Virus record (IMG/VR): IMGVR_UViG_3300026549_000064 | Location: 21,016 to 85,015 of that record | From: a virus | Lineage: Duplodnaviria; Caudoviricetes | Length of the DNA stretch: 64,000 bases | Reading direction: 5' to 3' (one strand) | In this document: in pieces, positions 1 through 64,000 of the stretch | How the letters are laid out: each line of letters opens with the position of its first letter | Position numbering within the stretch: the first letter of the stretch is position 1 | Position numbers and translations under genes: made by a program | The notes under the pieces: model-generated | The model's input: the letters and a program-made list of their open reading frames with translations, nothing else | Told to the model about the DNA's origin: nothing | The model's database searches: none

Positions 1-25
1 TAACGTGATCTCTTTTGTCTTTCAT
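1..25 (-). CDS. Start of a hypothetical protein running off the left edge (MKDKRDHV...)
   Basis: ATG at 25-23 preceded by a GGAGG SD and downstream of the early promoter motif at 150. Confidence 0.45.
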
Positions 26-149
26 TGTTAAACCCTCCTACTAAAGTTCTATAAAAAAGAAGAATTAAATAATAAAGTAGGTAGACCTTAGCGTCTATCA
101 TAACTCTCTCCCTGTTATACAGTTGTAAAGTTACAACTATCACACATTA

Positions 150-176
150 GTAATATATAAATATTACTATGGAAAA
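150..176 (-). promoter_or_regulatory. phiKZ-type early (virion RNAP) promoter, TATATATTAC
   Basis: Minus strand reads TATATATTAC, containing the phiKZ early consensus TATATTAC; the motif recurs at many sites in the window. Confidence 0.65.
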
Positions 177-198
177 AATGATGAACTTTTGAGATAAA

Positions 199-226
199 AG
201 AGTACTGGCCTGCAGGCCAGTACTCT
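199..226. terminator. Palindromic intrinsic terminator
   Basis: Perfect palindrome agagtactggcctgcaggccagtactct just downstream of the 252..800 stop, flanked by A/T runs. Confidence 0.6.
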
Positions 227-251
227 ACACAGTTGAAGATTATACTAACAG

Positions 252-800
252 TTACTTGTGGTAATGCTCATAGAGATCTTTGGCACAGCAATACATGAAC
301 TTTAGTAATTCCGCTTTGAATTTCTCTACCCTGATTCTGAATCCCATCTCGTCGTTGTTTAGTTTGAATACGCACTCAGCACTCCGATAGGCTCCTTCAA
401 GAAGGTCATCATTGATTAGCTCATTGTACATAGCGTGTTGAAGAACCTCGATGATTTTGTCAGGATCGCCGTAATGGTCATAAGTTCTTCCGCGGACACG
501 CGATATACCTTTCGCGAGATAATCAGAGAGGATCCATACAGTCATCTCGTAATACTCTCCGAGGTACCACCGACAAGCACCACGCTTTTCATATTCTTCG
601 GGGATACTATCGATAGTTTCTGCTATGACGTCTCTTAAACCATCTTTGTGTACGTCTATTAGACGAAAGGTAGTGTTCATTTCTTCTTCTACCCTAGCTA
701 TCCCTTCGTGTAGGGCTTTCGCAAGACGATCTACTGCACCCGAAAGTTGATCATTAGATTTTTCAGGTGCAGGAAGTTCTGTTGTTTCCTTTTCATCCAT
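252..800 (-). CDS. Hypothetical protein (182 aa)
   Basis: Open ORF in an operon with 800..1396; no recognisable motif. Confidence 0.75.
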   Translation of the reverse strand: MDEKETTELPAPEKSNDQLSGAVDRLAKALHEGIARVEEEMNTTFRLIDVHKDGLRDVIAETIDSIPEEYEKRGACRWYLGEYYEMTVWILSDYLAKGISRVRGRTYDHYGDPDKIIEVLQHAMYNELINDDLLEGAYRSAECVFKLNNDEMGFRIRVEKFKAELLKFMYCCAKDLYEHYHK

Positions 801-1396
801 TATTTCGTACCTCCGTAAAACTTTTCCCAGATCTGCATATCGTTCTTGTAGTTCAGTTCTGCGTTTAGTCCTTCCAGCTGGGCAAAGAATAGGATTCCTT
901 TGCCTACCTTGTCATAAGCTTTGCATGTTTTCTTGAGAGCATGCCACACTTCATCTGCATACCAAAATAAGTGGCTGTCCTCGATGCTGAGCTTAAATAA
1001 ATAGTCCCGCTGCGACTCAAGCTTAAATTCGCTTATCCAGCTCTGAAGATGTTCTTCAGATTTACGCCAGCTAGCTAATTTGCTAGTTGCGATATCTTCA
1101 AACGCTTCCCAATCTTCAAGATGTTTATCGAGACGCTTGACGTTAGAATCAGTTATAGAAGTTACTGATTCTTTCGCAGCTTTTTTCCAAGCCATTGTCT
1201 TGTAGTAAAACAGCTTATCATCATCGATAAGCTGCTTACCGTTGAACGTAAAACAGTTGGGGCCTGACATAAATGCTTTCTCAGTCCCTCCCTGCAGTTT
1301 GTATTCTCTAGCCTGGCTATCGAAAGCTTTGATAGCCATTTTCTTAAGCCAAGCGTCTTTCTTCTTGACTTCAAGCATTTTTCTCGTACTGCTCAT
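800..1396 (-). CDS. Hypothetical protein (198 aa)
   Basis: AGGAG SD; stop overlaps the next start (TAATG). Confidence 0.75.
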   Translation of the reverse strand: MSSTRKMLEVKKKDAWLKKMAIKAFDSQAREYKLQGGTEKAFMSGPNCFTFNGKQLIDDDKLFYYKTMAWKKAAKESVTSITDSNVKRLDKHLEDWEAFEDIATSKLASWRKSEEHLQSWISEFKLESQRDYLFKLSIEDSHLFWYADEVWHALKKTCKAYDKVGKGILFFAQLEGLNAELNYKNDMQIWEKFYGGTK

Positions 1397-1405
1397 GTTA
1401 ACTCC

Positions 1406-2200
1406 TTAAACGAACTCACATTCGTTTTGAAAAACAACAAGATGCTCATGATCATCCCAAATACGATTGGCACCTATTCTTCCGAATAGGTCGATGGTTA
1501 CAATATCTTCTTCCCCAAAGGTAATAGATTTGATTTTCCAATACACCCGGGTGAAATTACCGTTACTGCAAGCTAGCGTATAATACAGCGTTCTATCACG
1601 ACAGTTAATGTGATATTTATCTATACGCCTAATTTGTTCTTCTTGAGTTACTGCATACTTCTTAACAAGATGTTCAAGACAGTGAGCACGCATTGGTAAA
1701 TCGGCATTGTGCGCGCAAAACATTACATCGTCTTTTAACGCATTCCATATACGTTTGAATCTTTTTGCTAAAATTTTTCCATACCCGCAATAGAGAGCGT
1801 GGATATCAGCTTTTCCTTCATCCGGAGCAATAAGTGCATAAGCGTGTGGGTGATCTACTTTAAGCCTTTTTTCTGTTCCTAGTATATATTGCTGGGCGTG
1901 CCCAAATTCATGGCAGATAGTAGCTCCAAGTTCGTCAAATGCTTCGCGGTTGGTAAAATCAAGAACAGTACCTATTACGTGAATAGTAACAAGTACTGTT
2001 TTCTGCCCGGTTGAATCTTTTTTGCAAATCCCTGCACCTTCAAATCCATAGCTGATAGCGCTGAGCCCGTCAGAAGCTATTGCCGGCTGCATAATTACCT
2101 GAAATTGCTTAACTCTACTAGTGGGAAATGGATCGGTGATGAGGCACTTCTGGCCGATGGGTGCCTCGATGAGCTTTTGCAGCTCAGTTTTATTTAGCAT
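1406..2200 (-). CDS. Putative zincin-like metallopeptidase (HEXXH), early gene
   Basis: TICHEFGHAQ motif plus downstream EGKADIHALYCGYG; GGAGG SD; TATATTAC promoter upstream. Confidence 0.6.
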   Translation of the reverse strand: MLNKTELQKLIEAPIGQKCLITDPFPTSRVKQFQVIMQPAIASDGLSAISYGFEGAGICKKDSTGQKTVLVTIHVIGTVLDFTNREAFDELGATICHEFGHAQQYILGTEKRLKVDHPHAYALIAPDEGKADIHALYCGYGKILAKRFKRIWNALKDDVMFCAHNADLPMRAHCLEHLVKKYAVTQEEQIRRIDKYHINCRDRTLYYTLACSNGNFTRVYWKIKSITFGEEDIVTIDLFGRIGANRIWDDHEHLVVFQNECEFV

Positions 2201-2229
2201 AAAACCTCCTAAATAAATTATGCGTAGTA

Positions 2230-2256
2230 GTAATATATAAATATTATCGTTATGAA
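2230..2256 (-). promoter_or_regulatory. Early promoter TTCATAA-N10-TATATATTAC
   Basis: Match to the recurrent bipartite motif. Confidence 0.7.
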
Positions 2257-2319
2257 AAAAAAATAAACAGGGGAGTTTCAGCTTTTTGGCATCCCCTGTT
2301 TTTTGTTAGCTGGTTAGAG

Positions 2320-2730
2320 TTATCTCTGCCAGCCGAAATAATGATACAACTCACTAGTGAGGTATTCATTCTTCTTCTTCAGAAGAAGATCCCCACTTTT
2401 GTTATAAACAACAACAGTGTCCGCCCAGCTATGCTTGCTGGGTATGTACCTCCTTACAATGAGATTTGAAATTTCAGCATCCGAGAATACCTGGGGCTTA
2501 CCGCCTTTGAGGCTATATCTGGCTTCTCCGTGACGGAGAAGCCAGCCATTCTCAGTGCGTATGTACGCACTGAGTTCGTAGCTCGCCCCGAAATTCGGGG
2601 CGAGCTCGATCGCGTTCCGGTCCTCCTGCCCTAAGGCAGTTACCACCGCTGCATTACGAACAATACGCGCTACGCGAGCGCGCATGTGGTTGATTCTCTG
2701 GTAGCTGATAGGTCTTACAATTCTATCCAT
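2320..2730 (-). CDS. Basic hypothetical protein, paralog A (136 aa, MDRIVRP...)
   Basis: AAGGAG-N7-ATG at 2730. The longer GTG-started version in the track is out of frame in the paralog, so that stretch is probably 5' UTR. Confidence 0.75.
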   Translation of the reverse strand: MDRIVRPISYQRINHMRARVARIVRNAAVVTALGQEDRNAIELAPNFGASYELSAYIRTENGWLLRHGEARYSLKGGKPQVFSDAEISNLIVRRYIPSKHSWADTVVVYNKSGDLLLKKKNEYLTSELYHYFGWQR

Positions 2731-2800
2731 AATAATTCTCCTTGCTCTTTCGAGCTTGATTAAAACTGACTTTCGGAACTTAATCCTATTTGCCACTTTA

Positions 2801-2827
2801 ATGATATATATATATAGAATTGACGAA
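2801..2827 (-). promoter_or_regulatory. Early promoter variant TTCGTCA-N10-TATATATCAT
   Basis: Same architecture as the TATATTAC sites. Confidence 0.6.
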
Positions 2828-2856
2828 CAGGCATTGCATATGCAATGCCTGCCGGT

Positions 2857-3249
2857 TTAAGCTTTAAGCCATTTTTCTTTTTCAGTAGAATATTGGTATT
2901 TCTTTTGTATGGTTATTTCGTAGTTATAGGTAGCTGATACGATTTCTAAATCTGAATTTTCTTCAATCAATTTATTTAGGTACTGCTTAACAGTGCTGCT
3001 GAACCAAACTGATCCACCACTACGAAAATGACAAGGCTTGTAGCGCGGGTTACCGTTTCTGTCTTTGTAGCAGTTAGCATCTGATTCCGTATTTAAGTGG
3101 CCTACGTGAAGTTCTGTAGCTTGACTATCCCAGGATGCTTCATCACGAGCTAAGCGATATTTCTTTGTTCCAGTCTGAAGAATAATTTCAAATTTATAAG
3201 CTGAATCAATTAGCTGTTCAAGTTTCTTTTTACTTTTTTCACTTATCAT
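2857..3249 (-). CDS. Hypothetical protein, tandem paralog 1 of 3
   Basis: Shares K-L-D/E...Y/F-x-I/L-x-L-x-S/T-G-x-x-x-Y/F and LI...DLEI/V-x-A-x-Y patterns with the next two ORFs. Confidence 0.75.
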   Translation of the reverse strand: MISEKSKKKLEQLIDSAYKFEIILQTGTKKYRLARDEASWDSQATELHVGHLNTESDANCYKDRNGNPRYKPCHFRSGGSVWFSSTVKQYLNKLIEENSDLEIVSATYNYEITIQKKYQYSTEKEKWLKA

Positions 3250-3689
3250 ATTTCACACACCAGCTGCCAAGCATCAGCACTATGCCATCTCTTAGCGTGA
3301 CAATCTTTGATCCATTTACCGGTAGAGATATCTAACCGATGATACGATTTCTTTAAGTAGTCGGCAGCCAGTACTTCTAAATCTGGTCTAGTTTGTATTA
3401 ATAGAGTTAAATACTGTTTTAGTTCTTCGGTGCTTGGACTCCACAGCGACCTTCCGTTTAGATGGCAAGGTGATGTGTTCAGCCAATGATTAGTTTCGTT
3501 TCTAAATCCGCTGTTAGGGCTAACATCAGTCCAAGATGCACTGTCGGATGTGGAGATCTCTCTATTGCCGACACGAAGTACACTACGAGTGAAATAGAAT
3601 CTTAAAGTACCACTGCTCAGTACAAGACCATAACTTCTAGCCGTTTCAAGTATCTTGTCAAGCTTAGCTATCATTTTTTTCTTTAGCAT
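3246..3689 (-). CDS. Hypothetical protein, tandem paralog 2 of 3
   Basis: Same shared motifs; overlapping start/stop. Confidence 0.75.
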   Translation of the reverse strand: MLKKKMIAKLDKILETARSYGLVLSSGTLRFYFTRSVLRVGNREISTSDSASWTDVSPNSGFRNETNHWLNTSPCHLNGRSLWSPSTEELKQYLTLLIQTRPDLEVLAADYLKKSYHRLDISTGKWIKDCHAKRWHSADAWQLVCEI

Positions 3690-4114
3690 ATTTCATCCTT
3701 CAGATTACTGCAATCTACTGCAAACCATTCGTTATTATCTTTTGAGAGATTGTAACGCTCGTAAGTTATTTTGGTGTAAGTTGCTGATTCTATTTCCAGG
3801 TCTGGCATGTCCTGAATTAACTTAGAGAGAGTATCTTTCAGCAAATCAGCAGGCCACGGACATATAAGATCACCGTTGATTCGATAGGGCTTCCAATCAA
3901 TTACTTTAAGTTTACCATAATTTCGTTTATAATACTGCTCGGGAGATGCTGCGACGACGTATGCTACGCTAGCAAAAATATACCCGCAGCAATCATCTAG
4001 ATGTACAACTTTGTCAAATTTGAATTTAGTTATACCGCTTTTAAGTATGATACAGTAGCGATCCGCATGTTCAAATACCCAATCGAGCTTGTTTTCAGTT
4101 TCTTTATCTATCAT
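3683..4114 (-). CDS. Hypothetical protein, tandem paralog 3 of 3
   Basis: Same shared motifs; GAGG SD. Confidence 0.75.
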   Translation of the reverse strand: MIDKETENKLDWVFEHADRYCIILKSGITKFKFDKVVHLDDCCGYIFASVAYVVAASPEQYYKRNYGKLKVIDWKPYRINGDLICPWPADLLKDTLSKLIQDMPDLEIESATYTKITYERYNLSKDNNEWFAVDCSNLKDEIC

Positions 4115-4200
4115 GTATTACCTCTCTAGTTAAACTATATGAAAAAGTTAGTAAATATTAAAATAGGTAGACTCCGGAATACTCCGGAGTCTACCTATGA

Positions 4201-5160
4201 TTATGCAGCTGTGTCTTGAGCAGCTCCATTTATAGCGTATTGTAATCTAAGATAAGTTTTTACCAACGGGTTATCATTACGTTCACGAAGCTTAGTGTGC
4301 GTTTTCTCGTAGGCCTCTACCGTAACACCAAGATGACCACAATCGCATATAGCTTCTTCAGGAGTAAATGCGGTGAACATATTGGCGTATGGATTTTCTC
4401 CGTAGTAATTTCCATCAGGAGCATCGAAGAAATTGGTATAGTAGCGTGGATCTACGTATAGCATGTACATAATGCTCAGTAGAGTTGCCCATTCTTTATA
4501 GTTGTAGCACACATCTGCTGATTTATATCTAATGCTACGTACGATACCAGTTAGTGTGTCGTATAATTGCGAAATAAGAAGCGGAATGCTGCTAGCCGGA
4601 CTAGCACGCCACTGGCTATTACGTTCATCTGCCTTGTAAGCTTCACGATTTCCACGAATAGCTACTTCAAAGACTTCTAGCTCACGCATTATTCCTGTTT
4701 TAATTACAGGTTTACCGTTAAGTAGATCTTGAGTGGTAGTAACTAGTTCGTTGGAGAGATCTATGTTACTAGCTCTGGTTTTTAGCTCATTTAATACGTT
4801 ATCAATAGATGCTGCGGTAGCTGCATCTAGTAGCACCGTATTCAGAAATCTATTGCCTTTACTGAAGGTAGCAGCTTGATCAAGTAATCTGTTGACAACA
4901 CGATCTAGCTTCATCTTAATGAAGAGTGATAGTTCACGCTGATGAGTGCTGTAATACTGGTGGATGAGCTTAGGGTTATCTTTCCACACAGTATTAAACA
5001 TATTAGCGTATTGTGCCGCTATAAATAACGTAGTATTACGTATGTCAACCTGCTTAAGCAGTTCAATGAGAACGATATCTCGACAAATAGTTAAATTCTC
5101 GATACGTCCTCTACTGTTAACTGCTGAGTTGGCAGGTTTCATTACGTCAAAAATTTCCAT
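4201..5160 (-). CDS. Putative virion-associated protein (319 aa)
   Basis: Third gene of a tightly coupled three-gene operon resembling the phiKZ gp32-34 block (recalled synteny). Confidence 0.45.
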   Translation of the reverse strand: MEIFDVMKPANSAVNSRGRIENLTICRDIVLIELLKQVDIRNTTLFIAAQYANMFNTVWKDNPKLIHQYYSTHQRELSLFIKMKLDRVVNRLLDQAATFSKGNRFLNTVLLDAATAASIDNVLNELKTRASNIDLSNELVTTTQDLLNGKPVIKTGIMRELEVFEVAIRGNREAYKADERNSQWRASPASSIPLLISQLYDTLTGIVRSIRYKSADVCYNYKEWATLLSIMYMLYVDPRYYTNFFDAPDGNYYGENPYANMFTAFTPEEAICDCGHLGVTVEAYEKTHTKLRERNDNPLVKTYLRLQYAINGAAQDTAA

Positions 5161-5162
5161 AA

Positions 5163-6146
5163 TTACTCCCCGTTTTCGAAGTCTTGAATCTCTTTGTCAT
5201 ACTCAGCTATCTTAGCATCGTAAGTCTTAATAACATTAAGAATTTTATTGTATTCGGGACTGGAAGGTTTTTTGTCAGCTAAATCCATGCGCATAATAGC
5301 TACGTGATTGATTAGCCACTCTCTCGATTCTTTAATTTTGTTGTTTCTATTAACCTTATAACGAAGCCATGCGTTACCGATTGCCTTGAAAATGTTAAGG
5401 TGCGAAAGAGCTCCAAGGAGAGTATCCAGTAAATCTCCTGGATAGAAATTCATGGCAGCACGCTGATCAAAATCGATGTTTCCACCGAAGCCTAAAACCA
5501 TATCAGCATTTTGTTTACGCATTCTGGAAACATCGTCAAGGAAATTATAATCTCCACGATGCTCGAGTACTCGTGAGATAATTTTTCCTACCTGCTCAGC
5601 ATTCTCCATAACAAATTTGTTACGGTACTTAGGGATAGATCCGGCAGTATCGTTACCGATACGAGTGAGGTAAGTGAACAGATACATACTGAAATTGGCT
5701 ATCAGATTACTATCTCTGAGCATGCCGAGTACAGCCAAAGTGCTCATTTTTGTTTCGTAAATATCTACGGAATCTTTGTCAAAGAAATCGTCAAGCTTTG
5801 GCTTGATCTCTGCTAAAATTTTAGCAAAAATAGAATTTGCTTTACGTAAACTGGATAGCGGGCATTTTCTCTCAGATGCCATAGCACCGTTACCAAGATG
5901 CTTGTAATATTCATCTAGGCAGGTGTGAAACTCATCGTTGGAGTGATCGAGAGCCGGCCTAACTTTGTTGGTCATCCAGTCGCACATCTCTTGATCAGTG
6001 AAATCCTTAAGAGAGCTGCTAATGTCAGTGTGCAATTTAATGTTTTGGTCGATGACGTCCTCTACATCTTCACGCTTCATGTTAGCGATGCGATTTTTGT
6101 CATGCCAATCTTTGATAGCTTTAGCTATCTTAGTTAAAAACATCAT
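5163..6146 (-). CDS. Putative virion structural protein (327 aa)
   Basis: Operon context; C-terminal helical pattern as in phiKZ-like gp33-type proteins (from memory). Confidence 0.45.
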   Translation of the reverse strand: MMFLTKIAKAIKDWHDKNRIANMKREDVEDVIDQNIKLHTDISSSLKDFTDQEMCDWMTNKVRPALDHSNDEFHTCLDEYYKHLGNGAMASERKCPLSSLRKANSIFAKILAEIKPKLDDFFDKDSVDIYETKMSTLAVLGMLRDSNLIANFSMYLFTYLTRIGNDTAGSIPKYRNKFVMENAEQVGKIISRVLEHRGDYNFLDDVSRMRKQNADMVLGFGGNIDFDQRAAMNFYPGDLLDTLLGALSHLNIFKAIGNAWLRYKVNRNNKIKESREWLINHVAIMRMDLADKKPSSPEYNKILNVIKTYDAKIAEYDKEIQDFENGE

Positions 6147-6164
6147 AAACCGTACTTCTCCTTA

Positions 6165-7256
6165 TTAGAACTTGGGTGCGAGACCTTGTGCATACTGCTT
6201 CATCATGGTCATAATGTCAACGCTTTCAGTCTTGGAATTACGTTTGCACTGATCGAAAGTTAATTCGCTAGTAGTATTGATGCCGTTGTAATACATATGT
6301 ATCTTACTATACATGACGTCTACTACTACTACGATCATTGACATAGTAGCTTCAAAGAATTTCTGACGGCTATCGTATCTTTGGAAGTTGATTCCTGAAG
6401 TGCTGCAAGCTCTCTTAAATCCCTTGCTCTCATAAATCAGTATAGTGTTGGCAATATTCTGTCTATTGGGCTCAACGTTAAGTAATTTAAGCCACAGGTT
6501 TCCAACTGCATTAGATCTACGATCTTCCATCTCAGATAGAACGCCGGTCTTGTCTTCGCGAAGTGCTTTGTATCTTTGTGCTCGAAGATCACAACCTAAA
6601 ATAAAATCACTCCAGAAAGATATTTCGCCAGAAGTCATCTGTAACCATCTTTGAGAGAATGACGGCTCAAAATTCATAGCAATGAACTGAGCTGAAACGT
6701 CTTGTGTTACGAAAATAGGGTGAAGCTGTACTAATAGCTGTACAGTAGTTGTGATTGATTTTTTCTCTTCATTGTTAAAGTTAGATAGTTTAGCATTGAT
6801 TACACGGCCAACTGGTAAAGGCTGTACGCTTGACGACTTAGATATCTCGGCAACTGCAGAGGACGACTCACTTTCCATTCCTGCAAATTTATTGTTTTCT
6901 GAAGGTTTGGTTAAAGCGAAGTATTTGGTAATCTCAGTCTTAACGTTAGTTATTGGCTTGAAGTCCTCAGTGGCTACTGTAGATAACACATCACGTACTC
7001 TTTGTGTACCAGTAACGTATGCGTTTAAGTTTAAGGCTGTTAGAATAAGACCAATGTAGAGATCCAGCAGATTAAGCATAATTGGCGTAAGGATATCTTC
7101 ATTGGCTAGCACATCATCAATATAAACTCTGCTGATAACGGTTGATCTTTTAACGAATTTGAATAGAGATGAGTTAGCATTATCTTGTACGTCGTGAATT
7201 GCGTTCACTATGTCGGATAGTGTTTCTTTACTATCTGAGATAACAGTATCGGCCAT
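6165..7256 (-). CDS. Putative virion structural protein, phiKZ gp32-like (363 aa)
   Basis: Better start MADTVIS at 7256 with AGAGG SD; internal GME motif fits phiKZ-type prohead protease sites. Confidence 0.5.
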   Translation of the reverse strand: MADTVISDSKETLSDIVNAIHDVQDNANSSLFKFVKRSTVISRVYIDDVLANEDILTPIMLNLLDLYIGLILTALNLNAYVTGTQRVRDVLSTVATEDFKPITNVKTEITKYFALTKPSENNKFAGMESESSSAVAEISKSSSVQPLPVGRVINAKLSNFNNEEKKSITTTVQLLVQLHPIFVTQDVSAQFIAMNFEPSFSQRWLQMTSGEISFWSDFILGCDLRAQRYKALREDKTGVLSEMEDRRSNAVGNLWLKLLNVEPNRQNIANTILIYESKGFKRACSTSGINFQRYDSRQKFFEATMSMIVVVVDVMYSKIHMYYNGINTTSELTFDQCKRNSKTESVDIMTMMKQYAQGLAPKF

Positions 7257-7336
7257 TGTTAAAATCCTCTGTAGTAGTTTGATATCTAGCCAATATGGCA
7301 ATACTGGCCTAGATGCAGTCATAAAATATTGGTAGA

Positions 7337-7368
7337 GCTGGAAGGGCCGTGAGACCCTTCCAGCTGAT
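7337..7368 (-). terminator. Intrinsic terminator after the nrdD cluster
   Basis: gctggaagggccgtgagacccttccagc hairpin. Confidence 0.55.
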
Positions 7369-7391
7369 TAGCTGTTTAGCATCTGATTAAC

Positions 7392-7559
7392 TTAAGCGGC
7401 GCACTTGCAGGGCTCGACGTTAGAGATACTGTGCTTAACACGTTCCTTGACTTCGCTTAGTTTAGCACTGTTAAAGCGATCAGTGCGCGCCAGGTAGCCA
7501 GTGATACGTGCGATGTGAGTGAAACCTACTCCCTCGCCGATAAGTGTTGTCTTCGTCAT
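7392..7559 (-). CDS. Stand-alone glycyl-radical peptide of class III RNR (55 aa; not in the ORF track)
   Basis: Translates MTKTTLIGEGVGFTHIARITGYLARTDRFNSAKLSEVKERVKHSISNVEPCKCAA; contains the RITGYL glycyl-radical motif missing from the large NrdD; GGAGG SD. Confidence 0.9.
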   Translation of the reverse strand: MTKTTLIGEGVGFTHIARITGYLARTDRFNSAKLSEVKERVKHSISNVEPCKCAA

Positions 7560-7597
7560 GATGCGTATAATCCTCCGTGGATGTTGCAGGTTAAGGC

Positions 7598-10579
7598 TTA
7601 CGCCGGGTTAGTGATTTGGTTAGATACTATTTCATTTTGCTCAAGATCAGAAAAACGAACGGCGTATTCTGGATCAGGAGAGTATGATTTCAGGGAAAGT
7701 AACTTACTGACTGGAACTCCTTCGCCTTCTTTTCTTCCGCATCTGGGGCAGGTGTTATCAGGGAAGTAGCCTACATAGCCGCATACTGGATCACGATCAA
7801 CCGGATGATTGATAGCGAAGTAATTCATATTAGCATCGGCCATAGCAGTTACTAGTGCTTCAAATCCTCTGAGATTTTTAGTAGCATCTTCAGTAAGTTC
7901 GATATAGCTGATACAGCCGCCATCGCAGTACTGGTGATACGGTGCCTCTAACTGAATCTTATCCCAGGCGGTAATAGGGAAGTATACCGGAATGTGGAAC
8001 GAGTTAGTTAAATAGTCGTGATCAGTTACGCCTTTGATTACACCGAACTTAGCTCGTGTGAGTCTCAGTAGTCTGCCAGTACAACCTTCAGCAGGTGAGC
8101 CCATAAGAGCAAAGTTAAGCTTATACTTTCTAGCTGCATCTTTCATGCGATCGCTAAGGTGCCTGATTATCTCTAAGCCTAATTCTTGTGAATCAGAAGA
8201 TTCGCCATGATGCTTGCCGGTAAGTACCTTAAGTGTTTCAGCTAGTCCGATGAAGCCAAGAGTCATACTGCCTTGCTTAAGAATCTCAGTAATCTTATCT
8301 TCGTTGAGCAACTTTTCACTGCCAATATACAGATGTTGCCCCATTAGGAATGGATAATTCTTAGCTTTACGGTTACTGATAAATTTCACACGATCAAGTG
8401 ATAAATCGATGATATCGTCAACTCGTTTATCAACGAGTTCCATAAACTTATCGTACATTGCATCAGGTATATCTGCTGTTGCTGATCTAGCTTCCAGCGC
8501 AAGATAAGGTAAATTCAGCGTAGTAAAAAATAGATTACCTCTGCCAGTTACCTGTTGATGCTCCGGATCGTATACATTTCCGATAGTTCTGGTTCTGCAG
8601 TTATGGCTAACAATAACACCTACGTCAAACCTATCGCTTTCAGTTTCGAAATCGTAGCCGTGCTCGGGTATATCTTTCTCTAATACACTAACATGCATAA
8701 CTTCGAGCATAGTGTACTTAGCTGGCCTGCCGGGAAATTCATAGATCGACATAGCGTTAGCTGGAATAAGATTACCTTTCTTAAGATCTTTAGTTAGAGT
8801 TCTGGTAAAGGTTTTCTTATGCATTTCTTCCATCTTGCCAGTAAATATAGGAAGAGGATGATCGTCAGTTACTAGTAGCTCACCGTATGCGACGTGCCCG
8901 ATAAGTGTGCCAGTTACATCGTATTTGTTAACCGCATAGTTAATACGAACCCATTTGGTTTCTTTGTTCGTATCAAAAATCATGAACTTCTTAACTTTAG
9001 TATTGCAGCCTTTGATACTATCGCTAATGAATACAGTCGGTTTAAGCTCAATATACTTAGTATCTTGATCGAATACTTTGTATTCGTTAGTAGTAGCATA
9101 ATTGTGATTAAGTAACCACTTACCAGCTTCGGAAATATCTCCAGTGTAAGTTTCACCGTAGTCGGTGTAGAGAGTTACTTTACCCTCGGCGATAGCACCC
9201 ATCGTGGCAATCTCAGTTTCAGGGTGACCTGGCTTGTAATACTTAAGATTGTACGGAGCATCTACATTTTCGAAATTAGGGAAGAGCCTCTTAGCCGAAA
9301 CTTTACAAGCTAACTGATAAAGATCGTAGTTAATACTGCCTCTATCATTTATTCCTTTCTTCATCTTGAAAATAGAAATCGGAAAAATAGCAGTTTCACC
9401 ATTACCAAGGCCGCGATCAACAGCCAAAAGTAAATTCTTAGAAACCATGCGTCCTTCTTCTGTTGTGCACGTTCCGAAATTAACACTGGAGAATGGGACT
9501 TGTCCTCCCGATCTGGAGTTGAGCGTACAGAGGTTGTGAACCATCGCTTCCATAGCTTGGAAAGTATCATTTTCAGTTTCTCTACGAGCATATTTGTGTA
9601 GGCTCGAGAGACTAGCTGCGCAGTCGACGCCGTGCACTGTAAAACGAATACCGTCAATTAAGTCATTTAAGAACCACATACCTTTTTCATCGAGAATAGT
9701 ATCGTGCTTCTCGATGTAGCGATCTGCTGGCTCAATTAACTTAGTCTTGAAAGCATCTGAATCATAATCGCAGTGAGCTTCGAGGTACTTAGCTGCGTTA
9801 CGTACATATGACTTGGCTACATACGGAGCGAGATCATAATCGAGGGTAGGTATGGCCTGCCCGCCAAACATGTCGTTCTGATTACTCTGGATAGCTATGC
9901 ACGCTAAGGTAGCTGCAGAGCGTATGCTTGCTGGGGTACGGAGATAACCGTGACCGGTAGCGAAGCCATGCTTGAGTAACTGCCCAAGAGGAATCTGAAG
10001 GCAATTCATCGTAAGAGCATAAAAGTCAAGATCGTGGATGTGGATAACTCCATCACGATGAAGCTTAGCATACTCAGGCTTAATCAGATTGTTGAGATTG
10101 TATTCCTTAGTAATAGTACCACCAATCTTGAGCATAGCACCCATCGTGCTATCGCCGTTGATGTTGGCATTTTCTCGTTTAGCATCAAGATCCTTACTAT
10201 CAACCATAACCAAATCGGTGATAGTTTTATTAACTACACTGTTAGTGTTACGTGCTCTGGTTCTGTTATCACGATACAGGATGTATGCTTTAGCAGTCTC
10301 ACTGTAGTTACCACGAATAAGAGCCTTCTCTACATTGTCTTGAATACGTTCGATATCATAAGGTTTATCAGCAACGCATTCTCTGGCGATAGCTGCTTCT
10401 ACATCGAATCTTATAGTTAAAATGGCTAAGTCGCTGAGACAAGTTTTAGCTGCCTGAGAAGCTGCTCTAATGGCGTTCTCGATCTTTTTACCATCGTAAG
10501 GAACAACACGCCCATCACGTTTCTTGACACTAATCTTACTAAGAGACTCATCAAGTGAGTTATCAAAAGCACCGTCCAT
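7598..10579 (-). CDS. nrdD: Anaerobic (class III) ribonucleoside-triphosphate reductase with N-terminal ATP cone and an intein
   Basis: ATP cone (KKRDGRVVPYD...AKAYILYR), IHIHDLD, PIFPI-like AIFPISIF, MG|CRTR active-site loop, C-terminal Zn ribbon DPVCG...CPRCG. Confidence 0.95.
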   Translation of the reverse strand: MDGAFDNSLDESLSKISVKKRDGRVVPYDGKKIENAIRAASQAAKTCLSDLAILTIRFDVEAAIARECVADKPYDIERIQDNVEKALIRGNYSETAKAYILYRDNRTRARNTNSVVNKTITDLVMVDSKDLDAKRENANINGDSTMGAMLKIGGTITKEYNLNNLIKPEYAKLHRDGVIHIHDLDFYALTMNCLQIPLGQLLKHGFATGHGYLRTPASIRSAATLACIAIQSNQNDMFGGQAIPTLDYDLAPYVAKSYVRNAAKYLEAHCDYDSDAFKTKLIEPADRYIEKHDTILDEKGMWFLNDLIDGIRFTVHGVDCAASLSSLHKYARRETENDTFQAMEAMVHNLCTLNSRSGGQVPFSSVNFGTCTTEEGRMVSKNLLLAVDRGLGNGETAIFPISIFKMKKGINDRGSINYDLYQLACKVSAKRLFPNFENVDAPYNLKYYKPGHPETEIATMGAIAEGKVTLYTDYGETYTGDISEAGKWLLNHNYATTNEYKVFDQDTKYIELKPTVFISDSIKGCNTKVKKFMIFDTNKETKWVRINYAVNKYDVTGTLIGHVAYGELLVTDDHPLPIFTGKMEEMHKKTFTRTLTKDLKKGNLIPANAMSIYEFPGRPAKYTMLEVMHVSVLEKDIPEHGYDFETESDRFDVGVIVSHNCRTRTIGNVYDPEHQQVTGRGNLFFTTLNLPYLALEARSATADIPDAMYDKFMELVDKRVDDIIDLSLDRVKFISNRKAKNYPFLMGQHLYIGSEKLLNEDKITEILKQGSMTLGFIGLAETLKVLTGKHHGESSDSQELGLEIIRHLSDRMKDAARKYKLNFALMGSPAEGCTGRLLRLTRAKFGVIKGVTDHDYLTNSFHIPVYFPITAWDKIQLEAPYHQYCDGGCISYIELTEDATKNLRGFEALVTAMADANMNYFAINHPVDRDPVCGYVGYFPDNTCPRCGRKEGEGVPVSKLLSLKSYSPDPEYAVRFSDLEQNEIVSNQITNPA
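8600..9196 (-). mobile_element. Mini-intein (199 aa, Ala1, no homing endonuclease) in NrdD
   Basis: Insertion between MG and CRTR. Block B TDDHP, block F GYDFET, block G VSHN followed by Cys+1. Confidence 0.9.
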
Positions 10580-10723
10580 TGTGATAGTTACCTCTATAGA
10601 TTTTGGATTAAGTCACATTACATCAGGGATAAATAATAATCCGCTCAGAAGATGACGAATAGAGTCTTCAAATAAAAAATGAAAATAGATCGTTCTAGCC
10701 CTAGAATAGGCTAGAACGACTGA

Positions 10724-11164
10724 TTAGATAGGATATTCGTTGCTCACTAGCCTGCCGGTAGGTAAAGCAAGCAATTCAGTAATACAATCAGTGAAATTAT
10801 CTTTTAATTTGAGTTGTATTTTATCGTAGTGTAATAACTCATCTAAAGTAGCGAATGCTTCGTAGATGTCGGCTAGTGTAGTATCGAGTTTCTCACGAGG
10901 TGTATACGCAGTTAGCTGTAATAAGCTATCTATCATAACACTAGTTCGTATGTTTAGTATGTCAGCTATACGTTTAGCTAATGCGTTATCCCGTATAATA
11001 CATTCCAGATAATTCTGTAAAGTTAACTGAGACTGAACGAACCTAGGCAGTTCTGAACGTACTATATTTTCATTGGGTCTTAACCAGTATTCCTCCGGTA
11101 TTTCTTTATCGTCGTGTATAGAGATCCATAGCAGCATCCGTATAACTTTTTCGGTGTTAAACAC
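10724..11164 (-). CDS. Hypothetical protein (146 aa)
   Basis: GGAGG SD, GTG start; lies between nrdG and nrdD. Confidence 0.7.
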   Translation of the reverse strand: MFNTEKVIRMLLWISIHDDKEIPEEYWLRPNENIVRSELPRFVQSQLTLQNYLECIIRDNALAKRIADILNIRTSVMIDSLLQLTAYTPREKLDTTLADIYEAFATLDELLHYDKIQLKLKDNFTDCITELLALPTGRLVSNEYPI

Positions 11165-11214
11165 AACAACACCTCCAGTAAGAGTGGGTTATGAATGACT
11201 ATAGCATTGCTTTT

Positions 11215-11751
11215 TCAGCACTGTTCTTCGTCAAATTCTTTAGTTCTATCGATAAGAGATACGTTTCCAGAATCGTTTATATATGCAGTTGCAATCCGTT
11301 GGTTACGGCTACCTCTGAATTTAAGCGTAGTATCACGTTCGGCTAAGATAAATGGATCACACACAATGTATTTGAATGCAGTGATGAATCGAATAAATTC
11401 TGGCGATAGCTGAGTAAACGATTCTAACTCTTCTAAAGTGTAGCCAGTATAAAGCATGAGACCATATTTAGCAGTTTGTAATTTTTCTATTAGAGGAAGA
11501 AGTTCTTTGTACTGATCAACAGGCTCGCCGCCTGAAATAGTTACTTCAGTATCAAGTTTATTGCTAGTTATCTCGGTGAAAATATCATCAGCAGTCATAT
11601 CTTTACCAGCACCGACTTTCCATGTTTCAGGATTGTGACAGCCTTTACAGCCATGCTTGCAGCCCTGGACAAATACAGTGCAACGAACACCTGGGCCGTT
11701 AGCTAAATCGTTGTGAATAATACCAGCTATGTTAATCATAACTACCTCCAT
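11215..11751 (-). CDS. nrdG: Anaerobic RNR activating enzyme (radical SAM)
   Basis: NGPGVRCTVFVQGCKHGCKGCHN (CxxxCxxC), ISGGEP, LYTGY, RGSRNQR motifs. Confidence 0.95.
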   Translation of the reverse strand: MEVVMINIAGIIHNDLANGPGVRCTVFVQGCKHGCKGCHNPETWKVGAGKDMTADDIFTEITSNKLDTEVTISGGEPVDQYKELLPLIEKLQTAKYGLMLYTGYTLEELESFTQLSPEFIRFITAFKYIVCDPFILAERDTTLKFRGSRNQRIATAYINDSGNVSLIDRTKEFDEEQC

Positions 11752-11859
11752 GTAAAACTATATAAAATATATACTAAATAAACATCTACGAAAAAAAAAT
11801 AAACAGGGGAGTTTCAGCTTTTTGGCATCCCCTGTTTTTTTTTTTGTTAGCTGGCAGAG

Positions 11860-12273
11860 TTATCTCTGCCAGCCGAAATAATGATACAATTCTTCAGTGA
11901 GGTACTCACTCTTCTTCTTCAGAAGAAGTTCCCCACTTCTGTTATAACAAAAGACAGTGTCCCCCCAGCTATGCTTGCTAGGTATGTATCTTCTGGTAAT
12001 TGCGCGGACTATATCAGCATCCGAGAATACCTTGGGCTTACTGCCCTCGAGGGTATACCTACCCTCGCCATGCCGGAGAACCCAGGCATTCTGCCCAGTG
12101 CGTACATACGCACTGAGTTCGTAGATCGCCCCGAATTTCGGGGCGAGCTCTATTGCGTTACGGTCCTCCTGCCCTAAGGAAGTTACCTTGCTGGCTTCAC
12201 GAACAATACGCGCTACGCGAGCGCGTATGCTGTTGATTCTCCGGAAGTTGATAGGTCTTACAATTCTATCCAT
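11860..12273 (-). CDS. Basic hypothetical protein, paralog B (137 aa, MDRIVRP...)
   Basis: Same AAGGAG-N7-ATG start and same C-terminus (LYHYFGWQR) as 2320..2730. Confidence 0.75.
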   Translation of the reverse strand: MDRIVRPINFRRINSIRARVARIVREASKVTSLGQEDRNAIELAPKFGAIYELSAYVRTGQNAWVLRHGEGRYTLEGSKPKVFSDADIVRAITRRYIPSKHSWGDTVFCYNRSGELLLKKKSEYLTEELYHYFGWQR

Positions 12274-12342
12274 AATAATTCTCCTTGCTCTTTCGAGCAT
12301 TAATTAAAACTGGATTTCGGTTTTACCCTATTCTCCACTTAA

Positions 12343-12371
12343 ATGATATATATATATATAAAATTGACGAA
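12343..12371 (-). promoter_or_regulatory. Early promoter variant TTCGTCA-N12-TATATATCAT
   Basis: As at 2801, with a longer TA run. Confidence 0.55.
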
Positions 12372-12433
12372 CACTTTACAAGTTAGCTGGCTTATATAAG
12401 CCAGCTAACCGTTGGTACTAAGATATATGCAAA

Positions 12434-13339
12434 TTAGTATTTCTTGCAAAGTTCGAATAAATCACGGATAGGTTTGTACTTATCGTTGTTAAGTACATCT
12501 TCTAGATTGGTTACTTTATTTGATTTAGTTTTCTTATCCGTTCCTGCAGCACTGATATATGCCTGATATCGTTTTTTATCATTTCTCAGCCATGCTTTCT
12601 TGTACTTTTTCAGAGCTAGGATGGGAACTTTAGCATAGTCAATAGAGTTATACTCCTTATCAGTTATGTGGTGCTCTACGATATCGAGTTTCTTACGCAG
12701 GCTAACACAAATTTTACGATATTCGGAGACTCTCATTTTCTGCTTGTTGCTATTGATCCAGTCAATGAATTCTTTAGCAATAGCTCTAGTACGACTCGAT
12801 GAAGTATTGATACTAGGCAACCATTTTCCCAGTAGTGACGGTTGCTCACTTTTCAAATCATTTTGCATAACGTTGTATGCGTAGTTGTAAAGAAAATCGA
12901 TCAGTACTTTAGCCCGATACGCATTAGCGGTATCTTCCTGCATGTCACAAAAATCATTAGCTGCTGCAACTAATTCAAAGATATCGTCATAACGACCATA
13001 TCGGTTAATTAATGTAGCAACTAATTTGTTAACAAGATATTTAGAAAAATAATAACCATTGTGGCAAAGTACTTTAGCGAGATAGTAAATATAAATGAAA
13101 TAAAACATCTCTCGACTGCCACAACCACCAGCCCGATCTCTCATGTAAGCTAAGATGATGGCTACCTTAATGTAGCCTTCATCATCTTCGGAGTCTGAGT
13201 CACAAATGTTATCGATACGTGCAAAAGTGCTGCTTGCTGTGCAGAGCCATCTTGACTGACGTACTTCCTCAAATAAATTCTGTAAAGATTCAGTAACTGA
13301 CTCCTGCTTAATTTTCTCAAGTATATCATTCTGCGGCAT
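12434..13339 (-). CDS. DUF2828-family (TROVE/Ro60-like) protein, short form lacking the vWA domain
   Basis: Family-typical motifs YMRDRAGGCGSRE, RYGRYDDI, SLLGKWLPSINTSS, EYRK...LDIVE, IDYAKVP..A.KKY. Confidence 0.7.
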   Translation of the reverse strand: MPQNDILEKIKQESVTESLQNLFEEVRQSRWLCTASSTFARIDNICDSDSEDDEGYIKVAIILAYMRDRAGGCGSREMFYFIYIYYLAKVLCHNGYYFSKYLVNKLVATLINRYGRYDDIFELVAAANDFCDMQEDTANAYRAKVLIDFLYNYAYNVMQNDLKSEQPSLLGKWLPSINTSSSRTRAIAKEFIDWINSNKQKMRVSEYRKICVSLRKKLDIVEHHITDKEYNSIDYAKVPILALKKYKKAWLRNDKKRYQAYISAAGTDKKTKSNKVTNLEDVLNNDKYKPIRDLFELCKKY

Positions 13340-13364
13340 GAGAGAACTCCTTGCTATATGTTAA

Positions 13365-13665
13365 AAGATGCGTGCTCAGCTAGCTGAGCACGCAGCAACT
13401 AGACACGATGAAGATGCCTCGAGATGCCCTAGGAGGATGACATCTCTGCAGAGCTTCCTTCACTACTTCTGAGTGATTATCTGCTGATCTCGTGCCTAAA
13501 GGGAACTGTAACACCAGTACCTAGATACTAAGGAGTATGCATGTGTGGTGATTTGCAGTGCTGTATGTACCTAATAGTGTTATAATTCCGATAGACTCAG
13601 TGGTGTGTTGTTCAGGCGAGAACGGCCAAATCTCTGCCAATTTACTGAGTCTAAAATATATTAGA
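13365..13665 (-). ncRNA. Candidate structured non-coding RNA or leader upstream of the DUF2828 gene
   Basis: About 400 nt without a credible ORF. Contains a 10-bp stem UAGACUCAGU/ACUGAGUCUA with a nested stem, GAGAUGUC/GGCAUCUC (G-U), and a 26-nt palindrome followed by UCUUUU. Confidence 0.4.
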
Positions 13666-13747
13666 CTACTAATAAAAAAGTATACTTAACTAAATTAAAG
13701 CATAAAAGTCATATGATATGACCTTTAGATTATAGGAGTAGCTAACT

Positions 13748-15109
13748 ATGCCAGCTAACGGTGATACTGATTATACATTATCGGGTATAAATTTAACCGA
13801 TATAGACGATATGTATACTTATAAGAAAAACAATATACAGTACGGCACGCCAGGCACATTTCTCCATAACCCGACTCTTTGGCAACAATTTGCAGAAAGC
13901 ATACTAGATGCTTCGTTTAGATTCATGGGAAATGGCGGTTATAATAACACCATTCAGAATTTTATATCTAAACTAGATCACCACGGCTCTGCTTATGTTC
14001 CGGTTAACATAATGAATTATGGTTATACGTTTATAACCAGACCTAGATTAAATATGACTACCGGTAATCTTCATCAGCATCCCGTGCTGTCGCTTCTTGC
14101 AACTAAAAATGAAAGGTCTATAGCATTCGCTATTAGAATGCTTTTGGATACTTGCCTTTCTAGAGGATTTGAACCATTCGCTTACGGCCACCCTAATCGG
14201 GATCGTGGTAAGACACTAGACCAAGCTGAGCTTGGCGAGCTAGCAGCTAAGAATATTCTAGTTGATACTCGTAACCCATTCTTTACGCCGTTGTGTAACG
14301 GGTTGCGTGGCATTACTGGATTTCCTGATTTCAATATTGTCGATCAGACTTTAGGCGAAGATTTTCATAGCGGCGATATGACGATAGTTAAAGGTGCCGA
14401 GCTATTTAACCGTACACAGGAATTGTCATTAGAATTTGTAGATATACAAGGTTCTGTTATTTTATCATGTTTCTTCTATTGGTGCTTATATATGGCACTT
14501 CAGACTAAGAATATCGTGATGGCTTATCCTGATGATATCTACGAACAGAGATTGAATTATACTGTATCTATTTATAGATTCATCACTGATCACACTCGCA
14601 GAAATATTCTCTGGTGGTGTAAAGCTACGGGTTGCTTCCCTAAGTCAGCACCGATAGGAGCCATCTTTAATATAAATCAGGGTGATGTAAGTATATCCGC
14701 CGCTAAGAATTTTTCTGTACCTTTTGCTGCTAACTGTATAGAATATAACGATCCTGGTATCATTTATGATTTCAAACGTTTAATGCGTAGATATAATAAA
14801 AACTTTGATAGATTTCAGATAATCTCGGAAGATACATCACCGGCGATCAATGGCAGCCAGCCTGATGCGTATCGAGCACGTACTCTTACCAGTAATAACT
14901 TTATAGGTCTTCCTGATATTGTTGACGGTGGTTCCGATAATGGATTTGGCGGTCTTCGTTTGGTCTGGCGCGAAGATCCGGCTAAACTTGCTAAGAATGA
15001 AGACGTGATGGCTACTGTGAAGAGACAGCTATCGGCTGCTGAATCTGCGTTAATAAGTGATAGAGGTTCTTCAATAAATGAGGCTGCTACTCAGCTGCAT
15101 AAAATTTAA
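13748..15109 (+). CDS. Virion/baseplate structural protein (phiKZ gp88-like)
   Basis: YTFITRPRLN and WYASVYRF-like YTVSIYRF/TGCFP motifs; paired with a ~980-aa gene as in phiKZ-like phages. Confidence 0.55.
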   Translation: MPANGDTDYTLSGINLTDIDDMYTYKKNNIQYGTPGTFLHNPTLWQQFAESILDASFRFMGNGGYNNTIQNFISKLDHHGSAYVPVNIMNYGYTFITRPRLNMTTGNLHQHPVLSLLATKNERSIAFAIRMLLDTCLSRGFEPFAYGHPNRDRGKTLDQAELGELAAKNILVDTRNPFFTPLCNGLRGITGFPDFNIVDQTLGEDFHSGDMTIVKGAELFNRTQELSLEFVDIQGSVILSCFFYWCLYMALQTKNIVMAYPDDIYEQRLNYTVSIYRFITDHTRRNILWWCKATGCFPKSAPIGAIFNINQGDVSISAAKNFSVPFAANCIEYNDPGIIYDFKRLMRRYNKNFDRFQIISEDTSPAINGSQPDAYRARTLTSNNFIGLPDIVDGGSDNGFGGLRLVWREDPAKLAKNEDVMATVKRQLSAAESALISDRGSSINEAATQLHKI

Positions 15110-15117
15110 TTTGGAGT

Positions 15118-18063
15118 TTGCACATGTTTGATGATAAATCGTTACTTATCAGTACTTTAAGAAATCCAGCTAACATAGCAGCTAAAGTTCTCAATGAGAT
15201 TGAGAACAGGCTCAATGGTAAGATTACAATAGCTGATCCTAATGCTCCATTCTGTCATTTACTTGAGTTTGGATCAAGTATAGCTTCGCAGGTTATTAAC
15301 GCTATGGATACAAAGTTTCCGTTACTTTATCCTAAGCGTGCTGAGTCCATGGAAGATTTGTATGCACATATGTCAGATTTCGATTACTTAAGACTATACA
15401 GCACACCTGCTAGAAGTGCTATTCGTTTATATTTACCTAAGAAGTTTTTACTAGACAGTGCGTTAGATTATAACGAAAATTATAAAAAGCTAGTTATACC
15501 AAGTGATACTACATTCTTAGTAGCTAAGTACAATTTTGGTATTTATTATCCGATCGAGATATTGATCAATAACTATACTGGTTCATTTACAGTAGCTTAT
15601 GACACAACCGAGCCTAACCCGTTACATGTTTTGTCTAAAAATGTTATTGACAAATATGAACTTCAGTACATGGGCGTAGATTATTTGATTCTTGATATAC
15701 CAGTATACCAGTTTAGTAAATCTACTATTATCGAAACTATAGTAGCTACTACTGGATTCGTTAAGAGTCTTAATTATAATGATAAATTCTATGCACTTCG
15801 GATTTTTAATTATAAGAATGGTAGGTATACTGAACTAGCACAGACACAGAGCAAAGTTGTTTACGACGCAACTGTACCTACAGTCTATTTTCAGGTACAA
15901 TCTGATAAAAATAAACTCATACTAACAGTACCTCAGGTTTATTTCGATAACGGTATGATGGGAAGTAAACTTCTGATAGAGGTGTATACTACTGTTGGTA
16001 AACTAGATATCGATGTATCAAATATCAACGATACTGATATTGGTGTTACTTATGATAACAATGCGCGTACCGACAGTACGTATACAAATATTTTCAAGAA
16101 TATGCCGTATGATACGATCATACAGCTTAGTGGTGATCGTATCACCGGCGGCTCTAATGCCATTAGTGTTGATACGCTACGTAAGCGTGTAGTTCAGGAT
16201 ACGTTGTATGATAGAGTCCCTATATCTGAGGCTGATCTTGATGTTATGCTTGAAGATAATGGATTCTATGTTCATAAATCTTTAGATAACGTTACCGATC
16301 GTATTTATTACGCCTACAAAGTTATAAGAGATGGTACTGGATCGATAGTTCCGTCTACTACAGTACCACTTAAACTTTTAAGTTCTTACGTTACGGATGG
16401 CAAACATTCTACATTGGTAAATTGTACGGCTGATACGTCGTTAACCATACTTCCCGCTACTATCTACAAATATGATCAAGACGCTAATTGCGCTACTCCG
16501 TTAGAAGATGATGAGCTCAACGCTCTTGTGTCAATGGATAAGGGTGCTTTAGCTAATACTTTGAATACAGCCGGCTACCTTAAAACCCCGTATCATGTGA
16601 GAGTATCATTATCCGGTGAATATCCTAGGGCTGATACGTTTAACTTATCAACGCCGTCAGTAGATAAAGTCATCTTTGTGGAAGACAATTACGAGACTAC
16701 TTATAAGTTAGTTTCGTATGGGGCTACCATTAACCACGATACTGTAGGCTACTATGAAGTATATCTTACTGTATCCGGATCGGATGACGTGATTAGCCTC
16801 TCGACTGATGATATTCTTCTGTACGTGATGGTTAAATCCGAAGATAAATGGGTGGGTACTACTTGCGAATATGTTTCATTCGATGCAAGTACCAAGATGT
16901 ACATCTATAAGTTTATTATACCTACAACGTATCATCTCACTCTGGATAACAAAATAGGTATTACCTATACATCAGACAACGACGATTATAAGAATTATGA
17001 ATATCTTATCGATCTTGTATCTGATTTCCATGTAGTTTACATGGTAGCAAGGACAGCAGTAACTGGTATTTCTGAACCGTCGGATACAATAGTAACTGGA
17101 GTACCTGATCAGTATAAGCAGATGTATATTGGCTTATCTAGGCAGTATTTCACTATCACTTTAGGTAAGAATATCAATAACGTTATTTACAACAATGTTG
17201 AAGTTACCTTAGGTACTAACACTTATGCTAGATATGAGACCAATATCCCGGCCAAGTATACTGAAGATGTTTACGAGCATGATGAAAATGGCTACATTAA
17301 AACATTTACCGATGTAAAAGGTAATATGTATACCAAGAAGATACATGAGGTTGGTGAACCTATTACTGACAGTAATGGTAAAATTAGATATGAGCATATG
17401 ACCGGCGATATTATTCACAATGCAGCTGGCGATCCTGTGCTTGTGTCTGAAGGTTCGGATACCTATTTTGTTACAATGATGTTTATTGACGCTAAGATGT
17501 TCTTCTCGGATAGACAGGCCGAATTGGATTTTCAGAATAATATCTATTCAACGCTTAATTCGTATTTTGATGTTATTACATCCATGCAGGATCAGTTACT
17601 TGAGCGTACTAAACTTTACTTTAGGTGCGTTAAGTCTATCGGTACTGCTAATGTTAACATCGGCGATGGAGCGGTCAGTAAACAAAATATCGAGCTTAGC
17701 TTCCGTATTGTTTGCTATGTTCCGTCTTATGTTAAGCAGAATGAAACTATACAGAAACAAATTACTGAGATGCTTTGTACCTTTATCGAAGAGGCTATTG
17801 AGAGTAAGACAATTTCAATGCTTGATATTTTCGAGAAGGTTAAGGAGCGTGTCAGTGACTATGTAGATCATTTTGATTTGCTTGGTATTAACGATAATGT
17901 TGCTCTGCAGACTTTTGTGGTAACAGATGATGATAGTCAGCCGTCTATTCGTAGACAGCTTGTTCTTACTGAGGATAACATCCTTTCGCTGCGTAAACAG
18001 GTTGATGTAACTTATGTTACTCTTAATCCGAATACGTTAGCGTCAAGTACATATTCTTCTTAA
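15118..18063 (+). CDS. Large baseplate/virion structural protein (phiKZ gp87-like, 981 aa)
   Basis: Size, synteny and motifs (LYAHMSDFDY, GGSNAISVDTLRKRV). Confidence 0.6.
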   Translation: MHMFDDKSLLISTLRNPANIAAKVLNEIENRLNGKITIADPNAPFCHLLEFGSSIASQVINAMDTKFPLLYPKRAESMEDLYAHMSDFDYLRLYSTPARSAIRLYLPKKFLLDSALDYNENYKKLVIPSDTTFLVAKYNFGIYYPIEILINNYTGSFTVAYDTTEPNPLHVLSKNVIDKYELQYMGVDYLILDIPVYQFSKSTIIETIVATTGFVKSLNYNDKFYALRIFNYKNGRYTELAQTQSKVVYDATVPTVYFQVQSDKNKLILTVPQVYFDNGMMGSKLLIEVYTTVGKLDIDVSNINDTDIGVTYDNNARTDSTYTNIFKNMPYDTIIQLSGDRITGGSNAISVDTLRKRVVQDTLYDRVPISEADLDVMLEDNGFYVHKSLDNVTDRIYYAYKVIRDGTGSIVPSTTVPLKLLSSYVTDGKHSTLVNCTADTSLTILPATIYKYDQDANCATPLEDDELNALVSMDKGALANTLNTAGYLKTPYHVRVSLSGEYPRADTFNLSTPSVDKVIFVEDNYETTYKLVSYGATINHDTVGYYEVYLTVSGSDDVISLSTDDILLYVMVKSEDKWVGTTCEYVSFDASTKMYIYKFIIPTTYHLTLDNKIGITYTSDNDDYKNYEYLIDLVSDFHVVYMVARTAVTGISEPSDTIVTGVPDQYKQMYIGLSRQYFTITLGKNINNVIYNNVEVTLGTNTYARYETNIPAKYTEDVYEHDENGYIKTFTDVKGNMYTKKIHEVGEPITDSNGKIRYEHMTGDIIHNAAGDPVLVSEGSDTYFVTMMFIDAKMFFSDRQAELDFQNNIYSTLNSYFDVITSMQDQLLERTKLYFRCVKSIGTANVNIGDGAVSKQNIELSFRIVCYVPSYVKQNETIQKQITEMLCTFIEEAIESKTISMLDIFEKVKERVSDYVDHFDLLGINDNVALQTFVVTDDDSQPSIRRQLVLTEDNILSLRKQVDVTYVTLNPNTLASSTYSS

Positions 18064-18079
18064 AAAATAAAAGTTAGAT

Positions 18080-18111
18080 AGAAGCAGTACTCCCTAGGGA
18101 GTACTGCTTCT
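18080..18111. terminator. Palindromic bidirectional terminator
   Basis: agaagcagtactccctagggagtactgcttct, between converging units. Confidence 0.6.
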
Positions 18112-18121
18112 TTATAGTTTT

Positions 18122-18342
18122 GAAAAAAAAATAGAGGATATTGCTACCCCCTATTCCCTGACGTGCAGATTTCTCTATACGTCGTTGATAGCTATGCATA
18201 GCCTGGCTGGGAACTGATAGCTAAACTATCTTCATCCGCCGTTGGCCGTAGCAGTGGCTATCTATAAGAGAACCGCTTCTGCAGTCGGGCATGCTCGTTT
18301 GGCCTCGTCCGGCTTTTTAGCATTCAGCTGGCGTTCTCATCT
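18122..18342 (-). ncRNA. Candidate ~220-nt early structured ncRNA
   Basis: Own early promoter (18345) and own GNRA-capped terminator; several stems; no convincing ORF. Confidence 0.55.
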
Positions 18343-18344
18343 TA

Positions 18345-18354
18345 ATGATATATA
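18345..18354 (-). promoter_or_regulatory. Early promoter variant TATATATCAT
   Basis: Motif identical to the sites at 2801, 12343 and 41728. Confidence 0.55.
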
Positions 18355-18380
18355 TCTGATTATATTTGATAGACGTCGAC

Positions 18381-20027
18381 TTAGAAAATAATATCATTGA
18401 TAGCCTGAATAGCCATCTTAGTAGCTACAGTGCTATCTACCATTTTCAAATCTTCTTCATCCACACCATCGGCTTCATGCTGATTCATAACTTCGGCAGC
18501 AGCTTCACTAAACATACGGTTGATGCTTTTCAGTTTGCTGTTAGGATATTTGATATCGATGATGAAGTCATAGAGCAAACCTTGCAGATTTTGATCAGAG
18601 TTAGCTTGCATATTGTGCAGAAGTCTTTGCACAGTAGAGGTATCATGACCTCTGACAAAATCGGTTCTAGTTAGCCCTTTAGGAATGTAGCTATCGTCAA
18701 GCGATTCTAGATAAGCGTGAAGTGTCTGCTCAGTAGCTATCTGCTTGGCTTTATTTTGATAGCGAACCATGTTCGCTTGCATTTCTAATTGTTTGGCTCT
18801 AACTATCTCAGCGGCTCTATCTTTGTAGAGACGAATGTCGGATGCTTTGATACCGAGAGTGGGAATACTGTCATCGTTACTCTTGCAGAATCCATCGTAA
18901 TAAACATTCATAGCCGCTTCAGTAACAGGGTTACCTTCTTCAGCTTCTTTCTCTTCGACATCAGGGTTGACTACGCCGCTATCCATGAGAATGGTGTTAT
19001 TCTCGTAAAGCTTTTTGCGTAACGAAGCCATAGCGTAAGCACCGATTTCAAAATTCATAAGAACTGTATCCATATTCTTATGCAGCTTGTTGAAATCGTT
19101 ATCGTTTACGTTGAGTTCTGTTTTCTTAAAAGCTTTGAGAATAGGAAGATATTTTCTTACTCCTTGAGTAAAACTTAAGATAGATTTACCGTATCTTCTA
19201 TTCTTTAGATCTTTAAGATAAAGCTTGTACATGAAGTTATGCATGTGATAATTACTGGTGATAACTTTGTACATTTCAGCGGTTGCTTCTTTTATTTCTT
19301 CCTCTTGATCTTCCGGGATAGAAATGTTCTCGGCTACACGATTTTGTACATCGTTAGCGGTTTCTTTATCCAGATCAATATCCTCTTCATTGTTATTGAC
19401 ACTATCTCCAACGGCAATAGCATCGTCAACAGTGAGCGTAGGAGTCATCTTGGTGTAATCTTTAATATTATTCTTGACAATCTCTGCACCACCAAACCTA
19501 TTGAGTAGCGCATCCCACTTAACTCGGGTTAAGCTGAGTTCTTTTTTCTGCTGCTTATCGTTAGGTTTTGCATTCTTGTTTTTCTTATCCGGAGTATTCT
19601 CAGCTTCGGTGCTATTCTGATTCCGGATAACCTGTTCAGCTTTGTTATCTATTTTCTTCTCTACGTGATTAGCTTCTTTAGCGATTTCACCGCTTAGCGT
19701 AGAAAACGCTGTACAGATGTTTCCGCCGATAGCTCTGGTTACTTCATTAACTACCTTAAAGCAAGGCTGTAAATTAGTACTCTTCTTAGCGCGATTGTAA
19801 GCATCGGTTACACGCTTAACGATAAGAGCAGATCTCTTTCGGCTATCAGTAAAGCCAGCTAAATCTTTATCGCTAAGATTGAGATTACGTAAAGTACTGT
19901 TGACAATTACCTCAAGAGCTGTTTTCAACTGAGGATCGTTGGTTTTAACTTGAGTGTCGCTGAGCTTTTCGATGTCGTTACTGAGCATCTCGCCATAGAC
20001 GCCGCTATCGATTTCTTCTATGTTCAT
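18381..20027 (-). CDS. Hypothetical protein (548 aa)
   Basis: Long ORF with a GGAG SD; no confident family assignment. Confidence 0.8.
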   Translation of the reverse strand: MNIEEIDSGVYGEMLSNDIEKLSDTQVKTNDPQLKTALEVIVNSTLRNLNLSDKDLAGFTDSRKRSALIVKRVTDAYNRAKKSTNLQPCFKVVNEVTRAIGGNICTAFSTLSGEIAKEANHVEKKIDNKAEQVIRNQNSTEAENTPDKKNKNAKPNDKQQKKELSLTRVKWDALLNRFGGAEIVKNNIKDYTKMTPTLTVDDAIAVGDSVNNNEEDIDLDKETANDVQNRVAENISIPEDQEEEIKEATAEMYKVITSNYHMHNFMYKLYLKDLKNRRYGKSILSFTQGVRKYLPILKAFKKTELNVNDNDFNKLHKNMDTVLMNFEIGAYAMASLRKKLYENNTILMDSGVVNPDVEEKEAEEGNPVTEAAMNVYYDGFCKSNDDSIPTLGIKASDIRLYKDRAAEIVRAKQLEMQANMVRYQNKAKQIATEQTLHAYLESLDDSYIPKGLTRTDFVRGHDTSTVQRLLHNMQANSDQNLQGLLYDFIIDIKYPNSKLKSINRMFSEAAAEVMNQHEADGVDEEDLKMVDSTVATKMAIQAINDIIF

Positions 20028-20206
20028 TAACGTTTATCTCCCTTAGCATCTTTGTTGGAAGTTACGCAATCGTAAATCATAGCCGATAGCGAGGTCTTGT
20101 TGACGCTGTTAGACGCGCCTACACTAGAAATAGCGGATCTTGTTAGATCGCACTTGATTAAATAAGCTAGTGTACGGTTAACTAGCTTTTCGGTTTTTGA
20201 TTCCAT
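20027..20206 (-). CDS. Small hypothetical protein (59 aa, MESKTEKLV...; not in the ORF track)
   Basis: AGGA SD; TAATG overlap with the next gene. Confidence 0.55.
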   Translation of the reverse strand: MESKTEKLVNRTLAYLIKCDLTRSAISSVGASNSVNKTSLSAMIYDCVTSNKDAKGDKR

Positions 20207-20310
20207 GATTTCATCCTATTTAGTATAAACAATGCGCATTTGTATACAATAGTCGGATTTTGGACTACATGCTATAAAATAGACTTTCGTTATACATAGT
20301 ACAAGGTATA

Positions 20311-21969
20311 TTGCATATGAAGCAGTCGACTATGAGAGCTTTGTTTGATCTGGAAAACAAAGAGAATGAAAAAATTCAATCATTTTCAGAAACCCCAGCT
20401 GTTTCTGTTAAACCAAAAGAAGTTACTGAAGCTGAGGACGAAATAAAAGATGTAGAAGATACTGATAAAGAGGATGATAAACAATATCGCGAAGAGCATA
20501 ACGATGCTGATACTTCTGAAGAAGCTGATGCAGAGGCTTCTTCAGATATCGGAGATTCGGAAAGCTCAGATGAAGATGCTGAATCCGAAGACGATGATAG
20601 CACAGCAAGTATTTCTGAAGATTTGAATGCTACTGATGAAGATGACGATAATGATAAAAGTAAATTAGCTAAGATGTTTGACAGAATGTCGGTCAATGAA
20701 ATTCTTCATTATCGAATGATAACAATGGAGTACGGTACACAAGCTGGATCTGCAGATCCTGGCTGCATTGGTTGTTCTCGTGGTACAGCTGATGCTGCAG
20801 ACGCCGTTATTATTGATAGTGAAATAGAGCCAGCTGATTCTACAGAACCTGATACTGGTGAAGGAGACGATAGTGGAGAAGGCGGTGATACTGATGATAT
20901 GGGCGGATCTGATGATTCACTTGGCGGGCTAGATGAAGCTGCAGGCGCTGGCGGTGAAGGTGGTGGCGATACTGGTGGATCGAAAGATAATGCTGGTGCC
21001 GGTGCGGCAGATACTTCCGGTGGAGATAATGCAGGTACTCAGGGAACAGAATCGCTGTATGCTAAATTGTCATGTGTTTATGATGACTACCGTCCTAAAA
21101 AGCTTCGCAGATATAGATTAGGATTGGAAGAGTATGTCCCTACATTGCACGATCCCTCGTCGGTGGATTACGGCATTGGTGGATTTTTCAAAGACATTGG
21201 CTCGGTAATCAGTGACGCAAGTAGTGCTGTAGTAAAAGGTGTTAAAGCAACTATACCGGTAATTAAGAAATGTGCTAACCGTTTGGGAATTTTGGGTAAA
21301 CGAGCAGGTAAAGAATTAGCGACTATTAAAACTTTAGCTAAATTTTATCGTTGGAAACTTAAGAAATATCTGAGTTACATTAACGAAGATAAACTTAAGA
21401 CGATGAAAATTGAAGCATTCCCCGGTAAAGTATGGAGCGCTTTAAGTAGAGGTTGTGCTGATATTTCTAAACAGCTTGATGCTATTGACGGGCCTAAGCT
21501 TGATGGCCCTGATTTTAAGAAAATACAAAGTATTCTTATTGTTAAGTTTAAGAAAATCGGTATAAACATAGCAGCATCCGATTCAGCTAATAAATTTGCT
21601 GGACTCAATAAGCTTCGTCGTGGCGGAACCATTTATCAGCTAGGCTATGGGCCTGATGCTGTTGTTGGGTATTTTAAGGAATTAGAGTATCTTGGTGAAA
21701 TAGCTTCGCCTGAACGTGCTAAGCATTTTGCTGATATGTTCTCGTCACTTAAAAACTCTATCACGAAGTTAGTGTCTAGTGATAAAAAAGGATCCGAGAT
21801 TCACGCAGCAAGATTTTCATTTGTATCTATGTGCCGTGAAACGTTAGTTGATGTTTGTGGCGAATTAGTTAGTGATCTTGAACACGTTGCTTCGTCTTAC
21901 GAGGTTTGCATGGATACCGAGCGTGGCGATAAAGAAATGGACAAAGCTGACGGTGCAGAAGAGGACTAG
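20311..21969 (+). CDS. Putative head protein with a long acidic Asp/Glu/Gly-rich propeptide
   Basis: Low-complexity acidic N-terminal half followed by S/A/G-x-E sites (GTE, GLE) typical of phiKZ-type head maturation. Confidence 0.5.
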   Translation: MHMKQSTMRALFDLENKENEKIQSFSETPAVSVKPKEVTEAEDEIKDVEDTDKEDDKQYREEHNDADTSEEADAEASSDIGDSESSDEDAESEDDDSTASISEDLNATDEDDDNDKSKLAKMFDRMSVNEILHYRMITMEYGTQAGSADPGCIGCSRGTADAADAVIIDSEIEPADSTEPDTGEGDDSGEGGDTDDMGGSDDSLGGLDEAAGAGGEGGGDTGGSKDNAGAGAADTSGGDNAGTQGTESLYAKLSCVYDDYRPKKLRRYRLGLEEYVPTLHDPSSVDYGIGGFFKDIGSVISDASSAVVKGVKATIPVIKKCANRLGILGKRAGKELATIKTLAKFYRWKLKKYLSYINEDKLKTMKIEAFPGKVWSALSRGCADISKQLDAIDGPKLDGPDFKKIQSILIVKFKKIGINIAASDSANKFAGLNKLRRGGTIYQLGYGPDAVVGYFKELEYLGEIASPERAKHFADMFSSLKNSITKLVSSDKKGSEIHAARFSFVSMCRETLVDVCGELVSDLEHVASSYEVCMDTERGDKEMDKADGAEED

Positions 21970-22026
21970 TATAGGTCTAGTTTAATGGACAGCAGAGCCT
22001 CGTTATGAGGCTCTGCTGCTTTATGA

Positions 22027-24291
22027 CTATTTTTTCGATATAGATGTACGTGGATAGAGCTGAGTAACGCCTGCAACAATATTCCATTGTGAGACGGAAT
22101 AACTGTAGTACGACGGGTTGAATATTTTATTCTTAGCACGCTGTGCTGCATATTGCAAATTTCTTCTGAATCTACTGAACATAGAAATACGTTCAAAAAG
22201 TCCTACGCCGGACAATGTCCTTAGGTATTCGTTAAAAGTACTGTCGTTAGTAAATAGTGAATTGAAAGTGCTGGTATTAAACGATAGATACATAATAGGC
22301 GACATATCCTTAATGGATAGCGATACATCTATACATAACGGTATGTTATCGTACGTCCAGCCAAATTCACTGTCTCCACGTTTAATAGATAAGCTATCTA
22401 TTATTCCCATAGGTACTGCAAACATGCCTTTGCAATAAATACGGCATAGGAATGGCTGCGTGTATGAGTTTTCGCCAGAACCACGGGGCAGAGTGCCAGC
22501 TAATAAACAAGCTAGCGGAACTATTATTGATTGGTAGATACTGACAGCATCTCCGTATGGAGATCTCAGCTGTAATGTTAGTGAATGACTTTTATTAAAA
22601 TCAGATCCGCTATATTGTTCTGGTATATCTATCCACGATCCTTGCATAAGTGCTTGACCGAGATCTGTTATGCCGAATACATCAATAGCGTTAAAAGCAT
22701 CGATGGCTCCGCCGATAAACCCAGCAACAGCTCCGAAGAATTTATTTATTATACCTTCGCTGCTTGATTGGCCAGAACTACCGGGCTGCGCTAGATCATT
22801 TTTAACGCGCATAACTGATGATACTTTTTCGTTATACGCTCTGGCAAATGCCGATTCTTGAGTAGAATTACTGAATGATTCTGATGCATCTGTACTGTTG
22901 GTTATACGGAATCCAATAAATTCACTAGCTCCTAATGCCGATGATAAAAAGGAATCAGCCCAATCTTTAGGTTCTGCGGAGAAAATGGATGTACTTTCTT
23001 TATTGATGAATTCATCTAAATAATTACTTTCCAGTTTTTCGGTTTTTTGTTCAATGTCATATTGTTTTTGTGCAGCAGCATATTTGTCTCCTCCGTTTTC
23101 AGCGCTCTGTTCAGCTTCGTCACTTTCTTGATTGAGTTTAGCTACTTCTTTTTGCATAGCAATTTTTTTATTAAAAGCTATGCTTGAACTATGGGCTTGT
23201 TCTTCTCCTGCAGTCTCTTTATCAATTTGAAAATATTTTGCTGCTTCCCTAAATGATAATTCGTCACTGGCTTCGGAAGTGGAACCTTTGCCATACATAC
23301 CAGGTATCTGGCGTAGCGAATCGTCGTGCTCTGCGTAGTATTCGCTTAAAGTATCTCCGCCGTAGGCTTTATATGCAGTTAGACCTTGGGTTAAATTTGT
23401 AGAGTTTCTGGTTGCGGTCATAGCTCTTCTACGTAATATATCCCAAATACTAGCACCGGTATAGGTCAGTGCATCTGGAACGTAATCGGCTCCACTACTA
23501 TGACCGGATGGCCCGTTGTTGTATAGACCCGCGCTTACAAGCCAGTGAGCAAGAATACTATCTACGTAATCGTAATATAACTGCATAGTAGAACGCAGCT
23601 CGTAGAATCTATTAACCGGATATTTCTTGGACTCTTTACCTACTCGATTAAAGAATGCTAGTCCTGCGGTTACAAATATAGGTAAAAAACATAGGCTAAA
23701 GTACAATGTTCCAATCGTTCCGAAGATACGGCCTAGCTTAACACCTGGCCCAGCTATAGCGTTGTTATTTAATCCGATTAGACCCGGATCAAATGCTGTC
23801 TGATAGAATCTTCCTAAATTTGTAAAATACGGTATGCCAAACGTGAACCAGCAAATTTGCTGATTGAATTGAGTAGTCGCCGCATATACACGTCCCATTC
23901 CTGAACTGTCGAAATTGTTTTTATCACCGGTAGTTACATTTACCGGGTGAACAATGTCGTCATCTCGGTTAAATTGCCATAAGCAGTTGATAGCATCATT
24001 GCCACCCACTCTAGTATCCTGATAATATGGATTTTTCAATACAGTATTGGCTAAAGCTAAATCTTTACCTGAGCTTTCTCCAACTAGACCGTAGAATTGT
24101 AGAGCATTTTTCTCTCCGCCTTCAGCTCCTTCGTAGTCGTTAGATTTGAATTTGAGCTGATCTTCAACGGTTGAGAACTCATCGCCTAATTTTACTACAT
24201 AGGGCTCCGAGTACCATTTACCACCATCAGTAAGTTTGTCAGGGTTAACTGCTGCTGTATTAGGTTTAGTAGTTTTATTAGTAGTTGCCAT
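22027..24291 (-). CDS. Tail/baseplate hub protein (phiKZ gp182-like)
   Basis: Directly downstream of the giant tail protein; motifs LQLRSPYGD...QSI.VPL..LLAG.LPR and G+IDSLSIKRG. Confidence 0.7.
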   Translation of the reverse strand: MATTNKTTKPNTAAVNPDKLTDGGKWYSEPYVVKLGDEFSTVEDQLKFKSNDYEGAEGGEKNALQFYGLVGESSGKDLALANTVLKNPYYQDTRVGGNDAINCLWQFNRDDDIVHPVNVTTGDKNNFDSSGMGRVYAATTQFNQQICWFTFGIPYFTNLGRFYQTAFDPGLIGLNNNAIAGPGVKLGRIFGTIGTLYFSLCFLPIFVTAGLAFFNRVGKESKKYPVNRFYELRSTMQLYYDYVDSILAHWLVSAGLYNNGPSGHSSGADYVPDALTYTGASIWDILRRRAMTATRNSTNLTQGLTAYKAYGGDTLSEYYAEHDDSLRQIPGMYGKGSTSEASDELSFREAAKYFQIDKETAGEEQAHSSSIAFNKKIAMQKEVAKLNQESDEAEQSAENGGDKYAAAQKQYDIEQKTEKLESNYLDEFINKESTSIFSAEPKDWADSFLSSALGASEFIGFRITNSTDASESFSNSTQESAFARAYNEKVSSVMRVKNDLAQPGSSGQSSSEGIINKFFGAVAGFIGGAIDAFNAIDVFGITDLGQALMQGSWIDIPEQYSGSDFNKSHSLTLQLRSPYGDAVSIYQSIIVPLACLLAGTLPRGSGENSYTQPFLCRIYCKGMFAVPMGIIDSLSIKRGDSEFGWTYDNIPLCIDVSLSIKDMSPIMYLSFNTSTFNSLFTNDSTFNEYLRTLSGVGLFERISMFSRFRRNLQYAAQRAKNKIFNPSYYSYSVSQWNIVAGVTQLYPRTSISKK

Positions 24292-24404
24292 AATGAGTTT
24301 CTCCTACGTGTATTTTCTAAAATATAGTTTACTTGAGCTATAGAGTATATAGCTGTTGAGAAAGTACTGAGGTGCTCCACTGGAGCACCTCAGTACCGAT
24401 TGAC

Positions 24405-27400
24405 TTATATTCTCTTAGCTGTAGTTAGCGGAAACGAAGTAGTTATCGTTCTCCTTGTTTCTGTATTTTTTGATGTTTGAGCGGCTGGAGCATTGTTATT
24501 ATTTTGTAATAACTGTGACAGCTGTTCACTCATAGCAGCAAATCCTTCTTTCATCGCGTTAACGATAACGTCTGCCAGATTTTCAGTTTTGTTGTGAACT
24601 GTAGGCTGGCTGACTGTTTCGTTACCACTCTTAGTTTCTGTAGGTTTAATAGATTTACAAATATCAGTAACTGAATTCTTAATTGCTTCAAGTATAGTAC
24701 TCTGGTAATTGAGAGCCGCTAAGGTATTTGCACTTCCATTGTTTATTTCCGAGACACCGTTAGCTACGCTATTGGTAGTTATTTTCGGAGCATTAGTAGT
24801 AGCAGATTCAAGCTGTCGAGATGCTTGTTCAGTCGTAACTATTGCTTCAGTATCAGCAGTGCTTGCTGCAGATCTATCGGCTAATAATTTTCGAGTTTCA
24901 TTTCTATAACTATCAGGATATACGATACCTGACGTTGTTCCGTTTCTTCCAAGTATATTACCTATAACTCGAGCTATTTTTGATCCATATACAGAACGTA
25001 TAGCATTAGTTACGAGTTTATTGAATCTTCCACCACCCTTGTGAGGTAGTACAGTTTCCGCTCCAGCTTCACCAATAGTTATATTGTCGAGATTGGTCTC
25101 AGCATCAACTACGCCACCACGTTGCAGTGCAAAAATACCACCATTAGCCATTTTTTTATGACCGTTAGTTTTATCTTTTGCTTGTGAAGTAGCGGCAGCG
25201 TTAGAGTCAGCTCCGCCGTTTAGTGCTAAGACTATTTTGGTTCTTTCTTCAGGTGTTACTGCGCCAGCCTTTTCGAATGCGAGAGATGAGTCCAGTTCCT
25301 CTTGAATATATTGCGGCCATTCAGCTAATAGTTCTTTGGTATCTTTGGCAGTATCTAGAACATTTTTGGTGGCTGGATGATTTGGATATTTTTCCAGTAC
25401 TTTGATACAAAGATCAAGAGTTTCTAAAGCTTTATTGCTATATTTAAGATTCTGTTTATATTCAGCTGGTTTACGAGCACCGTATATTGGGTTGAGCTCA
25501 TCGCTAAGTGATTTTATTTTCACACTGCAATCTTCACCCTTAATTTGCGGATATGGCCTAAATAGCTGGAGTTCATCAACTGTTGCTTCTAGGGCAGACA
25601 CTACCTGTTCGATATTCTGCTGATCTTCTGCAGTGTATTCTTTATTCTGAGGTTGCATAACTCCAGATACAGATCCATTCGAAGAAGCAGTATCTGTTTG
25701 CTTAGCTTGTACAACTTCATCAGCTGAAGTATTTGAACCTGCGGCTAATTTAGTTGTTGATGAGAATCCGCCTGAGGTTATTCCAGGGACAGCTGAAGCT
25801 ACGCTTGTCGGTTTTTGATCTTTAAGCTGCATAACTCCAGATACAGATCCATTCGAAGAAGCAGTATCTGTTTGCTTAGCTTGTACAACTTCATCAGCTG
25901 AAGTATCTTTCTTATTATCAGTCTTGTCTTTAGCTTGTGAAGTAGTGACAGCATTAGAGTCAGCTCCACCGTTTTCGATATTCTGCTGATCTTCTGCAGT
26001 GTATTCTTTATTCTGAGGTTGCATAACTCCAGATACAGATCCATTCGAAGAAGCAGTATCTGTTTGCTTAGCTTGTACAACTTCATCAGCTGAAGTATCT
26101 TTCTTATTATCAGTTTTATCTTTTGCTTGCTCAGCTTCTTTAAGTGCGTCAGGATCAGTCTTAGGTAACTCCTTTACCTCTTTCTTACCTTCTGCTATTT
26201 TTCTAATTTCATTAGCTTTAGAGCTTAGTTTGGCAGCATCTTTTTCTACATCAAGATCTTTAAGCTGCATAACTCCAGATACAGATCCATTCGAAGAAGC
26301 AGTATCAGTTTGCTTAACCTGTATGGCTTTATCTACGGACGTACCAGAAGCTGTAGCTGAGCCTGCTGTTAGTGAATTTCCTGAAGTTATTCCAAGAGCT
26401 GCACCGGCTACACTTGTCGGTTTCTCATTGCTAGGCTGCGCAACTCCGGATACAGATCCATTGGAAGAAGCAGTGCTTGCCTGTTTAGCTTGTACGACTT
26501 CATCTATGGAAGTATCTTTCTTATTGTCGGTTTTATCTTGAGCTTGCTCGGCTTCTTTAACCGCTGCAGGATCGGTCTTAGGTAATTCCTTTACCTCTTT
26601 CTTACCTTCTTCTACTGTTTTTTCTGCACCAGACTCTGACATAAGTGCTGAAATATCAGGAAGCTTACCGGGTTGCAGCTCGAAATGCTGCGCTTCATTG
26701 AGTTTACCAGGCCTATACTTTCTGATAACACCAAGTGCCTTAAGATACGGCTCTAATTCATCAACAACAGTACCACGATCATAAGCTCTGTTCTTTATAC
26801 CTCCGAAATTAGCATCGCCTAAATCTACAGCTATACCGGTTTCGTGCCTCGAGGTTCCAGGACGCGCAGCATCATTCGGATACTTCCGTTTGATGGCAGC
26901 TTGATCTGCGTAACTTCTGAATGCTGAGGTTATAGTCCACTGCTTAGCGTTCTTTCCTTTAGCATTTTCATACAGTTTACCAGCTAGATATAAACGTTTG
27001 ATAAGTTCCGGATTGAGATGTGCTACGGAAATCCAGTTGCCACCGCCATATGACGTACTGGCACCTTTCATTGTACGTAAACTTCTGAGTTTAGCTAGAG
27101 CATCGAGACCATCCTTAGGTATTTCATCTGATGAAAGATGGAGATTTTCTGGTTTAAGTATTCCTTGGCCGTGAACATCTAAGACAGTATTTCTAGAACT
27201 GTGTCCGCTGTAACTTGATGTACCTCCCGAAGTCAGATCAAGAGCAGCACCTGCTACACTTTGAATGCCGGAATCACTTCTGTCAGAACTAAATAGTTGA
27301 TTAGATGATTCTTTTCCTGCGGCGCCTTCATTTTCAACGCTGTTTTTACCAACTTCTTTGTTTTGCGCAAGGGCTGCTTCAGTATCTACCTTATTTACTT

Positions 27401-30400
27401 TACCTTTACCGAAAGTTTCGTACCATACGACAGCGTTTTGTGTACGATGCTGTATCTCTATTTGTCTTCTACTAGGATCAGGCCTCTCGAAATTCAGTAG
27501 AATAATTATAGCTGCATTTGTCGGACTCTGACAAGATTTAAGCTTACCAAGCGGATAAGTCATAAGACCATCGTCAAATTCCTTGCAGAGGTATTCTATC
27601 TGAACATCAGTATCACCTATCGATTTACCTTTACTGTGTGCAAAATCCCACAGTGCTTGCTTTCTAGACCAGTAAGTCCATTGAGCTAAACCGTAGCCAC
27701 GTTGACTATCGATAAATGCTTGCCTATTGGCATCTTTCTCTTTGGTGTACCGTAGACTTTCCTGGCGATTTGGCTGTAGGTCGCCTTGAACACGTACGCA
27801 CTCAATACCCGATTCCTGTTGAAGATTACCGAGCAATCCTGCAACCGCTGCTTCAGACCAGCCACGAGCTGTGAAGTATTTCCAAATCTTAGCTGCTAGT
27901 TTACGTCTGTCGGCATCGTTAACGATAGCTTTAGCAGTTGCCGCATATTTACGATAAGTTTCGTTAGGATCTTCTCTACCAGTTATTCTCTCATAAGTGT
28001 GAACAACTGTATCGGTGAAATTACCTTTGGTTGCACCCTTACCGGATTTCCGTGTGCCAGCTGCTCTTCCAAGAACTAAGTCGGCATGACTAGGATTATA
28101 AGTAGCACCGCCTTCAGCATTTTCTTCTTCAGCATTATCGTTTTCTTCATCTAGAGGTTTCGGGAAGAAACGTTTGTATAGATTAAGTAAAATTAACTCT
28201 GTAGGAGTTAACTCGACGTCGCCTAATCCATATTTATCTAATCCTTTCCGCAGAAGTGCTCTAGTTGCTTTTCTGCCATTAAGTATTTCATTTACAACAC
28301 CAGCTGTCTTCGATCCGTATACAGAACGTATAGCGTTAGTTACAAGTTTATTGAATCTTCCGCCACCTTTGTGAGGCAGTACAGTTTCCGTTCCGGCTTC
28401 GCCAATAGTGATATTGTCAAGGTTAGTTTCGGCATTAACTACTCCGCCTCTTCCTACAGAGAAAACACCGCCGTTGGCCATCTTCTTGTGATCGCTAGTA
28501 TCTGATTTCTCAGTATCTTCTATTCCCTTTTCTTTCTTGTAGACGAACCAGCTATTCATCGCGTCGCTTATAGGCAGATCATGTGCTTTAGCGTACTCGA
28601 AGATCTTGTCCATCTCTTTCTTATAGGCTTCTATTATATCAGGCGAAAGTTGTTTACGTGTTTCTTCGTTAGCGTATAATCTTCCAAAATATGAAAGAGC
28701 TTTTACTGAAGTTGACATATCTTTAGGATCTTCGTCATATTTAGATCCATTTTTCTTAGGCTTTGATCCGCCAGCACCGCCTTCAGCTTCTTTGGATGTA
28801 TTTTTAGTCTCTTCAGCTTCTTCTGGCTTGTAACCAGCAGTTCCTTTCTTACTATAAACAGCGTGCCCTTTACTAGCGCGATTGTTAACTTTGTCTTCTT
28901 TAGCGTGGAATTTGTTGTATTCTTCTATAATTTTATCCACAGGTACAGCAAATGACCCAGCGCCTAAGTTAAAATCACGAAGATATGTACGTGTAGCTTT
29001 AGCGCTCATCTTTTCAGATCTTGTTAAAAAGATAGTAAGCGCACCGAGTCGTTTAGCTTCTGGTATCTTTTCTGGATCAGGAAGTTTGTTTGTACTTTCA
29101 TTGGCTATACTGTTAACACAAGTGGTGTAGAACGAGAATATAGGGTTAACAACATAAGCAACCCATTCTTTAACGATGTTATACCAGGTTTCTAATATAT
29201 CTTTGAGCTCAAGTAAACGTTCCTGGTCTTTATCCATTTTTTCAACACGTTGCCCAAAACTGTTGTGATGAGCTGCGTGATCAAGACGGGTACTAAGAAA
29301 AGAAATAGTGTAATCGCCAGGCCTTCTAACGTTATAGATAGCTGGATTCAAATAAGCTAAACGATCGTTTGTATGTTCTAATAGATCATATATTTCGAGA
29401 GCGTAAGGATTTCCTGTTGTAAAGAATAGCATAACAGCTATTTTACTTATGTTATCCTCAAGCGAATCGCTGGTATGCTTTATCTGATATTCTAGTAAAC
29501 TTTCTTCTAGATTCTTATTGTTAAAACCATCGCCTGGTTTGAGGCCAAATGCATTACAGAAATTAGCCAGCCATATTCCATTTTCTTTATCTTGAAAATT
29601 TGCATTCAGATATGCATTTGGAATGTTTCCGAGCAGATTTGAATATGCTTTTAGTCTAGCTAGCATGAATTTCTTTGTTATACTTGTTCCACCCAGTATA
29701 ATAGATCTCCACTTTTCGGGTACTTTTTTGTCTTTATTATTAACACCTAAATATGCAGCTAGTGTATCAGAATCAGGCGCGTTGTTTAGTACAATAAGAT
29801 CTTGACTAAGTTGATCAGCTGCTTTGTAAACAGCATTGATTACGCCTTTATCAGTATCTTTTTCATCAGAATCTGCTAACGGATTTATCTTCGATTTAAG
29901 TATTTCTTTAGTTTGCTTATTTTCGGTTGCTATAGCGGCTGCTGCAGCAGTGCCGTTAGGCGTAGCTACTTTGAGATTGCCGGCTGCTAATTGCTTAGCA
30001 TATTCTTCCGATTCTTTAATGAAAAGATCCAGTCCTTTATCGCTTAGTTCGTATTTACTATATTTCTTAGAAACTTTAGATGCGAGCTCTTTGAAGGTTT
30101 TCATCGCATCTTCTCGATGCTCTTCTCTGATATCGTCAGGATTGAGTTTATTTAAGCCGATTAGATTTAGCAATCCATCATCTGCAACTCTTCCAGTATA
30201 CATGTTGATTGTGGACACGTACTGAGAAAAGATCGGTATGAATACTTTCTCTATCCAAAAATTAAGATACTTTTTAGCATATTCGTTGCGTTTATCAGCA
30301 GCCTCTTTGTTACCGCCGTGCTTTTCATCGTATTCTTTTTGACGGTTTTCTTGATTCCGTATTTCTGCTAGAAGAGCACCGGCGCCTCCTCCTATGCTGT

Positions 30401-33400
30401 AAGTCCCATGTTTGTTCGCATAATTATTTGCTTTAGTCAGCGCGGCATCCATTGAACGTTCGGTGGGCCTAAGTAGCCCCATGGCAACGCCGAATTCTGT
30501 GATAGCATACTCAGATAAGTGTTTGCCTTCTTCGATTTGTTTGAGACCTTCGTTCTCGAGATTTTCGATAGCTAATCTTCTTGCTTTTTGTTTTTCTCCA
30601 GTGCCGAGAACATCTGGAATATGGTAAAACTTAAATCTTACTTCTTCCCACATAACTTTTTCGGTAGAACCGCCATCGAACCATCCGGTAAGAAGGTGAC
30701 TTAACGAATCGGCCATGTCGGATATAGCTTTAGCAGCACCTTTAGCAAATTTCCTGAGGCCTCGTCCGAATGAAACTGCAGAGCCTTTGACATCTCCATC
30801 CCAGAGTTTCTTCCAAGAATCTCCAAATTCGTGGCCTACACCTCTAAAATCATCGGTGAGTTTTTCGCTAAGTGACTTAGTACGCTTATACGTAGTGGCA
30901 CGGTCTATCGCCGATTTATCTATAGCCATAAACCATTTAGCGTATCCATCTACTGTAGGTATAAGATCAAATAACTTAAACTTTTTCTTATATTTAGCTG
31001 CTCCGGATTTGAACTGTTCAATCGTCTGAGATCTTAAATCACCCGGAACATCGTTGATGTGAGGTTTATCTCCAACGTTGGTTTTTGTTATAACACGCAT
31101 TGCCTTTAAGTAGGACTTAAAGATCGGCATAAAGATCTTGCCCCACCAAGTTGCAACGTAATCTACCCTAGCATCTAGTGCTTCGGTTAGATCTCCGCCG
31201 AAATCTTTTATATGCTTTTGCATATCTTTTGTGGAGATTAGATCATCTGCTAATTCTTTTAGTTCGTCACGATCAAGATCAGGACGTGCCTGATCGATGA
31301 TAGGCATTGCTTTATCTTCGAGTGAAGTTATACGATCTAAGTCGTCTTCGGCTGCGAACATACCTCTCACGGCATGTGCTGCTAATAGAGTTGCAGCGAG
31401 CGGTGCTGCAGCGTGCGGTATTAACGCAGCTGCTCCGATTGCGGCGCCAGTTGCTGTTTTTGTTAATGCATCAGTCTGTTTCACGCCGCTCTCTCTTTTC
31501 TTAAAGTTATATGCAACTAATTTAGCTTCGCGCCATGCGTGATCATATGCGTTTTCATCTGTGTTGGCTAAATCACCAGCTGTATCTATAACGAATTTTG
31601 CGGCACCAGTCAAAGCTTGGGTGATGCCTTTAAGTCCAGCCCATAGGCCGTTGAGTACATTACCGTGCTTGATTTCATTCCAAGCATAACTAAAGGTTTT
31701 ACCAGAACGACCTAAATATTTGGATGCTTTGTTACCAAATTCTTTATTTTCTTTACGATGTCTTTCTTTGTCCTGGAAATCTTTGTGTGTTAATTTTTCA
31801 CGTAGCCATTTAGCAAAACATTTCTTATTCGGAGCAAGATCCTTTAACACGCCGGTTGCATATTTAGCCAGTTTTCTATCAAGGAAAGTTTTGACAGCTT
31901 CAATGTTGTTTTGATCAACATCATCAGCTTTAGGCTGTTTACTGCCGTCGTTCTTAGTTACTTGGCAGAGAACTGTTACGTAGTCTCTATATGCCGGAAG
32001 GAAACGTGCTTTGTACCATTTCTTAAGATATTCTGTCTTATTCTCTTCATCCGAATCGCCTTCGGTATCGTAAAGACCTCCGGCTTCAGCTCCGCCAATA
32101 AAATCTATCTTTTCACCGAATTGCTCAAGACGTTTGTCGTCGACACCTTCCTGTTGATTCTTCCACGCTTCGTAAGTATCTGTTTCGAGATCTTCAAATG
32201 CTTCCCAGTTTTTAACGGTTAAACCATAAGCTTTAGCTCTAGGTATACGGAGTAGTTTAGTAGCTGCGCTGTCGGTTGCCCAGTTATATACCTGGTAACC
32301 AATAGTACCTAGAGTAAGTGCCCAGCCTATAGGGCCGCCTAATATTCCAGCAGCTATTCTTCCGGTTAAACCGAGAAGTCCGCCGCCGAGTCTTAAAGCC
32401 ATTCCGGCTGTGCCTAGTAAGGCTTTGCCGCCAAGACCTAAGATAGATCCAGCGGCTCTGCCTGCTAAGCCCAAGCCTTTCATTCCCAGTCCGCCTACAG
32501 TACGTGCGGCGCCTAGTACTCCTCGGCCAGCTGCGTGTCTTAGACGCATGCGGGCTAAACGAGCTTTGGCTTTAGCTCTTCTAGCGGCTTTACTGTTCTT
32601 GACTCGTTCTCTTACGTTATTAGCTCTGTTTCTTATACCTTCCTTAACTGAACCAGCTGCTCCGCTGAGTTTATCACTGACTGCTCCACCGAGAGCTTGT
32701 CCGCCGAATATTGCGCCTAGAGTGCTCCAGAATCCACCACCTTCGCTATCACCGGCTGAGTTATTCTCATCGGCTGCTTCAGCAGCAGCTCCTGCTGCAC
32801 CGTTAGGCTCTCCATCTTCGGCCATCTTCTTTTTATCTTCTTCTTGCTTCTTCTTATTTGCTTCTCTTCTCTCTTTTACTTCTTTCTTATGCTCTTCTCT
32901 ACGTTTCTTATAGTCGTAATACGACCCGTCTCTTAGGCCATTGCCATCATTGTCGCCGTTAACTTTTCCAGCCGGTAACCGTTCATAGAGTAATCCATAA
33001 ATGTCTAACAATCTATCGCCAACTATTTCAGATAGATCTTTTCTGGATATGCCTATACCAGTAAATGCAGTGACTACTGATGTAAACGCTGAGGTGATGA
33101 AATTGCCTACGGCAGTTCCACCTTCACCTAGCAGTTTCAAACCGCCACTAAAGAGATCTACAGCTTTCCCAGCTGCAGTTTTAAGTAAACGCCCAGCGCC
33201 TTTTGCAAGTTTGATAGCACTCCTGCTTATCGCACCAAGTACTTTCATAGACGCGACGCCTACTTTACCAATTACTGAGGCTCCTCTAAATCTGGTTAAC
33301 CTATTACCATCTACGTCATACACGCCCGCTTCGAGATCGTCACTATCGATGATGACCTTGTAACCCGAGTCAGTATTTTCGTAGATCTCGTGTTCTATTA

Positions 33401-36400
33401 AGTATGCTGATGTAAGCGGCACCCATTTGCCGTTCTTCTTGTAAACATATTTTCTAGTTGATTTGTTATTCTCTAAGTCTTTACCAGCTATTACTCTCTT
33501 AAGATCTTTTGTGTTCTTATCAATAATGTAAACATCTATAAACGGATCTTTCTTTTCCCATAAAAACCTACTGTGTTCCTTAAGGAATTTTCCAGCATCA
33601 GCTATTTTACCAGGAATATTGAACGTAATGTTACTAATTATAGTGCCAGCTCTACGAGCTTTAGCAGCGAATCTGGACAAAAATGTAGACTTGATAGGCG
33701 TACCGTCAGCAAATATAAGTCCATCTCCTTCAGCGATATCTTCTGTAGAGATAACCATATTGCCGACAGCTTCTTTATCTTTATCCCAGAGATAGCAAGG
33801 GCCTTTGATATCGTAAACTGTAGGTACTTTGTTTCCTTTGACGTCTACTACTAAGCCGTCACGGAATGCTTCACCAGATACCAACGGTTTAGACTTATCT
33901 TTTTGACGAGAACTATAAACGTCGTCATAAGCTCTTGATAAACCAGAGTATGTCTGTGAAACTCCGCCGGTTACTTTGTCGGTTACAGTAGTCGCAAGAT
34001 TTTTAAGTTTCTCTATCGGTTTAATTTCTTTGATATAGTCTCTGACGCTATCGATGATATCGCCACCGATCTTCAGAGCGCTGTGCCCTGCACCGCCGAG
34101 CTTAGAACCTAGCCAACTAAGTTTCTCTCCATTTTTATCTAGTAATTCTTTTCCGGTAGCAGCTGTGTAGACAGCACTCATGCCTAGTTTGACAGCTTCA
34201 GACAATCCGAGAGCGGTTGCTTTAACGGCGGCTACGACAGGATCGATGAAGATAGTCTTAAATTTCTCAGGCAATACATCGTCAAGTGATATCTTGTCAA
34301 TGATTACCTTTCTATCTTTAACACTATCTTTAATTACACTAACATTCTTAGATATAGTTTCTAGTAATCCAGTTACTCTACCGCCATATTTAGAATCAGA
34401 GTGGTTGTTAACAGTAGTGTTGACTGCCGACGATCTTGACTCGTTAATGTTTGTTGTATTGTAGTATTTTTCAAGCTGCTTAGAAAAAGTATCGACAAAT
34501 GTCCGATTATTTTCTTTAAGAATATTAGAGACGATTGATTGAACGTTAGCTGAATCGAAAGCACTTTCCTGCCTAGCTCTATTGTTTTTGTCAGTAGCCG
34601 ATTTTTTATGCGCAACAGTATCAATTAGTCTGCTGATGCCGCTTTGGATATCGAGCAGAGTACGGTTTCTAGTCTGAGCAAGACGTACAAGATTACTAAC
34701 CAGTTTACGGTTATCGTAAGTCGTTATACGAGCATTTATAGTACCGCCTGCAGAAGAATTAGGCTCAGCTGTATTAGGGCTAAATGTAACCCCATCTGAA
34801 GACGATTCTTGTGCATTAGTATTTTTCGGTTTGGAATCTATGGAAGTATCTAGCGAAGATTGAGCTTTGCGTATAAGATCGATAGATTCTTGGCTTGCAC
34901 CTGCTTCGAAATCAGCGTGAACAGCATCGGCTGCAGCCTGATCGTTGCCAGAAGCTTTAGCGTTGAGCTCTTTTGCATAAGCTTCGCTGACTTTAATTGA
35001 ATCTAATTCATCGGGGTGGGCTTGGAAATATCTAAGCCATTTTCTTGCTGTGTTTGGTAATTGATTTAAGAAACCGATAAACGATACGTTGTCATCGAAT
35101 TTCTCAAGCAGTTTTTTCTTATTTTTTACAGACGCTAGCCATTTAAGAATATCTACGTCTCTGATATTCTTTTTATCACGCATAACTCCGTTTTCTTTAT
35201 CTTCAAGGAATACGCTGATATCGCCGAGCGAATCGTCAATACTTGAGAGAATACGGAGAAGGCTTTGACCTCCGAGGTTAATTATCTTATCGTTTGCTTT
35301 GTTAGCTAAGCTTTTAATCTTATCAAAACTACCGTCTGTTAGAGCAATGACCCAGTTGAAAAGAGGGTTTCTGTACATTGCCACTAGCTTAGGTCTAAAT
35401 TTAGGATCTTTAATAGCGTCTATTAGAGTTTTGCCTGGATGCTTTTCTAGGTAGTTATCAATGACCGTTTTGAAATTATTGTTTTCGTAATATGCGGTTT
35501 CTAGATCACGATCAAGTTTTTCTTGCTTTTTTAGAGTTTTCTCACGATCGTTAGATTTTTGTAATTCTTTAAGGCGGGCTCCTTCGGAAGCTAGATCTTC
35601 TTTAGTAGCGCGTAGATCTTTGATATCACGTGATCCACCGTAATTACGTTCCACCAAACGTAAAGCTTGGTTACGTTCAATATCCCAGCTTCCATAGGCG
35701 TTACGGTGTATGATACCCATTTTCTCTAATTGAGAAGCATTACCGTTTTTGATCTCGCCATAAATAACTTCTTCCAGACGGGAATTTGCTTCAGATCTAT
35801 ACTTCCAGATCTGTATCCACATTAAGTCAGCTGTTTTAGTGTTGAGTACATGTTCATACGGAGTACTATTGTCGTCATCAGGCCCTTTAGGTTTTTCTAG
35901 AACACGAATAAACCACTTTACAACAGGTAATACGTTTTCGGCAGCGATACTGGTAAATGCAGCCTGGAAGAGATCATTTTTCTGGAAATCATTCTTTCCA
36001 GCTTCAATGCTACTACGAATATCCCAGAGATCGTTTAGAACATCTTGCATGAGTTCTTCACGCTCACTGTCGATATCGTAATCGCCAACAGCGATGCCAG
36101 TTAAAACTTTAGTGATATCATCTGCGTGTTTCTGAAGTTCTCCGTTAATTTCTTGATACAGTGCATCGTTTCCGTTATCGAAAACGGAATTGATCAGCTT
36201 CTGCGTATCAAGAACTTTAACTTTCTTTTCGTACATCATCTGGCTGTCGCCGCCAGATATATCTCTGATCAGCTGTTGTCTATAATCTACTCCGGCAACT
36301 AGTTTGCCTTGTTTATAATCCCATTCAAGCTCTGTTGCATTTTTGTCACCAGTTGCCAGCATCTCGAGATACTTAGTTTGCGTCTTGAGATACGACGGGA

Positions 36401-37823
36401 TAATTTGTTCTATGGTTAGAGTGGTGCGATTGGTAAGTTTACCACCTTGATCTAGCGTATCGTAATCTACATTGTTAGTAACGGTATTCTGTTTATCAAG
36501 TATGCCTTCGGTCATGGTGCCGATGGTGCGCTGTAAATCTGGCGGTAAATTTTTGAGTAAGCCGCCTCTTGACATATAGTGCAGTACAAACGGCAAAGTG
36601 TTGCCACCCAGTTGGGTAGCATTTTCTATCATAAGCCGGGTTCTTTCATCTAGCCCGCCACTTACGCGTTCTATTAAACGTTTACCGAATTGTTTAGATG
36701 CTTTCTTGATACCCCAACCAGTTAGCATTCTTGGTATAGACCACCAGTTGAATTCCTGAGGTTTACCTTCGAAATCATTCTGCATTTCGAGGGCATCGCT
36801 CATCATATCCATCATCTGCTGGCCCATGCCCAGTTTATCTAGGAAAGGCTCAATATAATTTTCTTTTATGTTACCGGCCATTTTACCAAAGTAACCCGTG
36901 AGTTTTCCACCCATGGTACCCAGTAGGCCTTCTTTTATTTTTTTACTTATCAGTTCTGATGTAGTAATTTTGTCAGCTTCAGGAAGCGCTGTGTTCTTTA
37001 CAATAGCGTCTAATCTTTCCTGAAGCATCTTGGCAGTTAGCTTAAATGATTCTAGTGTATCTTCTGTGGCATACAGCTGCTTATATTTTAATTCCAGATC
37101 TTTCTTAAGATAAGCAGTGAATGTTCCTCTGATGAATGCTGTTTGGTAAGTAGCCTGATTACGAATGATGCTGAGTATACCAGCAGTTTCTCTATGATGT
37201 ATCTGACCTATACGTCTATCGAAGGTTTTCTCTAATACAGCTTGCTTTTTATCCTCGATACGTTGTTCCTGTTCTGCGCCAAAGATGCTAGCTAACGCAT
37301 TAGACTGGCTCTCATCGCGTATCTGATCTTTACTTTTTTCTTCGTAACCGCCTTCGTCAGGGTTATGAATTTTATCTATTAGAGAAACAATTTTCTTATC
37401 AAGATGAAAAGGCAGTCTTCCTTCAAGGCTAGTTGCTAATTTTCTAGCACTGCGCATGGTAGCGTTGTACGCAGGAACAATTTTGTCAATAGATTCACTG
37501 CGAAGTGTATCCATTTCAGATATAAGATCTTTGCCACCTTCGTAGAGGCTAGATACACTTGGCATACTCTTGTCGAGCTGTTCTCTTATACCGCTACTTG
37601 CGCCATCGTAGGCATTTGTACTAACGTTATCAAGATCTAGGCCGATATTGTGCAATCCTTGGGATATAGGATTTCTGTTTTTCTTGGAGACTTCCGGATT
37701 GTCTTCATAACCGAAGTCGCCACCCATGTCAAGATCTAACGCAGAGTCTAAGTTCTCATCATCAAAATCTTTATTTGCGTCTCTAGTGCTAGGATCTTTA
37801 TCCTTACTGTCAAACCAACTCAT
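24405..37823 (-). CDS. Giant tail/tape-measure-like protein with peptidoglycan hydrolases (phiKZ gp181-like, 4472 aa)
   Basis: Phage-tail-lysozyme domain (GLLGNLQQESG, GYGLAQWT, FERP; ~27405-27900) and M15/VanY D,D-peptidase (SAFRS...Q, PGTSRHETGIAVD; ~26670-27020); Gly-rich hydrophobic segments; position next to the RNAP subunit gene. Confidence 0.85.
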   Translation of the reverse strand: MSWFDSKDKDPSTRDANKDFDDENLDSALDLDMGGDFGYEDNPEVSKKNRNPISQGLHNIGLDLDNVSTNAYDGASSGIREQLDKSMPSVSSLYEGGKDLISEMDTLRSESIDKIVPAYNATMRSARKLATSLEGRLPFHLDKKIVSLIDKIHNPDEGGYEEKSKDQIRDESQSNALASIFGAEQEQRIEDKKQAVLEKTFDRRIGQIHHRETAGILSIIRNQATYQTAFIRGTFTAYLKKDLELKYKQLYATEDTLESFKLTAKMLQERLDAIVKNTALPEADKITTSELISKKIKEGLLGTMGGKLTGYFGKMAGNIKENYIEPFLDKLGMGQQMMDMMSDALEMQNDFEGKPQEFNWWSIPRMLTGWGIKKASKQFGKRLIERVSGGLDERTRLMIENATQLGGNTLPFVLHYMSRGGLLKNLPPDLQRTIGTMTEGILDKQNTVTNNVDYDTLDQGGKLTNRTTLTIEQIIPSYLKTQTKYLEMLATGDKNATELEWDYKQGKLVAGVDYRQQLIRDISGGDSQMMYEKKVKVLDTQKLINSVFDNGNDALYQEINGELQKHADDITKVLTGIAVGDYDIDSEREELMQDVLNDLWDIRSSIEAGKNDFQKNDLFQAAFTSIAAENVLPVVKWFIRVLEKPKGPDDDNSTPYEHVLNTKTADLMWIQIWKYRSEANSRLEEVIYGEIKNGNASQLEKMGIIHRNAYGSWDIERNQALRLVERNYGGSRDIKDLRATKEDLASEGARLKELQKSNDREKTLKKQEKLDRDLETAYYENNNFKTVIDNYLEKHPGKTLIDAIKDPKFRPKLVAMYRNPLFNWVIALTDGSFDKIKSLANKANDKIINLGGQSLLRILSSIDDSLGDISVFLEDKENGVMRDKKNIRDVDILKWLASVKNKKKLLEKFDDNVSFIGFLNQLPNTARKWLRYFQAHPDELDSIKVSEAYAKELNAKASGNDQAAADAVHADFEAGASQESIDLIRKAQSSLDTSIDSKPKNTNAQESSSDGVTFSPNTAEPNSSAGGTINARITTYDNRKLVSNLVRLAQTRNRTLLDIQSGISRLIDTVAHKKSATDKNNRARQESAFDSANVQSIVSNILKENNRTFVDTFSKQLEKYYNTTNINESRSSAVNTTVNNHSDSKYGGRVTGLLETISKNVSVIKDSVKDRKVIIDKISLDDVLPEKFKTIFIDPVVAAVKATALGLSEAVKLGMSAVYTAATGKELLDKNGEKLSWLGSKLGGAGHSALKIGGDIIDSVRDYIKEIKPIEKLKNLATTVTDKVTGGVSQTYSGLSRAYDDVYSSRQKDKSKPLVSGEAFRDGLVVDVKGNKVPTVYDIKGPCYLWDKDKEAVGNMVISTEDIAEGDGLIFADGTPIKSTFLSRFAAKARRAGTIISNITFNIPGKIADAGKFLKEHSRFLWEKKDPFIDVYIIDKNTKDLKRVIAGKDLENNKSTRKYVYKKNGKWVPLTSAYLIEHEIYENTDSGYKVIIDSDDLEAGVYDVDGNRLTRFRGASVIGKVGVASMKVLGAISRSAIKLAKGAGRLLKTAAGKAVDLFSGGLKLLGEGGTAVGNFITSAFTSVVTAFTGIGISRKDLSEIVGDRLLDIYGLLYERLPAGKVNGDNDGNGLRDGSYYDYKKRREEHKKEVKERREANKKKQEEDKKKMAEDGEPNGAAGAAAEAADENNSAGDSEGGGFWSTLGAIFGGQALGGAVSDKLSGAAGSVKEGIRNRANNVRERVKNSKAARRAKAKARLARMRLRHAAGRGVLGAARTVGGLGMKGLGLAGRAAGSILGLGGKALLGTAGMALRLGGGLLGLTGRIAAGILGGPIGWALTLGTIGYQVYNWATDSAATKLLRIPRAKAYGLTVKNWEAFEDLETDTYEAWKNQQEGVDDKRLEQFGEKIDFIGGAEAGGLYDTEGDSDEENKTEYLKKWYKARFLPAYRDYVTVLCQVTKNDGSKQPKADDVDQNNIEAVKTFLDRKLAKYATGVLKDLAPNKKCFAKWLREKLTHKDFQDKERHRKENKEFGNKASKYLGRSGKTFSYAWNEIKHGNVLNGLWAGLKGITQALTGAAKFVIDTAGDLANTDENAYDHAWREAKLVAYNFKKRESGVKQTDALTKTATGAAIGAAALIPHAAAPLAATLLAAHAVRGMFAAEDDLDRITSLEDKAMPIIDQARPDLDRDELKELADDLISTKDMQKHIKDFGGDLTEALDARVDYVATWWGKIFMPIFKSYLKAMRVITKTNVGDKPHINDVPGDLRSQTIEQFKSGAAKYKKKFKLFDLIPTVDGYAKWFMAIDKSAIDRATTYKRTKSLSEKLTDDFRGVGHEFGDSWKKLWDGDVKGSAVSFGRGLRKFAKGAAKAISDMADSLSHLLTGWFDGGSTEKVMWEEVRFKFYHIPDVLGTGEKQKARRLAIENLENEGLKQIEEGKHLSEYAITEFGVAMGLLRPTERSMDAALTKANNYANKHGTYSIGGGAGALLAEIRNQENRQKEYDEKHGGNKEAADKRNEYAKKYLNFWIEKVFIPIFSQYVSTINMYTGRVADDGLLNLIGLNKLNPDDIREEHREDAMKTFKELASKVSKKYSKYELSDKGLDLFIKESEEYAKQLAAGNLKVATPNGTAAAAAIATENKQTKEILKSKINPLADSDEKDTDKGVINAVYKAADQLSQDLIVLNNAPDSDTLAAYLGVNNKDKKVPEKWRSIILGGTSITKKFMLARLKAYSNLLGNIPNAYLNANFQDKENGIWLANFCNAFGLKPGDGFNNKNLEESLLEYQIKHTSDSLEDNISKIAVMLFFTTGNPYALEIYDLLEHTNDRLAYLNPAIYNVRRPGDYTISFLSTRLDHAAHHNSFGQRVEKMDKDQERLLELKDILETWYNIVKEWVAYVVNPIFSFYTTCVNSIANESTNKLPDPEKIPEAKRLGALTIFLTRSEKMSAKATRTYLRDFNLGAGSFAVPVDKIIEEYNKFHAKEDKVNNRASKGHAVYSKKGTAGYKPEEAEETKNTSKEAEGGAGGSKPKKNGSKYDEDPKDMSTSVKALSYFGRLYANEETRKQLSPDIIEAYKKEMDKIFEYAKAHDLPISDAMNSWFVYKKEKGIEDTEKSDTSDHKKMANGGVFSVGRGGVVNAETNLDNITIGEAGTETVLPHKGGGRFNKLVTNAIRSVYGSKTAGVVNEILNGRKATRALLRKGLDKYGLGDVELTPTELILLNLYKRFFPKPLDEENDNAEEENAEGGATYNPSHADLVLGRAAGTRKSGKGATKGNFTDTVVHTYERITGREDPNETYRKYAATAKAIVNDADRRKLAAKIWKYFTARGWSEAAVAGLLGNLQQESGIECVRVQGDLQPNRQESLRYTKEKDANRQAFIDSQRGYGLAQWTYWSRKQALWDFAHSKGKSIGDTDVQIEYLCKEFDDGLMTYPLGKLKSCQSPTNAAIIILLNFERPDPSRRQIEIQHRTQNAVVWYETFGKGKVNKVDTEAALAQNKEVGKNSVENEGAAGKESSNQLFSSDRSDSGIQSVAGAALDLTSGGTSSYSGHSSRNTVLDVHGQGILKPENLHLSSDEIPKDGLDALAKLRSLRTMKGASTSYGGGNWISVAHLNPELIKRLYLAGKLYENAKGKNAKQWTITSAFRSYADQAAIKRKYPNDAARPGTSRHETGIAVDLGDANFGGIKNRAYDRGTVVDELEPYLKALGVIRKYRPGKLNEAQHFELQPGKLPDISALMSESGAEKTVEEGKKEVKELPKTDPAAVKEAEQAQDKTDNKKDTSIDEVVQAKQASTASSNGSVSGVAQPSNEKPTSVAGAALGITSGNSLTAGSATASGTSVDKAIQVKQTDTASSNGSVSGVMQLKDLDVEKDAAKLSSKANEIRKIAEGKKEVKELPKTDPDALKEAEQAKDKTDNKKDTSADEVVQAKQTDTASSNGSVSGVMQPQNKEYTAEDQQNIENGGADSNAVTTSQAKDKTDNKKDTSADEVVQAKQTDTASSNGSVSGVMQLKDQKPTSVASAVPGITSGGFSSTTKLAAGSNTSADEVVQAKQTDTASSNGSVSGVMQPQNKEYTAEDQQNIEQVVSALEATVDELQLFRPYPQIKGEDCSVKIKSLSDELNPIYGARKPAEYKQNLKYSNKALETLDLCIKVLEKYPNHPATKNVLDTAKDTKELLAEWPQYIQEELDSSLAFEKAGAVTPEERTKIVLALNGGADSNAAATSQAKDKTNGHKKMANGGIFALQRGGVVDAETNLDNITIGEAGAETVLPHKGGGRFNKLVTNAIRSVYGSKIARVIGNILGRNGTTSGIVYPDSYRNETRKLLADRSAASTADTEAIVTTEQASRQLESATTNAPKITTNSVANGVSEINNGSANTLAALNYQSTILEAIKNSVTDICKSIKPTETKSGNETVSQPTVHNKTENLADVIVNAMKEGFAAMSEQLSQLLQNNNNAPAAQTSKNTETRRTITTSFPLTTAKRI
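25170..26620 (-). repeat. Mosaic intragenic repeats in the tail protein
   Basis: Near-identical DNA modules encoding TSADEVVQAKQTDTASSNGSVSGVMQ (about 5 copies), PQNKEYTAEDQQNIE (2), EGKKEVKELPKTDP (2), NGGADSNA (2). Confidence 0.9.
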
Positions 37824-37837
37824 AATGGAATACCCTC

Positions 37838-38662
37838 CTACTTGTTACTGCCGGTACTTACATCGAATGATGCGAATAAGAAATGGCACACTGTGTTCAA
37901 CGCAATTTCAGTAGTTTTGAATATGAGATCTACTGTTTCTTTGTCAGCGAAATTAACGTTGTATCGTTGCCATTGGTGAAGTATACTGTCGTCGCAACAG
38001 TATGGCGCATATATCTGCGCTAGACTCATTGACATATCTTGGAATAGAGGCTTGTAGATACGGCCTTTTGGATCAAGTTCATAACTGATGTCATCTAAAA
38101 ATAGTACATCAGTTGTTTTCCACTCATTCTCTGATATTTCTCTGGGATCTTTCCGAATAAAATCGATAGTCGCAATATTCTCTACTTGACTAAGTAGTAT
38201 ATTACGATAAGCCTCCATCAATCTATTCGTTTGGAGAGGAAAGATATTTACCGTTACATGAATTTTTTCAGTAGCTTTAACGCGGTTATTATTCATGCGA
38301 AGAATACGCAATATAGCAGGAAGTGATCCTGACAACGATGTATCCGGACTACGGTTGAACAGATCTTCACCGTATTTAGGATCAGTATACATTTGCTTAT
38401 AATCTTTTTCTTTGTATTTGAGTTTAGGAAAGGCAAATGTAAAACTGCGATTGGGCTTGAGCATGTATTGTTTTAGATTGGCAATTACATAAGGAAGTGC
38501 TTCCTTATCAGTAGCTAGTATAAGTCCAAGTCTGGTATCTTTAAGTAAAGGTAAATCTATATATACTTTCTGAACAGCATGGAATTTACTGTACATGATA
38601 GCTTCGTTAACTTTGTTGATGAGATCATCGTGTTTAGCAACAAAATCAGAAAATGCGCTCAT
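37838..38662 (-). CDS. Conserved jumbo-phage hypothetical protein (274 aa)
   Basis: VYIDLPLLKDTRLG motif; co-transcribed with the tail protein gene. Confidence 0.65.
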   Translation of the reverse strand: MSAFSDFVAKHDDLINKVNEAIMYSKFHAVQKVYIDLPLLKDTRLGLILATDKEALPYVIANLKQYMLKPNRSFTFAFPKLKYKEKDYKQMYTDPKYGEDLFNRSPDTSLSGSLPAILRILRMNNNRVKATEKIHVTVNIFPLQTNRLMEAYRNILLSQVENIATIDFIRKDPREISENEWKTTDVLFLDDISYELDPKGRIYKPLFQDMSMSLAQIYAPYCCDDSILHQWQRYNVNFADKETVDLIFKTTEIALNTVCHFLFASFDVSTGSNK

Positions 38663-38769
38663 GATAATTACCTAATCTAAATTTGTTAAAAGCTTATAAA
38701 TTGTGCGTCATCGAATGGCGCATGGTGTATTATTTATATATGATATAAATCATTAAACTTAAATGGGAG

Positions 38770-40899
38770 ATGCTTATGGCTAAGTTAGCACCGTTTAACA
38801 TAACCATGATAGATCCAGACGAATACGTTCAGCGTAAGCAGTGTTTGCCCGTATCATCTAACGCAATGTATGAGTCGTCTACCGAAAGATTCCATCCAGA
38901 TGGACTGTATTCTGAAGTTATATTTGGCCAGTTAGGATCAAGAGAAAGATTGATACGTCGTGGATTTATGTATCTTAGGACTACTCTTGTTTCGCCACAT
39001 CTTTACCGGCAGATCATGACTCTCAAAGGGTTTTATAAAGATATTGCTGCTGGTAAGCAGTATGCTTACTTTGACCCTAAGTTAAAAGACTTCGTAAGAA
39101 CGTCCAGAGATGATCCTGATTCAGATACAGGATACCAATTCTTTGTATCTAAATTAGATAAGATAGAGTTTCAAAAAACTAATTCAGCGCAGCGTAATGA
39201 TAAAATTACCTTAATCAAAAAATATAAGGATCGTTTATTCATTACTAAATTTATTATTCTTCCAGCAGCTCTTCGTGACGTTAGAATAAACAACGGCAGA
39301 CCTGAATCAGAAAAAATTAACAAGTTATATCTTAATCTGTTAGCTCTTACTAAATCATTACCTGATTCTGGAGCAGATGATCCTATTTTTGATCCTATTC
39401 GGTTTCAGATGCAGAATAAGCTTCAAGAGATTTACGAATACATTCGTAACATGATAGATGAGAAGCATGGTTTCGCTCAGGGAAGATATGCTGCGAGAGA
39501 CATTGTTTACGGATCGCGTAACGTTATAACCTCACCGTTGGTAACTGAAACTAAATCTCCTACAGCACCTGACGTGTTTAGTATAGACGAGGCTCTTATT
39601 CCTTTGTTTGAAGGATTAAAGGCATTAGTTCCAGTAATAGTTAATGTGATGACCACTAAGCTTTTAGCTACTGTATTTAGTGGTGATCAGTCTCGTACAA
39701 TTCCTCTTATAAATGCTAAGACGCTTAGACAAGAATATGTTGAGGTTGACGATAAAACCATTGAGAGATTTACTACGCCAGATGGAATAAACGATATCAT
39801 TAATGATTTCCGTGATAATTCCATGCATTTTAAGCCGGTTACACTTAAACCAGCTAAGGCAGCTTTGGCTGATGGATATGCCGCTGATGAGTATTATCTC
39901 TTTATGATTTATGACGACGGTGATACTGTTTATCAGTTTAGAGACTTGGAAGAATTTAAGCAGGCTTACGCTAGAACAGATAGATATCGCGATGATAACC
40001 CGTATACACATGTGCTCGATAATTATCCGCCGGAAAATTATATAATTGAGGGTACTGGCGCTTTAAGAGCTCACGGCATGGACATCGATCCTCAGGATCT
40101 CGATGTTATCATGAAGCCTGATATGTATCAGCATTTTCTTGAAGTAGCTAAAGCACAAAATGTTACTCCTGATGAATTTGGCGATTATGAAATTCATGTA
40201 GATAATGTAGAAATTCACATGAAGAATAATTGTTATCAAATCAAGACTGATGCTGACTGGGAGAAACTTAAGAGCGAACAAGGTATACAGATAGGGCAGC
40301 ATTATTATATTAAGCCTGAAGTCATGTCAGCCAGATATAAAGCTATAGAAGCTAAAGGCGGTAGACTCAAGGATAAAAGAAAACTAGAGTTTTATAAGTC
40401 TATTATCTTTGATGAGTCTAAAGTTAGACCTATGACTTATATTGAGCTGATGTATATAGCTTGCTCGTCAGCGATTAAGGGTAAACACTTCACTGTAACA
40501 AGATATCCTGTATTGAATATGTACAACATTTATCCAGTTAAGGGGCATCTCATATCAACTGAGCCAAGTAGAGTAGTGAAATATGTATTTGCTCTTAGAC
40601 CTGAATTGAGTGTAACTTTAAGTTCGTATCCAATTATGGGAGCGGTATCTAAACAATCGTTGTCAGTTCATCCTGCTACGTTGGGCCATTTGGATGCCGA
40701 CCACGATGGCGATACCATGAGTTTACTTCCTATCTTGTCTGAAGATGCCAATAAAGAAGTGGCTGATTTCATGCAGTCAACTGCTTCTATACTGGATGAG
40801 AGTGGTAACTTAATTTGGGGATTGACAGCAGGTGGCCAGAGTGTGGTTGTTCCAGTAACTCTGTTCTTCTGTACTTATAGACCTATAGAACAAAAATAA
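38770..40899 (+). CDS. Virion RNA polymerase beta-prime-like subunit (phiKZ gp180-like) with an inserted nucleotidyltransferase-like domain
   Basis: HPDGLYSEVIFG, R.V.GSRNVIT, RYPV, and catalytic DADHDGD motifs; divergent from the gp181-like gene. Confidence 0.85.
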   Translation: MLMAKLAPFNITMIDPDEYVQRKQCLPVSSNAMYESSTERFHPDGLYSEVIFGQLGSRERLIRRGFMYLRTTLVSPHLYRQIMTLKGFYKDIAAGKQYAYFDPKLKDFVRTSRDDPDSDTGYQFFVSKLDKIEFQKTNSAQRNDKITLIKKYKDRLFITKFIILPAALRDVRINNGRPESEKINKLYLNLLALTKSLPDSGADDPIFDPIRFQMQNKLQEIYEYIRNMIDEKHGFAQGRYAARDIVYGSRNVITSPLVTETKSPTAPDVFSIDEALIPLFEGLKALVPVIVNVMTTKLLATVFSGDQSRTIPLINAKTLRQEYVEVDDKTIERFTTPDGINDIINDFRDNSMHFKPVTLKPAKAALADGYAADEYYLFMIYDDGDTVYQFRDLEEFKQAYARTDRYRDDNPYTHVLDNYPPENYIIEGTGALRAHGMDIDPQDLDVIMKPDMYQHFLEVAKAQNVTPDEFGDYEIHVDNVEIHMKNNCYQIKTDADWEKLKSEQGIQIGQHYYIKPEVMSARYKAIEAKGGRLKDKRKLEFYKSIIFDESKVRPMTYIELMYIACSSAIKGKHFTVTRYPVLNMYNIYPVKGHLISTEPSRVVKYVFALRPELSVTLSSYPIMGAVSKQSLSVHPATLGHLDADHDGDTMSLLPILSEDANKEVADFMQSTASILDESGNLIWGLTAGGQSVVVPVTLFFCTYRPIEQK
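39979..40407 (+). other. Pol-beta-superfamily nucleotidyltransferase-like domain inserted in the RNAP subunit
   Basis: YIIEGTGALRAHGMDIDPQDLDVIM fits hhhG[GS]xAxxxxG...DhDhh; C-terminal RLKD; boundaries approximate. Confidence 0.65.
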
Positions 40900-40967
40900 A
40901 AAAAGAAGCAGCCAGTTTCCCAACTGCCTCTTTGCTTATTACTACTGATACTGGCTGCCTTGGACTT

Positions 40968-41279
40968 TTAGTCCTTGGCAGTCAGCATCATGTAATATTT
41001 AGATGGGGCCTCGTAGGCCCACTGTAAAAGGGAGGAGGCAAGCTCCTCCCAAAACCCCGAGAGGCCTTCCGCTCCCTTGGCTGCCTGGAAGGCAGCGCAT
41101 ACAGCGCTGTCCTCCAGTACCCTGCAGTACATCCAGGCGGATGTCCTGGAACGATAAACGGAGTCAATCCGCTTATTGTTCTTGACGTCCTCCTTGTACT
41201 GTAGGAAGACCCTGCGGCCTACGTTAGTGGCAGTAACTGCCACAACAGCTTTGAGCGTTAAAAGTTTTTCATTATTCAT
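40968..41279 (-). CDS. Early hypothetical protein (103 aa)
   Basis: AGGAG SD, own promoter (41334) and terminator; more GC-rich than the flanks. Confidence 0.7.
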   Translation of the reverse strand: MNNEKLLTLKAVVAVTATNVGRRVFLQYKEDVKNNKRIDSVYRSRTSAWMYCRVLEDSAVCAAFQAAKGAEGLSGFWEELASSLLQWAYEAPSKYYMMLTAKD

Positions 41280-41333
41280 AATAAATTTCTCCTAATAAAT
41301 TTATGTTACTAGATTAAATCTAGCTCCATTTAA

Positions 41334-41359
41334 GTAATATATAACTGTTTTTTTTTGAA
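41334..41359 (-). promoter_or_regulatory. Early promoter TATATATTAC
   Basis: Exact phiKZ early consensus. Confidence 0.7.
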
Positions 41360-41425
41360 TAGCTTTGCCGATAGAACAAAAATAAAAAAAAGAAAGGCCG
41401 CGATGTTGCTACGGCCTCTCCCGTT

Positions 41426-41653
41426 TTATCTCTCTACTGCCTGCAGTGCTGCAAGGCAGATATCGAGATCGCAAGATGAAAATCTCATGCGCAGCCGATA
41501 AGCTGCGTCACGGATTTTTTCGTCATTTATTTTTCCAGCTTCGCAGAGGCGATAGACTGCCTCCGCGATATTCTTTATCCTGCGGGCAACAGCGTCGCGC
41601 CGTGCCGTTGTTTCGGGGTTGAATGCCCCGTTTTCAATGGAGAATGCCGACAT
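41426..41653 (-). CDS. Early hypothetical protein (75 aa)
   Basis: GAGG SD before the ATG at 41653; own promoter and terminator. Confidence 0.65.
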   Translation of the reverse strand: MSAFSIENGAFNPETTARRDAVARRIKNIAEAVYRLCEAGKINDEKIRDAAYRLRMRFSSCDLDICLAALQAVER

Positions 41654-41727
41654 AAGCACCTCTTAGGTTTGAAATAAATGAGTCTCAGATAGAGTTCTTG
41701 ATGTCTCATATCTTCTCATTCACCCCG

Positions 41728-41756
41728 ATGATATATATATATATGCATTTGGCCTA
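41728..41756 (-). promoter_or_regulatory. Early promoter variant TAGGCCA-N12-TATATATCAT
   Basis: Upstream TGTAGGCCAA shared with the 47248 site. Confidence 0.55.
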
Positions 41757-41803
41757 CAGAAGATTTAGTGATCTGAATATTGAATGGTTGATATGGAGCT
41801 TAT

Positions 41804-42058
41804 ATGAAAATACATATTAAATTTTCTAAAGATAACGATACTGATGAAAATGCTATTAGTTATTTTGAAATGATGACCGCAACAAAAGCTGGTACTTTAG
41901 GACTATTGCCAGTTGATGAAATTGTGGTAGATGCTAGCTCAGTACCAGTATCTTTTTATAAAGAGTGGTTTTGTTATAAAGTCAATAAGTATTCTAAACC
42001 CACTCTTCAGTTTAGTCCTAAACTCTATGCTAAATTTAATAAGAAACAAAAATCTTAA
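41804..42058 (+). CDS. Small hypothetical protein (84 aa)
   Basis: GGAG SD; 3' end overlaps the dam start. Confidence 0.6.
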   Translation: MKIHIKFSKDNDTDENAISYFEMMTATKAGTLGLLPVDEIVVDASSVPVSFYKEWFCYKVNKYSKPTLQFSPKLYAKFNKKQKS

Positions 42059-42872
42059 GCCATTTCTCAAATGGGTTGGTGGTAAAAGCCAGCTTTTGAA
42101 TAAGCTTTTACTGTTAGTTCCTCAAGAGTATAACACTTATTACGAGCCGTTCGTTGGCGGCGGAGCTATGCTGTTAGCTCTCCAACCTAAACAAGCCGTT
42201 ATAGGAGATATGAATTCGCAGCTTATCAATGCTTATTTACAGATAAGAGATAGGCCAGCTGATGTAATTGATTATATTCAGAAATTTGACTCTGAACCTT
42301 GTACTAAGGAGATCTTCTGTAGTAGAAGAGAACAGTTTAACGATAAAATTAGAGAAGATAAGCTTGATGTCGAGTCAGCTGCTTTAATGGTTTGGATAAA
42401 TAAGCATTGCTTTAATGGGTTGTATAGAGTTAATTCCCTAGGTATATTCAATGTGCCCTGGAATAATAAAACAACAGGTTCGTCTATTTCGATAGAGAAT
42501 CTTAAAGCGGTTTCTGATTATTTTAGTAAGAATAGAGTTACGATAAGAAATAGTGATTTTGAAGTAACCTGTCGTGATATTAAAAAAGGTGATTTTGTTT
42601 ATTTCGATTCGCCTTATGTACCAGTAAGCCAGACATCTAATTTTACTTCATATCAGTCTAAAGGTTTCACTGAATTCGATCATAAACGTTTAGCTGGGTT
42701 TGTTAAAGAATTAGATAAAGCTGGTGTTAAGTTTATGTTAAGCAACAATAACGTTCCAACTGTTAAAGAACTGTATAAAGATTTTCGTATCATTGAAACT
42801 AATGTATCGAGATCTATTAACTGTATTGGTAATAAACGTACCGGTGCTGAGGTAATTATACTGAATTATTAA
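42027..42872 (+). CDS. dam: DNA adenine methyltransferase, Dam (D12 class)
   Basis: KPFLKWVGGKSQL, YYEPFVGGGA, FNGLYRVN, YFDSPY, FMLSN motifs; start uncertain (no clear SD). Confidence 0.9.
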   Translation: MLNLIRNKNLKPFLKWVGGKSQLLNKLLLLVPQEYNTYYEPFVGGGAMLLALQPKQAVIGDMNSQLINAYLQIRDRPADVIDYIQKFDSEPCTKEIFCSRREQFNDKIREDKLDVESAALMVWINKHCFNGLYRVNSLGIFNVPWNNKTTGSSISIENLKAVSDYFSKNRVTIRNSDFEVTCRDIKKGDFVYFDSPYVPVSQTSNFTSYQSKGFTEFDHKRLAGFVKELDKAGVKFMLSNNNVPTVKELYKDFRIIETNVSRSINCIGNKRTGAEVIILNY

Positions 42873-42919
42873 AATTTAAGCAGTGTGCACTACTGGGCTA
42901 CAGCCCAGTAGTGCATTTG

Positions 42920-43108
42920 CTATATACTAGAATCTTTTTTATTACGTTTAACGAACTCGTCAGCCTTAAGTTTGGTATCGAGATACTTTTTATCTTTGTT
43001 ATTGAGATCTTTGTACCAGCGTGAATAGCTGATACGTTCATCAGCCAGCTCAAAATCCAGTTTACCCAGGCATTGAGCTATTTCGCTACGGTTCTTGAGA
43101 GCACGCAT
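42920..43108 (-). CDS. Small hypothetical protein (62 aa)
   Basis: GAGG SD; end of the terminase operon. Confidence 0.55.
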   Translation of the reverse strand: MRALKNRSEIAQCLGKLDFELADERISYSRWYKDLNNKDKKYLDTKLKADEFVKRNKKDSSI

Positions 43109-43122
43109 ATAGTTATCCTCAC

Positions 43123-44511
43123 TTATCTGATGTACTTGACAGCAAGCAGCATGATGTAAATGATGAAAGCTACACGTAAAGCTGATAACGTAGTTTCACG
43201 GCGTGATGCCTGTAACTCAAGTACAAGATTACCCACGGATGATTTGACAGTAATTATACCTGAATCAGAAACACGAGACGATGAGTATACATCTTTGGTT
43301 GTTTTTAACACAGCAACTGGCATCTTGATGTTAGTTCCTGTATTACGGCAGTAACGATAAGTTTGCTGAATAATTTGTTGAATGAGAACGTGCCCACCTA
43401 CGTACAATTCTTCATCGCCAATAACGCTTACTTTATCGTCATCTTTAGTCTTGGCTAGTTTGACACAGTATTCGGAAAACGCTAGCATCATCTGACGTAT
43501 CTGATCAGGACGTAATGCGGTAAATAACCCAGCTGTTAAGCGTATAGCTTTGTCATCCAGTAATCTTGATACAGACATAGTGTCCTGATATACTGAAGAA
43601 ATGGCTATATCTAGTCCGGATTCATTTACTAGCATAACCTTTGTACCATCTTCTTTATCTGTACCTGTGCTACCGTAGCTTCCGATGATATCTCCCGATT
43701 CTTTTATGCGCATGAACTCTTCAGTATAAAGATTTATCTGAGATCTCATACGAGACTGTAAGTCGGTGATAATGTAAAGGAAAGCTTTATCATCAGTTCC
43801 GGTCATTAGTGCTTTGTAGTGCACCGATTGAGGAGAAAGAAAGTCGGCAGCACGGGCATCTATGACAGCTTTCCACGTTCCATAACGTTTGATATCGAAT
43901 TTGTCAGATAGCGATTCAAACGTAGTACGCATAGCTTCTTCATTAGGTTTATACCTGAAACGATAATTAACTATAGAAGTAAAGAATCGATACTGTAGGA
44001 AACGTAAAACTGCTAACGATGCATCCTGCTTTAATTTATCAGGCAGATCACTGACAAGTATTAGATGGGTTACCCAGACACAAAGAATATTAAAAGGATC
44101 CGAAGCTATTTTGAAGTTAGGATCAATAGCCGGTATATCATTTATGATACGTTTCATCTCTATCTGAGAGAAACCAGCTACAGTTAAATCTTTAGAGAAT
44201 ACTGAAATATACGGTACCAAATTATCAATTAAGCTTTTAACAGCTATACCGAAAATGTTTTTACCGGAAATTTTACGTTGAATGATACCAGCGACTTCGT
44301 GATCACCAACATCAAACAGATCAAAAAATCCAGCACGATCAGCTTCTCTGAATATACAGGAATATATACCTAAATAGGGACTAGCGAAGGCATTGATGTT
44401 AGTTCCATAAGTTTCATAACTCAGCACGTAACGTATAATGTTTTTAGCTAAATCTGGTGTGATAGTAATATGTAGTCGTGCTGATAAGGTATCTTTAATA
44501 GTGTTAGCCAT
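43123..44511 (-). CDS. Virion structural protein (phiKZ gp26-like)
   Basis: Immediately follows terL, as in phiKZ; LSDKFDIKRYGTW motif. Confidence 0.6.
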   Translation of the reverse strand: MANTIKDTLSARLHITITPDLAKNIIRYVLSYETYGTNINAFASPYLGIYSCIFREADRAGFFDLFDVGDHEVAGIIQRKISGKNIFGIAVKSLIDNLVPYISVFSKDLTVAGFSQIEMKRIINDIPAIDPNFKIASDPFNILCVWVTHLILVSDLPDKLKQDASLAVLRFLQYRFFTSIVNYRFRYKPNEEAMRTTFESLSDKFDIKRYGTWKAVIDARAADFLSPQSVHYKALMTGTDDKAFLYIITDLQSRMRSQINLYTEEFMRIKESGDIIGSYGSTGTDKEDGTKVMLVNESGLDIAISSVYQDTMSVSRLLDDKAIRLTAGLFTALRPDQIRQMMLAFSEYCVKLAKTKDDDKVSVIGDEELYVGGHVLIQQIIQQTYRYCRNTGTNIKMPVAVLKTTKDVYSSSRVSDSGIITVKSSVGNLVLELQASRRETTLSALRVAFIIYIMLLAVKYIR

Positions 44512-44512
44512 T

Positions 44513-46006
44513 TCAGCTCCTTAAATATCTTCCAACGAATGTTCGTAATTTTGCTTCAGCAGTAGATGTAGTATTCATTTCATTTTCCTGATAGTTGATC
44601 TGAGTTATAGCTAATGGCTGTACTGCTATAACTTTATCATCTAGCATAGGCGTAAGTTCGTTAAGCTCACGTTCATAGGACTGTCTTAATGGTAGCACTG
44701 GGTTAGTAGCTAATTGCCCTTTAAGCTCATTGACTCTGCGTCGAATAGCTAGCTGAATATCTCTTGACCTTGCATCGATTTGGACACCGGTAGAAGAGAT
44801 ATTACTTAGCACTTCGCTGCTTTCTATACCGTAAAGATATAGATTCTTACCAAAGAAAATTAAATACACAGCTAGTAGATAAGAGATGACCTGGTCATCG
44901 TGTTTACCGTTACTGTGATCTATACGTCCACCGCGAGTTGTTAGGTTAACAAATTCTGTGACAAGTGTTCTATCGTATACTCTAGATGCTGTAATTTCCA
45001 GAGCTTTGAACATAACTTGTTTATACAGAAGATTACGAGAAGTACCAGAAGCTACACCACCAGTTCTGTAACCGAATACGCCACGAATGTTAGCTGGTAT
45101 TTCAGTGTAGTTATAAATGTTAATGTCTTTATATTTGTCTTCAGTACGGTTTTGAATCACATCGTTATAGATGCGAGCGAATGGATTGATACTACGTTTT
45201 TGTAGTTCTTCGATAACGAAATCAGTAATAGCTATACCGGTATTTTGCCGTTCAGGTATAAACACTATGCCAGTATATTTAAGTAAAAAGTTTACAATGA
45301 ATCTAGCTATAGCCATAGTGTTGCTGTTGTTACAGCGGAATGTAGCTACAACTGATAGATCTTTTACAGAAACAACTGTAAAAGTAGTAAAGTCTTTACC
45401 AATGTTTTCCGAACTATCTGAACCCATTACCATTTTAGCTGATAGTATTTCAGAAGAGTTGATTTTCTCTTTAGGGATATACCAGCGTATTATGAAATCG
45501 TCTACTATTTCGCAGTATTCTGGTTCACGTTTAGAAGCTATGAGTTTGTTACGAATTTCTTCTGGAAGAATAGCGTTATCTGAAGAAGTCTGCCAGATAT
45601 TAAGGAAATCACGATTGATATCATCTTGAGATGCACCTGAACGAGATGCATTTTCTCTGAACCATTCGTCAGTTTTACCAAGCTGACGATAGGAGAATTC
45701 TAGATAAAGCATAGGCGCAGTTCTACTAGATGATTTACGTATCGTAGAAATAAGCTCGTTTCTATCCTTGAGATCGTAAAGCGCTTCAGTGAAAGGAAGA
45801 GCTGATCTTAGGAGGTTAAGGGCATATGCACCTTGTTTGGTTTCAGGGTTACCTGCAGTTGTAGTAAAGATAATAGGAGAGGGTAGTCCAGCTTTACGAG
45901 CGTTTTGTGAAGCTGCCAACATAGCGTTGACAGCTGTGGGTACGACTATCCAGTTATAGTTCATGAATGCTATTTCGTCAAAGTGTACTACAGCCATTGT
46001 ACAACC
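44513..46006 (-). CDS. terL: Terminase large subunit, exon 2
   Basis: Walker B VVHFDE, TTTAG motif III, nuclease GSDSS and GRIDH..GKHDDQV motifs. Confidence 0.9.
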   Translation of the reverse strand, partial: GCTMAVVHFDEIAFMNYNWIVVPTAVNAMLAASQNARKAGLPSPIIFTTTAGNPETKQGAYALNLLRSALPFTEALYDLKDRNELISTIRKSSSRTAPMLYLEFSYRQLGKTDEWFRENASRSGASQDDINRDFLNIWQTSSDNAILPEEIRNKLIASKREPEYCEIVDDFIIRWYIPKEKINSSEILSAKMVMGSDSSENIGKDFTTFTVVSVKDLSVVATFRCNNSNTMAIARFIVNFLLKYTGIVFIPERQNTGIAITDFVIEELQKRSINPFARIYNDVIQNRTEDKYKDINIYNYTEIPANIRGVFGYRTGGVASGTSRNLLYKQVMFKALEITASRVYDRTLVTEFVNLTTRGGRIDHSNGKHDDQVISYLLAVYLIFFGKNLYLYGIESSEVLSNISSTGVQIDARSRDIQLAIRRRVNELKGQLATNPVLPLRQSYERELNELTPMLDDKVIAVQPLAITQINYQENEMNTTSTAEAKLRTFVGRYLRS

Positions 46007-46308
46007 CGAATATGTTGCGGTGTAATCGTTTCCATTACACCTCTCTATGTCGCCATAGAAGTTCAGACTATATCACCAGCTCGCAAGTTATAGGTGCGAG
46101 TTGCTCACCATTTCGAGCTCACTTGAGCTCTACGCTACTCATTCCCGTCGGAACCACTTTCCGACTTGTTTTCGCTAGTCGTTAGGCTTTCTATATCACG
46201 CATTTTGCGTAAATAGTTAGCACGGTAGGTTATCTCAGAGAGACTTTCCCCGTTTAAGTGAGTTTTATTGTACTAGATCACTCTAGTAGGACGCAGTTAT
46301 GGCAGTTT
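46007..46308 (-). mobile_element. Group I intron (IA2-like, 302 nt, no homing endonuclease) in terL
   Basis: P1 GGACGU/GCGUCC with U-G wobble, P10 AUAACU/GGUUGU, P7 GACUA/UAGUC, P7.1 and P7.2 hairpins, terminal G; splicing restores LGR-GCTMAVVHFDE. Confidence 0.93.
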
Positions 46309-46959
46309 ACGTCCCAGCTTGTAAGCACCCACCTCATCATTGGCGGATGTAAACGTTTTATACGAGTTGTGTAGAGCTGCGTAGAATAAACCTTCCTTAC
46401 GTTCACCGTCAGAAGTTGAACGCGTTATCATCCATTTGGGCAGACCATCACGAAGAGCTTTAAGACGTGCAACGTTATCTTGTACCAGCGCTGAGTCCTT
46501 AGTGAACATGCCGATATCGAGATAAGAGAATGCTACGTACATGGCGTGATCTATGATGCACTGCATACCGATAGTTTTACCAGTCTGACGTGGCTGTACC
46601 AAACCAATATCCACATCGTTCATGAACGCCCAGGTTAAAGCTAAATTGCCACGGTTAAGTTCGAAAGGAGTTCCATTTTCTTGTCCAATGACAGGAACAC
46701 GAACTACTTCTCTTAAGAAATACCAAATATTTATCTTGCATTCCTGAGAGATACGAAGCATTTGCTCAGTAGTTAAATTAGGAGATCTAGGATCTACTCC
46801 AAGTAAAGTGTGATCGTATAAACTCAGAAAAAAATAATAATTACGTATACCCATACGTTTAAGCACTAAGGCTATACGTAAGAACGATTGATTCTTAGTG
46901 TTATAATCTATGTAAGGGTGTTTCTCTGCTATATCTTTCATATAGAGTATAGTATTCAT
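46309..46959 (-). CDS. terL: Terminase large subunit, exon 1
   Basis: phiKZ-type N-terminus (TKNQSFLR...MGIRN, ECKINIWYFLREV) and Walker A QPRQTGKT; spliced product is 714 aa. Confidence 0.9.
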
Positions 46960-47084
46960 TTGTATACTCCTTAGACATTACGTTAACTATAGCATCCTTA
47001 GTAACCTAAAAATAAAAAAATAACTCACCCGAAGGTGAGCTATCTCTGGCCAGTGTTTAAGCCCGCTGGCAGGCTTGAGATTTT

Positions 47085-47201
47085 TTAGTCCTTATCGTCG
47101 GACTCAATCTCCTTATTTTCCTCCTGTGCCAGGGCAATCCCAAGCACTAAGAAGATTACAAAGATTACGAATCCGATGAAAGTTCTATCTTTATTAGACA
47201 T
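47085..47201 (-). CDS. Small membrane protein (38 aa, MSNKDRTFIGFVIFVIFLVLGIALAQEENKEIESDDKD; not in the ORF track)
   Basis: GAGG SD, single hydrophobic helix, own promoter and terminator. Confidence 0.65.
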   Translation of the reverse strand: MSNKDRTFIGFVIFVIFLVLGIALAQEENKEIESDDKD

Positions 47202-47247
47202 AATAAATACCTCAATAAAATAGGCCTGGCGTTATTGCCTAGCCTTT

Positions 47248-47276
47248 GTTCAGCTAGGTGATATATATATATGCTA
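47248..47276 (-). promoter_or_regulatory. Early promoter variant TAGGCCA-N12-TATATATCAC
   Basis: Recurrent motif. Confidence 0.55.
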
Positions 47277-47355
47277 AGTTGGCCTACACAAACAAAAAAG
47301 AAGATGCAGCTGTTAGGCCGCATCTTCCGCTGTTAATCAATCTACCGAGACCAGT

Positions 47356-47547
47356 TTAGTCCTCGTTATGAGGAAGCTGGTTTCTGTAATCGTTGACCTC
47401 ACGCATCCGCTCTATGGCGGAGGATACTGCGACGGCCGCAACCGCCACAACGACCAGAGCAATCCCCTTGACGAGGAAAGCTCCTAAATTAAATCCAGCA
47501 GCTGCTGGTGCAGTCTGCTGGGCATTGTTCTGATTATTCTCTTCCAT
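47356..47547 (-). CDS. Small membrane protein (63 aa, MEENNQNN...)
   Basis: AGGAG SD at the ATG 47547; the promoter lies inside the longer track ORF; one TM-like helix. Confidence 0.7.
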   Translation of the reverse strand: MEENNQNNAQQTAPAAAGFNLGAFLVKGIALVVVAVAAVAVSSAIERMREVNDYRNQLPHNED

Positions 47548-47598
47548 ATATAGTCTCCTATATCTAGAGGTTACAACTCCTGCAACCTCATCAATCTG

Positions 47599-47625
47599 GT
47601 AATATATAAATGTAAATACGACGAC
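47599..47625 (-). promoter_or_regulatory. Early promoter GTCGTCG-N10-TATATATTAC
   Basis: Exact phiKZ early consensus. Confidence 0.7.
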
Positions 47626-47705
47626 CTTTCTTAAACAGTACTGTATAAGTATAATACTCGAAGAAATTCTATGACCAACGTGCACTAATACAAAGGTAAC
47701 GCATT

Positions 47706-49082
47706 ATGACCAAAGAAACCGTATATGGGTTTGTGCTGGATAGTGCCTCCAGACTTAAATCTAAGTTGGATACTCCAACTAATGCCGATCAGGGCATAGG
47801 AATTCTGGTTGGCGAATCGGCTAACTACCTAATCAACAAAGTACGCCTTGTTGATAATAGATCTTCGAGATATGTATTCTCTGATAATAAATACATTAAC
47901 GGCCAGCTAGAAATAGTTTACGATAGTGATCGTGTAGCTTCTGCTTCGGTAGCTAATTTAACTAACAGTCAGCAGGCTGCAGTTTTCTCTATTCTCGAAT
48001 GCATCTATCTTCAGGATACCAAATCTCAGGAACAGATTGAAACTATTCTTAGTGCTGACAGTGCTTACACTGGATATGTGGCTGGTTCTTATTTTACCAG
48101 TACTGAGTATACCACTGCCAAATTAACTGTATCTGATGGATCGACTAAATCTTACAAATTCGCTAATTGGGTAGAGTTTGAATTTCTTACTGATGAAGTA
48201 GATTTGGTATTCCATCTTTGGATATCCAATCAGGCTTTCAGTAAGCAGTATCCTTATGTTACTATAACTTCTGTTATAGCTCCGTACGATCTAAATGTCT
48301 TAACTGATCCAGCTACACTTATTCAGCAAGGTGTGCTAAGTATTCTTCAAAATAGTCCTACTTATGTGTTCAGTAAGGCTAATATCGAAACTATGCTTAG
48401 AGATCAGAATGGTATCTATACTTTCAATACTACTTATTGCGTAGATACCAGAACTAGTGTAACTATTCCTTTCGCATTAGCTTATTGTGGAGCTAAAACG
48501 CCTAGTTCACTGGATTGCCGTGCTGCTATTCGAAACTATTTAGAGAGCAACACTACTTTATCTCCAGATGATCTTAAAATTCTATTTCCCGATGTCTATG
48601 TCAACTGCAGATTCTATATAGTCCCTCTGTATGATAAGTATATCTCTAGAGCAGGGAAAGACTATTATCCTAGTGTCTGGAATATAGGTAAGCTTCAGAG
48701 TGTAGCTACCAAGGTTTATAGCGATTATACTGACGAGTTTAGAACAAATTACTTAGAAGCATTAACCAATGCCCAAAGTAAAATGCTTCTTTTAGTATTG
48801 CCAGATCCTAATAATACAGATCTCTTTTCAGTGCGAGTAGCTCATCCTACCTATCAGGACTATAGTTCTCAGGAACCTGGTTTTAAGTATATGGATGGTA
48901 CTACTCAAGAGTTTTCTATTAAACTTAATGAGGCTATGGCTATAGTAAATGGAGTCGCTGCTACAGGTCGTTACCAGCAGACTGAATCCGGAGGCAATAC
49001 TTACTTGGTATTTGCTCAGGATACAGCTGAGTACCTGATCATGACCAGAGATTCCTATGAAAAGATAGTTAATAATACTTAA
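47706..49082 (+). CDS. Putative virion structural (tail/baseplate) protein (458 aa)
   Basis: First gene of a plus-strand three-gene operon typical of phiKZ-like structural blocks. Confidence 0.5.
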   Translation: MTKETVYGFVLDSASRLKSKLDTPTNADQGIGILVGESANYLINKVRLVDNRSSRYVFSDNKYINGQLEIVYDSDRVASASVANLTNSQQAAVFSILECIYLQDTKSQEQIETILSADSAYTGYVAGSYFTSTEYTTAKLTVSDGSTKSYKFANWVEFEFLTDEVDLVFHLWISNQAFSKQYPYVTITSVIAPYDLNVLTDPATLIQQGVLSILQNSPTYVFSKANIETMLRDQNGIYTFNTTYCVDTRTSVTIPFALAYCGAKTPSSLDCRAAIRNYLESNTTLSPDDLKILFPDVYVNCRFYIVPLYDKYISRAGKDYYPSVWNIGKLQSVATKVYSDYTDEFRTNYLEALTNAQSKMLLLVLPDPNNTDLFSVRVAHPTYQDYSSQEPGFKYMDGTTQEFSIKLNEAMAIVNGVAATGRYQQTESGGNTYLVFAQDTAEYLIMTRDSYEKIVNNT

Positions 49083-49097
49083 GAGGTAAAATTATAA

Positions 49098-49763
49098 ATG
49101 CCTAGCATAATTGTACCTAATCCTGGAGCTATATATAATTTTGTCTTTATCGATGGCTATGAAAAATTTAACGGTATTTACAAAGTAGCTAAGATAATGA
49201 CTTACTCTGAGTATATCTCCGATGGCGGTAACCTGATGGACAACTGGTTTACGCCTAATGAAAAGACACAAGCTGATATGGAAGAAGTTCTGGCTGAGGT
49301 CAGAGAAGCTAAAATGTTAAAGCTAGTGCAGCCTGGCTCTGATAGCGTCGAAGTAACAATGTTTGTTTCGATGTATTTTGTAGCTGAAACTCCAGACTTC
49401 AATGTTTCCAGGTATTATCAGTTCGGTATGATCTCTACCATCGGTCTAACTAAAGATCCTACGCTGCTCAACTTCATGAAACATACTTTTACTGAGATAG
49501 TAGAAGCTACATATGGAATTACTCCAGATATAAACTTTGTTACTATCAAAGAACAGTGGCTGACTGATGAGCAGTATAAGAACGTGTTAGCCGAAAGGGA
49601 TAAATCAAAACTTAAAGTTCTGAATTATTATTCAGAGAATCTTAGGCTGCAGAAACAGTTATCTCAGGCTAATACAGCTATTAAGGAATATGAGAAACTT
49701 ATAGCGAATTTGCAGTCTCAGGTATCTCAACTATCACAACAGTCGCAATCCAGTGGGGGTTAG
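49098..49763 (+). CDS. Hypothetical protein with a C-terminal coiled coil (221 aa)
   Basis: GAGG SD; heptad-rich C-terminus. Confidence 0.65.
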   Translation: MPSIIVPNPGAIYNFVFIDGYEKFNGIYKVAKIMTYSEYISDGGNLMDNWFTPNEKTQADMEEVLAEVREAKMLKLVQPGSDSVEVTMFVSMYFVAETPDFNVSRYYQFGMISTIGLTKDPTLLNFMKHTFTEIVEATYGITPDINFVTIKEQWLTDEQYKNVLAERDKSKLKVLNYYSENLRLQKQLSQANTAIKEYEKLIANLQSQVSQLSQQSQSSGG

Positions 49764-49766
49764 TAA

Positions 49767-51680
49767 ATGAGTAATTTAACTATGGACCTAACCGGTTCAT
49801 TATCTAACTACGCTGAAAGTAATAAAATTTATCGTATCTTTAAGTATGGACAGATAGTAGATTTCGATGCCACCGTTTTCGCAGATAGTATACATGTATA
49901 TGTTATCTCTGGCGGTGTATCCGATCAAGAGTTGGTGTATGATACTGATTATACGGTAACCGATGAGCTGGTAGCTACCTGTGACAATGATACGTCAGGA
50001 GCTAAGCTTATCGATCCCAGCTTCAATAAAACACTCTGTTCCGGTATAAAGATGCTGAAAGGTGTAACCGTTGGTACTACGTACACTATATCTGTATCGT
50101 ATCAGCGGTTATATCCCAATCAGATAAAAACAGCTTACTTTCACAACGAGCCGTTAAATGTTACACCTGAGTTAATGCTTGATGTAATTAAATCTATTGA
50201 GCAGCTCAAGATATTGAACAACGATGTTACTGACATTATGTCTGTAGATTCATCAGAGAGTATTCTTTTTGAATTAGATGAATCTTGTACTAATGATAAT
50301 AATATCGTAACTGATGAAGCACACGTTATTGATGTGCCGAACAAAAAATATGTTATCTATCCCAAAGGTGGCAGTTTCTATTATGACAGTGTAACAGTTA
50401 AGCATCCTGATTCTAATACTACATTAGTTTTAGGTACTGATTACTTCATTGCTGGCATGAGCGAAGCTAAAACCAAAGCCAGTTCGTATACATCTCCGGT
50501 ATATAACTTTATTCTGATAGCTGCACCTATTACCGGTACGGTAACTGTATCTTATCACGCTTATGGTGGTGATGTAACAGTTGACAACTATCGTGAGATG
50601 CTTAAGCAAACTTATAACGTCATCAATTATCTCAATGAGGCTAAGACAGTTACTGAGGATACTCTTGGCACTACTGAGGTTATGAGTTCTCTGTTTAGGC
50701 GTATCGAGACATTGGAGAGCAACATGAGAAGATTACAGGGAGTTCCTTCGTACGGAGATGTCAGTAATGGTAAATGTACTCGTATGAAGATTTACTCTGC
50801 TAAGAGTGGACTTCACTGGTACACTATTGCCAGTTTATATAACGTAGATGGCACGGGTACATCACCTTGTACAGCTGATACGTTTACATTTAGATTACAG
50901 ACTGATTTAAGTCATATTCAGTTTACTGCTGCTGTATCAGTAGATCTAAACAACAGTGAAAATGATAGAGTAAATATTAATGTAGTTTCAGAGAACTATC
51001 CTCGCGGATATGTTCCATTTGTAGATTACGGTAAAGTAGATTTAGCTATCCAGCCTCAACTTCGTGTAGTTTGGGATGAAGATGGCGATGCTACTGGAGC
51101 ATATCTTCAGTTAGGATTTGAGCTAAAGAACATGGTGGAAGAGACTCTTGCTATTGAGGATATCTCCGGTAATGAGAGCTGCTGGAAACTGGTAGATGAA
51201 GTTAAGACTGTAACTACTCCGCAGGATAGTGAATTCTTACTGCCTAATGGAACTTCTACCTGGAGTGATCTACTGGATGCTTCTAAGCAGGAATCGATGC
51301 TGGTACCGTTCCGTAAAGGGCATATTGCTTGGGCTGGTACTAAGGCACTCAACCGTCCGGTTGAAGGTTGGCAGTATTTTGAGATCAGCGATAACTTGCT
51401 GATAGATCAGAGCTGTAACATTAGAAAGTTTACTGGCATTAAACTGGATATTGAAGAAGTCAATGGTTTCCAATTCCCGGTTATTATTAGATTTAATCAG
51501 GGATCGGAAGTACTGAAAGGACACGCATCTTTCACGCATCAGGATAGGCCTGCTTATGTAAATGCTGAGGTTTATCGGGATAAGGATGATAAGATTGTAG
51601 TTAGACTGAACTACGATATCACTGCCGGTATTACTTCTAACGAACTTGATTTACGTGATGTAGTTATATTGTTAGATTAA
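49767..51680 (+). CDS. Putative baseplate/virion protein (phiKZ gp128-like N-terminus, 637 aa)
   Basis: MDLTGSLSNY, PKGGSFYYDS, LVLGTDY, SYHAYGG motifs. Confidence 0.5.
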   Translation: MSNLTMDLTGSLSNYAESNKIYRIFKYGQIVDFDATVFADSIHVYVISGGVSDQELVYDTDYTVTDELVATCDNDTSGAKLIDPSFNKTLCSGIKMLKGVTVGTTYTISVSYQRLYPNQIKTAYFHNEPLNVTPELMLDVIKSIEQLKILNNDVTDIMSVDSSESILFELDESCTNDNNIVTDEAHVIDVPNKKYVIYPKGGSFYYDSVTVKHPDSNTTLVLGTDYFIAGMSEAKTKASSYTSPVYNFILIAAPITGTVTVSYHAYGGDVTVDNYREMLKQTYNVINYLNEAKTVTEDTLGTTEVMSSLFRRIETLESNMRRLQGVPSYGDVSNGKCTRMKIYSAKSGLHWYTIASLYNVDGTGTSPCTADTFTFRLQTDLSHIQFTAAVSVDLNNSENDRVNINVVSENYPRGYVPFVDYGKVDLAIQPQLRVVWDEDGDATGAYLQLGFELKNMVEETLAIEDISGNESCWKLVDEVKTVTTPQDSEFLLPNGTSTWSDLLDASKQESMLVPFRKGHIAWAGTKALNRPVEGWQYFEISDNLLIDQSCNIRKFTGIKLDIEEVNGFQFPVIIRFNQGSEVLKGHASFTHQDRPAYVNAEVYRDKDDKIVVRLNYDITAGITSNELDLRDVVILLD

Positions 51681-51755
51681 ACAAAAAATAAAAAAAAGAA
51701 GGAGCAGCTTATGCAGCTGCCCCTTCCGGCATAACTTAGCTAATTCAATCTTGCT

Positions 51756-52283
51756 TTACTTCTTTGACGAAGAAGCGTGATTGAATTTGGCCTCATTATA
51801 AAGCTCGGCCGCTTTATGAGTAATATACTCATCAATCTTGCGGCTAAGTTTTCCGGTTATTCCCGAATATTTATCGGGATCGCTGGAATTATTTACAGCT
51901 CTCCGAAGGTCTTTTGCTTCGCTGATGGCGAGCTGATTATTGTCAACTGCCATTCGAAGCTTAGACTCCAGATATTCCTTGGCATCCCAGGAGTTATAGT
52001 CACTCCCGATCATGTCAAGCAGCAGACCTGAAAGGTCTGCATCGTCTACAGCCTCCTTAGCAGCGTCAAACGCTGCGTCAAACGCTAGGTCTATTGCGTC
52101 AGACTCAGAGACATAATCCTCCTCGTCAGACTTTTCGTCGTTCTCATCAGCCTCAGAGAAGCTGTCGCGCTTCCCCTTGACCGACTCGTCATCCTCCTTG
52201 AGGAGGTAGTGCCATCCGAAGATGGCGGTGATAGTGGTATAAACCACAATCACAAACCGAACAATCTTATCAAGCTTATTCAT
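51756..52283 (-). CDS. Early acidic protein with an N-terminal TM helix (175 aa)
   Basis: GGAGG SD before MNKLDK; hydrophobic IVRFVIVVYTTITAIFGW followed by an Asp/Glu-rich tract. Confidence 0.7.
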   Translation of the reverse strand: MNKLDKIVRFVIVVYTTITAIFGWHYLLKEDDESVKGKRDSFSEADENDEKSDEEDYVSESDAIDLAFDAAFDAAKEAVDDADLSGLLLDMIGSDYNSWDAKEYLESKLRMAVDNNQLAISEAKDLRRAVNNSSDPDKYSGITGKLSRKIDEYITHKAAELYNEAKFNHASSSKK

Positions 52284-52360
52284 AGAATCCTCCATAAATA
52301 TTAGAAACGAATATTTGCTTGACCCTTGGCATACTAAGTTTAATCCTAGCATCCACTCTA

Positions 52361-52387
52361 ATTATATATAACTGTATTTTTGATGAA
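52361..52387 (-). promoter_or_regulatory. Early promoter variant TTCATCA-N10-TATATATAAT
   Basis: Bipartite motif. Confidence 0.5.
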
Positions 52388-52505
52388 CTTTTTCATTTTA
52401 GAAAAAATAAAAAATAGTAGTCTAGGCTTATGCCTAGACTACTACCTATAGTAGACAGTGCCATCCTTTCGGGTGGCACTGCATTAGCTTTCTTAAGAAG
52501 ACTAA

Positions 52506-54551
52506 CTACTTACAATTTTGTCGTGTGCACAACTGTACTTTACGCAGGGTAAGTTTACCGCCGAGACCTGCACTAGCTATGTACGGCGTGGTAAACGTGC
52601 TCTTGTCTCTCAGAAGTACGGTATACGAATATGCCTTTCTTCCGACAGTTACCTCAAGCGGTCCAGCATACGGTGACTCATCATCCAGTACCTTAGGCTT
52701 AAAGTCAGCAGTACTCTTTATTTCTGACTTAATACCAAGATCGATATTGGACAGTACAATGTTGGCGCTGTAAAGTACAATGAAGACATTCTTAGCCGCT
52801 GCTATGATCTTCTTCTTGCTATCCTCGCTGCTTAAATCAAGTGCCTTAATTGCTCTAGCAGGCAGACCGTCGATGAAAATGCCGGTAGTACTGTTAGACA
52901 GTATCAGCGACAGATCCTGAATATCGTTCGGATTAAGATAGCTTGGCAGAGCCTTCTTGTCCTTATCAGGAATAGACCAAATAGCGAAGACTGATGCCCA
53001 CAGACATCTGTTAATAGCATACAGATACTGCAGAGGATCTTTTGCCTTAAATTCGTGCTGGAATTTATGTGATAAATCAAGAGCGCTATCAAGCTCATCA
53101 AGTGTGTCTACCTGACTAGGGGCGTGACGATATCCCTCGCTGTCAGTATAAGCCACGCAGTTAGTATACTGCTGATTGAAGAGATCGATAACGAGATTTG
53201 AAATTTCAGCACAATAGGTCTGTGCAGTTGTCTTAAGAGCCGTTATTACTGACCTGCCAAGAGCTACAACATCTTCCAGATACTTTATCGGATCATCGTT
53301 AGCGTCGCTCATGCTTTCCGCTTTCTGATTGATAATAATCTGAATAGAATCATGCTGCTTGCTGGCAAGATCATAAGGCAGATGTAAAACGTGCTCTAAC
53401 TGAGCGGTGATGGTGTGTACTGCTGGTACGGTGATAGCAGTCTTATTATTATTCATGACATCCGCAACAACCTGTGCGATAGATTCAGCTGGAGTATCAA
53501 CAACGATATCTGCTGAATTTATTTCGGCTGGCGTAGGTTTGTCTGTTGCAGTCTTGGGCTTGAAATGCGTAATCAAGCTATAAAACTTGTCTGCGTGAAT
53601 AACCTTCGCATGATTGTTGCTGCCAAATAACTTCTTGATAAACTCCGCACTCTGCTCAATAATGTCTGGTGCACCGGGTTTCCAGTTCTCATTTGGATTG
53701 ACCTGCTGCGCAGGAACCGGCTGCTGTATCTCGTTAGGTCTGAGCGGTGCTGCAGTTGCTACTGCAGGCTGACTGTTATACACTGGGTTTACAGTTGCAC
53801 TGACCTGATTGCCAAGTGCTCCTGAGTCAGTCCGTTCTGCTGGATCACCGTAGATGTAGTTGATGTTAGCAGAAGCTGCATCTCTGACGGCATTCTGCTG
53901 AGGATAGACTACATTCTGAGGCTGTGCAACGCCCTGCGGATACACTACGGTCTGCTGAATCATCCCCTGCTGAGGATAAACTACATTCTGCGGCTGCTGT
54001 ACAGCGTAATTATACTGTGGCTGGACAACCCCAGGCTGCTGAACCATCATAGGCTGCTGCACTGCATACCCGTACTGCGGCTGAATTACGCCCTGCTGCG
54101 GATACACTACGTTCTGGGGCTGTACAACTACCTGCTGAGGAATGCCTCGTATCTCGATACCCTGAGCTGCCAGCTGATTAGCATACAGTGAAATCTTGTT
54201 GTGTATCCAACTAGCCAGTTCATCGCTTCCGCAGATTCTCGGTCCAAAAGTGTTACCGAGATCCATATCCCACTTACCGTTGTAGGCATCGCTCTGCAGG
54301 ATAGATGCGATTTTCTGAGCAACGCCTATGTTAAGAGCGCCGCGTGCAACATCAGCGTTAATGATCTGATCCAGCAGAGTCAATGCTCTTGATCTGTTGG
54401 TTGCTGCACTGTCAATCTGTGGCTGAGCGACGTTCATAAGTACACCCTGCTGCGGCTGGACGTAAGCATACTGAGGCTGCTGTACTACCGGCTGCTGAAT
54501 GGGAGCTCGGCCGGCATAATTAGCCTGGGCCTGATTTACAAACTGTCCCAT
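52506..54551 (-). CDS. Gln/Pro-rich hypothetical protein (phiKZ gp122-like position, 681 aa)
   Basis: QPQNVVYPQQG and QPQYxYAVQQP repeats; follows the nvRNAP beta-N gene. Confidence 0.7.
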   Translation of the reverse strand: MGQFVNQAQANYAGRAPIQQPVVQQPQYAYVQPQQGVLMNVAQPQIDSAATNRSRALTLLDQIINADVARGALNIGVAQKIASILQSDAYNGKWDMDLGNTFGPRICGSDELASWIHNKISLYANQLAAQGIEIRGIPQQVVVQPQNVVYPQQGVIQPQYGYAVQQPMMVQQPGVVQPQYNYAVQQPQNVVYPQQGMIQQTVVYPQGVAQPQNVVYPQQNAVRDAASANINYIYGDPAERTDSGALGNQVSATVNPVYNSQPAVATAAPLRPNEIQQPVPAQQVNPNENWKPGAPDIIEQSAEFIKKLFGSNNHAKVIHADKFYSLITHFKPKTATDKPTPAEINSADIVVDTPAESIAQVVADVMNNNKTAITVPAVHTITAQLEHVLHLPYDLASKQHDSIQIIINQKAESMSDANDDPIKYLEDVVALGRSVITALKTTAQTYCAEISNLVIDLFNQQYTNCVAYTDSEGYRHAPSQVDTLDELDSALDLSHKFQHEFKAKDPLQYLYAINRCLWASVFAIWSIPDKDKKALPSYLNPNDIQDLSLILSNSTTGIFIDGLPARAIKALDLSSEDSKKKIIAAAKNVFIVLYSANIVLSNIDLGIKSEIKSTADFKPKVLDDESPYAGPLEVTVGRKAYSYTVLLRDKSTFTTPYIASAGLGGKLTLRKVQLCTRQNCK

Positions 54552-54579
54552 AATAAAATTCTCCTAAAATGAATCATGA

Positions 54580-56235
54580 TTAAAGCGGTACAAGGAGATC
54601 TCTCAGGCCCTTAATTTGTTCGTACCAGGGCATCTTCGATTCATCGAAGCATCCGTCGTCATCTATCTGTGCAAACGGATTGATGTCTCCAGCTACACCC
54701 GGGTTAGATGTACTGATAGACAGAATACTTTCGATAGCCACGAACGTAGGAGAGAATTGATGTTCCTTGTGGTTGATGGTATTGGAATCGTTTCCGGCAG
54801 GGGCACCATCTGCTTTCCTTGCCTGGAGTAATTTATGACAAAGCTGGTTGAACAGCATGTCATCGTTGTAGGCTTCAGTACCGGTAGCGATACTTTCGTC
54901 CTTGTAAATATCGTTGATTTTCATCGACGGTATACGCAGAGCATCTGCGATGTTTTTCGGTTTCAATTCTTTACCCCTTACGGCCTTGTAAATTCGATTG
55001 AATAACGTGGTCGTGATACTCGATCTCAGGAGTTTATCCACATTCCCAAGTCTCTTCTCAAACAGATTGTTGGGACTGTAATCAGCCAGCCAATTATCTA
55101 TATTGAAGAAGACAGTGATAAATAGATCAAAGATGTTCTTGATATCGATATTGTAATCTCTCTTAAACTCGTTACGGGATACAGTGTCTACATAAGTCTT
55201 CAGAGAAGCCAGATGCGATTCACCATGTCCTTTAGCCTGGTTATAAGCTATTTTCTGTCCGTAGATAATCTTGCCAATAGTGGCTACATAAAGAGGTGTA
55301 TCAAATAACTGAGCAAATTGATACTCTTTACCGCCAGATAGTTGGGCAAAGTCTTCAATGTCAGGTGCGGCTAACTTGAGTATATAAACTAAAGATGCCA
55401 CAACTCGTCTAAACGAAATGTCTGAAAACGAAGCTGCTTCACACTTAACATATATGTCAGGCAAGACAGGGAAGTACAGATATACATCGTCATCCTCGTC
55501 CGCTGTCTGACTAAGGGTAATACGTCCGCCGTAACCTAAAAGTGCCATAGCTTTAACAAGACCATACTCTGCAAGAAGATAAAGTACAAGAGGCGTACGT
55601 TTATAAATCTTGTTGGTAGAATTCTTGTAATGCGCTTTCACGGTTACGTACTTAGCACTAGTTTCCTTTCCGTGAATATCCTTGAGAACTATTTCTTCAT
55701 TTCTCCAGAAATGGAGAGGTGATCTCATAACTCTCAGCATGATTCCATCACCGGACGGTATCCTTACAATCTTGTCACAAAGTACGTGCTTGACTGCATA
55801 GGTTTTACCGTTCATGATGAGACCGTTGTTTATCCAAAACGGTAAGTACAGGGCAACGGTATATAACTCACCATTAACTCTAAACGAGTACTCTTCGAGT
55901 ATTTTCTCGTCACGTTCTATACTTACCTTATCCTTACTAAGTCCCTTGTTGATCTCGTACTTAACCTGATCAAGCGGACTCATCGTCCGATGACCAATGT
56001 ACTCAACAGTAGTCGGTTCTACATACGCAGTAGGTGCCGCATAAATAGTGGCATTCTGCTCCCTGTTCAAGTCTCTGAGTGCATCGTTAATGTACTCAAC
56101 TGCATGTCTGAACACCCGATCAACGTACTCAGGGCAACTGTTAATCAGGTTCTTGTTGTACTCAAGCAGCAACTTGTCGTTGAACTGCGGTAACTGACGA
56201 TCGATGTCGTCAATGACTTCACGTAAGCTCATCAC
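54580..56235 (-). CDS. Non-virion RNA polymerase beta subunit N-terminal part (phiKZ gp123-like)
   Basis: LYLPF...NGKTYAVKHVLCD...LRVMRSPLHF and C-terminal SPTFVAIES...NPF resemble this family; size about 550 aa. Confidence 0.7.
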   Translation of the reverse strand: MMSLREVIDDIDRQLPQFNDKLLLEYNKNLINSCPEYVDRVFRHAVEYINDALRDLNREQNATIYAAPTAYVEPTTVEYIGHRTMSPLDQVKYEINKGLSKDKVSIERDEKILEEYSFRVNGELYTVALYLPFWINNGLIMNGKTYAVKHVLCDKIVRIPSGDGIMLRVMRSPLHFWRNEEIVLKDIHGKETSAKYVTVKAHYKNSTNKIYKRTPLVLYLLAEYGLVKAMALLGYGGRITLSQTADEDDDVYLYFPVLPDIYVKCEAASFSDISFRRVVASLVYILKLAAPDIEDFAQLSGGKEYQFAQLFDTPLYVATIGKIIYGQKIAYNQAKGHGESHLASLKTYVDTVSRNEFKRDYNIDIKNIFDLFITVFFNIDNWLADYSPNNLFEKRLGNVDKLLRSSITTTLFNRIYKAVRGKELKPKNIADALRIPSMKINDIYKDESIATGTEAYNDDMLFNQLCHKLLQARKADGAPAGNDSNTINHKEHQFSPTFVAIESILSISTSNPGVAGDINPFAQIDDDGCFDESKMPWYEQIKGLRDLLVPL

Positions 56236-56313
56236 AACTCCTAGGTTAGTTATGTAAACTTCATATTCTATATGCCAGTTACATAATAAATAACAGATAA
56301 AGATTATAATTTT

Positions 56314-56438
56314 ATATTAAGTGGCTACCCTAATATTTAATTAACCTTTACATAGAGTCATATCTTACTTTTCGAGTGGCTACCTCTACATTTGTAAGCC
56401 TTATAGTCTCTTCACGATGGCTACTCGTGTCTGAGACT
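56314..56438 (-). promoter_or_regulatory. Three hairpins sharing the loop GUAGCCA
   Basis: Loops at 56322-28, 56377-83 and 56418-24, each closed by a different complementary stem. Confidence 0.6.
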
Positions 56439-56469
56439 CCTCTTGTTATTTATTTAGTAACTAACTTAT

Positions 56470-58047
56470 TCATAATCGTTTAACGACCGTGAATATAGAA
56501 CATGCTGCAGATGCAACTGATGCTATTGTTTTGATCCAACTAGTGGTTACATCCGCTTTTTGTTGCTGAATTACAGTTTGTGAACTATGCATTGCTGCAT
56601 ACAACGATATACCAGCCGTAGCTATCGCTGCTAATGATTTCACAACCGTGTCAACAACTGCCCATCTACTACTTCGGACGCCGTTAAGTTGCTTATCGCG
56701 TTCTTCCTGCAATTTCGACAATCGAATTGCTTCGTCGTACTCGTTCTTACGTTTTTCAGCCTCGTCGGCCATTTGTCTCATTCTCTCATCGTGGAGACGT
56801 TCTTCACGCTCCTCTCTGAGTTTTGCTTCTCGTAGATCTTCTTCGAGTCTACGTACTCGATCTTCATGTTCTCGTTGTGCTCGTTCCTCACGTAATTTAG
56901 CTTCACGAACATCGTCGTCATATTTCCGACGACGTTCGTCATCTTCTCGTTTCAGTCTGGCTGCATCTTCCTCAGCCCGACGTGTTCTTTCCTCGAACTC
57001 TAATTGAGTTCGCTTAGCTTCTGTCTCCTTCCTGGTTATTTCAGCTTTAAGCTGAAGCATTTCCTGTTCATGAGTCTGTTTGGCAGACTCGTTTATTTCG
57101 GTTACCTGTTTCTTGTAGTTATCGCGTTCCTTGACAAGGAGCTCATTACGATCGTGCTCAGTACTGGCTTCTTTTTCCAGCTGAGCTATTTTCTCGTTGG
57201 CTTCCCTAAGGGCGTCCGCAATTCTATCATCTACTTCAGATACCGATAACAATTTTGCCTTTTCATCTTTGATACTGACAAACCGTTTATATACGGCATC
57301 TTTGTCTATACCCCAGATGCAAAATGCATTCTTGGCAGGTTCTGATATACTCACGAAACCTGCCTTAGTTAGCATGTGATACCTTAATACATCTCCTGAT
57401 ACATTTGCAACATAAATATCAAGCAATTCATTTGTAGAAAAATCATGACCCACGTTAACTGTACACACTGAGTCATTGATAATTACATACAACTTGTTAA
57501 TACTTGTGTTGTGGCTGTTTGCGATTATGTATAGCGGAGCTGCACCAGGAACTTCTTGCGGAGTTCTTTTTAATGCAGATGCTATATATGTTGGTACAGA
57601 GTTTCTGAACCCAGGATGTGCTTGTTTAAGCACATCCAGGTTACTGTTGAATGATATAACAAATCCAAGTTCAGCAACATAGTAGGGCGTATCGATATAC
57701 GTTCCACCGTTGCCTAGTCTGTGCAGTCTACTATTATTGATAAATAGATCGACTCGTGCCAAATTGTCATCAATAGAGATATCCCGAACAGCATTATACT
57801 TATCGGGTAACCCTATATCCCTCTGGATATAGCTGATAGCTATACCGTTATCTACTCTTGATTCATCTCGATACGATCCCACATAGGGGATGATCGTCAC
57901 TTTCCCAGATCCTGACATCATGTACAGTGTTCTGCCAGTCTGGTTTCGTATGCCAAACTCAGTGTGCAGATGAAAATCAGATTTCGTCAACGGAACACTA
58001 GTCTGATATTCTTTGCAACTGAGCGATGAATCTTGATTATTACTCAC
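56470..58047 (-). CDS. Early coiled-coil protein with an Arg/Glu-rich helix and hydrophobic C-terminal helices (525 aa)
   Basis: REAKLREER repeats; two similar C-terminal hydrophobic segments; TATATTAC promoter. Confidence 0.75.
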   Translation of the reverse strand: MSNNQDSSLSCKEYQTSVPLTKSDFHLHTEFGIRNQTGRTLYMMSGSGKVTIIPYVGSYRDESRVDNGIAISYIQRDIGLPDKYNAVRDISIDDNLARVDLFINNSRLHRLGNGGTYIDTPYYVAELGFVISFNSNLDVLKQAHPGFRNSVPTYIASALKRTPQEVPGAAPLYIIANSHNTSINKLYVIINDSVCTVNVGHDFSTNELLDIYVANVSGDVLRYHMLTKAGFVSISEPAKNAFCIWGIDKDAVYKRFVSIKDEKAKLLSVSEVDDRIADALREANEKIAQLEKEASTEHDRNELLVKERDNYKKQVTEINESAKQTHEQEMLQLKAEITRKETEAKRTQLEFEERTRRAEEDAARLKREDDERRRKYDDDVREAKLREERAQREHEDRVRRLEEDLREAKLREEREERLHDERMRQMADEAEKRKNEYDEAIRLSKLQEERDKQLNGVRSSRWAVVDTVVKSLAAIATAGISLYAAMHSSQTVIQQQKADVTTSWIKTIASVASAACSIFTVVKRL

Positions 58048-58091
58048 ATTACAAATCCCTCCTTGGACGAGGCTATAAATCGTCCAATATA

Positions 58092-58118
58092 GTAATATAT
58101 ATCTGAAAGACTAATGAA
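58092..58118 (-). promoter_or_regulatory. Early promoter TTCATTA-N10-TATATATTAC
   Basis: Exact phiKZ early consensus. Confidence 0.7.
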
Positions 58119-58166
58119 TGAAAAATACCAGTTCTCCGTCTTTGGAGAACTGGTATCGTTAAAAAA

Positions 58167-59834
58167 TTAAGCACCAAGATTCATCATCTTGTACGATAGG
58201 CTATATAACTTATTGCTGGAGATATCGTCGAGCTTATTTTGGAGAATAGCGAAGTCTCTATTCATTTTACCATCTTTAAGCATTTCGATCCAGGTAATGG
58301 GGTCGACAATGTTGTCAAAGATATTGCCCAGCATTTCGATGATAGTGGTATTTTCTACCGCTTTCATGCTGGCTACTTTCTTTTCAGCAGTCTCTAACTG
58401 TGTCAAAAGCGCATCACACTGGAGCTCAGGGATATTTTCTTCCTTGAATCTCTGTTTCATACCCTGTAGAATACGGCGTGCACGATAATAGTCGTCTTCG
58501 TAAGTAGGAGTCTTGCAGATCTTACCTACGATGTTGCCGTATTTGGAGGATGCCCAAATAAACAACGACATTATTCCCCACAGGAAACTACTGTGCGCAA
58601 TGAAAGAACTACGACCTGACACTATATTGGAGTAGTCGAAAGCACCTCTAATTTTATCTAATGCTGAGATAAGCGCATCGCCGTAACCGTGACGAGTAGC
58701 GAACTCATCAGCCCAACGTTCTAGCAGGAATGAATTGTTACGAGTATTCTTTCTGTCAGACGATTTGTAAGTTTTAGTGGATTCATCGTAATAGTTGCTG
58801 GCAAAACAGAGTGTTGCTGCATTGGTCAATATAAGAAATATGCCAGCTACAGTTGTTCCGATGAGATTACACGCTAAGTTGAGCGGAACTAACAGTAGAG
58901 AAACTACGTTGTAAGAAAAGTTAACGCCAGATGACGCTCCTCTAGTTAGTAAACGTATACCGGCAAGTATGGCTGAAAGTAGATTAAGTAGAGAGTTGAG
59001 GATAATAACTATTGCTGTGGTAAGTTCACCATCCAGTTTCATAGTCTTAACACGCTGCTTAAGTTTAGGAATAACTTTTTTGTCAATATAGTTGATATAA
59101 GTATCAATTTCATCAAGAGTTTCAAAGTTACGTTTATTGCCAGCAAATTTCTTAATTCGTTCGGTAACTACGTAGATATCGGCAGCATGCTCCATGATAG
59201 TCATGACGTGACCTATCTCATGTAAGTAAATAGCTGCCATTTCTTTAGCAGTAAGCGGCTCGGCTGCTGAAGCTGGTACAAATTCTTCCATGAGGAACAT
59301 GGTGTTAACATCCATGTATACGCACGGTATGGTAATGATTCTTCCATCGCTTAATTGTTTCTCGGTTACACGGCTGGTTTCTAGATCAATACAATCAGCT
59401 AATTCGCCGAATAGTGCTGCTGCTTCTTTCTGCTTATCACTTTCCGGAGCTACAATAGGCTTACCAACAGCTTTGCTTATGTTGGTGTCAAATCCGGAAC
59501 TCATACCGGAAAGATCAACGACTACGGCCATAGCTCCAGTTAGTCCGTTAACGTTACCACCTACAATACGAATCTTCTTGCAGGTTAGCCCAATGTCTTG
59601 TTCCAGTACATCTTTGAAATTGGGTACCAGATTCTTAACAGCATAGTTGTATACTTGCTCAATCTTAAACAAACGCTTAGCGTCGTCGGTAGTTTCACGT
59701 TTGCCGTAATCGATACTCTCTTTGTAGTCGAGTACATCTTGGAAAATACTTTCCAGATCTCGGCCTAGCTGAGAATTTTCCTGGAAGCGAATTGCTTCCA
59801 TACCTGGAAATAGAGCCTCAAAGTTATATGCCAT
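58167..59834 (-). CDS. Putative head protein with an HEXXH metallopeptidase motif, paralog 1
   Basis: LHEIGH and ERWADEFATRHGYG; N-terminal FPGME processing-type motif. Confidence 0.65.
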   Translation of the reverse strand: MAYNFEALFPGMEAIRFQENSQLGRDLESIFQDVLDYKESIDYGKRETTDDAKRLFKIEQVYNYAVKNLVPNFKDVLEQDIGLTCKKIRIVGGNVNGLTGAMAVVVDLSGMSSGFDTNISKAVGKPIVAPESDKQKEAAALFGELADCIDLETSRVTEKQLSDGRIITIPCVYMDVNTMFLMEEFVPASAAEPLTAKEMAAIYLHEIGHVMTIMEHAADIYVVTERIKKFAGNKRNFETLDEIDTYINYIDKKVIPKLKQRVKTMKLDGELTTAIVIILNSLLNLLSAILAGIRLLTRGASSGVNFSYNVVSLLLVPLNLACNLIGTTVAGIFLILTNAATLCFASNYYDESTKTYKSSDRKNTRNNSFLLERWADEFATRHGYGDALISALDKIRGAFDYSNIVSGRSSFIAHSSFLWGIMSLFIWASSKYGNIVGKICKTPTYEDDYYRARRILQGMKQRFKEENIPELQCDALLTQLETAEKKVASMKAVENTTIIEMLGNIFDNIVDPITWIEMLKDGKMNRDFAILQNKLDDISSNKLYSLSYKMMNLGA

Positions 59835-59861
59835 AATTAAACTTTCCTATTCTGGTTAAAA

Positions 59862-61532
59862 TTAAAGTCTGCTTAATTGGTGAGACAATACGTAGAGTTT
59901 ATTACTGGAGAGATCGTCTAAGCTATTTTGCAGTATTGCAAAGTCTCTATCCAGTTTACCGTCTTTGAGCATTTCTATCCAAGCAAACGGATCAATAACG
60001 TTATCTAAGATATTGCGTAATGTCTCGAAAACGCTAGTGTGCTGAATAGATTTGTTAGCTGCGGTAAGTTTTTCAGCTCTATCTAACTGGGCCAACAGAG
60101 CATCGCACTGTATAGCTGGAATCTTCTCTTCCTTGAATCTTTGCTTCATGTTTTGCACGACACGACGTGCACGATAAAAATCATCTTCGTAGTTAGAAGG
60201 GAAGAATAATCTAGTTATAGGGTTAAAGGTAGTGCAGAGCCATGCAAACGTAGCTACGATAGCACTAATGATCCCTGAATTAACTAAGGTTGAATCACTA
60301 GCTACAACAACTCTACCATAATCCTGAGCTTTACCCATTTTAGCTAATGCTGAGATAAGCTCATCGCCGTAACCGTGGCGAGTAGCAAATTCATCAGCCC
60401 ATCTTTCAGCAAGAAATGCGTTATTCTTAGTACTTCTTTTATCGGCTACTTTAGTTCCATACTTGGTCCATATTCCATCTGCATGCCATGCAGCATATGC
60501 CATACTTGTATTGGAATATTGCATTAGTAAAGTGAATACACCGGTTACTATAGCTGATAGCGTTCTAAACACAACATTAACAGCTGATAAGAAGATAACA
60601 CTTACTGTGTAAACTGCATTTACTACAGGGGCTGCACCACGGAGTATAGATTTTATTGTTGATAGTACTGATACTATCGCTGCCAGAGTATCCTTTAACG
60701 GCTTTATTGTTCTAGGATCTGGTATCTGGGCTGAAGTTAATTTAGCTAGTTGCTTCTGAAGATCAGGAATAATCTTCTTGTCGTAGGCGTCAACCCAATC
60801 GTTTGCGTCTTTGATAGTTTTGATATTATCAGTGTTGACAGCTATTTTTTTGATACGCTCTGTTATTACGTATGTATCGGCAGCATGCTCTATAAAAGTC
60901 ATGATGTGGCCAACTTCATGAAGGAAGATAGCCGTTATCTCTTTAGCAGTAAAAGGTTCAGCAACTGAAGCCGGTACAAATTCTTCTAAGAGAAATAGAA
61001 CGTTCACGTCCATATTTACGAACGGAGTCGTAATAAGTCTTCCGTCACTTAAATGGGTTCTGGTTAATTGGCTTTTATTTAGGTCGATACAATCAGCTAA
61101 TTCTTTATAGAGATTGATAGTTTCTACGCGGTTGTCTAGTGCAGCACGCCGTAATATATCACCAGTAGCCACGCCTTGTCTTTGATTAGCCGCTACGGTT
61201 AGTTCGGATATACAGATACAAATACCTGTTGTGTTAGTTATTCCTACTTCCGGCCCGCCTACCATATTTACAGAATTACAGGTTAGACCAGTATCTTCGA
61301 ATACTACTTTCTTAAATGCAGGAATAAGATAACTAGTGGCGTAGTCTAGTACTTTATTGATTTTGTATATACGTTTTTCTTCATCGCTAGGGCCGCACCT
61401 GGAGTAGTCTATTGTCTCTTTATAATCTAATACCTTTTGAAAGATAGCTTCCAGGTCTTTACCCAGTTTGGATTCATTCTGGAAGCTGATAACTTCCATA
61501 CCTGGAAATAATGCATTAAAGTCGAATGGCAT
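59862..61532 (-). CDS. Putative head protein with an HEXXH metallopeptidase motif, paralog 2
   Basis: LHEVGH and ERWADEFATRHGYG; alignable with paralog 1 over its length. Confidence 0.65.
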   Translation of the reverse strand: MPFDFNALFPGMEVISFQNESKLGKDLEAIFQKVLDYKETIDYSRCGPSDEEKRIYKINKVLDYATSYLIPAFKKVVFEDTGLTCNSVNMVGGPEVGITNTTGICICISELTVAANQRQGVATGDILRRAALDNRVETINLYKELADCIDLNKSQLTRTHLSDGRLITTPFVNMDVNVLFLLEEFVPASVAEPFTAKEITAIFLHEVGHIMTFIEHAADTYVITERIKKIAVNTDNIKTIKDANDWVDAYDKKIIPDLQKQLAKLTSAQIPDPRTIKPLKDTLAAIVSVLSTIKSILRGAAPVVNAVYTVSVIFLSAVNVVFRTLSAIVTGVFTLLMQYSNTSMAYAAWHADGIWTKYGTKVADKRSTKNNAFLAERWADEFATRHGYGDELISALAKMGKAQDYGRVVVASDSTLVNSGIISAIVATFAWLCTTFNPITRLFFPSNYEDDFYRARRVVQNMKQRFKEEKIPAIQCDALLAQLDRAEKLTAANKSIQHTSVFETLRNILDNVIDPFAWIEMLKDGKLDRDFAILQNSLDDLSSNKLYVLSHQLSRL

Positions 61533-61563
61533 GATCGATACCTTAATAGTTATTTAGCCTATT

Positions 61564-62898
61564 TCATTGCGAGAAGATGCAGCCCTCTAGAGGGTTGCAT
61601 CTTGATATTGATAATAATAAGAGATGCAACCGCCGAAGCAGCTGCATCTGGTTTAATGATAAGATAATAAGAAGTGTTAAGCACCCCCCCCCCTCTACGT
61701 GCTTGTAGACGAGGCGAGAACCAGCGTCAATTGATGTAAATGTTTCAGCTATCATATCGTAAAAACGGCAAAATGCGCCATTATGTGCATTGTGCATCCA
61801 CGATCCTCCCCATATAGGAAGTGTCGTTAAATTACTAGTGATAGAAGTCATATCACACATATAAGTCGTTTCGCTACGATTTTCTGCAACGAAACTATTT
61901 CTATCAGGCATGAAAATGAATTTAGGTAAACCGGCGCATCTCGCTTGATATTCATAATGTTCAGTTTGATCTATTATATTTGTAGCAACTACCTCATATC
62001 CAGTTCCGCTGGTGTTATATTGATCTGCGTATTGCGCCATAAGTATATTATTAGTATCGGCTGTTTTAATACTACCGTCTTCATTATCCCAAATATTACC
62101 CCACCAATTTTCTATACCTAAACAGCATATAGCTGTTGTAGTACTATTTTTGTTAGTGGAGTGATTATTTAACCAGCCAAAGGTATTAGCTTCACCAGTA
62201 TTGTGGGTGTTACCAGTAGAAATGCCTTGCCCGATAGTAGCCTGTGAGTTAAAGTTTTTTGTAATTAAGAGATATATGCATTGTAGTAAAATGTTGTCGC
62301 AAATACCAGTGTGCGTGTAACCAGTGCCGCGATTAGTGGCCCACGTACGATATGTAGTAACAGTTTGCGATACTGATGGCGTTTTACCACTACTGCTGTA
62401 TAATTTGTTTCCAGTAGCGTATGCTTCATATCTACCGATGTAGATTTTGTCACAGTCGTTGTACTTATGTAAACTAAATGCTCTATAATCGTATCCTGCA
62501 CGATTAGGTGCAGTAGTAATAGTTATTTTAAGTTTATCTCGGTTGATCCACATGCAGTTAGTGCCCATACGGGGAACTTCTAGCATAACGTCGTTGCCTA
62601 AAGTGGTTATATCAGCAGCAGCTCCGTTGATCTGTTTAGCTACATTATCGGGATTGAGGTAATAGAGTACCTTGCCGTCTTTAAGTACGCAGAGCTTAAG
62701 CCCAAGTATATTGAACCAATCCAGGCTCATGGGTGCACGGTCTACATCGTCGGCATAAGAGATCATCCCGCCGGGATCACTTTTACTGAAATCGATGATA
62801 ACCGAATAGTGTTTACCAAGATTACCTGCATCTTTCTTCCGGACGTAGAATTTATCTACCATCTGCATGAAAGTTTTAATGATTTCGTTCAATGTCAT
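61564..62898 (-). CDS. CLec-fold (Mtd/FGE-sulfatase-like) putative receptor-binding protein; natural stop probably 61677
   Basis: IYIGRYEA, LGIENWWGNIWD, GGSW...GAF...GSRL motifs; a G10 tract makes the ORF run through the terminators. Confidence 0.7.
   Translation of the reverse strand: MTLNEIIKTFMQMVDKFYVRKKDAGNLGKHYSVIIDFSKSDPGGMISYADDVDRAPMSLDWFNILGLKLCVLKDGKVLYYLNPDNVAKQINGAAADITTLGNDVMLEVPRMGTNCMWINRDKLKITITTAPNRAGYDYRAFSLHKYNDCDKIYIGRYEAYATGNKLYSSSGKTPSVSQTVTTYRTWATNRGTGYTHTGICDNILLQCIYLLITKNFNSQATIGQGISTGNTHNTGEANTFGWLNNHSTNKNSTTTAICCLGIENWWGNIWDNEDGSIKTADTNNILMAQYADQYNTSGTGYEVVATNIIDQTEHYEYQARCAGLPKFIFMPDRNSFVAENRSETTYMCDMTSITSNLTTLPIWGGSWMHNAHNGAFCRFYDMIAETFTSIDAGSRLVYKHVEGGGCLTLLIILSLNQMQLLRRLHLLLLSISRCNPLEGCIFSQ
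61574..61650 (-). terminator. Tandem intrinsic terminator hairpins
   Basis: AGAUGCAGCUGC-UUCG-GCGGUUGCAUCU and GAUGCAACCCUCUAGAGGGCUGCAUC. Confidence 0.65.
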
Positions 62899-62952
62899 AA
62901 ATAAACTCCGAATTAAAATAGTTGCAAGTTATTACTAACTTGCAACTAGGGA

Positions 62953-63663
62953 TTAAATTATTTGGTCTACAGAATCTTTCACACGTTCAGGATCTACTTT
63001 ATTTAGATCTATTTCCCCATAGAATTTAAGTATACGCTTACAAATTTCCAGTATACCAGGGTGACCTTTGTACAGTGCTTCATCCAGAGGATCGTACAGC
63101 GAGATATGAGGCTTAGCTTCATCTATCTTGTTGATGATTTTCTCTTTCAGTTGGTCGTACAAAGATTTTCCAGTAAATCCCCATGCGATATTAGCAGCGT
63201 TGTTGGTTATTAGTTCACGCTGAATATCACAGTAAATGGAATCATAGCAGGTATATTTGTAAATAGTACATTTAGCACACATGTGTGGCTGTAACCAGAA
63301 TACGCTTTTACCGTCATCATCTTCGATAGTCATACAGCCGTGAGCAGCGTAGAGCATTCTAGGTTCTGTGGTCTTAGGCATGTATTCCAGTATAGCTCTG
63401 CAGTTACGTTTGGATTTAATGATATTCTTCCAAATGTACGCAGCCGCACCAGTTAAATCGAAGCAGATTCCGTATCTGCGTTTATAACATTCTTCAGGTG
63501 GAGCTAATTTAGTATTTTTATTATTTTCTTCAGTACTGTGATACTTAAATTCTTTCAGTATATTCTTAAGTTGAAATAACTCTTCGTAGATAGATTTAGG
63601 TTTTTCAGTCTTCTCTTCTTCAGCAGCTTGAAGATTTTCCATGTAAATACGGGCGATAGTCAT
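62953..63663 (-). CDS. Putative transglutaminase-like cysteine protease (236 aa)
   Basis: PEE...YGICFDL followed by AHG and FWLQ, a Cys-His pattern. Confidence 0.5.
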   Translation of the reverse strand: MTIARIYMENLQAAEEEKTEKPKSIYEELFQLKNILKEFKYHSTEENNKNTKLAPPEECYKRRYGICFDLTGAAAYIWKNIIKSKRNCRAILEYMPKTTEPRMLYAAHGCMTIEDDDGKSVFWLQPHMCAKCTIYKYTCYDSIYCDIQRELITNNAANIAWGFTGKSLYDQLKEKIINKIDEAKPHISLYDPLDEALYKGHPGILEICKRILKFYGEIDLNKVDPERVKDSVDQII

Positions 63664-63998
63664 TAGTCATTCTCCGTATTGTACGTGCCAAGTCGTACGT
63701 CTACCGGTACTCCATAGAGGATGGTAAAAGTACTGTCGACCAGTCTTAAGAACTCAACCAGCACAGTAGTTCCATTAAGCTTCCTGCTAGGATCTATCAG
63801 AGTCCATGCAGCACCGTAGTTATCAAGCTCTACCGGAGTAGAGATAAGTTGATCACCATTGGTACTGTCGCGAATGATGAAGTGAGTAGGCGCAGGAGGC
63901 TCAGTCTCAGTCTTGGTATCGAAGAACGGTCTGGCTTTAGTGTAGAAACTTTCGATAACAGCTTCCTTATTCTGGAAGACACTGGTAGGTATGAAGTA
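63663..63998 (-). CDS. C-terminal part of a virion protein (phiKZ gp130-like), truncated by the window edge
   Basis: Open frame FYTKARPFFD...EPPAPTHF...LYGVPV ending in a TAATG overlap. Confidence 0.6.
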   Translation of the reverse strand, partial: YFIPTSVFQNKEAVIESFYTKARPFFDTKTETEPPAPTHFIIRDSTNGDQLISTPVELDNYGAAWTLIDPSRKLNGTTVLVEFLRLVDSTFTILYGVPVDVRLGTYNTEND

Positions 63999-64000
63999 CT

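Follow-up and report, generated by a model that had tools for sequence, protein, structure and literature searches.

The small RNAs of phages have barely been charted, and among the phiKZ-like phages there is none with a known role. A short intergenic region in the genome studied here raises the question of what is made from a unit in which a promoter, of a type that precedes small genes elsewhere in the same genome, leads to a terminator with no recognizable gene in between. An earlier note on this DNA, written from the sequence alone, had proposed that the unit encodes a novel non-coding RNA. Here, we analyze the unit in the window, by which we mean the whole stretch of 64,000 nucleotides under analysis, and in related phages. 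Our main reading, to which we give a probability of roughly 0.7, is that the unit (called T1 below) is a real, separately promoted, structured non-coding RNA that resides in an exchangeable cassette. The RNA family is new and absent from Rfam. The earlier note had not recognized that the unit occupies the 3' UTR position of the upstream gene and is one of several exchangeable alleles.

The unit sits between two convergent genes, which encode proteins of 981 and 548 aa, and its features all lie on the minus strand (Table 1). The phage genome, an 85-kb IMG/VR contig, encodes multisubunit RNA polymerase subunits (RNAP beta-type) together with phiKZ-type virion proteins, and the data suggest that the source is a phiKZ-like giant phage of the gut or rumen. 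The 981-aa gene is a homologue of phiKZ gp87 and 201phi2-1 gp149, and its product was matched by tblastn in 290 phiKZ-like phage records. The 548-aa gene is the positional counterpart of phiKZ gp86 and 201phi2-1 gp148, as judged from synteny with the gp148/gp149 pair, and is probably a late virion gene; its protein had no PHROG match and no match by tblastn in 50,697 phage records. The bidirectional hairpin between the convergent genes is a back-up terminator and adjoins the T-run at which some alleles have recombined. Ribosome sites of the AGGAG type are strong across the window, which, together with record names such as 'gut metagenome', suggests a gut or rumen host that uses Shine-Dalgarno (SD) sites. 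The binning of one short contig with a Eubacterium MAG is weak evidence.

Table 1. Features of the T1 unit and its neighbors. Positions are those of the window.
Feature	Position	Strand	Basis or remark
548-aa gene	18381..20027	-	ORF list; function unassigned
Upstream promoter box GTCTATCA	18367..18374	-	12 nt before the AT-rich motif
AT-rich promoter motif TATATATCAT, then TAAGATG	18345..18354	-	Enriched recurrent motif
Domain D1, closing helix GAGAAC/GUUCUC (18338-18333 with 18273-18268)	18268..18338	-	MFE folds
Domain D2, long irregular hairpin, closing GAUAGC/GCUAUC	18187..18262	-	Folds
Domain D3, 10-bp hairpin GACGUAUAGA-GAAA-UCUGCACGUC, preceded by the junction CAAC	18160..18183	-	Kept in all four cassette types
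Intrinsic terminator, 13-bp stem with G-U pairs, GCAA loop, U9	18123..18158	-	Fold
Bidirectional hairpin, perfect 14 bp	18080..18111	Strand-neutral	Terminator scan; between the convergent genes
981-aa virion structural gene	15118..18063	+	phrog_3248, E 6e-182

The promoter belongs to a recurrent class. The 13-nt word TATATATYAYTAA occurs eight times in the window, against 1.66 copies expected (0/100 shuffles), and the 10-nt core TATATAT[CT]A[CT] has 13 exact copies in the 85-kb record, those that were read being intergenic. Nine other core copies were read, and each precedes an SD-led ORF, with the ribosome site and the ORF within about 30-110 nt. The copy at the T1 unit, in contrast, has no SD-led ORF before the terminator, in agreement with the earlier note, which had described the architecture of an early cassette from which such an ORF is missing. 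Boxes of the form GT.N.RTCA lie 10-12 nt upstream of most of the other exact motif copies read. In jumbo phages that encode RNAPs, an AT-rich motif that is specific to each phage, about 10 nt long and centered near -10, recurs upstream of presumed early operons and marks the early promoters, which are used by the virion polymerase (PMC7598289). The motif at the unit is of this kind, so its promoter would be of the early type; as in an early unit, copies of the motif recur before small SD-led genes in a phage that has RNAP subunits. Judging from the promoter type, the RNA would thus be made early. The motif begins 27 nt past the stop of the 548-aa gene, and transcription of the T1 RNA would start at about 18340-18338. 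It is hard to explain an early-type promoter placed amid two convergent virion genes, with a terminator 215 nt downstream and a second hairpin behind it, other than as a separate short transcription unit.

The RNA region 3' of the stop codon comprises about 215 nt, is GC-rich and folds strongly. Its GC content of 0.49-0.53 across 18150-18349 compares with 0.31-0.42 in the flanks, a difference that had already been seen, and also lies well above that of the genome. The minus strand of T1 folds at -72.9 kcal/mol (z -3.9; none of 200 shuffles was equally good), whereas the plus strand reaches a z of only -1.9. The predicted fold would run from a helix-closed 5' domain (D1) through a long irregular hairpin (D2) and a GAAA-capped hairpin (D3) to the terminator. 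The interior of D1 is specific to T1 and holds a 7-aa ORF and the start of a 23-aa ORF. The apex of D2 (18237-18205) consists of AUGAAG, a 5-bp hairpin and CAGUUCCCAGCC. The stems that had been proposed from the sequence, namely GAGAAC/GUUCUC, AUGCU/AGCAU, GAUAG/CUAUC (18230-18216) and the GAAA-capped hairpin, are all present both in the sequence and in the MFE folds of T1. A further proposed stem, GGCUAU/AUAGCU, does occur, but it is a local palindrome that is absent from the other cassette types.

The terminator had been described as GCAA-capped with G-U pairs, which is correct, and as part of the unit, which is not: in the element-less relative L002, a homologous terminator directly follows the stop of the upstream gene. 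It would therefore be common to the unit and to the transcript of the 548-aa gene. A recurrent AT-rich promoter just past the stop of a probable late virion gene would thus start an RNA of about 215 nt, which would end at a terminator that the upstream gene also uses. As no terminator separates the 548-aa gene from the unit, the mRNA of this gene must run through the unit. With the terminator shared, this stretch would have a double role, as an independent small RNA and as the 3' UTR of the mRNA that reads through. In a phage-specific manner, the 3' arm of D2 is similar to the final 20-35 nt of the upstream ORF, and hence the 5' arm of D2 is also complementary to the ORF end (9/10); the positions concerned are 18256-18265 and 18182-18192, compared with 18394-18405 at the end of the 548-aa ORF. 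In the related locus L117, an exact 13-mer is common to the ORF end and the D2 arm. Pairing of the RNA with the end of the upstream ORF amounts to 6-10 bp. We take this likeness to be a probable trace of the origin of the cassette, by duplication of the ORF end plus terminator, rather than a mechanism; an alternative pairing of the ORF end and D2 in the read-through mRNA is possible.

With the 548-aa protein, 48 related loci were found in gut-type metagenomes, among viral contigs, metagenome contigs and protein clusters with their contigs. Clusters 1 to 3 number 38, 64 and 40 member sequences, respectively. Past the stop codon, the loci have either one of four alternative cassettes (T1-T4) or an empty slot. 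T1 is present in the window and in eight other loci, T2 in 16 (e.g., L003 and L123), T3 in 18 and T4 in two. The slot is empty in L002, which keeps the terminator only, and in the more distant L119 (58% protein identity), which has the bidirectional hairpin only. One further locus, L221, ends 18 nt past the stop and is counted among the 48 without a type. In 201phi2-1, the matching spacer between gp148 and gp149 measures 42 nt and the slot is likewise empty, so that L002, L119 and 201phi2-1 have 35-46 nt in place of the unit. Since phages without it exist, the unit is dispensable. The four types have in common the promoter, about the first 15 nt of the leader, the CAAC junction, the GAAA hairpin and the terminator, and equivalents of the upstream promoter box were found in T2, T3 and T4. 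Their 3' modules are 73-100% identical. The bodies, on the other hand, are 55-60% identical, compared to 52-58% for shuffled sequences, with the exception of T3 versus T4 (66%). Within T1, the sequence is nearly invariant over the nine loci. Neither the L002 nor the L003 record has another copy of the RNA body, the matches there being promoter copies only. Four unrelated versions or none among relatives is the pattern of a real, exchangeable accessory RNA gene.

How the cassette moves can be read from its borders. L002 and L003, whose aligned flanks agree to 97.75% with hardly a difference close to the site, differ by the unit of roughly 235 nt. In L117, the T1 sequence is identical to that of the window at 216 of 217 positions, whereas the adjoining 548-aa gene is about 77-79% identical (67-87% per 100-nt segment), and the jump to 100% identity falls at the stop codon or within the last 12 nt of the ORF. 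The stop codon of the 548-aa gene is thus the left joint of the cassette. Logan unitigs from four runs, with either variant of the ORF, all end on one 30-mer across this joint, and Logan contigs from five runs (L125, L126, L128, L129, and L221) end on the identical 30-mer that covers the stop of the ORF and T1 up to its nucleotide 18. Such ends are expected of a k=31 graph where paths merge, and this points to co-occurring phage variants that would merge into one cassette in those samples. The 90%-identity protein cluster of L117 carries T1, T3 or T4, and T2 alleles are joined to two different right flanks, which have two versions of the bidirectional hairpin. From these combinations of alleles and flanks it follows that the unit assorts independently of both flanks, with the joints at the stop/promoter and at the T-run of the terminator. 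Terminal inverted repeats or target-site duplications, such as would mark a MITE or an IS element, were not found at the borders; the sole direct repeat, formed by the ORF end and the 3' arm of D2, is internal to the unit and not at its edges. Ordinary recombination at shared regulatory sequence would be the simplest mechanism, as in the PeSL cassettes of T4-type phages (PMC2839356, PMC4122927). Recombination at the stop/promoter and at the terminator T-run would swap the cassette between co-circulating phages, and swapping at both joints would leave the slot with one of at least four bodies or none. A separate rearrangement is seen in one T3 locus (L226:2217-2480), where the bidirectional hairpin has been deleted between two T-runs and the first terminator now abuts the end of the gp87-like gene.

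All four bodies fold better than their dinucleotide shuffles, with z values of -4.0 for T2, -4.7 for T3 and -4.1 for T4 in addition to that of T1, and the antisense strands, where compared among the types, fold less well than the sense strands. The search for homologues and covariation that the earlier note had envisaged gave, apart from the 48 loci, an alignment of the 3' module that comprises T1, a T1 variant, T2 and T3; the covariation thus rests on three to four independent types, all from metagenomic phages. In this alignment 95% of the cells pair, and 8 of the 21 pairs have changed on both sides, with a covariation score of 0.516 compared to 0.256 when shuffled (0/500) and at most 0.198 with slid partners. 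Half of the ten pairs of D3 have changed on both sides among T1, T2 and T3, and its GAAA loop is invariant. In the terminator 100% of the cells pair, with three compensatory pairs. Between T1 and T2 about ten compensatory pairs are spread over five helices. The closing helix of D1 is also found in T2. So is the apex of D2, with the common pattern AUGAAG, a 5-bp hairpin and CAGUUCYCRGCC, in which the hairpin differs by three compensatory pairs (GAUAG/CUAUC versus GCAGG/CCUGC). The closing helix of D2 differs between T1 and T2 by one compensatory change and by two changes from A-U to G-U, which fit the minus strand only, and in T3 one pair of this helix is seen as G-C, G-U and A-U among the 18 loci. 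Within types, 11 of 20 polymorphisms fall on unpaired positions, compared to 37% expected (P about 0.07), and five break a pair; this bias is weak and suggestive only.

Searches for known RNAs gave little. Rfam had no match at gathering level in the window, only generic hairpin matches for T1 at E<=10 (17900-18600) and only weak hairpin-type matches for T2-T4 at E<=1; the novelty for which the earlier note had recommended this check thus stands. ARAGORN found no tRNA or tmRNA in the window. The CRISPR-repeat models of Rfam gave no match at E<=10 in 17900-18600, and neither did the ToxI model. Tandem repeats are confined to the AT-rich promoter and missing from the RNA body, in contrast to the array of about 36-nt repeats of ToxI. 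In these searches the suggestions of an antitoxin decoy and of an anti-CRISPR mimic have found no support; the RNA may nevertheless mimic a CRISPR repeat of its host. Comparison of the unit with 50,697 phage records by blastn gave no match, and a scan for the promoter plus GAGAAC pattern returned the L003 contig only. The junction/GAAA pattern was discarded as too loose, with more than 113 chance matches. Scans for the apex motif in the IMG/VR viral contigs and in 185,579 bacterial genomes gave only chance matches in coding DNA, with no counterpart in either set. Antisense matches to the 85 kb of phage genome did not exceed 12 nt (E about 0.9), which is chance level. Loops of the CsrA type (GGA) were considered by eye and dropped, as they are not enriched; a hammerhead core, a k-turn, an 11-nt GAAA receptor, a 6S-like single long hairpin and a tRNA-like fold were likewise considered by eye and dropped.

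Several other explanations compete with a separately promoted RNA. Least credible among them is a leaderless micropeptide that would start at the RTG after the promoter (MRTPAEC in T1, MNKTP... in T3 and T4). An ATG or GTG does lie at the same place in all types, about 5 nt past the motif, and the codons ACG CCA are common to T1, T3 and T4. However, the frames that start there have 7, 35, 11 and 5 codons in T1 to T4, respectively, share at most two to three residues and are otherwise unrelated, and there is no ribosome site at the RTG. Two T2 copies, L003 and L123, differ at eight positions in the 35-aa frame, which change five residues. The same A/G-T-G also follows the motif before ordinary genes with their own ribosome site, and so the RTG is most likely part of the initiation region and looks like a piece of the promoter. 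The unit has on the minus strand ORFs of 7, 21 and 23 aa and none other; the earlier note had listed the 7-aa and 23-aa ORFs correctly and omitted the 21-aa ORF. The ATG of the 23-aa ORF is ACG in L117, L217, L218 and L222, by which the start is lost. The stems are kept by compensatory changes. No peptide is conserved between T1-T4 and no allele has a conserved ORF, and a conserved peptide was rejected. Hardly more probable is a DNA-level element, i.e., protein-binding repeats or an origin-like site that does not act as RNA. CTATC/GATAG recurs in T1, with five copies of CTATC, and CTATCAAC, which the promoter box contains too, has three copies in T2. These CTATC repeats are absent from T3 and T4, however, and the genome-wide counts of such words (GACGTC, GTCGAC, CTATCAA) are unremarkable. 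Moreover, on the opposite strand, as in a DNA cruciform, the G-U pairs of the conserved helices would turn into A-C mismatches. The lack of a conserved peptide, the strand-specific G-U pairs and the compensatory changes are in line with the predicted protein-free unit, from promoter to terminator, for a structured RNA.

An unlikely but more serious competitor is a structured 3' UTR of the 548-aa gene and nothing else, in which the hairpins would protect the end of the mRNA or insulate the convergent late genes, and the promoter motif would be inactive or incidental. The forced read-through and a terminator that belongs to the 548-aa gene fit this explanation, as do unrelated bodies that have only high fold stability in common, in keeping with generic protection. 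It is also favored by the AT-rich motif of T3, which is degenerate (TGATATTTAAT) in most alleles (L203, L204, L206, L208-L210, and L212). The RNA of these phages may be nothing more than a 3' UTR, and the promoter segment of the T3 alleles appears itself to be swapped or decaying. On the other hand, T1, T2, T4 and one T3 allele retain the full motif with a correctly spaced upstream box, and L207 (T3) has the canonical motif GATATATATCAT about 30 nt after the ORF stop. The element-less phages manage with their short spacers, and the T1/T2 apex motif and the invariant GAAA loop exceed what generic stability would need. Less probable still is functionless filler that is shuffled at repeated promoter and terminator sequences, as a PeSL-like scar or a selfish cassette. 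Presence and absence, the swapping of alleles, joints at the promoter and the terminator, the dispensability of the unit, and the D2 arm that resembles a copy of the ORF end would all be expected of filler. Its difficulty lies in four unrelated bodies that each have a sense-strand z of -3.9 or lower, in helices kept by compensatory changes, in a GC content above that of the genome, and in the near invariance of T1 over nine loci.

The layout of the T1 unit recalls several known classes of small RNA. Type I 3'UTR-derived sRNAs such as DapZ and MicL are transcribed from a promoter of their own at the end of a gene, whose terminator they use as well, and they act by Hfq-assisted base pairing through a conserved seed. 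The T1 unit has the same layout, with a promoter (of predicted activity) at the 3' end of the upstream gene, one shared terminator and a long U tail. It differs from DapZ and MicL in that its promoter has a phage RNA polymerase motif, and no seed or target was found in the 85 kb phage genome. RNA anti-CRISPRs (Racr) are solitary CRISPR-repeat mimics carried by phages, and pseudo-ToxI RNAs are mimics of antitoxins. Like these, the unit is a promoter-driven, protein-free accessory RNA of a phage that varies between relatives; unlike these, which are defined by their likeness to CRISPR repeats or ToxI, it matches neither in Rfam and has no tandem repeats. In phages closer to the source, small RNAs of 201phi2-1 and phiKZ have been mapped by ONT-cappable-seq (PMC11512511; PMC10914365 as cited therein). 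In 201phi2-1 there are 11, three of them intergenic, to which no function was assigned (PMC11512511). They resemble the T1 unit as short non-coding units with a phage promoter and an intrinsic terminator, but have no sequence relation to it, and the conserved sRNA among those described lies in the 5' UTR of a tail gene (PMC11512511). No allelic cassette behavior like that of the T1 slot is described for them there (PMC11512511). The exchange itself is best compared to the PeSL cassettes, in which repeated early-promoter and terminator stem-loops flank variable cargo and are the joints at which close relatives differ by inserted, deleted or replaced segments (PMC2839356, PMC4122927). In the present phages, too, indels and replacements of cassettes are bounded by repeated promoter and terminator motifs. 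However, the cargo of PeSL cassettes consists of protein-coding ORFs, whereas here it is a structured RNA with a conserved 3' module.

As to what a separately promoted T1 RNA would do, we suggest only tentatively, from features of the sequence, that it acts in trans via its fold and offers a host or phage protein a platform to bind or a decoy. The fold, rather than extended antisense pairing, would then be what counts, on three grounds: the GAAA hairpin and the terminator do not vary, a purine-rich internal loop is conserved at the apex of T1 and T2, and no long complementarity was seen in the 85 kb of phage genome. The invariant 3' module would be a common handle and the variable body the part that confers specificity, although the conserved ends could also be kept by recombination rather than by function. 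A bolder and improbable extension is that the slot is a specificity locus, which supplies giant phages that circulate together with different early RNAs on one shared 3' handle. Each of these RNAs would then neutralize or engage a different host factor, for example of an RNA-guided or RNA-sensing defense. Defenses of this kind are still able to reach nucleus-forming phages. Alternatively, the RNAs of a specificity locus would act in competition between co-infecting phages. In either case recombination would reassort the RNA alleles as it does genes for tail fibers or anti-defense proteins. The locus is a natural experiment, since close phages have in the same slot four unrelated and equally well-folded RNAs, on a shared promoter and 3' handle, or nothing. 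If the RNAs act on host factors, they would be an RNA counterpart of the variable islands of accessory proteins, with defined alleles for testing; if they are inert, the locus illustrates how non-coding DNA arises and is reshuffled in giant phages through repeated promoters and terminators. The RNA family can be added to Rfam under either reading.

Some further observations concern the surroundings of the unit and other cassettes of the same phage. Next to the 548-aa gene, in the region 20028-20310, all relatives keep a 59-aa ORF whose stop overlaps the start of that gene, and the intergenic DNA before this ORF forms another highly similar patch (93% identity) in phages that diverge elsewhere. 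Elsewhere in the window, at about 2811-2850 on the minus strand and 38700-38756 on the plus strand, copies of the promoter motif are directly preceded by terminator hairpins, and these terminator-promoter composites resemble the PeSLs of T4-type phages. Three promoter-led small-gene cassettes, at 2730-2810, at 12270-12352 and 1651 nt before the start of the window, all on the minus strand, share a leader whose last element, immediately ahead of the AAGGAG ribosome site, is a GCUC-GAAA-GAGC hairpin. Early mRNAs may have in it a common element for translation or stability.

Follow-up and report, generated by a model that had tools for sequence, protein, structure and literature searches.

In phiKZ-like phages, the earliest transcription after injection is performed by virion RNA polymerases, at a stage when no phage protein has yet been synthesized, and the RNA polymerase genes of jumbo phages often contain introns and inteins. 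[quoted passage not shown] 2021, PMC7824862). The subunit described here likewise holds an accessory enzyme domain within a multisubunit RNAP, but that domain differs in fold and chemistry, belongs to another subunit and is nested, whereas the Bacillus fusion is terminal. A virion RNA polymerase is also accompanied by a Pol-beta-type nucleotidyltransferase (NTase) in poxviruses and giant viruses, whose poly(A) polymerases (vaccinia VP55, 3owg; Megavirus, 4p37) provide an analogy only, since they are separate, much larger enzymes with RNA-binding domains, whereas the domain here is small and embedded. As the initial annotation of this DNA had supposed, an NTase domain nested in a virion RNA polymerase subunit is a combination for which literature searches found no published description.

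The window analyzed is the whole stretch of 64,000 nucleotides taken from IMG/VR record IMGVR_UViG_3300026549_000064. The product of the open reading frame at 38770-40899 is the beta-prime N-terminal subunit of the virion RNA polymerase (vRNAP), the orthologue of phiKZ gp180, and its main parts are the following.

38770..40899, plus strand: gp180-orthologue gene, 709 aa, identified by the phrog_2986 match, GenBank matches and AF2 fold
39664..39957, plus strand: vRNAP-specific alpha+beta module (aa 299-396), located where bacteria have the dock domain; the insertion lies at the C-terminal end of this module
39958..40407, plus strand: 150-aa insertion, aa 397-546, with the NTase domain proper at aa 405-546 (39982-40407)
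40408..40896, plus strand: resumption of the double-psi beta-barrel, which contains the DADHDGD catalytic loop at aa 642-648 (nt 40693-40713)

The 709-aa protein is matched by phrog_2986 ("RNA polymerase beta subunit") with an E value of 1e-132, in two stretches that skip the insert, and the paralogous phrog_2987 scores far worse (E 1e-7). Its best GenBank matches are gp180 orthologues with 31-33% identity, including KTN4_220 from KTN4, a phage of the phiKZ species, which was taken as the gp180 orthologue for comparison. A giant gp181-like lysin gene adjoins the polymerase-subunit gene here and in six relatives, and likewise adjoins KTN4_220. Judged by the PHROG scores, the gp180-type GenBank matches and the lysin synteny, the protein is the virion and not the non-virion paralogue. 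The full-length AF2 model (pLDDT 87) matched the AR9 beta-prime N subunit 7s01_d with a Z score of 19 and bacterial beta-prime with a Z score of about 15.5, and in a profile alignment the DADHDGD loop aligned to the NADFDGD region of bacterial beta-prime. KTN4_220 (33% identity) has the same PHROG, catalytic loop and lysin-side position, but is about 550 aa long and has only a short loop at the site occupied here by the 150-aa NTase domain. Similarity between the giant neighboring ORF and the insert was looked for, and none was found. The other flanking genes encode a 274-aa phrog_3328 protein and small ORFs without matches.

The insertion is bounded by the anchor peptides YQFRDLEEF (aa 388-396) and FDESKVRPMTYIEL (aa 547-560), which are separated by 150 residues. 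When 118 homologue clusters were aligned, the length at this site was 110-158 residues in 52 clusters and 3-11 residues in 66. The initial annotation had placed an NTase-like insert of about 140 aa at 39979-40407 of a gp180-type subunit, between segments adjacent in homologues, and this is borne out, its coordinates being essentially those of the folded core; it had also called the subunit much longer than gp180, which holds, although its figure of about 500 aa for gp180 does not agree with KTN4_220. Both insert junctions are crossed without gaps or joints by a contig from an independent public DNA run (X4, 39286-40808) and by one from an independent RNA library (X1, 39295-40899), so an assembly chimera is ruled out. 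The gene is contained in two RNA libraries (X1 and X17), but the same runs hold contigs of 26-45 kb, which points to possible DNA carry-over, and its presence there was not counted as expression. The GC content of the insert is 0.376, and that of the remainder of the gene is 0.377.

In bacterial RNA polymerase, the dock domain lines the RNA exit channel. The secondary structure of the full-length model contains a module at the dock position, and alignments to bacterial and plastid beta-prime leave the module segment between the "RNVIT" strand and the DFDGD loop, while a longer alpha+beta insert at this position has been described for vRNAP beta-prime (Iyer et al. 2021, PMC7824862). We infer that the NTase insert lies near the RNA exit.

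The insert is almost certainly a real NTase-fold domain. Its AF2 model has a pLDDT of 95.8, and all of its top Foldseek and VIA matches are Pol-beta-type NTases. Among solved structures, VIA returned TM1012 (Z 10.1; Foldseek E 3e-4), LnuA (Z 9.8), MenT1 (Z 9.7) and ANT(2'')-Ia (Z 9.6); the structural matches also include the tRNA 3'-end NTases MenT1, MenT3 and MenT4, and the catalytic domains of poxvirus and giant-virus poly(A) polymerases scored Z 6.2 and recurred in the viral structure library. The core of the model consists of strand 424-427, the G428-T429 turn, helix 429-434 and strand 444-448. With the compact NTases TM1012 (2ewr), LnuA (4wh5), MenT1 (8an4), ANT(2'')-Ia (4xje), JHP933 (4ok0) and MenT3/TglT (6j7n), the insert shares a two-lobed minimal fold (127-137 aligned residues, Z 7.8-10.1) as well as the hG[ST] and DxD motifs, whereas sequence identity is just 8-14%; unlike these enzymes, it is embedded in a polymerase subunit and has neither an antitoxin partner nor a resistance-gene context.

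The charged residues in the C-terminal helical lobe of the insert are similar to motifs III/IV in DUF1814 toxins (PMC7450476). Nevertheless, the likeness to DUF1814/MenT toxins is structural only: the DUF1814/AbiEii/MenT Pfam family gave no match to the window's protein up to E 10 or to its homologues up to E 0.1-1, and in place of a free-standing toxin beside an antitoxin gene there is a domain nested in a polymerase subunit. Family models for LnuA and ANT(2'')-Ia (e.g. PF10706) gave no Pfam match to the insert, and no NTase was found when solved-structure sequences were searched with the insert, the whole protein and an insert-only profile. The sole matches in those searches, TNF ligand 18 and ribosomal protein L6, were rejected as chance, as were tblastn matches to Dickeya phages among the GenBank phages (E 0.9), which fall on the strand opposite the annotated gene. 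In a language-model look-up, the clusters closest to the insert were those of "putative nucleotidyltransferase" and ANT(2''), with a PF10706-containing cluster at rank 18 as a lead only. Pfam DUF7277 matched 6 of 9 inserts, but with a score of 17 bits, short of its cut-off of 27; it did not appear in RSF1 or KTN4, and is a weak lead.

Four motifs were delineated in the domain, with conservation counted over 53 inserts.

40051..40056, plus strand: motif I, G428-T429, the hG[ST] turn after strand 1 (G-T-G); G in 51/53, S/T in 48/53
40096..40104, plus strand: motif II, D443-L-D445, putative metal-binding pair on strand 2, followed by V; D443 in 45/53, D445 in 46/53
40210..40218, plus strand: motif III, E481-I-H483, on the following strand of the hairpin and holding a candidate for the third metal ligand; E/D in 38/53, H/Y in 44/53
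40363..40383, plus strand: motif IV, R532-L-K534-D535-x-x-K538, in the C-terminal helical lobe; R532 and D535 each in 48/53, K534 in 43/53, K538 in 44/53

The G-T/G turn, DLD pair and RLKD helix read in the initial annotation are thus all present, and a possible third acidic residue exists in E481, which is located on predicted strand 480-484, 36 residues past D445. Two alignments differ on the third-ligand equivalent, one giving E481 and the other H483, which aligns with the invariant His of phrog_12854, a family of free-standing jumbo-phage proteins. Four relatives, otherwise intact, have V, T or L in place of E481. In the 27-member subclade that holds this phage, motifs I-IV are invariant or nearly so, and the G-[ST] and both motif II aspartates are invariant across about 45-50% sequence divergence.

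The carriers of the insert are a clade of uncultivated cattle-gut jumbo phages. All 52 carrier clusters form this one clade, in which the insert was gained once and the domain was lost in none, and none of the 313 GenBank phage records that matched contains the insert. Both DxD acids are retained in 42 of the 52 carriers, and the pair has decayed at least 3-5 times, always inside one subclade (10/52). The concern that the insert might be common and inactive across gp180 homologues is answered by this distribution. Measured against an 80%-identical relative, the insert has a dN/dS of 0.116 and the remainder of the gene one of 0.079, which places the insert under purifying selection of about the same strength as that acting on the polymerase core. 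A word-based search for free-standing relatives found none with the single sequence and only one, P0124, with a profile. In an insert-only tree, this free-standing homologue falls within the diversity of the embedded inserts, on a long branch (SH-aLRT 91). A further match from exhaustive HMMER searching, the 5532-aa P0122, was rejected as a cadherin-repeat protein whose score was inflated by its repeats.

Because all catalytic motifs are intact in this phage, we consider that the domain is probably catalytically active here, tethered to the injected polymerase. The best explanation overall, which we favor tentatively, is an active NMP-transferase on the injected polymerase with an RNA 3'-OH as the likeliest acceptor. 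A compact (~145 aa) Pol-beta-superfamily NTase was inserted once into a surface loop of the beta-prime N subunit. The triphosphate of the NTP would be held by G428-T429 and the metal ions by D443, D445 and E481 (or H483), with R532, K534 and D535 of the helical lobe making up the rest of the pocket, and the NMP would be transferred to an acceptor hydroxyl. As part of the injected polymerase, the domain would be expected to act at the polymerase in the first minutes of infection. The choice of the RNA 3' end as acceptor, the single likeliest option, is more tentative still; the RNA may be early transcripts after release, or other RNA handed over by the polymerase. Since it is the 5' end of a nascent RNA that comes out of the exit channel first, tailing at the 3' end would require such release or hand-over.

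The charge of the domain bears on the substrate as well. It is consistently acidic (median net charge -7, pI 5.0), with the rest of the subunit neutral, which disfavors direct RNA binding by the domain, and it has no RNA-binding extension, its size being closer to the small-molecule NTases LnuA and ANT(2'') and to TM1012 than to RNA-acting ones. For the MenT toxins, an electropositive groove has been reported (PMC7450476). The acidic domain, together with the repeated DxD loss in one subclade, tempers the proposals of tailing, capping, NMPylation and signaling made in the initial annotation. A more specific proposal, that a second working nucleotidyl-transfer site beside the RNA exit adds non-templated 3' nucleotides to the polymerase's own early transcripts or makes primers or nucleotides for initiation, is distinctly unlikely; if true, it would mean that a cell-type (beta/beta-prime) RNA polymerase had been found for the first time to contain an RNA-modifying enzyme of its own, and phages would have an equivalent of the self-contained transcription machines that poxviruses package. 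A conserved second catalytic domain would give a handle on how early transcripts, a poorly understood matter, are made, protected and handed over to ribosomes. The domain is small and separately expressible, D443 and D445 are the residues to knock out, and sister lineages supply natural "dead" variants for comparison.

The NTase fold could instead be catalytically silent, acting as a scaffold or a nucleotide-binding regulatory lobe in assembly, head packaging, ejection or partner binding, with its motifs kept for nucleotide binding or stability; we regard this as rather unlikely. The repeated loss of the DxD pair without a single loss of the domain suggests that the domain is structurally entrenched, and that catalysis is dispensable in that subclade. 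Four residues that are non-catalytic under this reading, G436, Y523, R532 and D535, are each kept in 48-50 of 53 inserts, that is, as well as the metal ligands, E481, the candidate third ligand, shows some variation, and the acidic surface is found alike in "live" inserts and in "dead" ones that have lost the DxD. Against a silent module stand the exceptionless G-[ST] and aspartates of the 27-member subclade despite its divergence, and a dN/dS as low as that of the polymerase core, while the decay in the other subclade shows that the motifs erode when they are not needed. Should the domain prove inactive, it would still show clearly how a domain acquired on a single occasion can become entrenched in an essential enzyme.

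Another reading, which we judge unlikely, keeps the NTase active and makes its substrate a host protein (NMPylation) or a cationic small molecule, the fusion to the polymerase serving mainly to ensure delivery with the DNA. The acidic surface would suit such substrates, as would the size and shape shared with LnuA, ANT(2'') and TM1012, and relatives of the domain, P0124 and phrog_12854, are free-standing. Moreover, Pol-beta NTases are among the enzymatic domains of multi-domain proteins delivered with mobile-element DNA, and protein substrates have been predicted for them (Iyer et al. 2017, PMC5512222); NMPylation has been proposed for minimal NTases in polyvalent proteins that virions deliver. 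Against it, the domain interrupts an essential enzyme at an internal loop and is not placed at an end, and the record of the phrog_12854 member 201phi2-1 gp304 carries no virion-protein flag.

That the insert is absent from the mature enzyme, as an assembly chimera, an intein, an in-frame mobile element or an intron, is extremely improbable: an insert-less 1028-aa relative (P0065) does have a LAGLIDADG domain, but the DNA and RNA-library contigs cover both junctions and the joined form was not seen, the insert recurs in-frame at the same site in about 50 homologue clusters with identities as low as 37%, structural searches returned the NTase fold, neither these nor Pfam gave a Hint or endonuclease match, the GC content is that of the host gene, and the junction residues (first K397, last I546, then F547) are wrong for an intein, the initial annotation having likewise seen no intein motifs.

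For the favored reading, an NMP-transferase on the injected polymerase, the closest described relatives are the phrog_12854 proteins: Pseudomonas phage EL gp120/gp121, Ralstonia phage RSF1 ORF104 and 201phi2-1 gp304, with proteins of RP12 and PhiEaH1 added by structure. These proteins of 125-164 aa have the fold and size of the insert, come from the same broad phage group and ranked highest among its BFVD matches (E 1e-4 to 1e-3, TM up to 0.68). By hhalign, the insert matched phrog_12854 with 94.6% probability (E 7e-8, 109 columns), the G-rich turn, DxD, His and R-x-[KQ]-D occur in the same order in both, and motif IV is co-linear with R-x-Q-D-x-x-D-I-x-x-L of phrog_12854. The family was not listed in a direct HMM search with the insert, and it had no match in the window's contig or in the phiKZ-type record searched. 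Its members are separate genes, two of which adjoin an NAD-dependent DNA ligase, whereas the insert is embedded. On these alignments, we regard the insert as a remote homologue of phrog_12854 and not as a member. A fold and a family relationship are thereby assigned to the uncharacterized small proteins EL gp120/gp121, RSF1 ORF104 and 201phi2-1 gp304, and since EL, RSF1 and 201phi2-1 are cultured phages, their phrog_12854 proteins are open to laboratory study now.

The gene that carries the insert encodes a 709-residue orthologue of phiKZ gp180, the beta-prime N-terminal subunit of the virion RNA polymerase (vRNAP). The gene and its insert lie as follows.

38770–40899, + strand: gene of the vRNAP beta-prime N-terminal subunit (gp180 orthologue), 709 residues; matched by PHROG, GenBank and AlphaFold model comparisons
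39958–40407, + strand: 150-residue insert (residues 397–546), placed by alignment of homologues

The family phrog_2986, "RNA polymerase beta subunit", matched the protein (E = 1e-132) in two stretches that skip its middle, and the catalytic loop DADHDGD (residues 642–648) lies towards the C-terminus. The top GenBank matches were gp180 orthologues of phiKZ-like phages, Noxifer and RSF1, at an identity of only 31–33%, and the insert was found in none of the 313 matching GenBank records. A full-length AlphaFold model (pLDDT 87) gave Z = 19 to the AR9 beta-prime N-terminal subunit and Z of about 15.5 to bacterial beta-prime. In this phage and six relatives, a giant opposite-strand ORF (4472 aa here) is followed by a gene of about 280 aa and then by the polymerase gene, and in KTN4, a phage of the phiKZ species, the counterpart, a "beta/beta-prime-like virion-associated protein" of about 550 aa, adjoins the giant structural lysin gene. 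The stretch comes from an 85-kb IMG/VR contig with an estimated completeness of 32%, so that the whole genome would measure about 260 kb; near-identical DNA is present in bovine gut metagenomes of several studies.

A search of 5.8 billion proteins supplied 118 homologous clusters for alignment. At the insertion site, 52 of them hold 110–158 residues and the other 66 only 3–11, a split that shows the insertion to be real, with sharp limits. The initial annotation had placed it between two peptides that are adjacent in homologues, and the alignment bears this out: the peptides are residues 388–396 and 547–560, with 150 residues between them. Both junctions are spanned by contigs of independent public runs (39286–40808 in a DNA run, 39295–40899 in an RNA library), with no gaps, indels or joints, and the GC content is 0.376 in the insert and 0.377 in the remaining gene. 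An artefact, an intein or a spliced element was put to the test as the origin of the insert and rejected as very improbable.

To sequence methods the relationship of the insert to nucleotidyltransferases (NTases) is invisible: Pfam returned nothing but a sub-threshold DUF7277, and PDB sequence and profile searches returned nothing relevant. The insert was modelled alone from an alignment of 38 homologues (pLDDT 95.8). Foldseek against the PDB ranked the putative NTase TM1012 first (E = 3e-4), followed by MenT1, giant-virus and poxvirus poly(A) polymerases, LnuA and ANT(2'')-Ia. An independent all-against-all structural search gave Z = 10.1 for TM1012, 9.8 for LnuA, 9.7 for MenT1 and 9.6 for ANT(2''), with further matches at 8.7, 8.0 (JHP933) and 7.8 (MenT3/TglT). 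Each of these covered 127–137 of 155 residues, and the matches ranking below them were essentially all other Pol-beta-type enzymes. A language-model look-up independently returned "putative nucleotidyltransferase" and clusters containing ANT(2''). The catalytic residues, counted over 53 polymerase-embedded inserts, are listed here.

Motif I: G428, T429 (G in 51/53; S/T in 48/53)
Motif II: D443, D445 (45/53 and 46/53)
Motif III: E481, H483 (E/D in 38/53; H/Y in 44/53)
Motif IV: R532, K534, D535, K538 (48/53, 43/53, 48/53 and 44/53)

All four motifs are intact in the protein of this phage. One alignment pairs the acidic residue of more distant inserts with E481 and another with H483; both are candidate third metal ligands. 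The Pol-beta NTase signature first noticed in the sequence is upheld by both the modelled fold and the complete set of motifs I–IV.

When the insert was excluded and only the polymerase columns were used for a tree, one branch (support 98) separated all 52 carriers from the rest, and a single gain is enough to explain the distribution of the insert. No carrier lineage has lost the whole domain. Loss of the DxD pair occurred at least three to five times, every time inside one 23-member subclade; in the other two subclades all 27 members, this phage among them, retain it. Against an 80%-identical relative, dN/dS was 0.116 in the insert versus 0.079 in the remaining gene, rough values with dS near saturation. 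In this subclade the fold, every motif and strong purifying selection have been retained, whereas another subclade shows decay of the motifs; on these grounds the domain is probably an active NMP-transferase, predicted to be tethered to the injected polymerase. A silent domain with a structural or nucleotide-binding role is a rather unlikely alternative.

The subunit can be aligned to bacterial and plastid beta-prime along the conserved "RNVIT" strand (to residue 254) and around the DFDGD loop, between which lie about 90 bacterial residues versus about 340 profile positions here. According to Iyer et al. (PMC7824862), a helical bundle occupies this position in bacteria, and jumbo-phage virion polymerases have a longer alpha+beta domain of their own there. 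In the AlphaFold model the alpha+beta module comprises residues 299–396 and the NTase directly follows it. The bacterial dock, which we take to be the helical bundle at this position, lines the RNA exit channel; in the assembled phage enzyme the NTase would lie near the RNA exit.

For the predicted transferase, an RNA 3'-OH is a possible acceptor that we propose tentatively. It is favoured by the location of the domain in the polymerase and by a fold akin to those of tRNA 3'-end NTases and of viral poly(A) polymerases; a jumbo-phage RNAP subunit with a fused HD enzyme domain (PMC7824862) provides a precedent. However, the domain is acidic family-wide (median net charge −7, pI 5.0 versus 7.2 for the remaining subunit), has no RNA-binding extension, and is a better fit in size to the small-molecule enzymes. 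A host protein or a small molecule as acceptor seems somewhat less likely.

Searched exhaustively with HMMER against 1.8 billion representatives, the insert yielded other embedded copies, one free-standing protein (P0124; 145 aa, 27% identity, from a 1.9-kb contig) and chance matches, and nothing else. Among predicted viral structures, the top matches were small proteins, all uncharacterised, from RP12, PhiEaH1, EL, RSF1 and 201phi2-1, which are cultured jumbo phages. EL gp120 and gp121, RSF1 ORF104 and 201phi2-1 gp304 belong to phrog_12854, and a profile of nine inserts matched a profile of these four proteins at a probability of 94.6% (E = 7e-8 over 109 columns), with the same motif order. 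In EL and RSF1 the gene adjoins that of a NAD-dependent DNA ligase:

EL locus (L019), 6819–7765: gp120 and gp121, NTase-fold proteins of phrog_12854, directly beside the NAD-dependent DNA ligase
RSF1 locus (L024), 4779–5156: ORF104, NTase-fold protein of phrog_12854, directly beside the NAD-dependent DNA ligase

The EL pair also lies near RNase H, DHH phosphoesterase and RNA ligase genes. The record of 201phi2-1 gp304 carries no virion-protein flag, and no phrog_12854 member was found in the phiKZ-type record or in the contig of this phage. The fusion had been thought undescribed, and full-text literature searches indeed turned up no account of a virion RNAP subunit with an NTase; two comparative papers, on these polymerases (PMC7824862) and on NTase domains (PMC5512222), do not mention the combination. 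The parts belong to known kinds; their combination is new, occurs widely in metagenomes (about 50 clusters) and is absent from cultured phages.

Several other genes were also noted. The 4472-aa ORF (24405–37823, − strand) adjoining the polymerase gene has counterparts of 3079–4751 aa in relatives, with conserved synteny and C-terminal lysozyme, peptidase M23 or VgrG3-like domains, and seems to be a larger version of the phiKZ gp181 lysin/tape-measure-like protein. Between the two lies a gene for a 274-aa phrog_3328 protein of unknown function (37838–38662, − strand); a 272–298-aa gene takes this place in 7/7 relatives examined and none does in KTN4. Downstream of the polymerase gene is a DNA methyltransferase gene (41931–42872, + strand; phrog_56, E = 1e-74), which may be a recent acquisition since relatives have different genes there. 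At 44513–46959 (− strand), a spacing of about 300 bases to a 494-aa ORF with no PHROG match fits an intron-split terminase. The 993-aa NrdD-like anaerobic ribonucleotide reductase (7598–10579, − strand) matches its PHROG in two stretches (15–462 and 666–957), and the roughly 200 aa left unmatched between them are consistent with an intein. Three gp180 homologues that lack the insert (P0063, P0064 and P0065; 807, 959 and 1028 aa) are far longer than their tree neighbours, and P0065 has a LAGLIDADG_3 domain (PF14528), which points to insertions of inteins or endonucleases at other places in the same gene. On the 252-kb contig of a relative (L009), a 404-aa IS605 OrfB/Cas12f-like TnpB gene (19676–20890, + strand) is found downstream of the polymerase gene, in the midst of structural genes.

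Follow-up and report, generated by a model that had tools for sequence, protein, structure and literature searches.

Multisubunit-RNAP jumbo phages switch from an injected virion RNA polymerase to a newly made non-virion enzyme (nvRNAP), and to our knowledge it is not known how the amount and timing of the new nvRNAP are controlled. In the window, the whole 64-kb stretch of DNA analysed here, inspection of the sequence revealed three exact GUAGCCA heptaloops on different stems (positions 56314-56438, minus strand), lying ahead of a gene for a homologue of an nvRNAP subunit. The question raised by this locus is what such an array represents: a conserved structure or a chance arrangement, an element of RNA or of DNA and, if an RNA, one that acts on the adjacent gene or elsewhere.

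The GUAGCCA hairpin array

The array is located in an intergenic spacer and includes three hairpins, designated H1 to H3 in the direction of the minus strand.

56236-56469, minus strand: intergenic spacer of 234 nt, with GUAGCCA starting at 56424, 56383 and 56328
56274-56465, minus strand: whole structured element of 192 nt, a domain predicted to be closed by a helix, P1, and to carry three GUAGCCA-capped arms
56405-56438, minus strand: hairpin H1, loop GUAGCCA at 56418-56424, inner stem CACGA/UCGUG (5 bp) and outer stem AGUCUC/GAGACU (6 bp)
56364-56398, minus strand: hairpin H2, loop GUAGCCA at 56377-56383, 3-bp GAG/CUC stem
56297-56351, minus strand: hairpin arm H3, loop GUAGCCA at 56322-56328, 8-bp inner stem AUAUUAGG/CUUAAUAU with one G.U pair

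In full, H1 reads AGUCUC-aga-CACGA-GUAGCCA-UCGUG-aa-GAGACU on the minus strand, with an A-U pair closing the loop, and its core, GAGUAGCCAUCGU, is present again in the second hairpin of a related phage (L103, below). Beyond the inner stem of H3, 13 further pairs are formed by the outer helices GUAAAGGUUA/UAAUCUUUAU and AUU/AAU. The weakest arm is H2, which is thermodynamically marginal and absent from the minimum-energy fold of the whole spacer (z = -3.2). Its stem can be extended by a 5-bp CUUAC/GUAAG outer stem across an internal loop, and the 35-nt stretch folded alone adopts exactly the predicted structure (-4.6 kcal/mol). Across H1-H3 and the hairpins of the relatives, stem length ranges from 3 to 10 bp.

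The probability of such an arrangement arising by chance was assessed using 1000 first-order Markov simulations of the 64-kb window, with both strands counted and a triple defined as an identical 7-nt loop occurring three times on stems of at least 3 bp within 150 nt. None of the 1000 simulations contained a triple, and the real window includes exactly one, the GUAGCCA array. The three heptaloops on different minus-strand stems described in the original prediction are present and unmatched by chance. GTAGCCA itself occurs at 15 sites in the window (6.3 expected), and only three of these, H1, H2 and H3, are flanked by stems of at least 3 bp. The genome-wide search for stem-GTAGCCA-stem that had been proposed found the array alone in the 85-kb contig, with no further exact GUAGCCA copy on a stem. 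When a covariance model built solely from the relatives was applied, the three window hairpins were ranked first to third in the 128 kb searched, H3 scoring 29.2 bits and the others 15.0 (H2) and 14.2 bits, with the next match at 11.5 bits. The direct repeat at the array consists of the loop plus 2-3 flanking bases (a two-copy 19-nt family, 79% identity).

A weak loop variant, AUAGCCA, had also been pointed out at ~18.26 kb. This site has a 3-bp stem, is one of nine one-mismatch sites in the contig and is not distinguishable from chance; a covariance model search at E up to 10 listed no match there.

Flanking genes and expected transcription

The neighbouring genes are all on the minus strand, and the features relevant to expression of the locus are as follows.

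58124-58157, minus strand: hairpin and T-run terminator preceding the promoter below
58092-58101, minus strand: early-type promoter motif TATATATTAC of the upstream gene, with 5 sites in the window
56470-58047, minus strand: upstream gene, 525 aa, with an N-terminal domain, an E/R/K-rich coiled coil and a hydrophobic C-terminus
56238-56242, minus strand: Shine-Dalgarno sequence AGGAG of the gp123-homologue gene, kept as CCUAGGAGUU in the window and in L001 and as UAGGAGUU in L103
54580-56235, minus strand: downstream gene, homologue of phiKZ gp123 and of AR9 nvRNAP beta (N-terminal part)

The downstream gene matches PHROG 2943 'polymerase', and a profile made from 18 relatives of its product matched AR9 nvRNAP beta (7S00_c, E 6e-31) and PHIKZ123 (7OGP_E, E 6e-30) in the PDB. 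In BLASTP, the protein is 21% identical to phiKZ gp123 over 478 residues (E 7e-9). The true start is likely to be the ATG at 56232, with the protein beginning MSL. The next gene (681 aa) is a positional counterpart of gp124 only (E 0.016) and is not called a polymerase subunit here.

The upstream 525-aa protein has no Pfam or PHROG match and no recognisable domain. It is 52% identical to its relative in L103 and 22-23% identical to those in L108 and L109, and its gene is found in synteny with the gp123 homologue in most of the relatives checked, homology having been tested in L103, L108 and L109 only. No recognisable RNA-binding domain was found in the two co-inherited neighbour proteins, and a small gene downstream of the operon, considered as a source of a binder, was set aside as it is not conserved between lineages.

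The TATATATTAC motif is likewise conserved ahead of the orthologues in L103, L001 and L107, and fits the AT-rich early promoters of ~10 nt known from RNAP-encoding jumbo phages (PMC7598289). A terminator scan of 56236-56469 found none, and no T run follows any of the three hairpins, so an intrinsic terminator was rejected as an identity for the array. Given the lack of a terminator in the spacer and the conserved early promoter upstream, read-through into the polymerase gene is expected, and an early transcript would run through the hairpins into the gp123 homologue. The placement of the array between an early gene and the nvRNAP beta-N gene, as first proposed, is borne out by this promoter and by the identity of the downstream gene. 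A promoter-like GTTATTTATTA and a TATG motif are located 3' of the array, and transcription of the polymerase gene could begin there, leaving out the hairpins.

Conservation and covariation in related phages

Relatives were identified by searches with the gp123 homologue, and the same gene order was found in three further lineages.

L103/L104: downstream gene 80% identical to that of the window
L105/L106: downstream gene 71% identical to that of the window
L001/L002/L107: downstream gene 69% identical to that of the window

In all lineages, a motif-bearing spacer of 209-246 nt is present. In L103, GUAGCCA is carried on stems of 10, 8 and 7 bp and is accompanied by GUAUCCA on a 6-bp stem. L001 has three GUAGCCA loops on stems of 6, 8 and 7 bp, and L105 has two loops, GUUGCCA and GUUGCUA. 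Together these give a loop consensus of G-U-(A/U)-(G/U)-C-(C/U)-A (G-U-W-K-C-Y-A). In an alignment of 13 hairpins on their loops, G1, U2, C5 and A7 are invariant. The pair that closes the loop is G-C in 11 of the 13 and A-U in the remaining two, and the second pair is G.U in seven, G-C in four and A-U in two, so that in the two loop-proximal pairs the 5' base is always a purine and the 3' base a pyrimidine. The stem sequences otherwise share almost nothing among hairpins.

Over the same 13 hairpins, 90.1% of stem cells pair, as compared with 65.2% in shuffles, and none of 500 shuffles reached the real value. Stem cells changed on both sides number 25, as compared with 10.3 in shuffles, and when the partner was shifted by 1-3 columns as a control, 34-50% of stem cells paired. 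In L107, the single difference from L001 within the folded element converts an A-U pair to G.U. The original prediction of a fixed loop on compensating stems is thus supported, with stems rewritten across lineages, and the motif is conserved in relatives as 2-4 hairpins in the same spacer.

The element was found at no other place. Searches of the window, the 85-kb contig and 129 kb of sequence from relatives, flanks included, detected no further copy, a single-copy statement that covers partial genomes (CheckV gives 30% completeness for a related record). In the relative records (85.6 kb and 43.7 kb), GGTAGCCAC is confined to this spacer. A genome-wide regulatory motif was ruled out by the same searches, as no other copy occurs in the 85-kb contig or the 129 kb of relatives.

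Conservation upstream of gp123 orthologues, which had been suggested as a check, extends to the three close lineages (69-80% identity) but not to phiKZ or to relatives at 29-38% identity. In the latter, 12-60 nt separate the corresponding genes, which are the same two genes where this was tested (L108 and L109), and in phiKZ there are 9 nt between gp122 and gp123. L110 (31% identity) has a 235-nt spacer without such a hairpin. The motif is therefore not general to gp123 orthologues. On the sequences compared, the element is an insert of ~200 nt that is specific to a small clade of four known lineages.

Wider scans did not add to this clade. Among 96 stretches from an IMG/VR scan with a two-loop pattern, real hairpins were found only in the known relative, and among the 120 stretches listed from a three-loop scan of bacterial genomes there were chance matches or a tandem repeat. 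A 15.9-bit match in L109 is a GC-rich terminator with a GCAA tetraloop and not an array hairpin, and P0023 and P0024, considered as further lineages, encode unrelated proteins. A fixed 16-nt motif, GGGGGTAGCCACTTTT, of an unrelated phage group gave no fold signal and is probably a DNA site.

A long-range helix and a conserved 3' tail

Folding of the complete spacer predicted a long-range helix, P1, that encloses the hairpins and is followed directly by a conserved tail.

56444-56465, minus strand: P1 5' strand, GUUAGUUAC-ua-AAUAAAUAACA, pairing with 56274-56295
56274-56295, minus strand: P1 3' strand, UGUUAUUUAUU-au-GUAACUGGC, AU-rich and the better conserved strand (GUUAWUUAUUA)
56259-56274, minus strand: conserved 3' tail, with a small hairpin CAUAU-AGA-AUAUG inside the 14-mer UAUAGAAUAUGAAG, containing TATG

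In the single-sequence fold of the window, P1 consists of 9+11 bp. The helix has 19 bp in L001, with G.U pairs where the window has A-U, and 9+4 bp (13 bp) in L103. The 5' strand has drifted by transitions that preserve pairing; in L001, A-to-G changes in this strand keep G.U pairing with an unchanged 3' strand. L105 is organised differently, with no equivalent of P1 and with its two motif hairpins preceded on the 5' side by one that resembles a terminator. The same architecture was obtained when the spacers were folded independently, with z = -5.2 for L001 and z = -0.8 for L103, the latter not significant alone. As P1 is not recovered in the whole-spacer alignment (MAFFT/RNAalifold), in which the 5' part is misaligned, the helix rests on three independent single-sequence folds, which predict that P1 closes the array in three lineages (13-22 bp). 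At the DNA level, the array is bracketed by an inverted repeat, I1, of 26 nt with 81% complementarity. The bracketing repeat of L001 matches at 15 of 19 positions as DNA and pairs fully as RNA.

Directly 3' of P1, the window, L001 and L103 share the 14-mer UAUAGAAUAUGAAG without any change, and it occurs only once in the window. In L001 and L105, wobble or compensatory substitutions preserve the tail hairpin. The TATG in the tail resembles the phiKZ late-promoter element (PMC7598289). Separately, the P1 3' strand sequence GUUAWUUAUUA looks like the early-promoter motif, and the 5' arm can alternatively pair just before the Shine-Dalgarno sequence (repeat I7), with no such complementarity seen by eye in L103. 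The last loop (H3 in the window) precedes the start codon by 96 nt in both the window and L001 and by 97 nt in L103, and across lineages the hairpins number 2-4 with a loop spacing of 32-55 nt. Neither the enclosing helix, the variation in hairpin number nor the slight loop variation in one lineage formed part of the original prediction.

Bracketing by P1 would also be appropriate if the array were excised as a free RNA. Under this explanation, P1 is a processing stalk for RNase III or a similar enzyme that frees an RNA of ~150-190 nt, which acts in trans either as a protein sponge or decoy like CsrB/RsmZ or as a multi-seed antisense RNA like Cuckoo/CcsR. Long bracketing helices are the classical RNase III stalks of rRNA operons and T7 early RNA, and P1 brackets the whole array (19-22 bp in the window and L001, 13 bp in L103). 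Against a stalk criterion of about two turns (20 bp or more) of mostly regular double-stranded RNA, P1 of the window has 9+11 bp, that of L001 19 bp and that of L103 9+4 bp. The array also directly follows a stop codon, like many 3'-UTR-derived small RNAs. However, the complement of the loop is not enriched in the start regions of 63 genes of the 85-kb contig, which covers about 30% of the phage genome, and none of the 63 contains the full 7-mer complement. The best duplex energy was -12.0, as compared with a shuffled mean of -12.5, 61% of shuffles being as good. The loop has no GGA or anti-Shine-Dalgarno content. The gap to the start codon is fixed at 96-97 nt, as would be expected if the array were linked in cis to the gene that follows. 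Excision as a trans-acting RNA is considered unlikely. An excess of the 6-mer TGGCTA in start regions was also seen, and stems from four genes that begin ATG-GCT-A.

Evidence for the sense RNA strand

The minimum-energy folds of the four lineages include 41 G.U pairs and zero A.C 1x1 mismatches, and in each lineage the sense strand folds better than the antisense strand.

L001: sense -74.9, antisense -42.4, advantage 32.5 kcal/mol
L105: sense -56.6, antisense -42.8, advantage 13.8 kcal/mol
L103: sense -56.9, antisense -50.4, advantage 6.5 kcal/mol
Window: sense -53.6, antisense -47.4, advantage 6.2 kcal/mol

A DNA-level palindrome or a neutral repeat would be expected to decay into both mismatch types, and this asymmetry therefore indicates selection on the sense RNA. 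The preference for minus-strand RNA, originally proposed from a G-U pair, is strongly supported by the count of 41 G.U to no A.C and by sense folds that are better by 6-32 kcal/mol. As judged from comparison of the four lineages, the element is a conserved, loop-centred structured RNA of the sense (minus) strand.

A role at the level of DNA, as an N4-type single-stranded hairpin promoter or origin, a cruciform, a set of protein-binding repeats or an invertible or MITE-like segment, was weighed against the same data. The segment is bracketed by the 26-nt inverted repeat (81% complementarity), its 3' arm resembles the early-promoter motif, it is an insertion relative to the distant relatives, and in the unrelated phage group GGGGGTAGCCACTTTT serves as a fixed, DNA-like motif between genes. 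However, all 41 non-Watson-Crick pairs are sense-strand G.U with no A.C, the antisense strand folds much worse, and the L001 repeat that pairs fully as RNA reaches only 15/19 as DNA. Each genome has one copy, whose site does not differ between lineages, and the bacterial-genome scan gave chance matches and a tandem repeat among the 120 stretches listed. N4-type single-stranded DNA hairpin promoters have a 5-7-bp stem and a 3-nt loop, as compared with loops of 7 nt here. A DNA-level function is thus very improbable, and the ssDNA hairpins offered as an option in the original prediction are disfavoured by the restriction to G.U.

Comparison with known RNA families and elements

No match to Rfam 15 was found in the spacer at E up to 10 for the window, or at E up to 5 for L001, L103 and L105. 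A full-text search of the literature found no relevant mention of GUAGCCA, GTAGCCA or the array 9-mers, and gp123 (PHIKZ123), hairpins and stem-loops go unmentioned throughout the text of the phiKZ dRNA-seq paper.

Several classes were tested individually. No tRNA or tmRNA was found in the window by ARAGORN, and there was no Rfam match. The loop consensus G-U-W-K-C-Y-A lacks the GGA (ANGGA) of a Csr/Rsm sponge, and a Cuckoo/CcsR type is not supported by the 7-mer complement (0/63 start regions) or by duplex energies no better than those of shuffled seeds. An N4-type single-stranded DNA promoter does not agree with 7-nt loops and the G.U-only asymmetry, nor a lambda-type nut site with 7-nt loops that are not GNRA-like pentaloops, 2-4 copies and stems of 3-10 bp. 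A MITE or invertible segment is at odds with the one copy per genome, at a site shared by all lineages, and with the L001 repeat, which is imperfect as DNA. ToxI-like type III toxin-antitoxin RNAs and CRISPR-like repeats were excluded since the stems differ and only a short loop-centred repeat is present.

The closest resemblances are in principle of recognition. In iron-responsive elements (IREs; five in the transferrin-receptor 3' UTR), the Smaug SRE and the MS2/PP7 operators, the loop and the top of the stem are read, as proposed for the array, and IRE-type systems also share a fixed loop on unrelated stems in one mRNA and a variable copy number. These elements have no sequence relation to the array and are from eukaryotes or ssRNA phages, whereas the array is additionally closed by a predicted long-range helix. 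CsrB/RsmY/RsmZ and the Cuckoo RNAs (CcsR, alpha-r14) likewise show one loop motif on tandem hairpins with different stems, and Cuckoo RNAs are released by processing from the transcript of the protein gene immediately upstream. Unlike these, the array has no GGA and no CCUCC anti-Shine-Dalgarno sequence, and is one locus fixed before one gene.

The lambda nut boxB and HK022 put sites are, like the array, hairpins in phage early transcripts, and are read by a factor or by the polymerase. However, boxB has just one 5-bp stem, capped by a GNRA-like pentaloop and located beside boxA, and put consists of two specific stem-loops, as compared with 2-4 heptaloops here. The nut system also involves an arginine-rich protein of the N type and read-through of terminators further downstream. 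The transcribing enzyme of the array would, in addition, be a phage multisubunit RNAP, and there is no terminator before the next gene. The principle being already known from IREs, Csr/Rsm, Cuckoo and boxB, what the array adds is an RNA motif not described before, in a biological setting that is new.

The E. coli rplL-rpoB region, with an attenuator and an RNase III site, is, like the array, a structured spacer (~200-300 nt) within an operon that directly precedes an RNA polymerase beta-type gene, and includes a long helix suited to RNase III, which in the array is a predicted fold. Neither rplL-rpoB nor the T7 RNase III sites have a repeated loop motif or homology to the array. This analogy, with the RNase III-processed rplL-rpoB spacer and the T7 early-RNA sites, raises the alternative that the array is purely a processing or stability module, with endonuclease sites or protective structures that uncouple decay of the flanking messages. 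The intercistronic position in an operon with no spacer terminator and the long, composite stems would agree with such a module. However, protective hairpins need no invariant loop, and here the loop is conserved and the stems drift. Several redundant cleavage sites would be unusual, and no nuclease candidate was found. A module of this kind is decidedly unlikely.

The loops might also pair with tRNA or rRNA (for example, GCC/GCU with the tRNA-Ala anticodon), or mimic an anticodon or acceptor, and act on translation. Their 7-nt length and U at position 2 are as in anticodon loops, GCC and GCU in the loop variants are synonymous alanine codons, and the contig encodes 12 tRNAs. However, the G and C found at the positions matching 32 and 37 are not typical residues of an anticodon loop, and the GUAUCCA variant breaks the alanine reading. 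The 12 contig tRNAs contain no full complement, the best match being a 6-mer in the D-loop of tRNA-Trp that is expected by chance, and ARAGORN and Rfam find nothing tRNA-like at the array. This is the least probable of the explanations considered.

A candidate operator for nvRNAP subunit expression

The explanation that we tentatively prefer is that the array is an intercistronic operator, read on the early mRNA by a loop-specific RNA-binding protein, that controls expression of the nvRNAP subunit. A sense early transcript from the TATATATTAC promoter at ~58100 would pass through the 525-aa gene into the gp123-type gene. The AU/G.U-rich P1 would close the domain, from which two to four arms would each present the same heptaloop on a purine-purine/pyrimidine-pyrimidine stem top. 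A single trans-acting factor that recognises this loop would dock at each copy, and would most probably be an RNA-binding protein whose binding is dimeric, oligomeric or cooperative. The operator would set the amount or timing of the downstream nvRNAP subunit via repression or activation of translation, stabilisation of the mRNA or directed mRNA cleavage, and this control may be autogenous.

Reading of several loops by a factor in trans is suggested by the combination of an invariant loop on a polarity-conserved stem top, changeable stems, a variable copy number and a single gene-linked site. The number of hairpins (2-4) and their spacing (32-55 nt) fit redundant binding modules rather than one precise tertiary fold, and gene-specific operators usually take the form of one dedicated site next to the gene. 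For the operator, we infer transcription within the early operon, a protein partner and an output in nvRNAP synthesis. Protein binding, processing, antitermination, mRNA localisation and control of the early-to-middle switch, as put forward in the original prediction, are likewise candidate roles.

A broader form of the operator explanation, which is possible but doubtful, is that the array represents an undescribed RNA family of uncultivated phiKZ-like jumbo phages, in which a helix-bracketed GUAGCCA platform recruits a dedicated factor and gates nvRNAP synthesis as an RNA-level timer of the early-to-late switch. The recruited factor could in that case be a polymerase subunit or assembly itself, or the upstream coiled-coil protein.

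The array is therefore a well-founded candidate regulatory RNA with a putative partner. If the binder is found, an invariant 7-nt loop on variable stems would provide a compact RNA tag, and a gene-specific conserved RNA before an nvRNAP subunit gene offers a testable handle on control of the RNAP switch.

Protein genes flanking the gp123 homolog

The genes on either side of the gp123 homolog, which resembles phiKZ gp123 and the N-terminal part of the AR9 nvRNAP beta subunit, are listed here with a tRNA cluster upstream of the window.

Window 56470-58047, minus strand: protein immediately upstream of the gp123 homolog (L108 1333-2988 and L109 1534-2964 in two distant relatives lacking the GUAGCCA-loop hairpin array)
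Window 52506-54551, minus strand: 681-aa gene, next after the gp123 homolog, no family match
G000:C1:13757-16319 (the 85-kb contig): 12 clustered tRNA genes with encoded CCA ends

The upstream protein has an N-terminal domain, a long coiled coil rich in E, R and K, and a C-terminus that is hydrophobic; it keeps its place beside the gp123 homolog as polymerase identity falls from 80% to about 36%. BLASTP detected no similarity between this protein and phiKZ gp122. The 681-aa gene is equivalent in position to phiKZ gp124, and its similarity to gp124 is only weak (E 0.016). The N-terminal parts of the two products are both Q/P-rich. Further evidence is needed before this gene is annotated as encoding the beta subunit's second half.

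The gp123 homolog has a conserved C-terminal motif, NHKEHQFSPTFVA.ES..S.SNPGVAGD, and a nearly identical stretch of ~45 aa was found in unrelated proteins of 330-361 aa encoded by Logan contigs (L235 106-1191; L236 89-1081). The stretch may have been captured as a fragment, or it may represent an interaction motif common to these proteins. One gene of the tRNA cluster encodes a tRNA-Ser with the unusual anticodon ACU.

Repeated motif in an unrelated phage group

The fixed motif GGGGGTAGCCACTTTT(T)G, 16 nt in length, is repeated 2-5 times per intergenic array, at a spacing of 31-61 nt, in a group of IMG/VR phage contigs that are unrelated to the phage of the window and carry genes for a DnaB-like helicase, an amidoligase and a gamma-glutamyl cyclotransferase.

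Contigs with the 16-nt motif: L018, L023, L036 (8184-8225, 9637-9720, 10799-10917), L044 (799-4666), L045, L092, L097 and L102

A variant, GGGTAGCCAGTT[AT]T, is clustered in the same contigs, and both have the orientation of the downstream genes. No fold signal was obtained (z = -0.2 and -0.8). The two motifs are probably promoter or operator/iteron motifs.

Candidate promoter motifs and a possible terminator

Further features lie on the window's minus strand and in the relative L105.

Window 58101, 47608, 41343, 2239 and 159 (5' coordinates), minus strand: TATATATTAC, five exact sequence matches
L105 2802-2823: 9-bp perfect hairpin with a UGCA loop, then UUAUAUCU, 5' of both motif hairpins
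Window 56259-56274, minus strand: invariant 14-mer TATAGAATATGAAG, directly 3' of the array

TATATATTAC is likely the early (virion RNAP) promoter motif; other small genes are preceded by a second motif class, TATATATATCAT. The hairpin and UUAUAUCU in L105, one of the array-bearing relatives, may constitute a leaky terminator absent from the other lineages. The 14-mer, which occurs once within the window and is the same in three lineages, folds into a small hairpin that shows covariation and has an ARA triloop. The 14-mer includes TATG, as do phiKZ late promoters, and could be a second, nvRNAP-dependent promoter of the polymerase gene.
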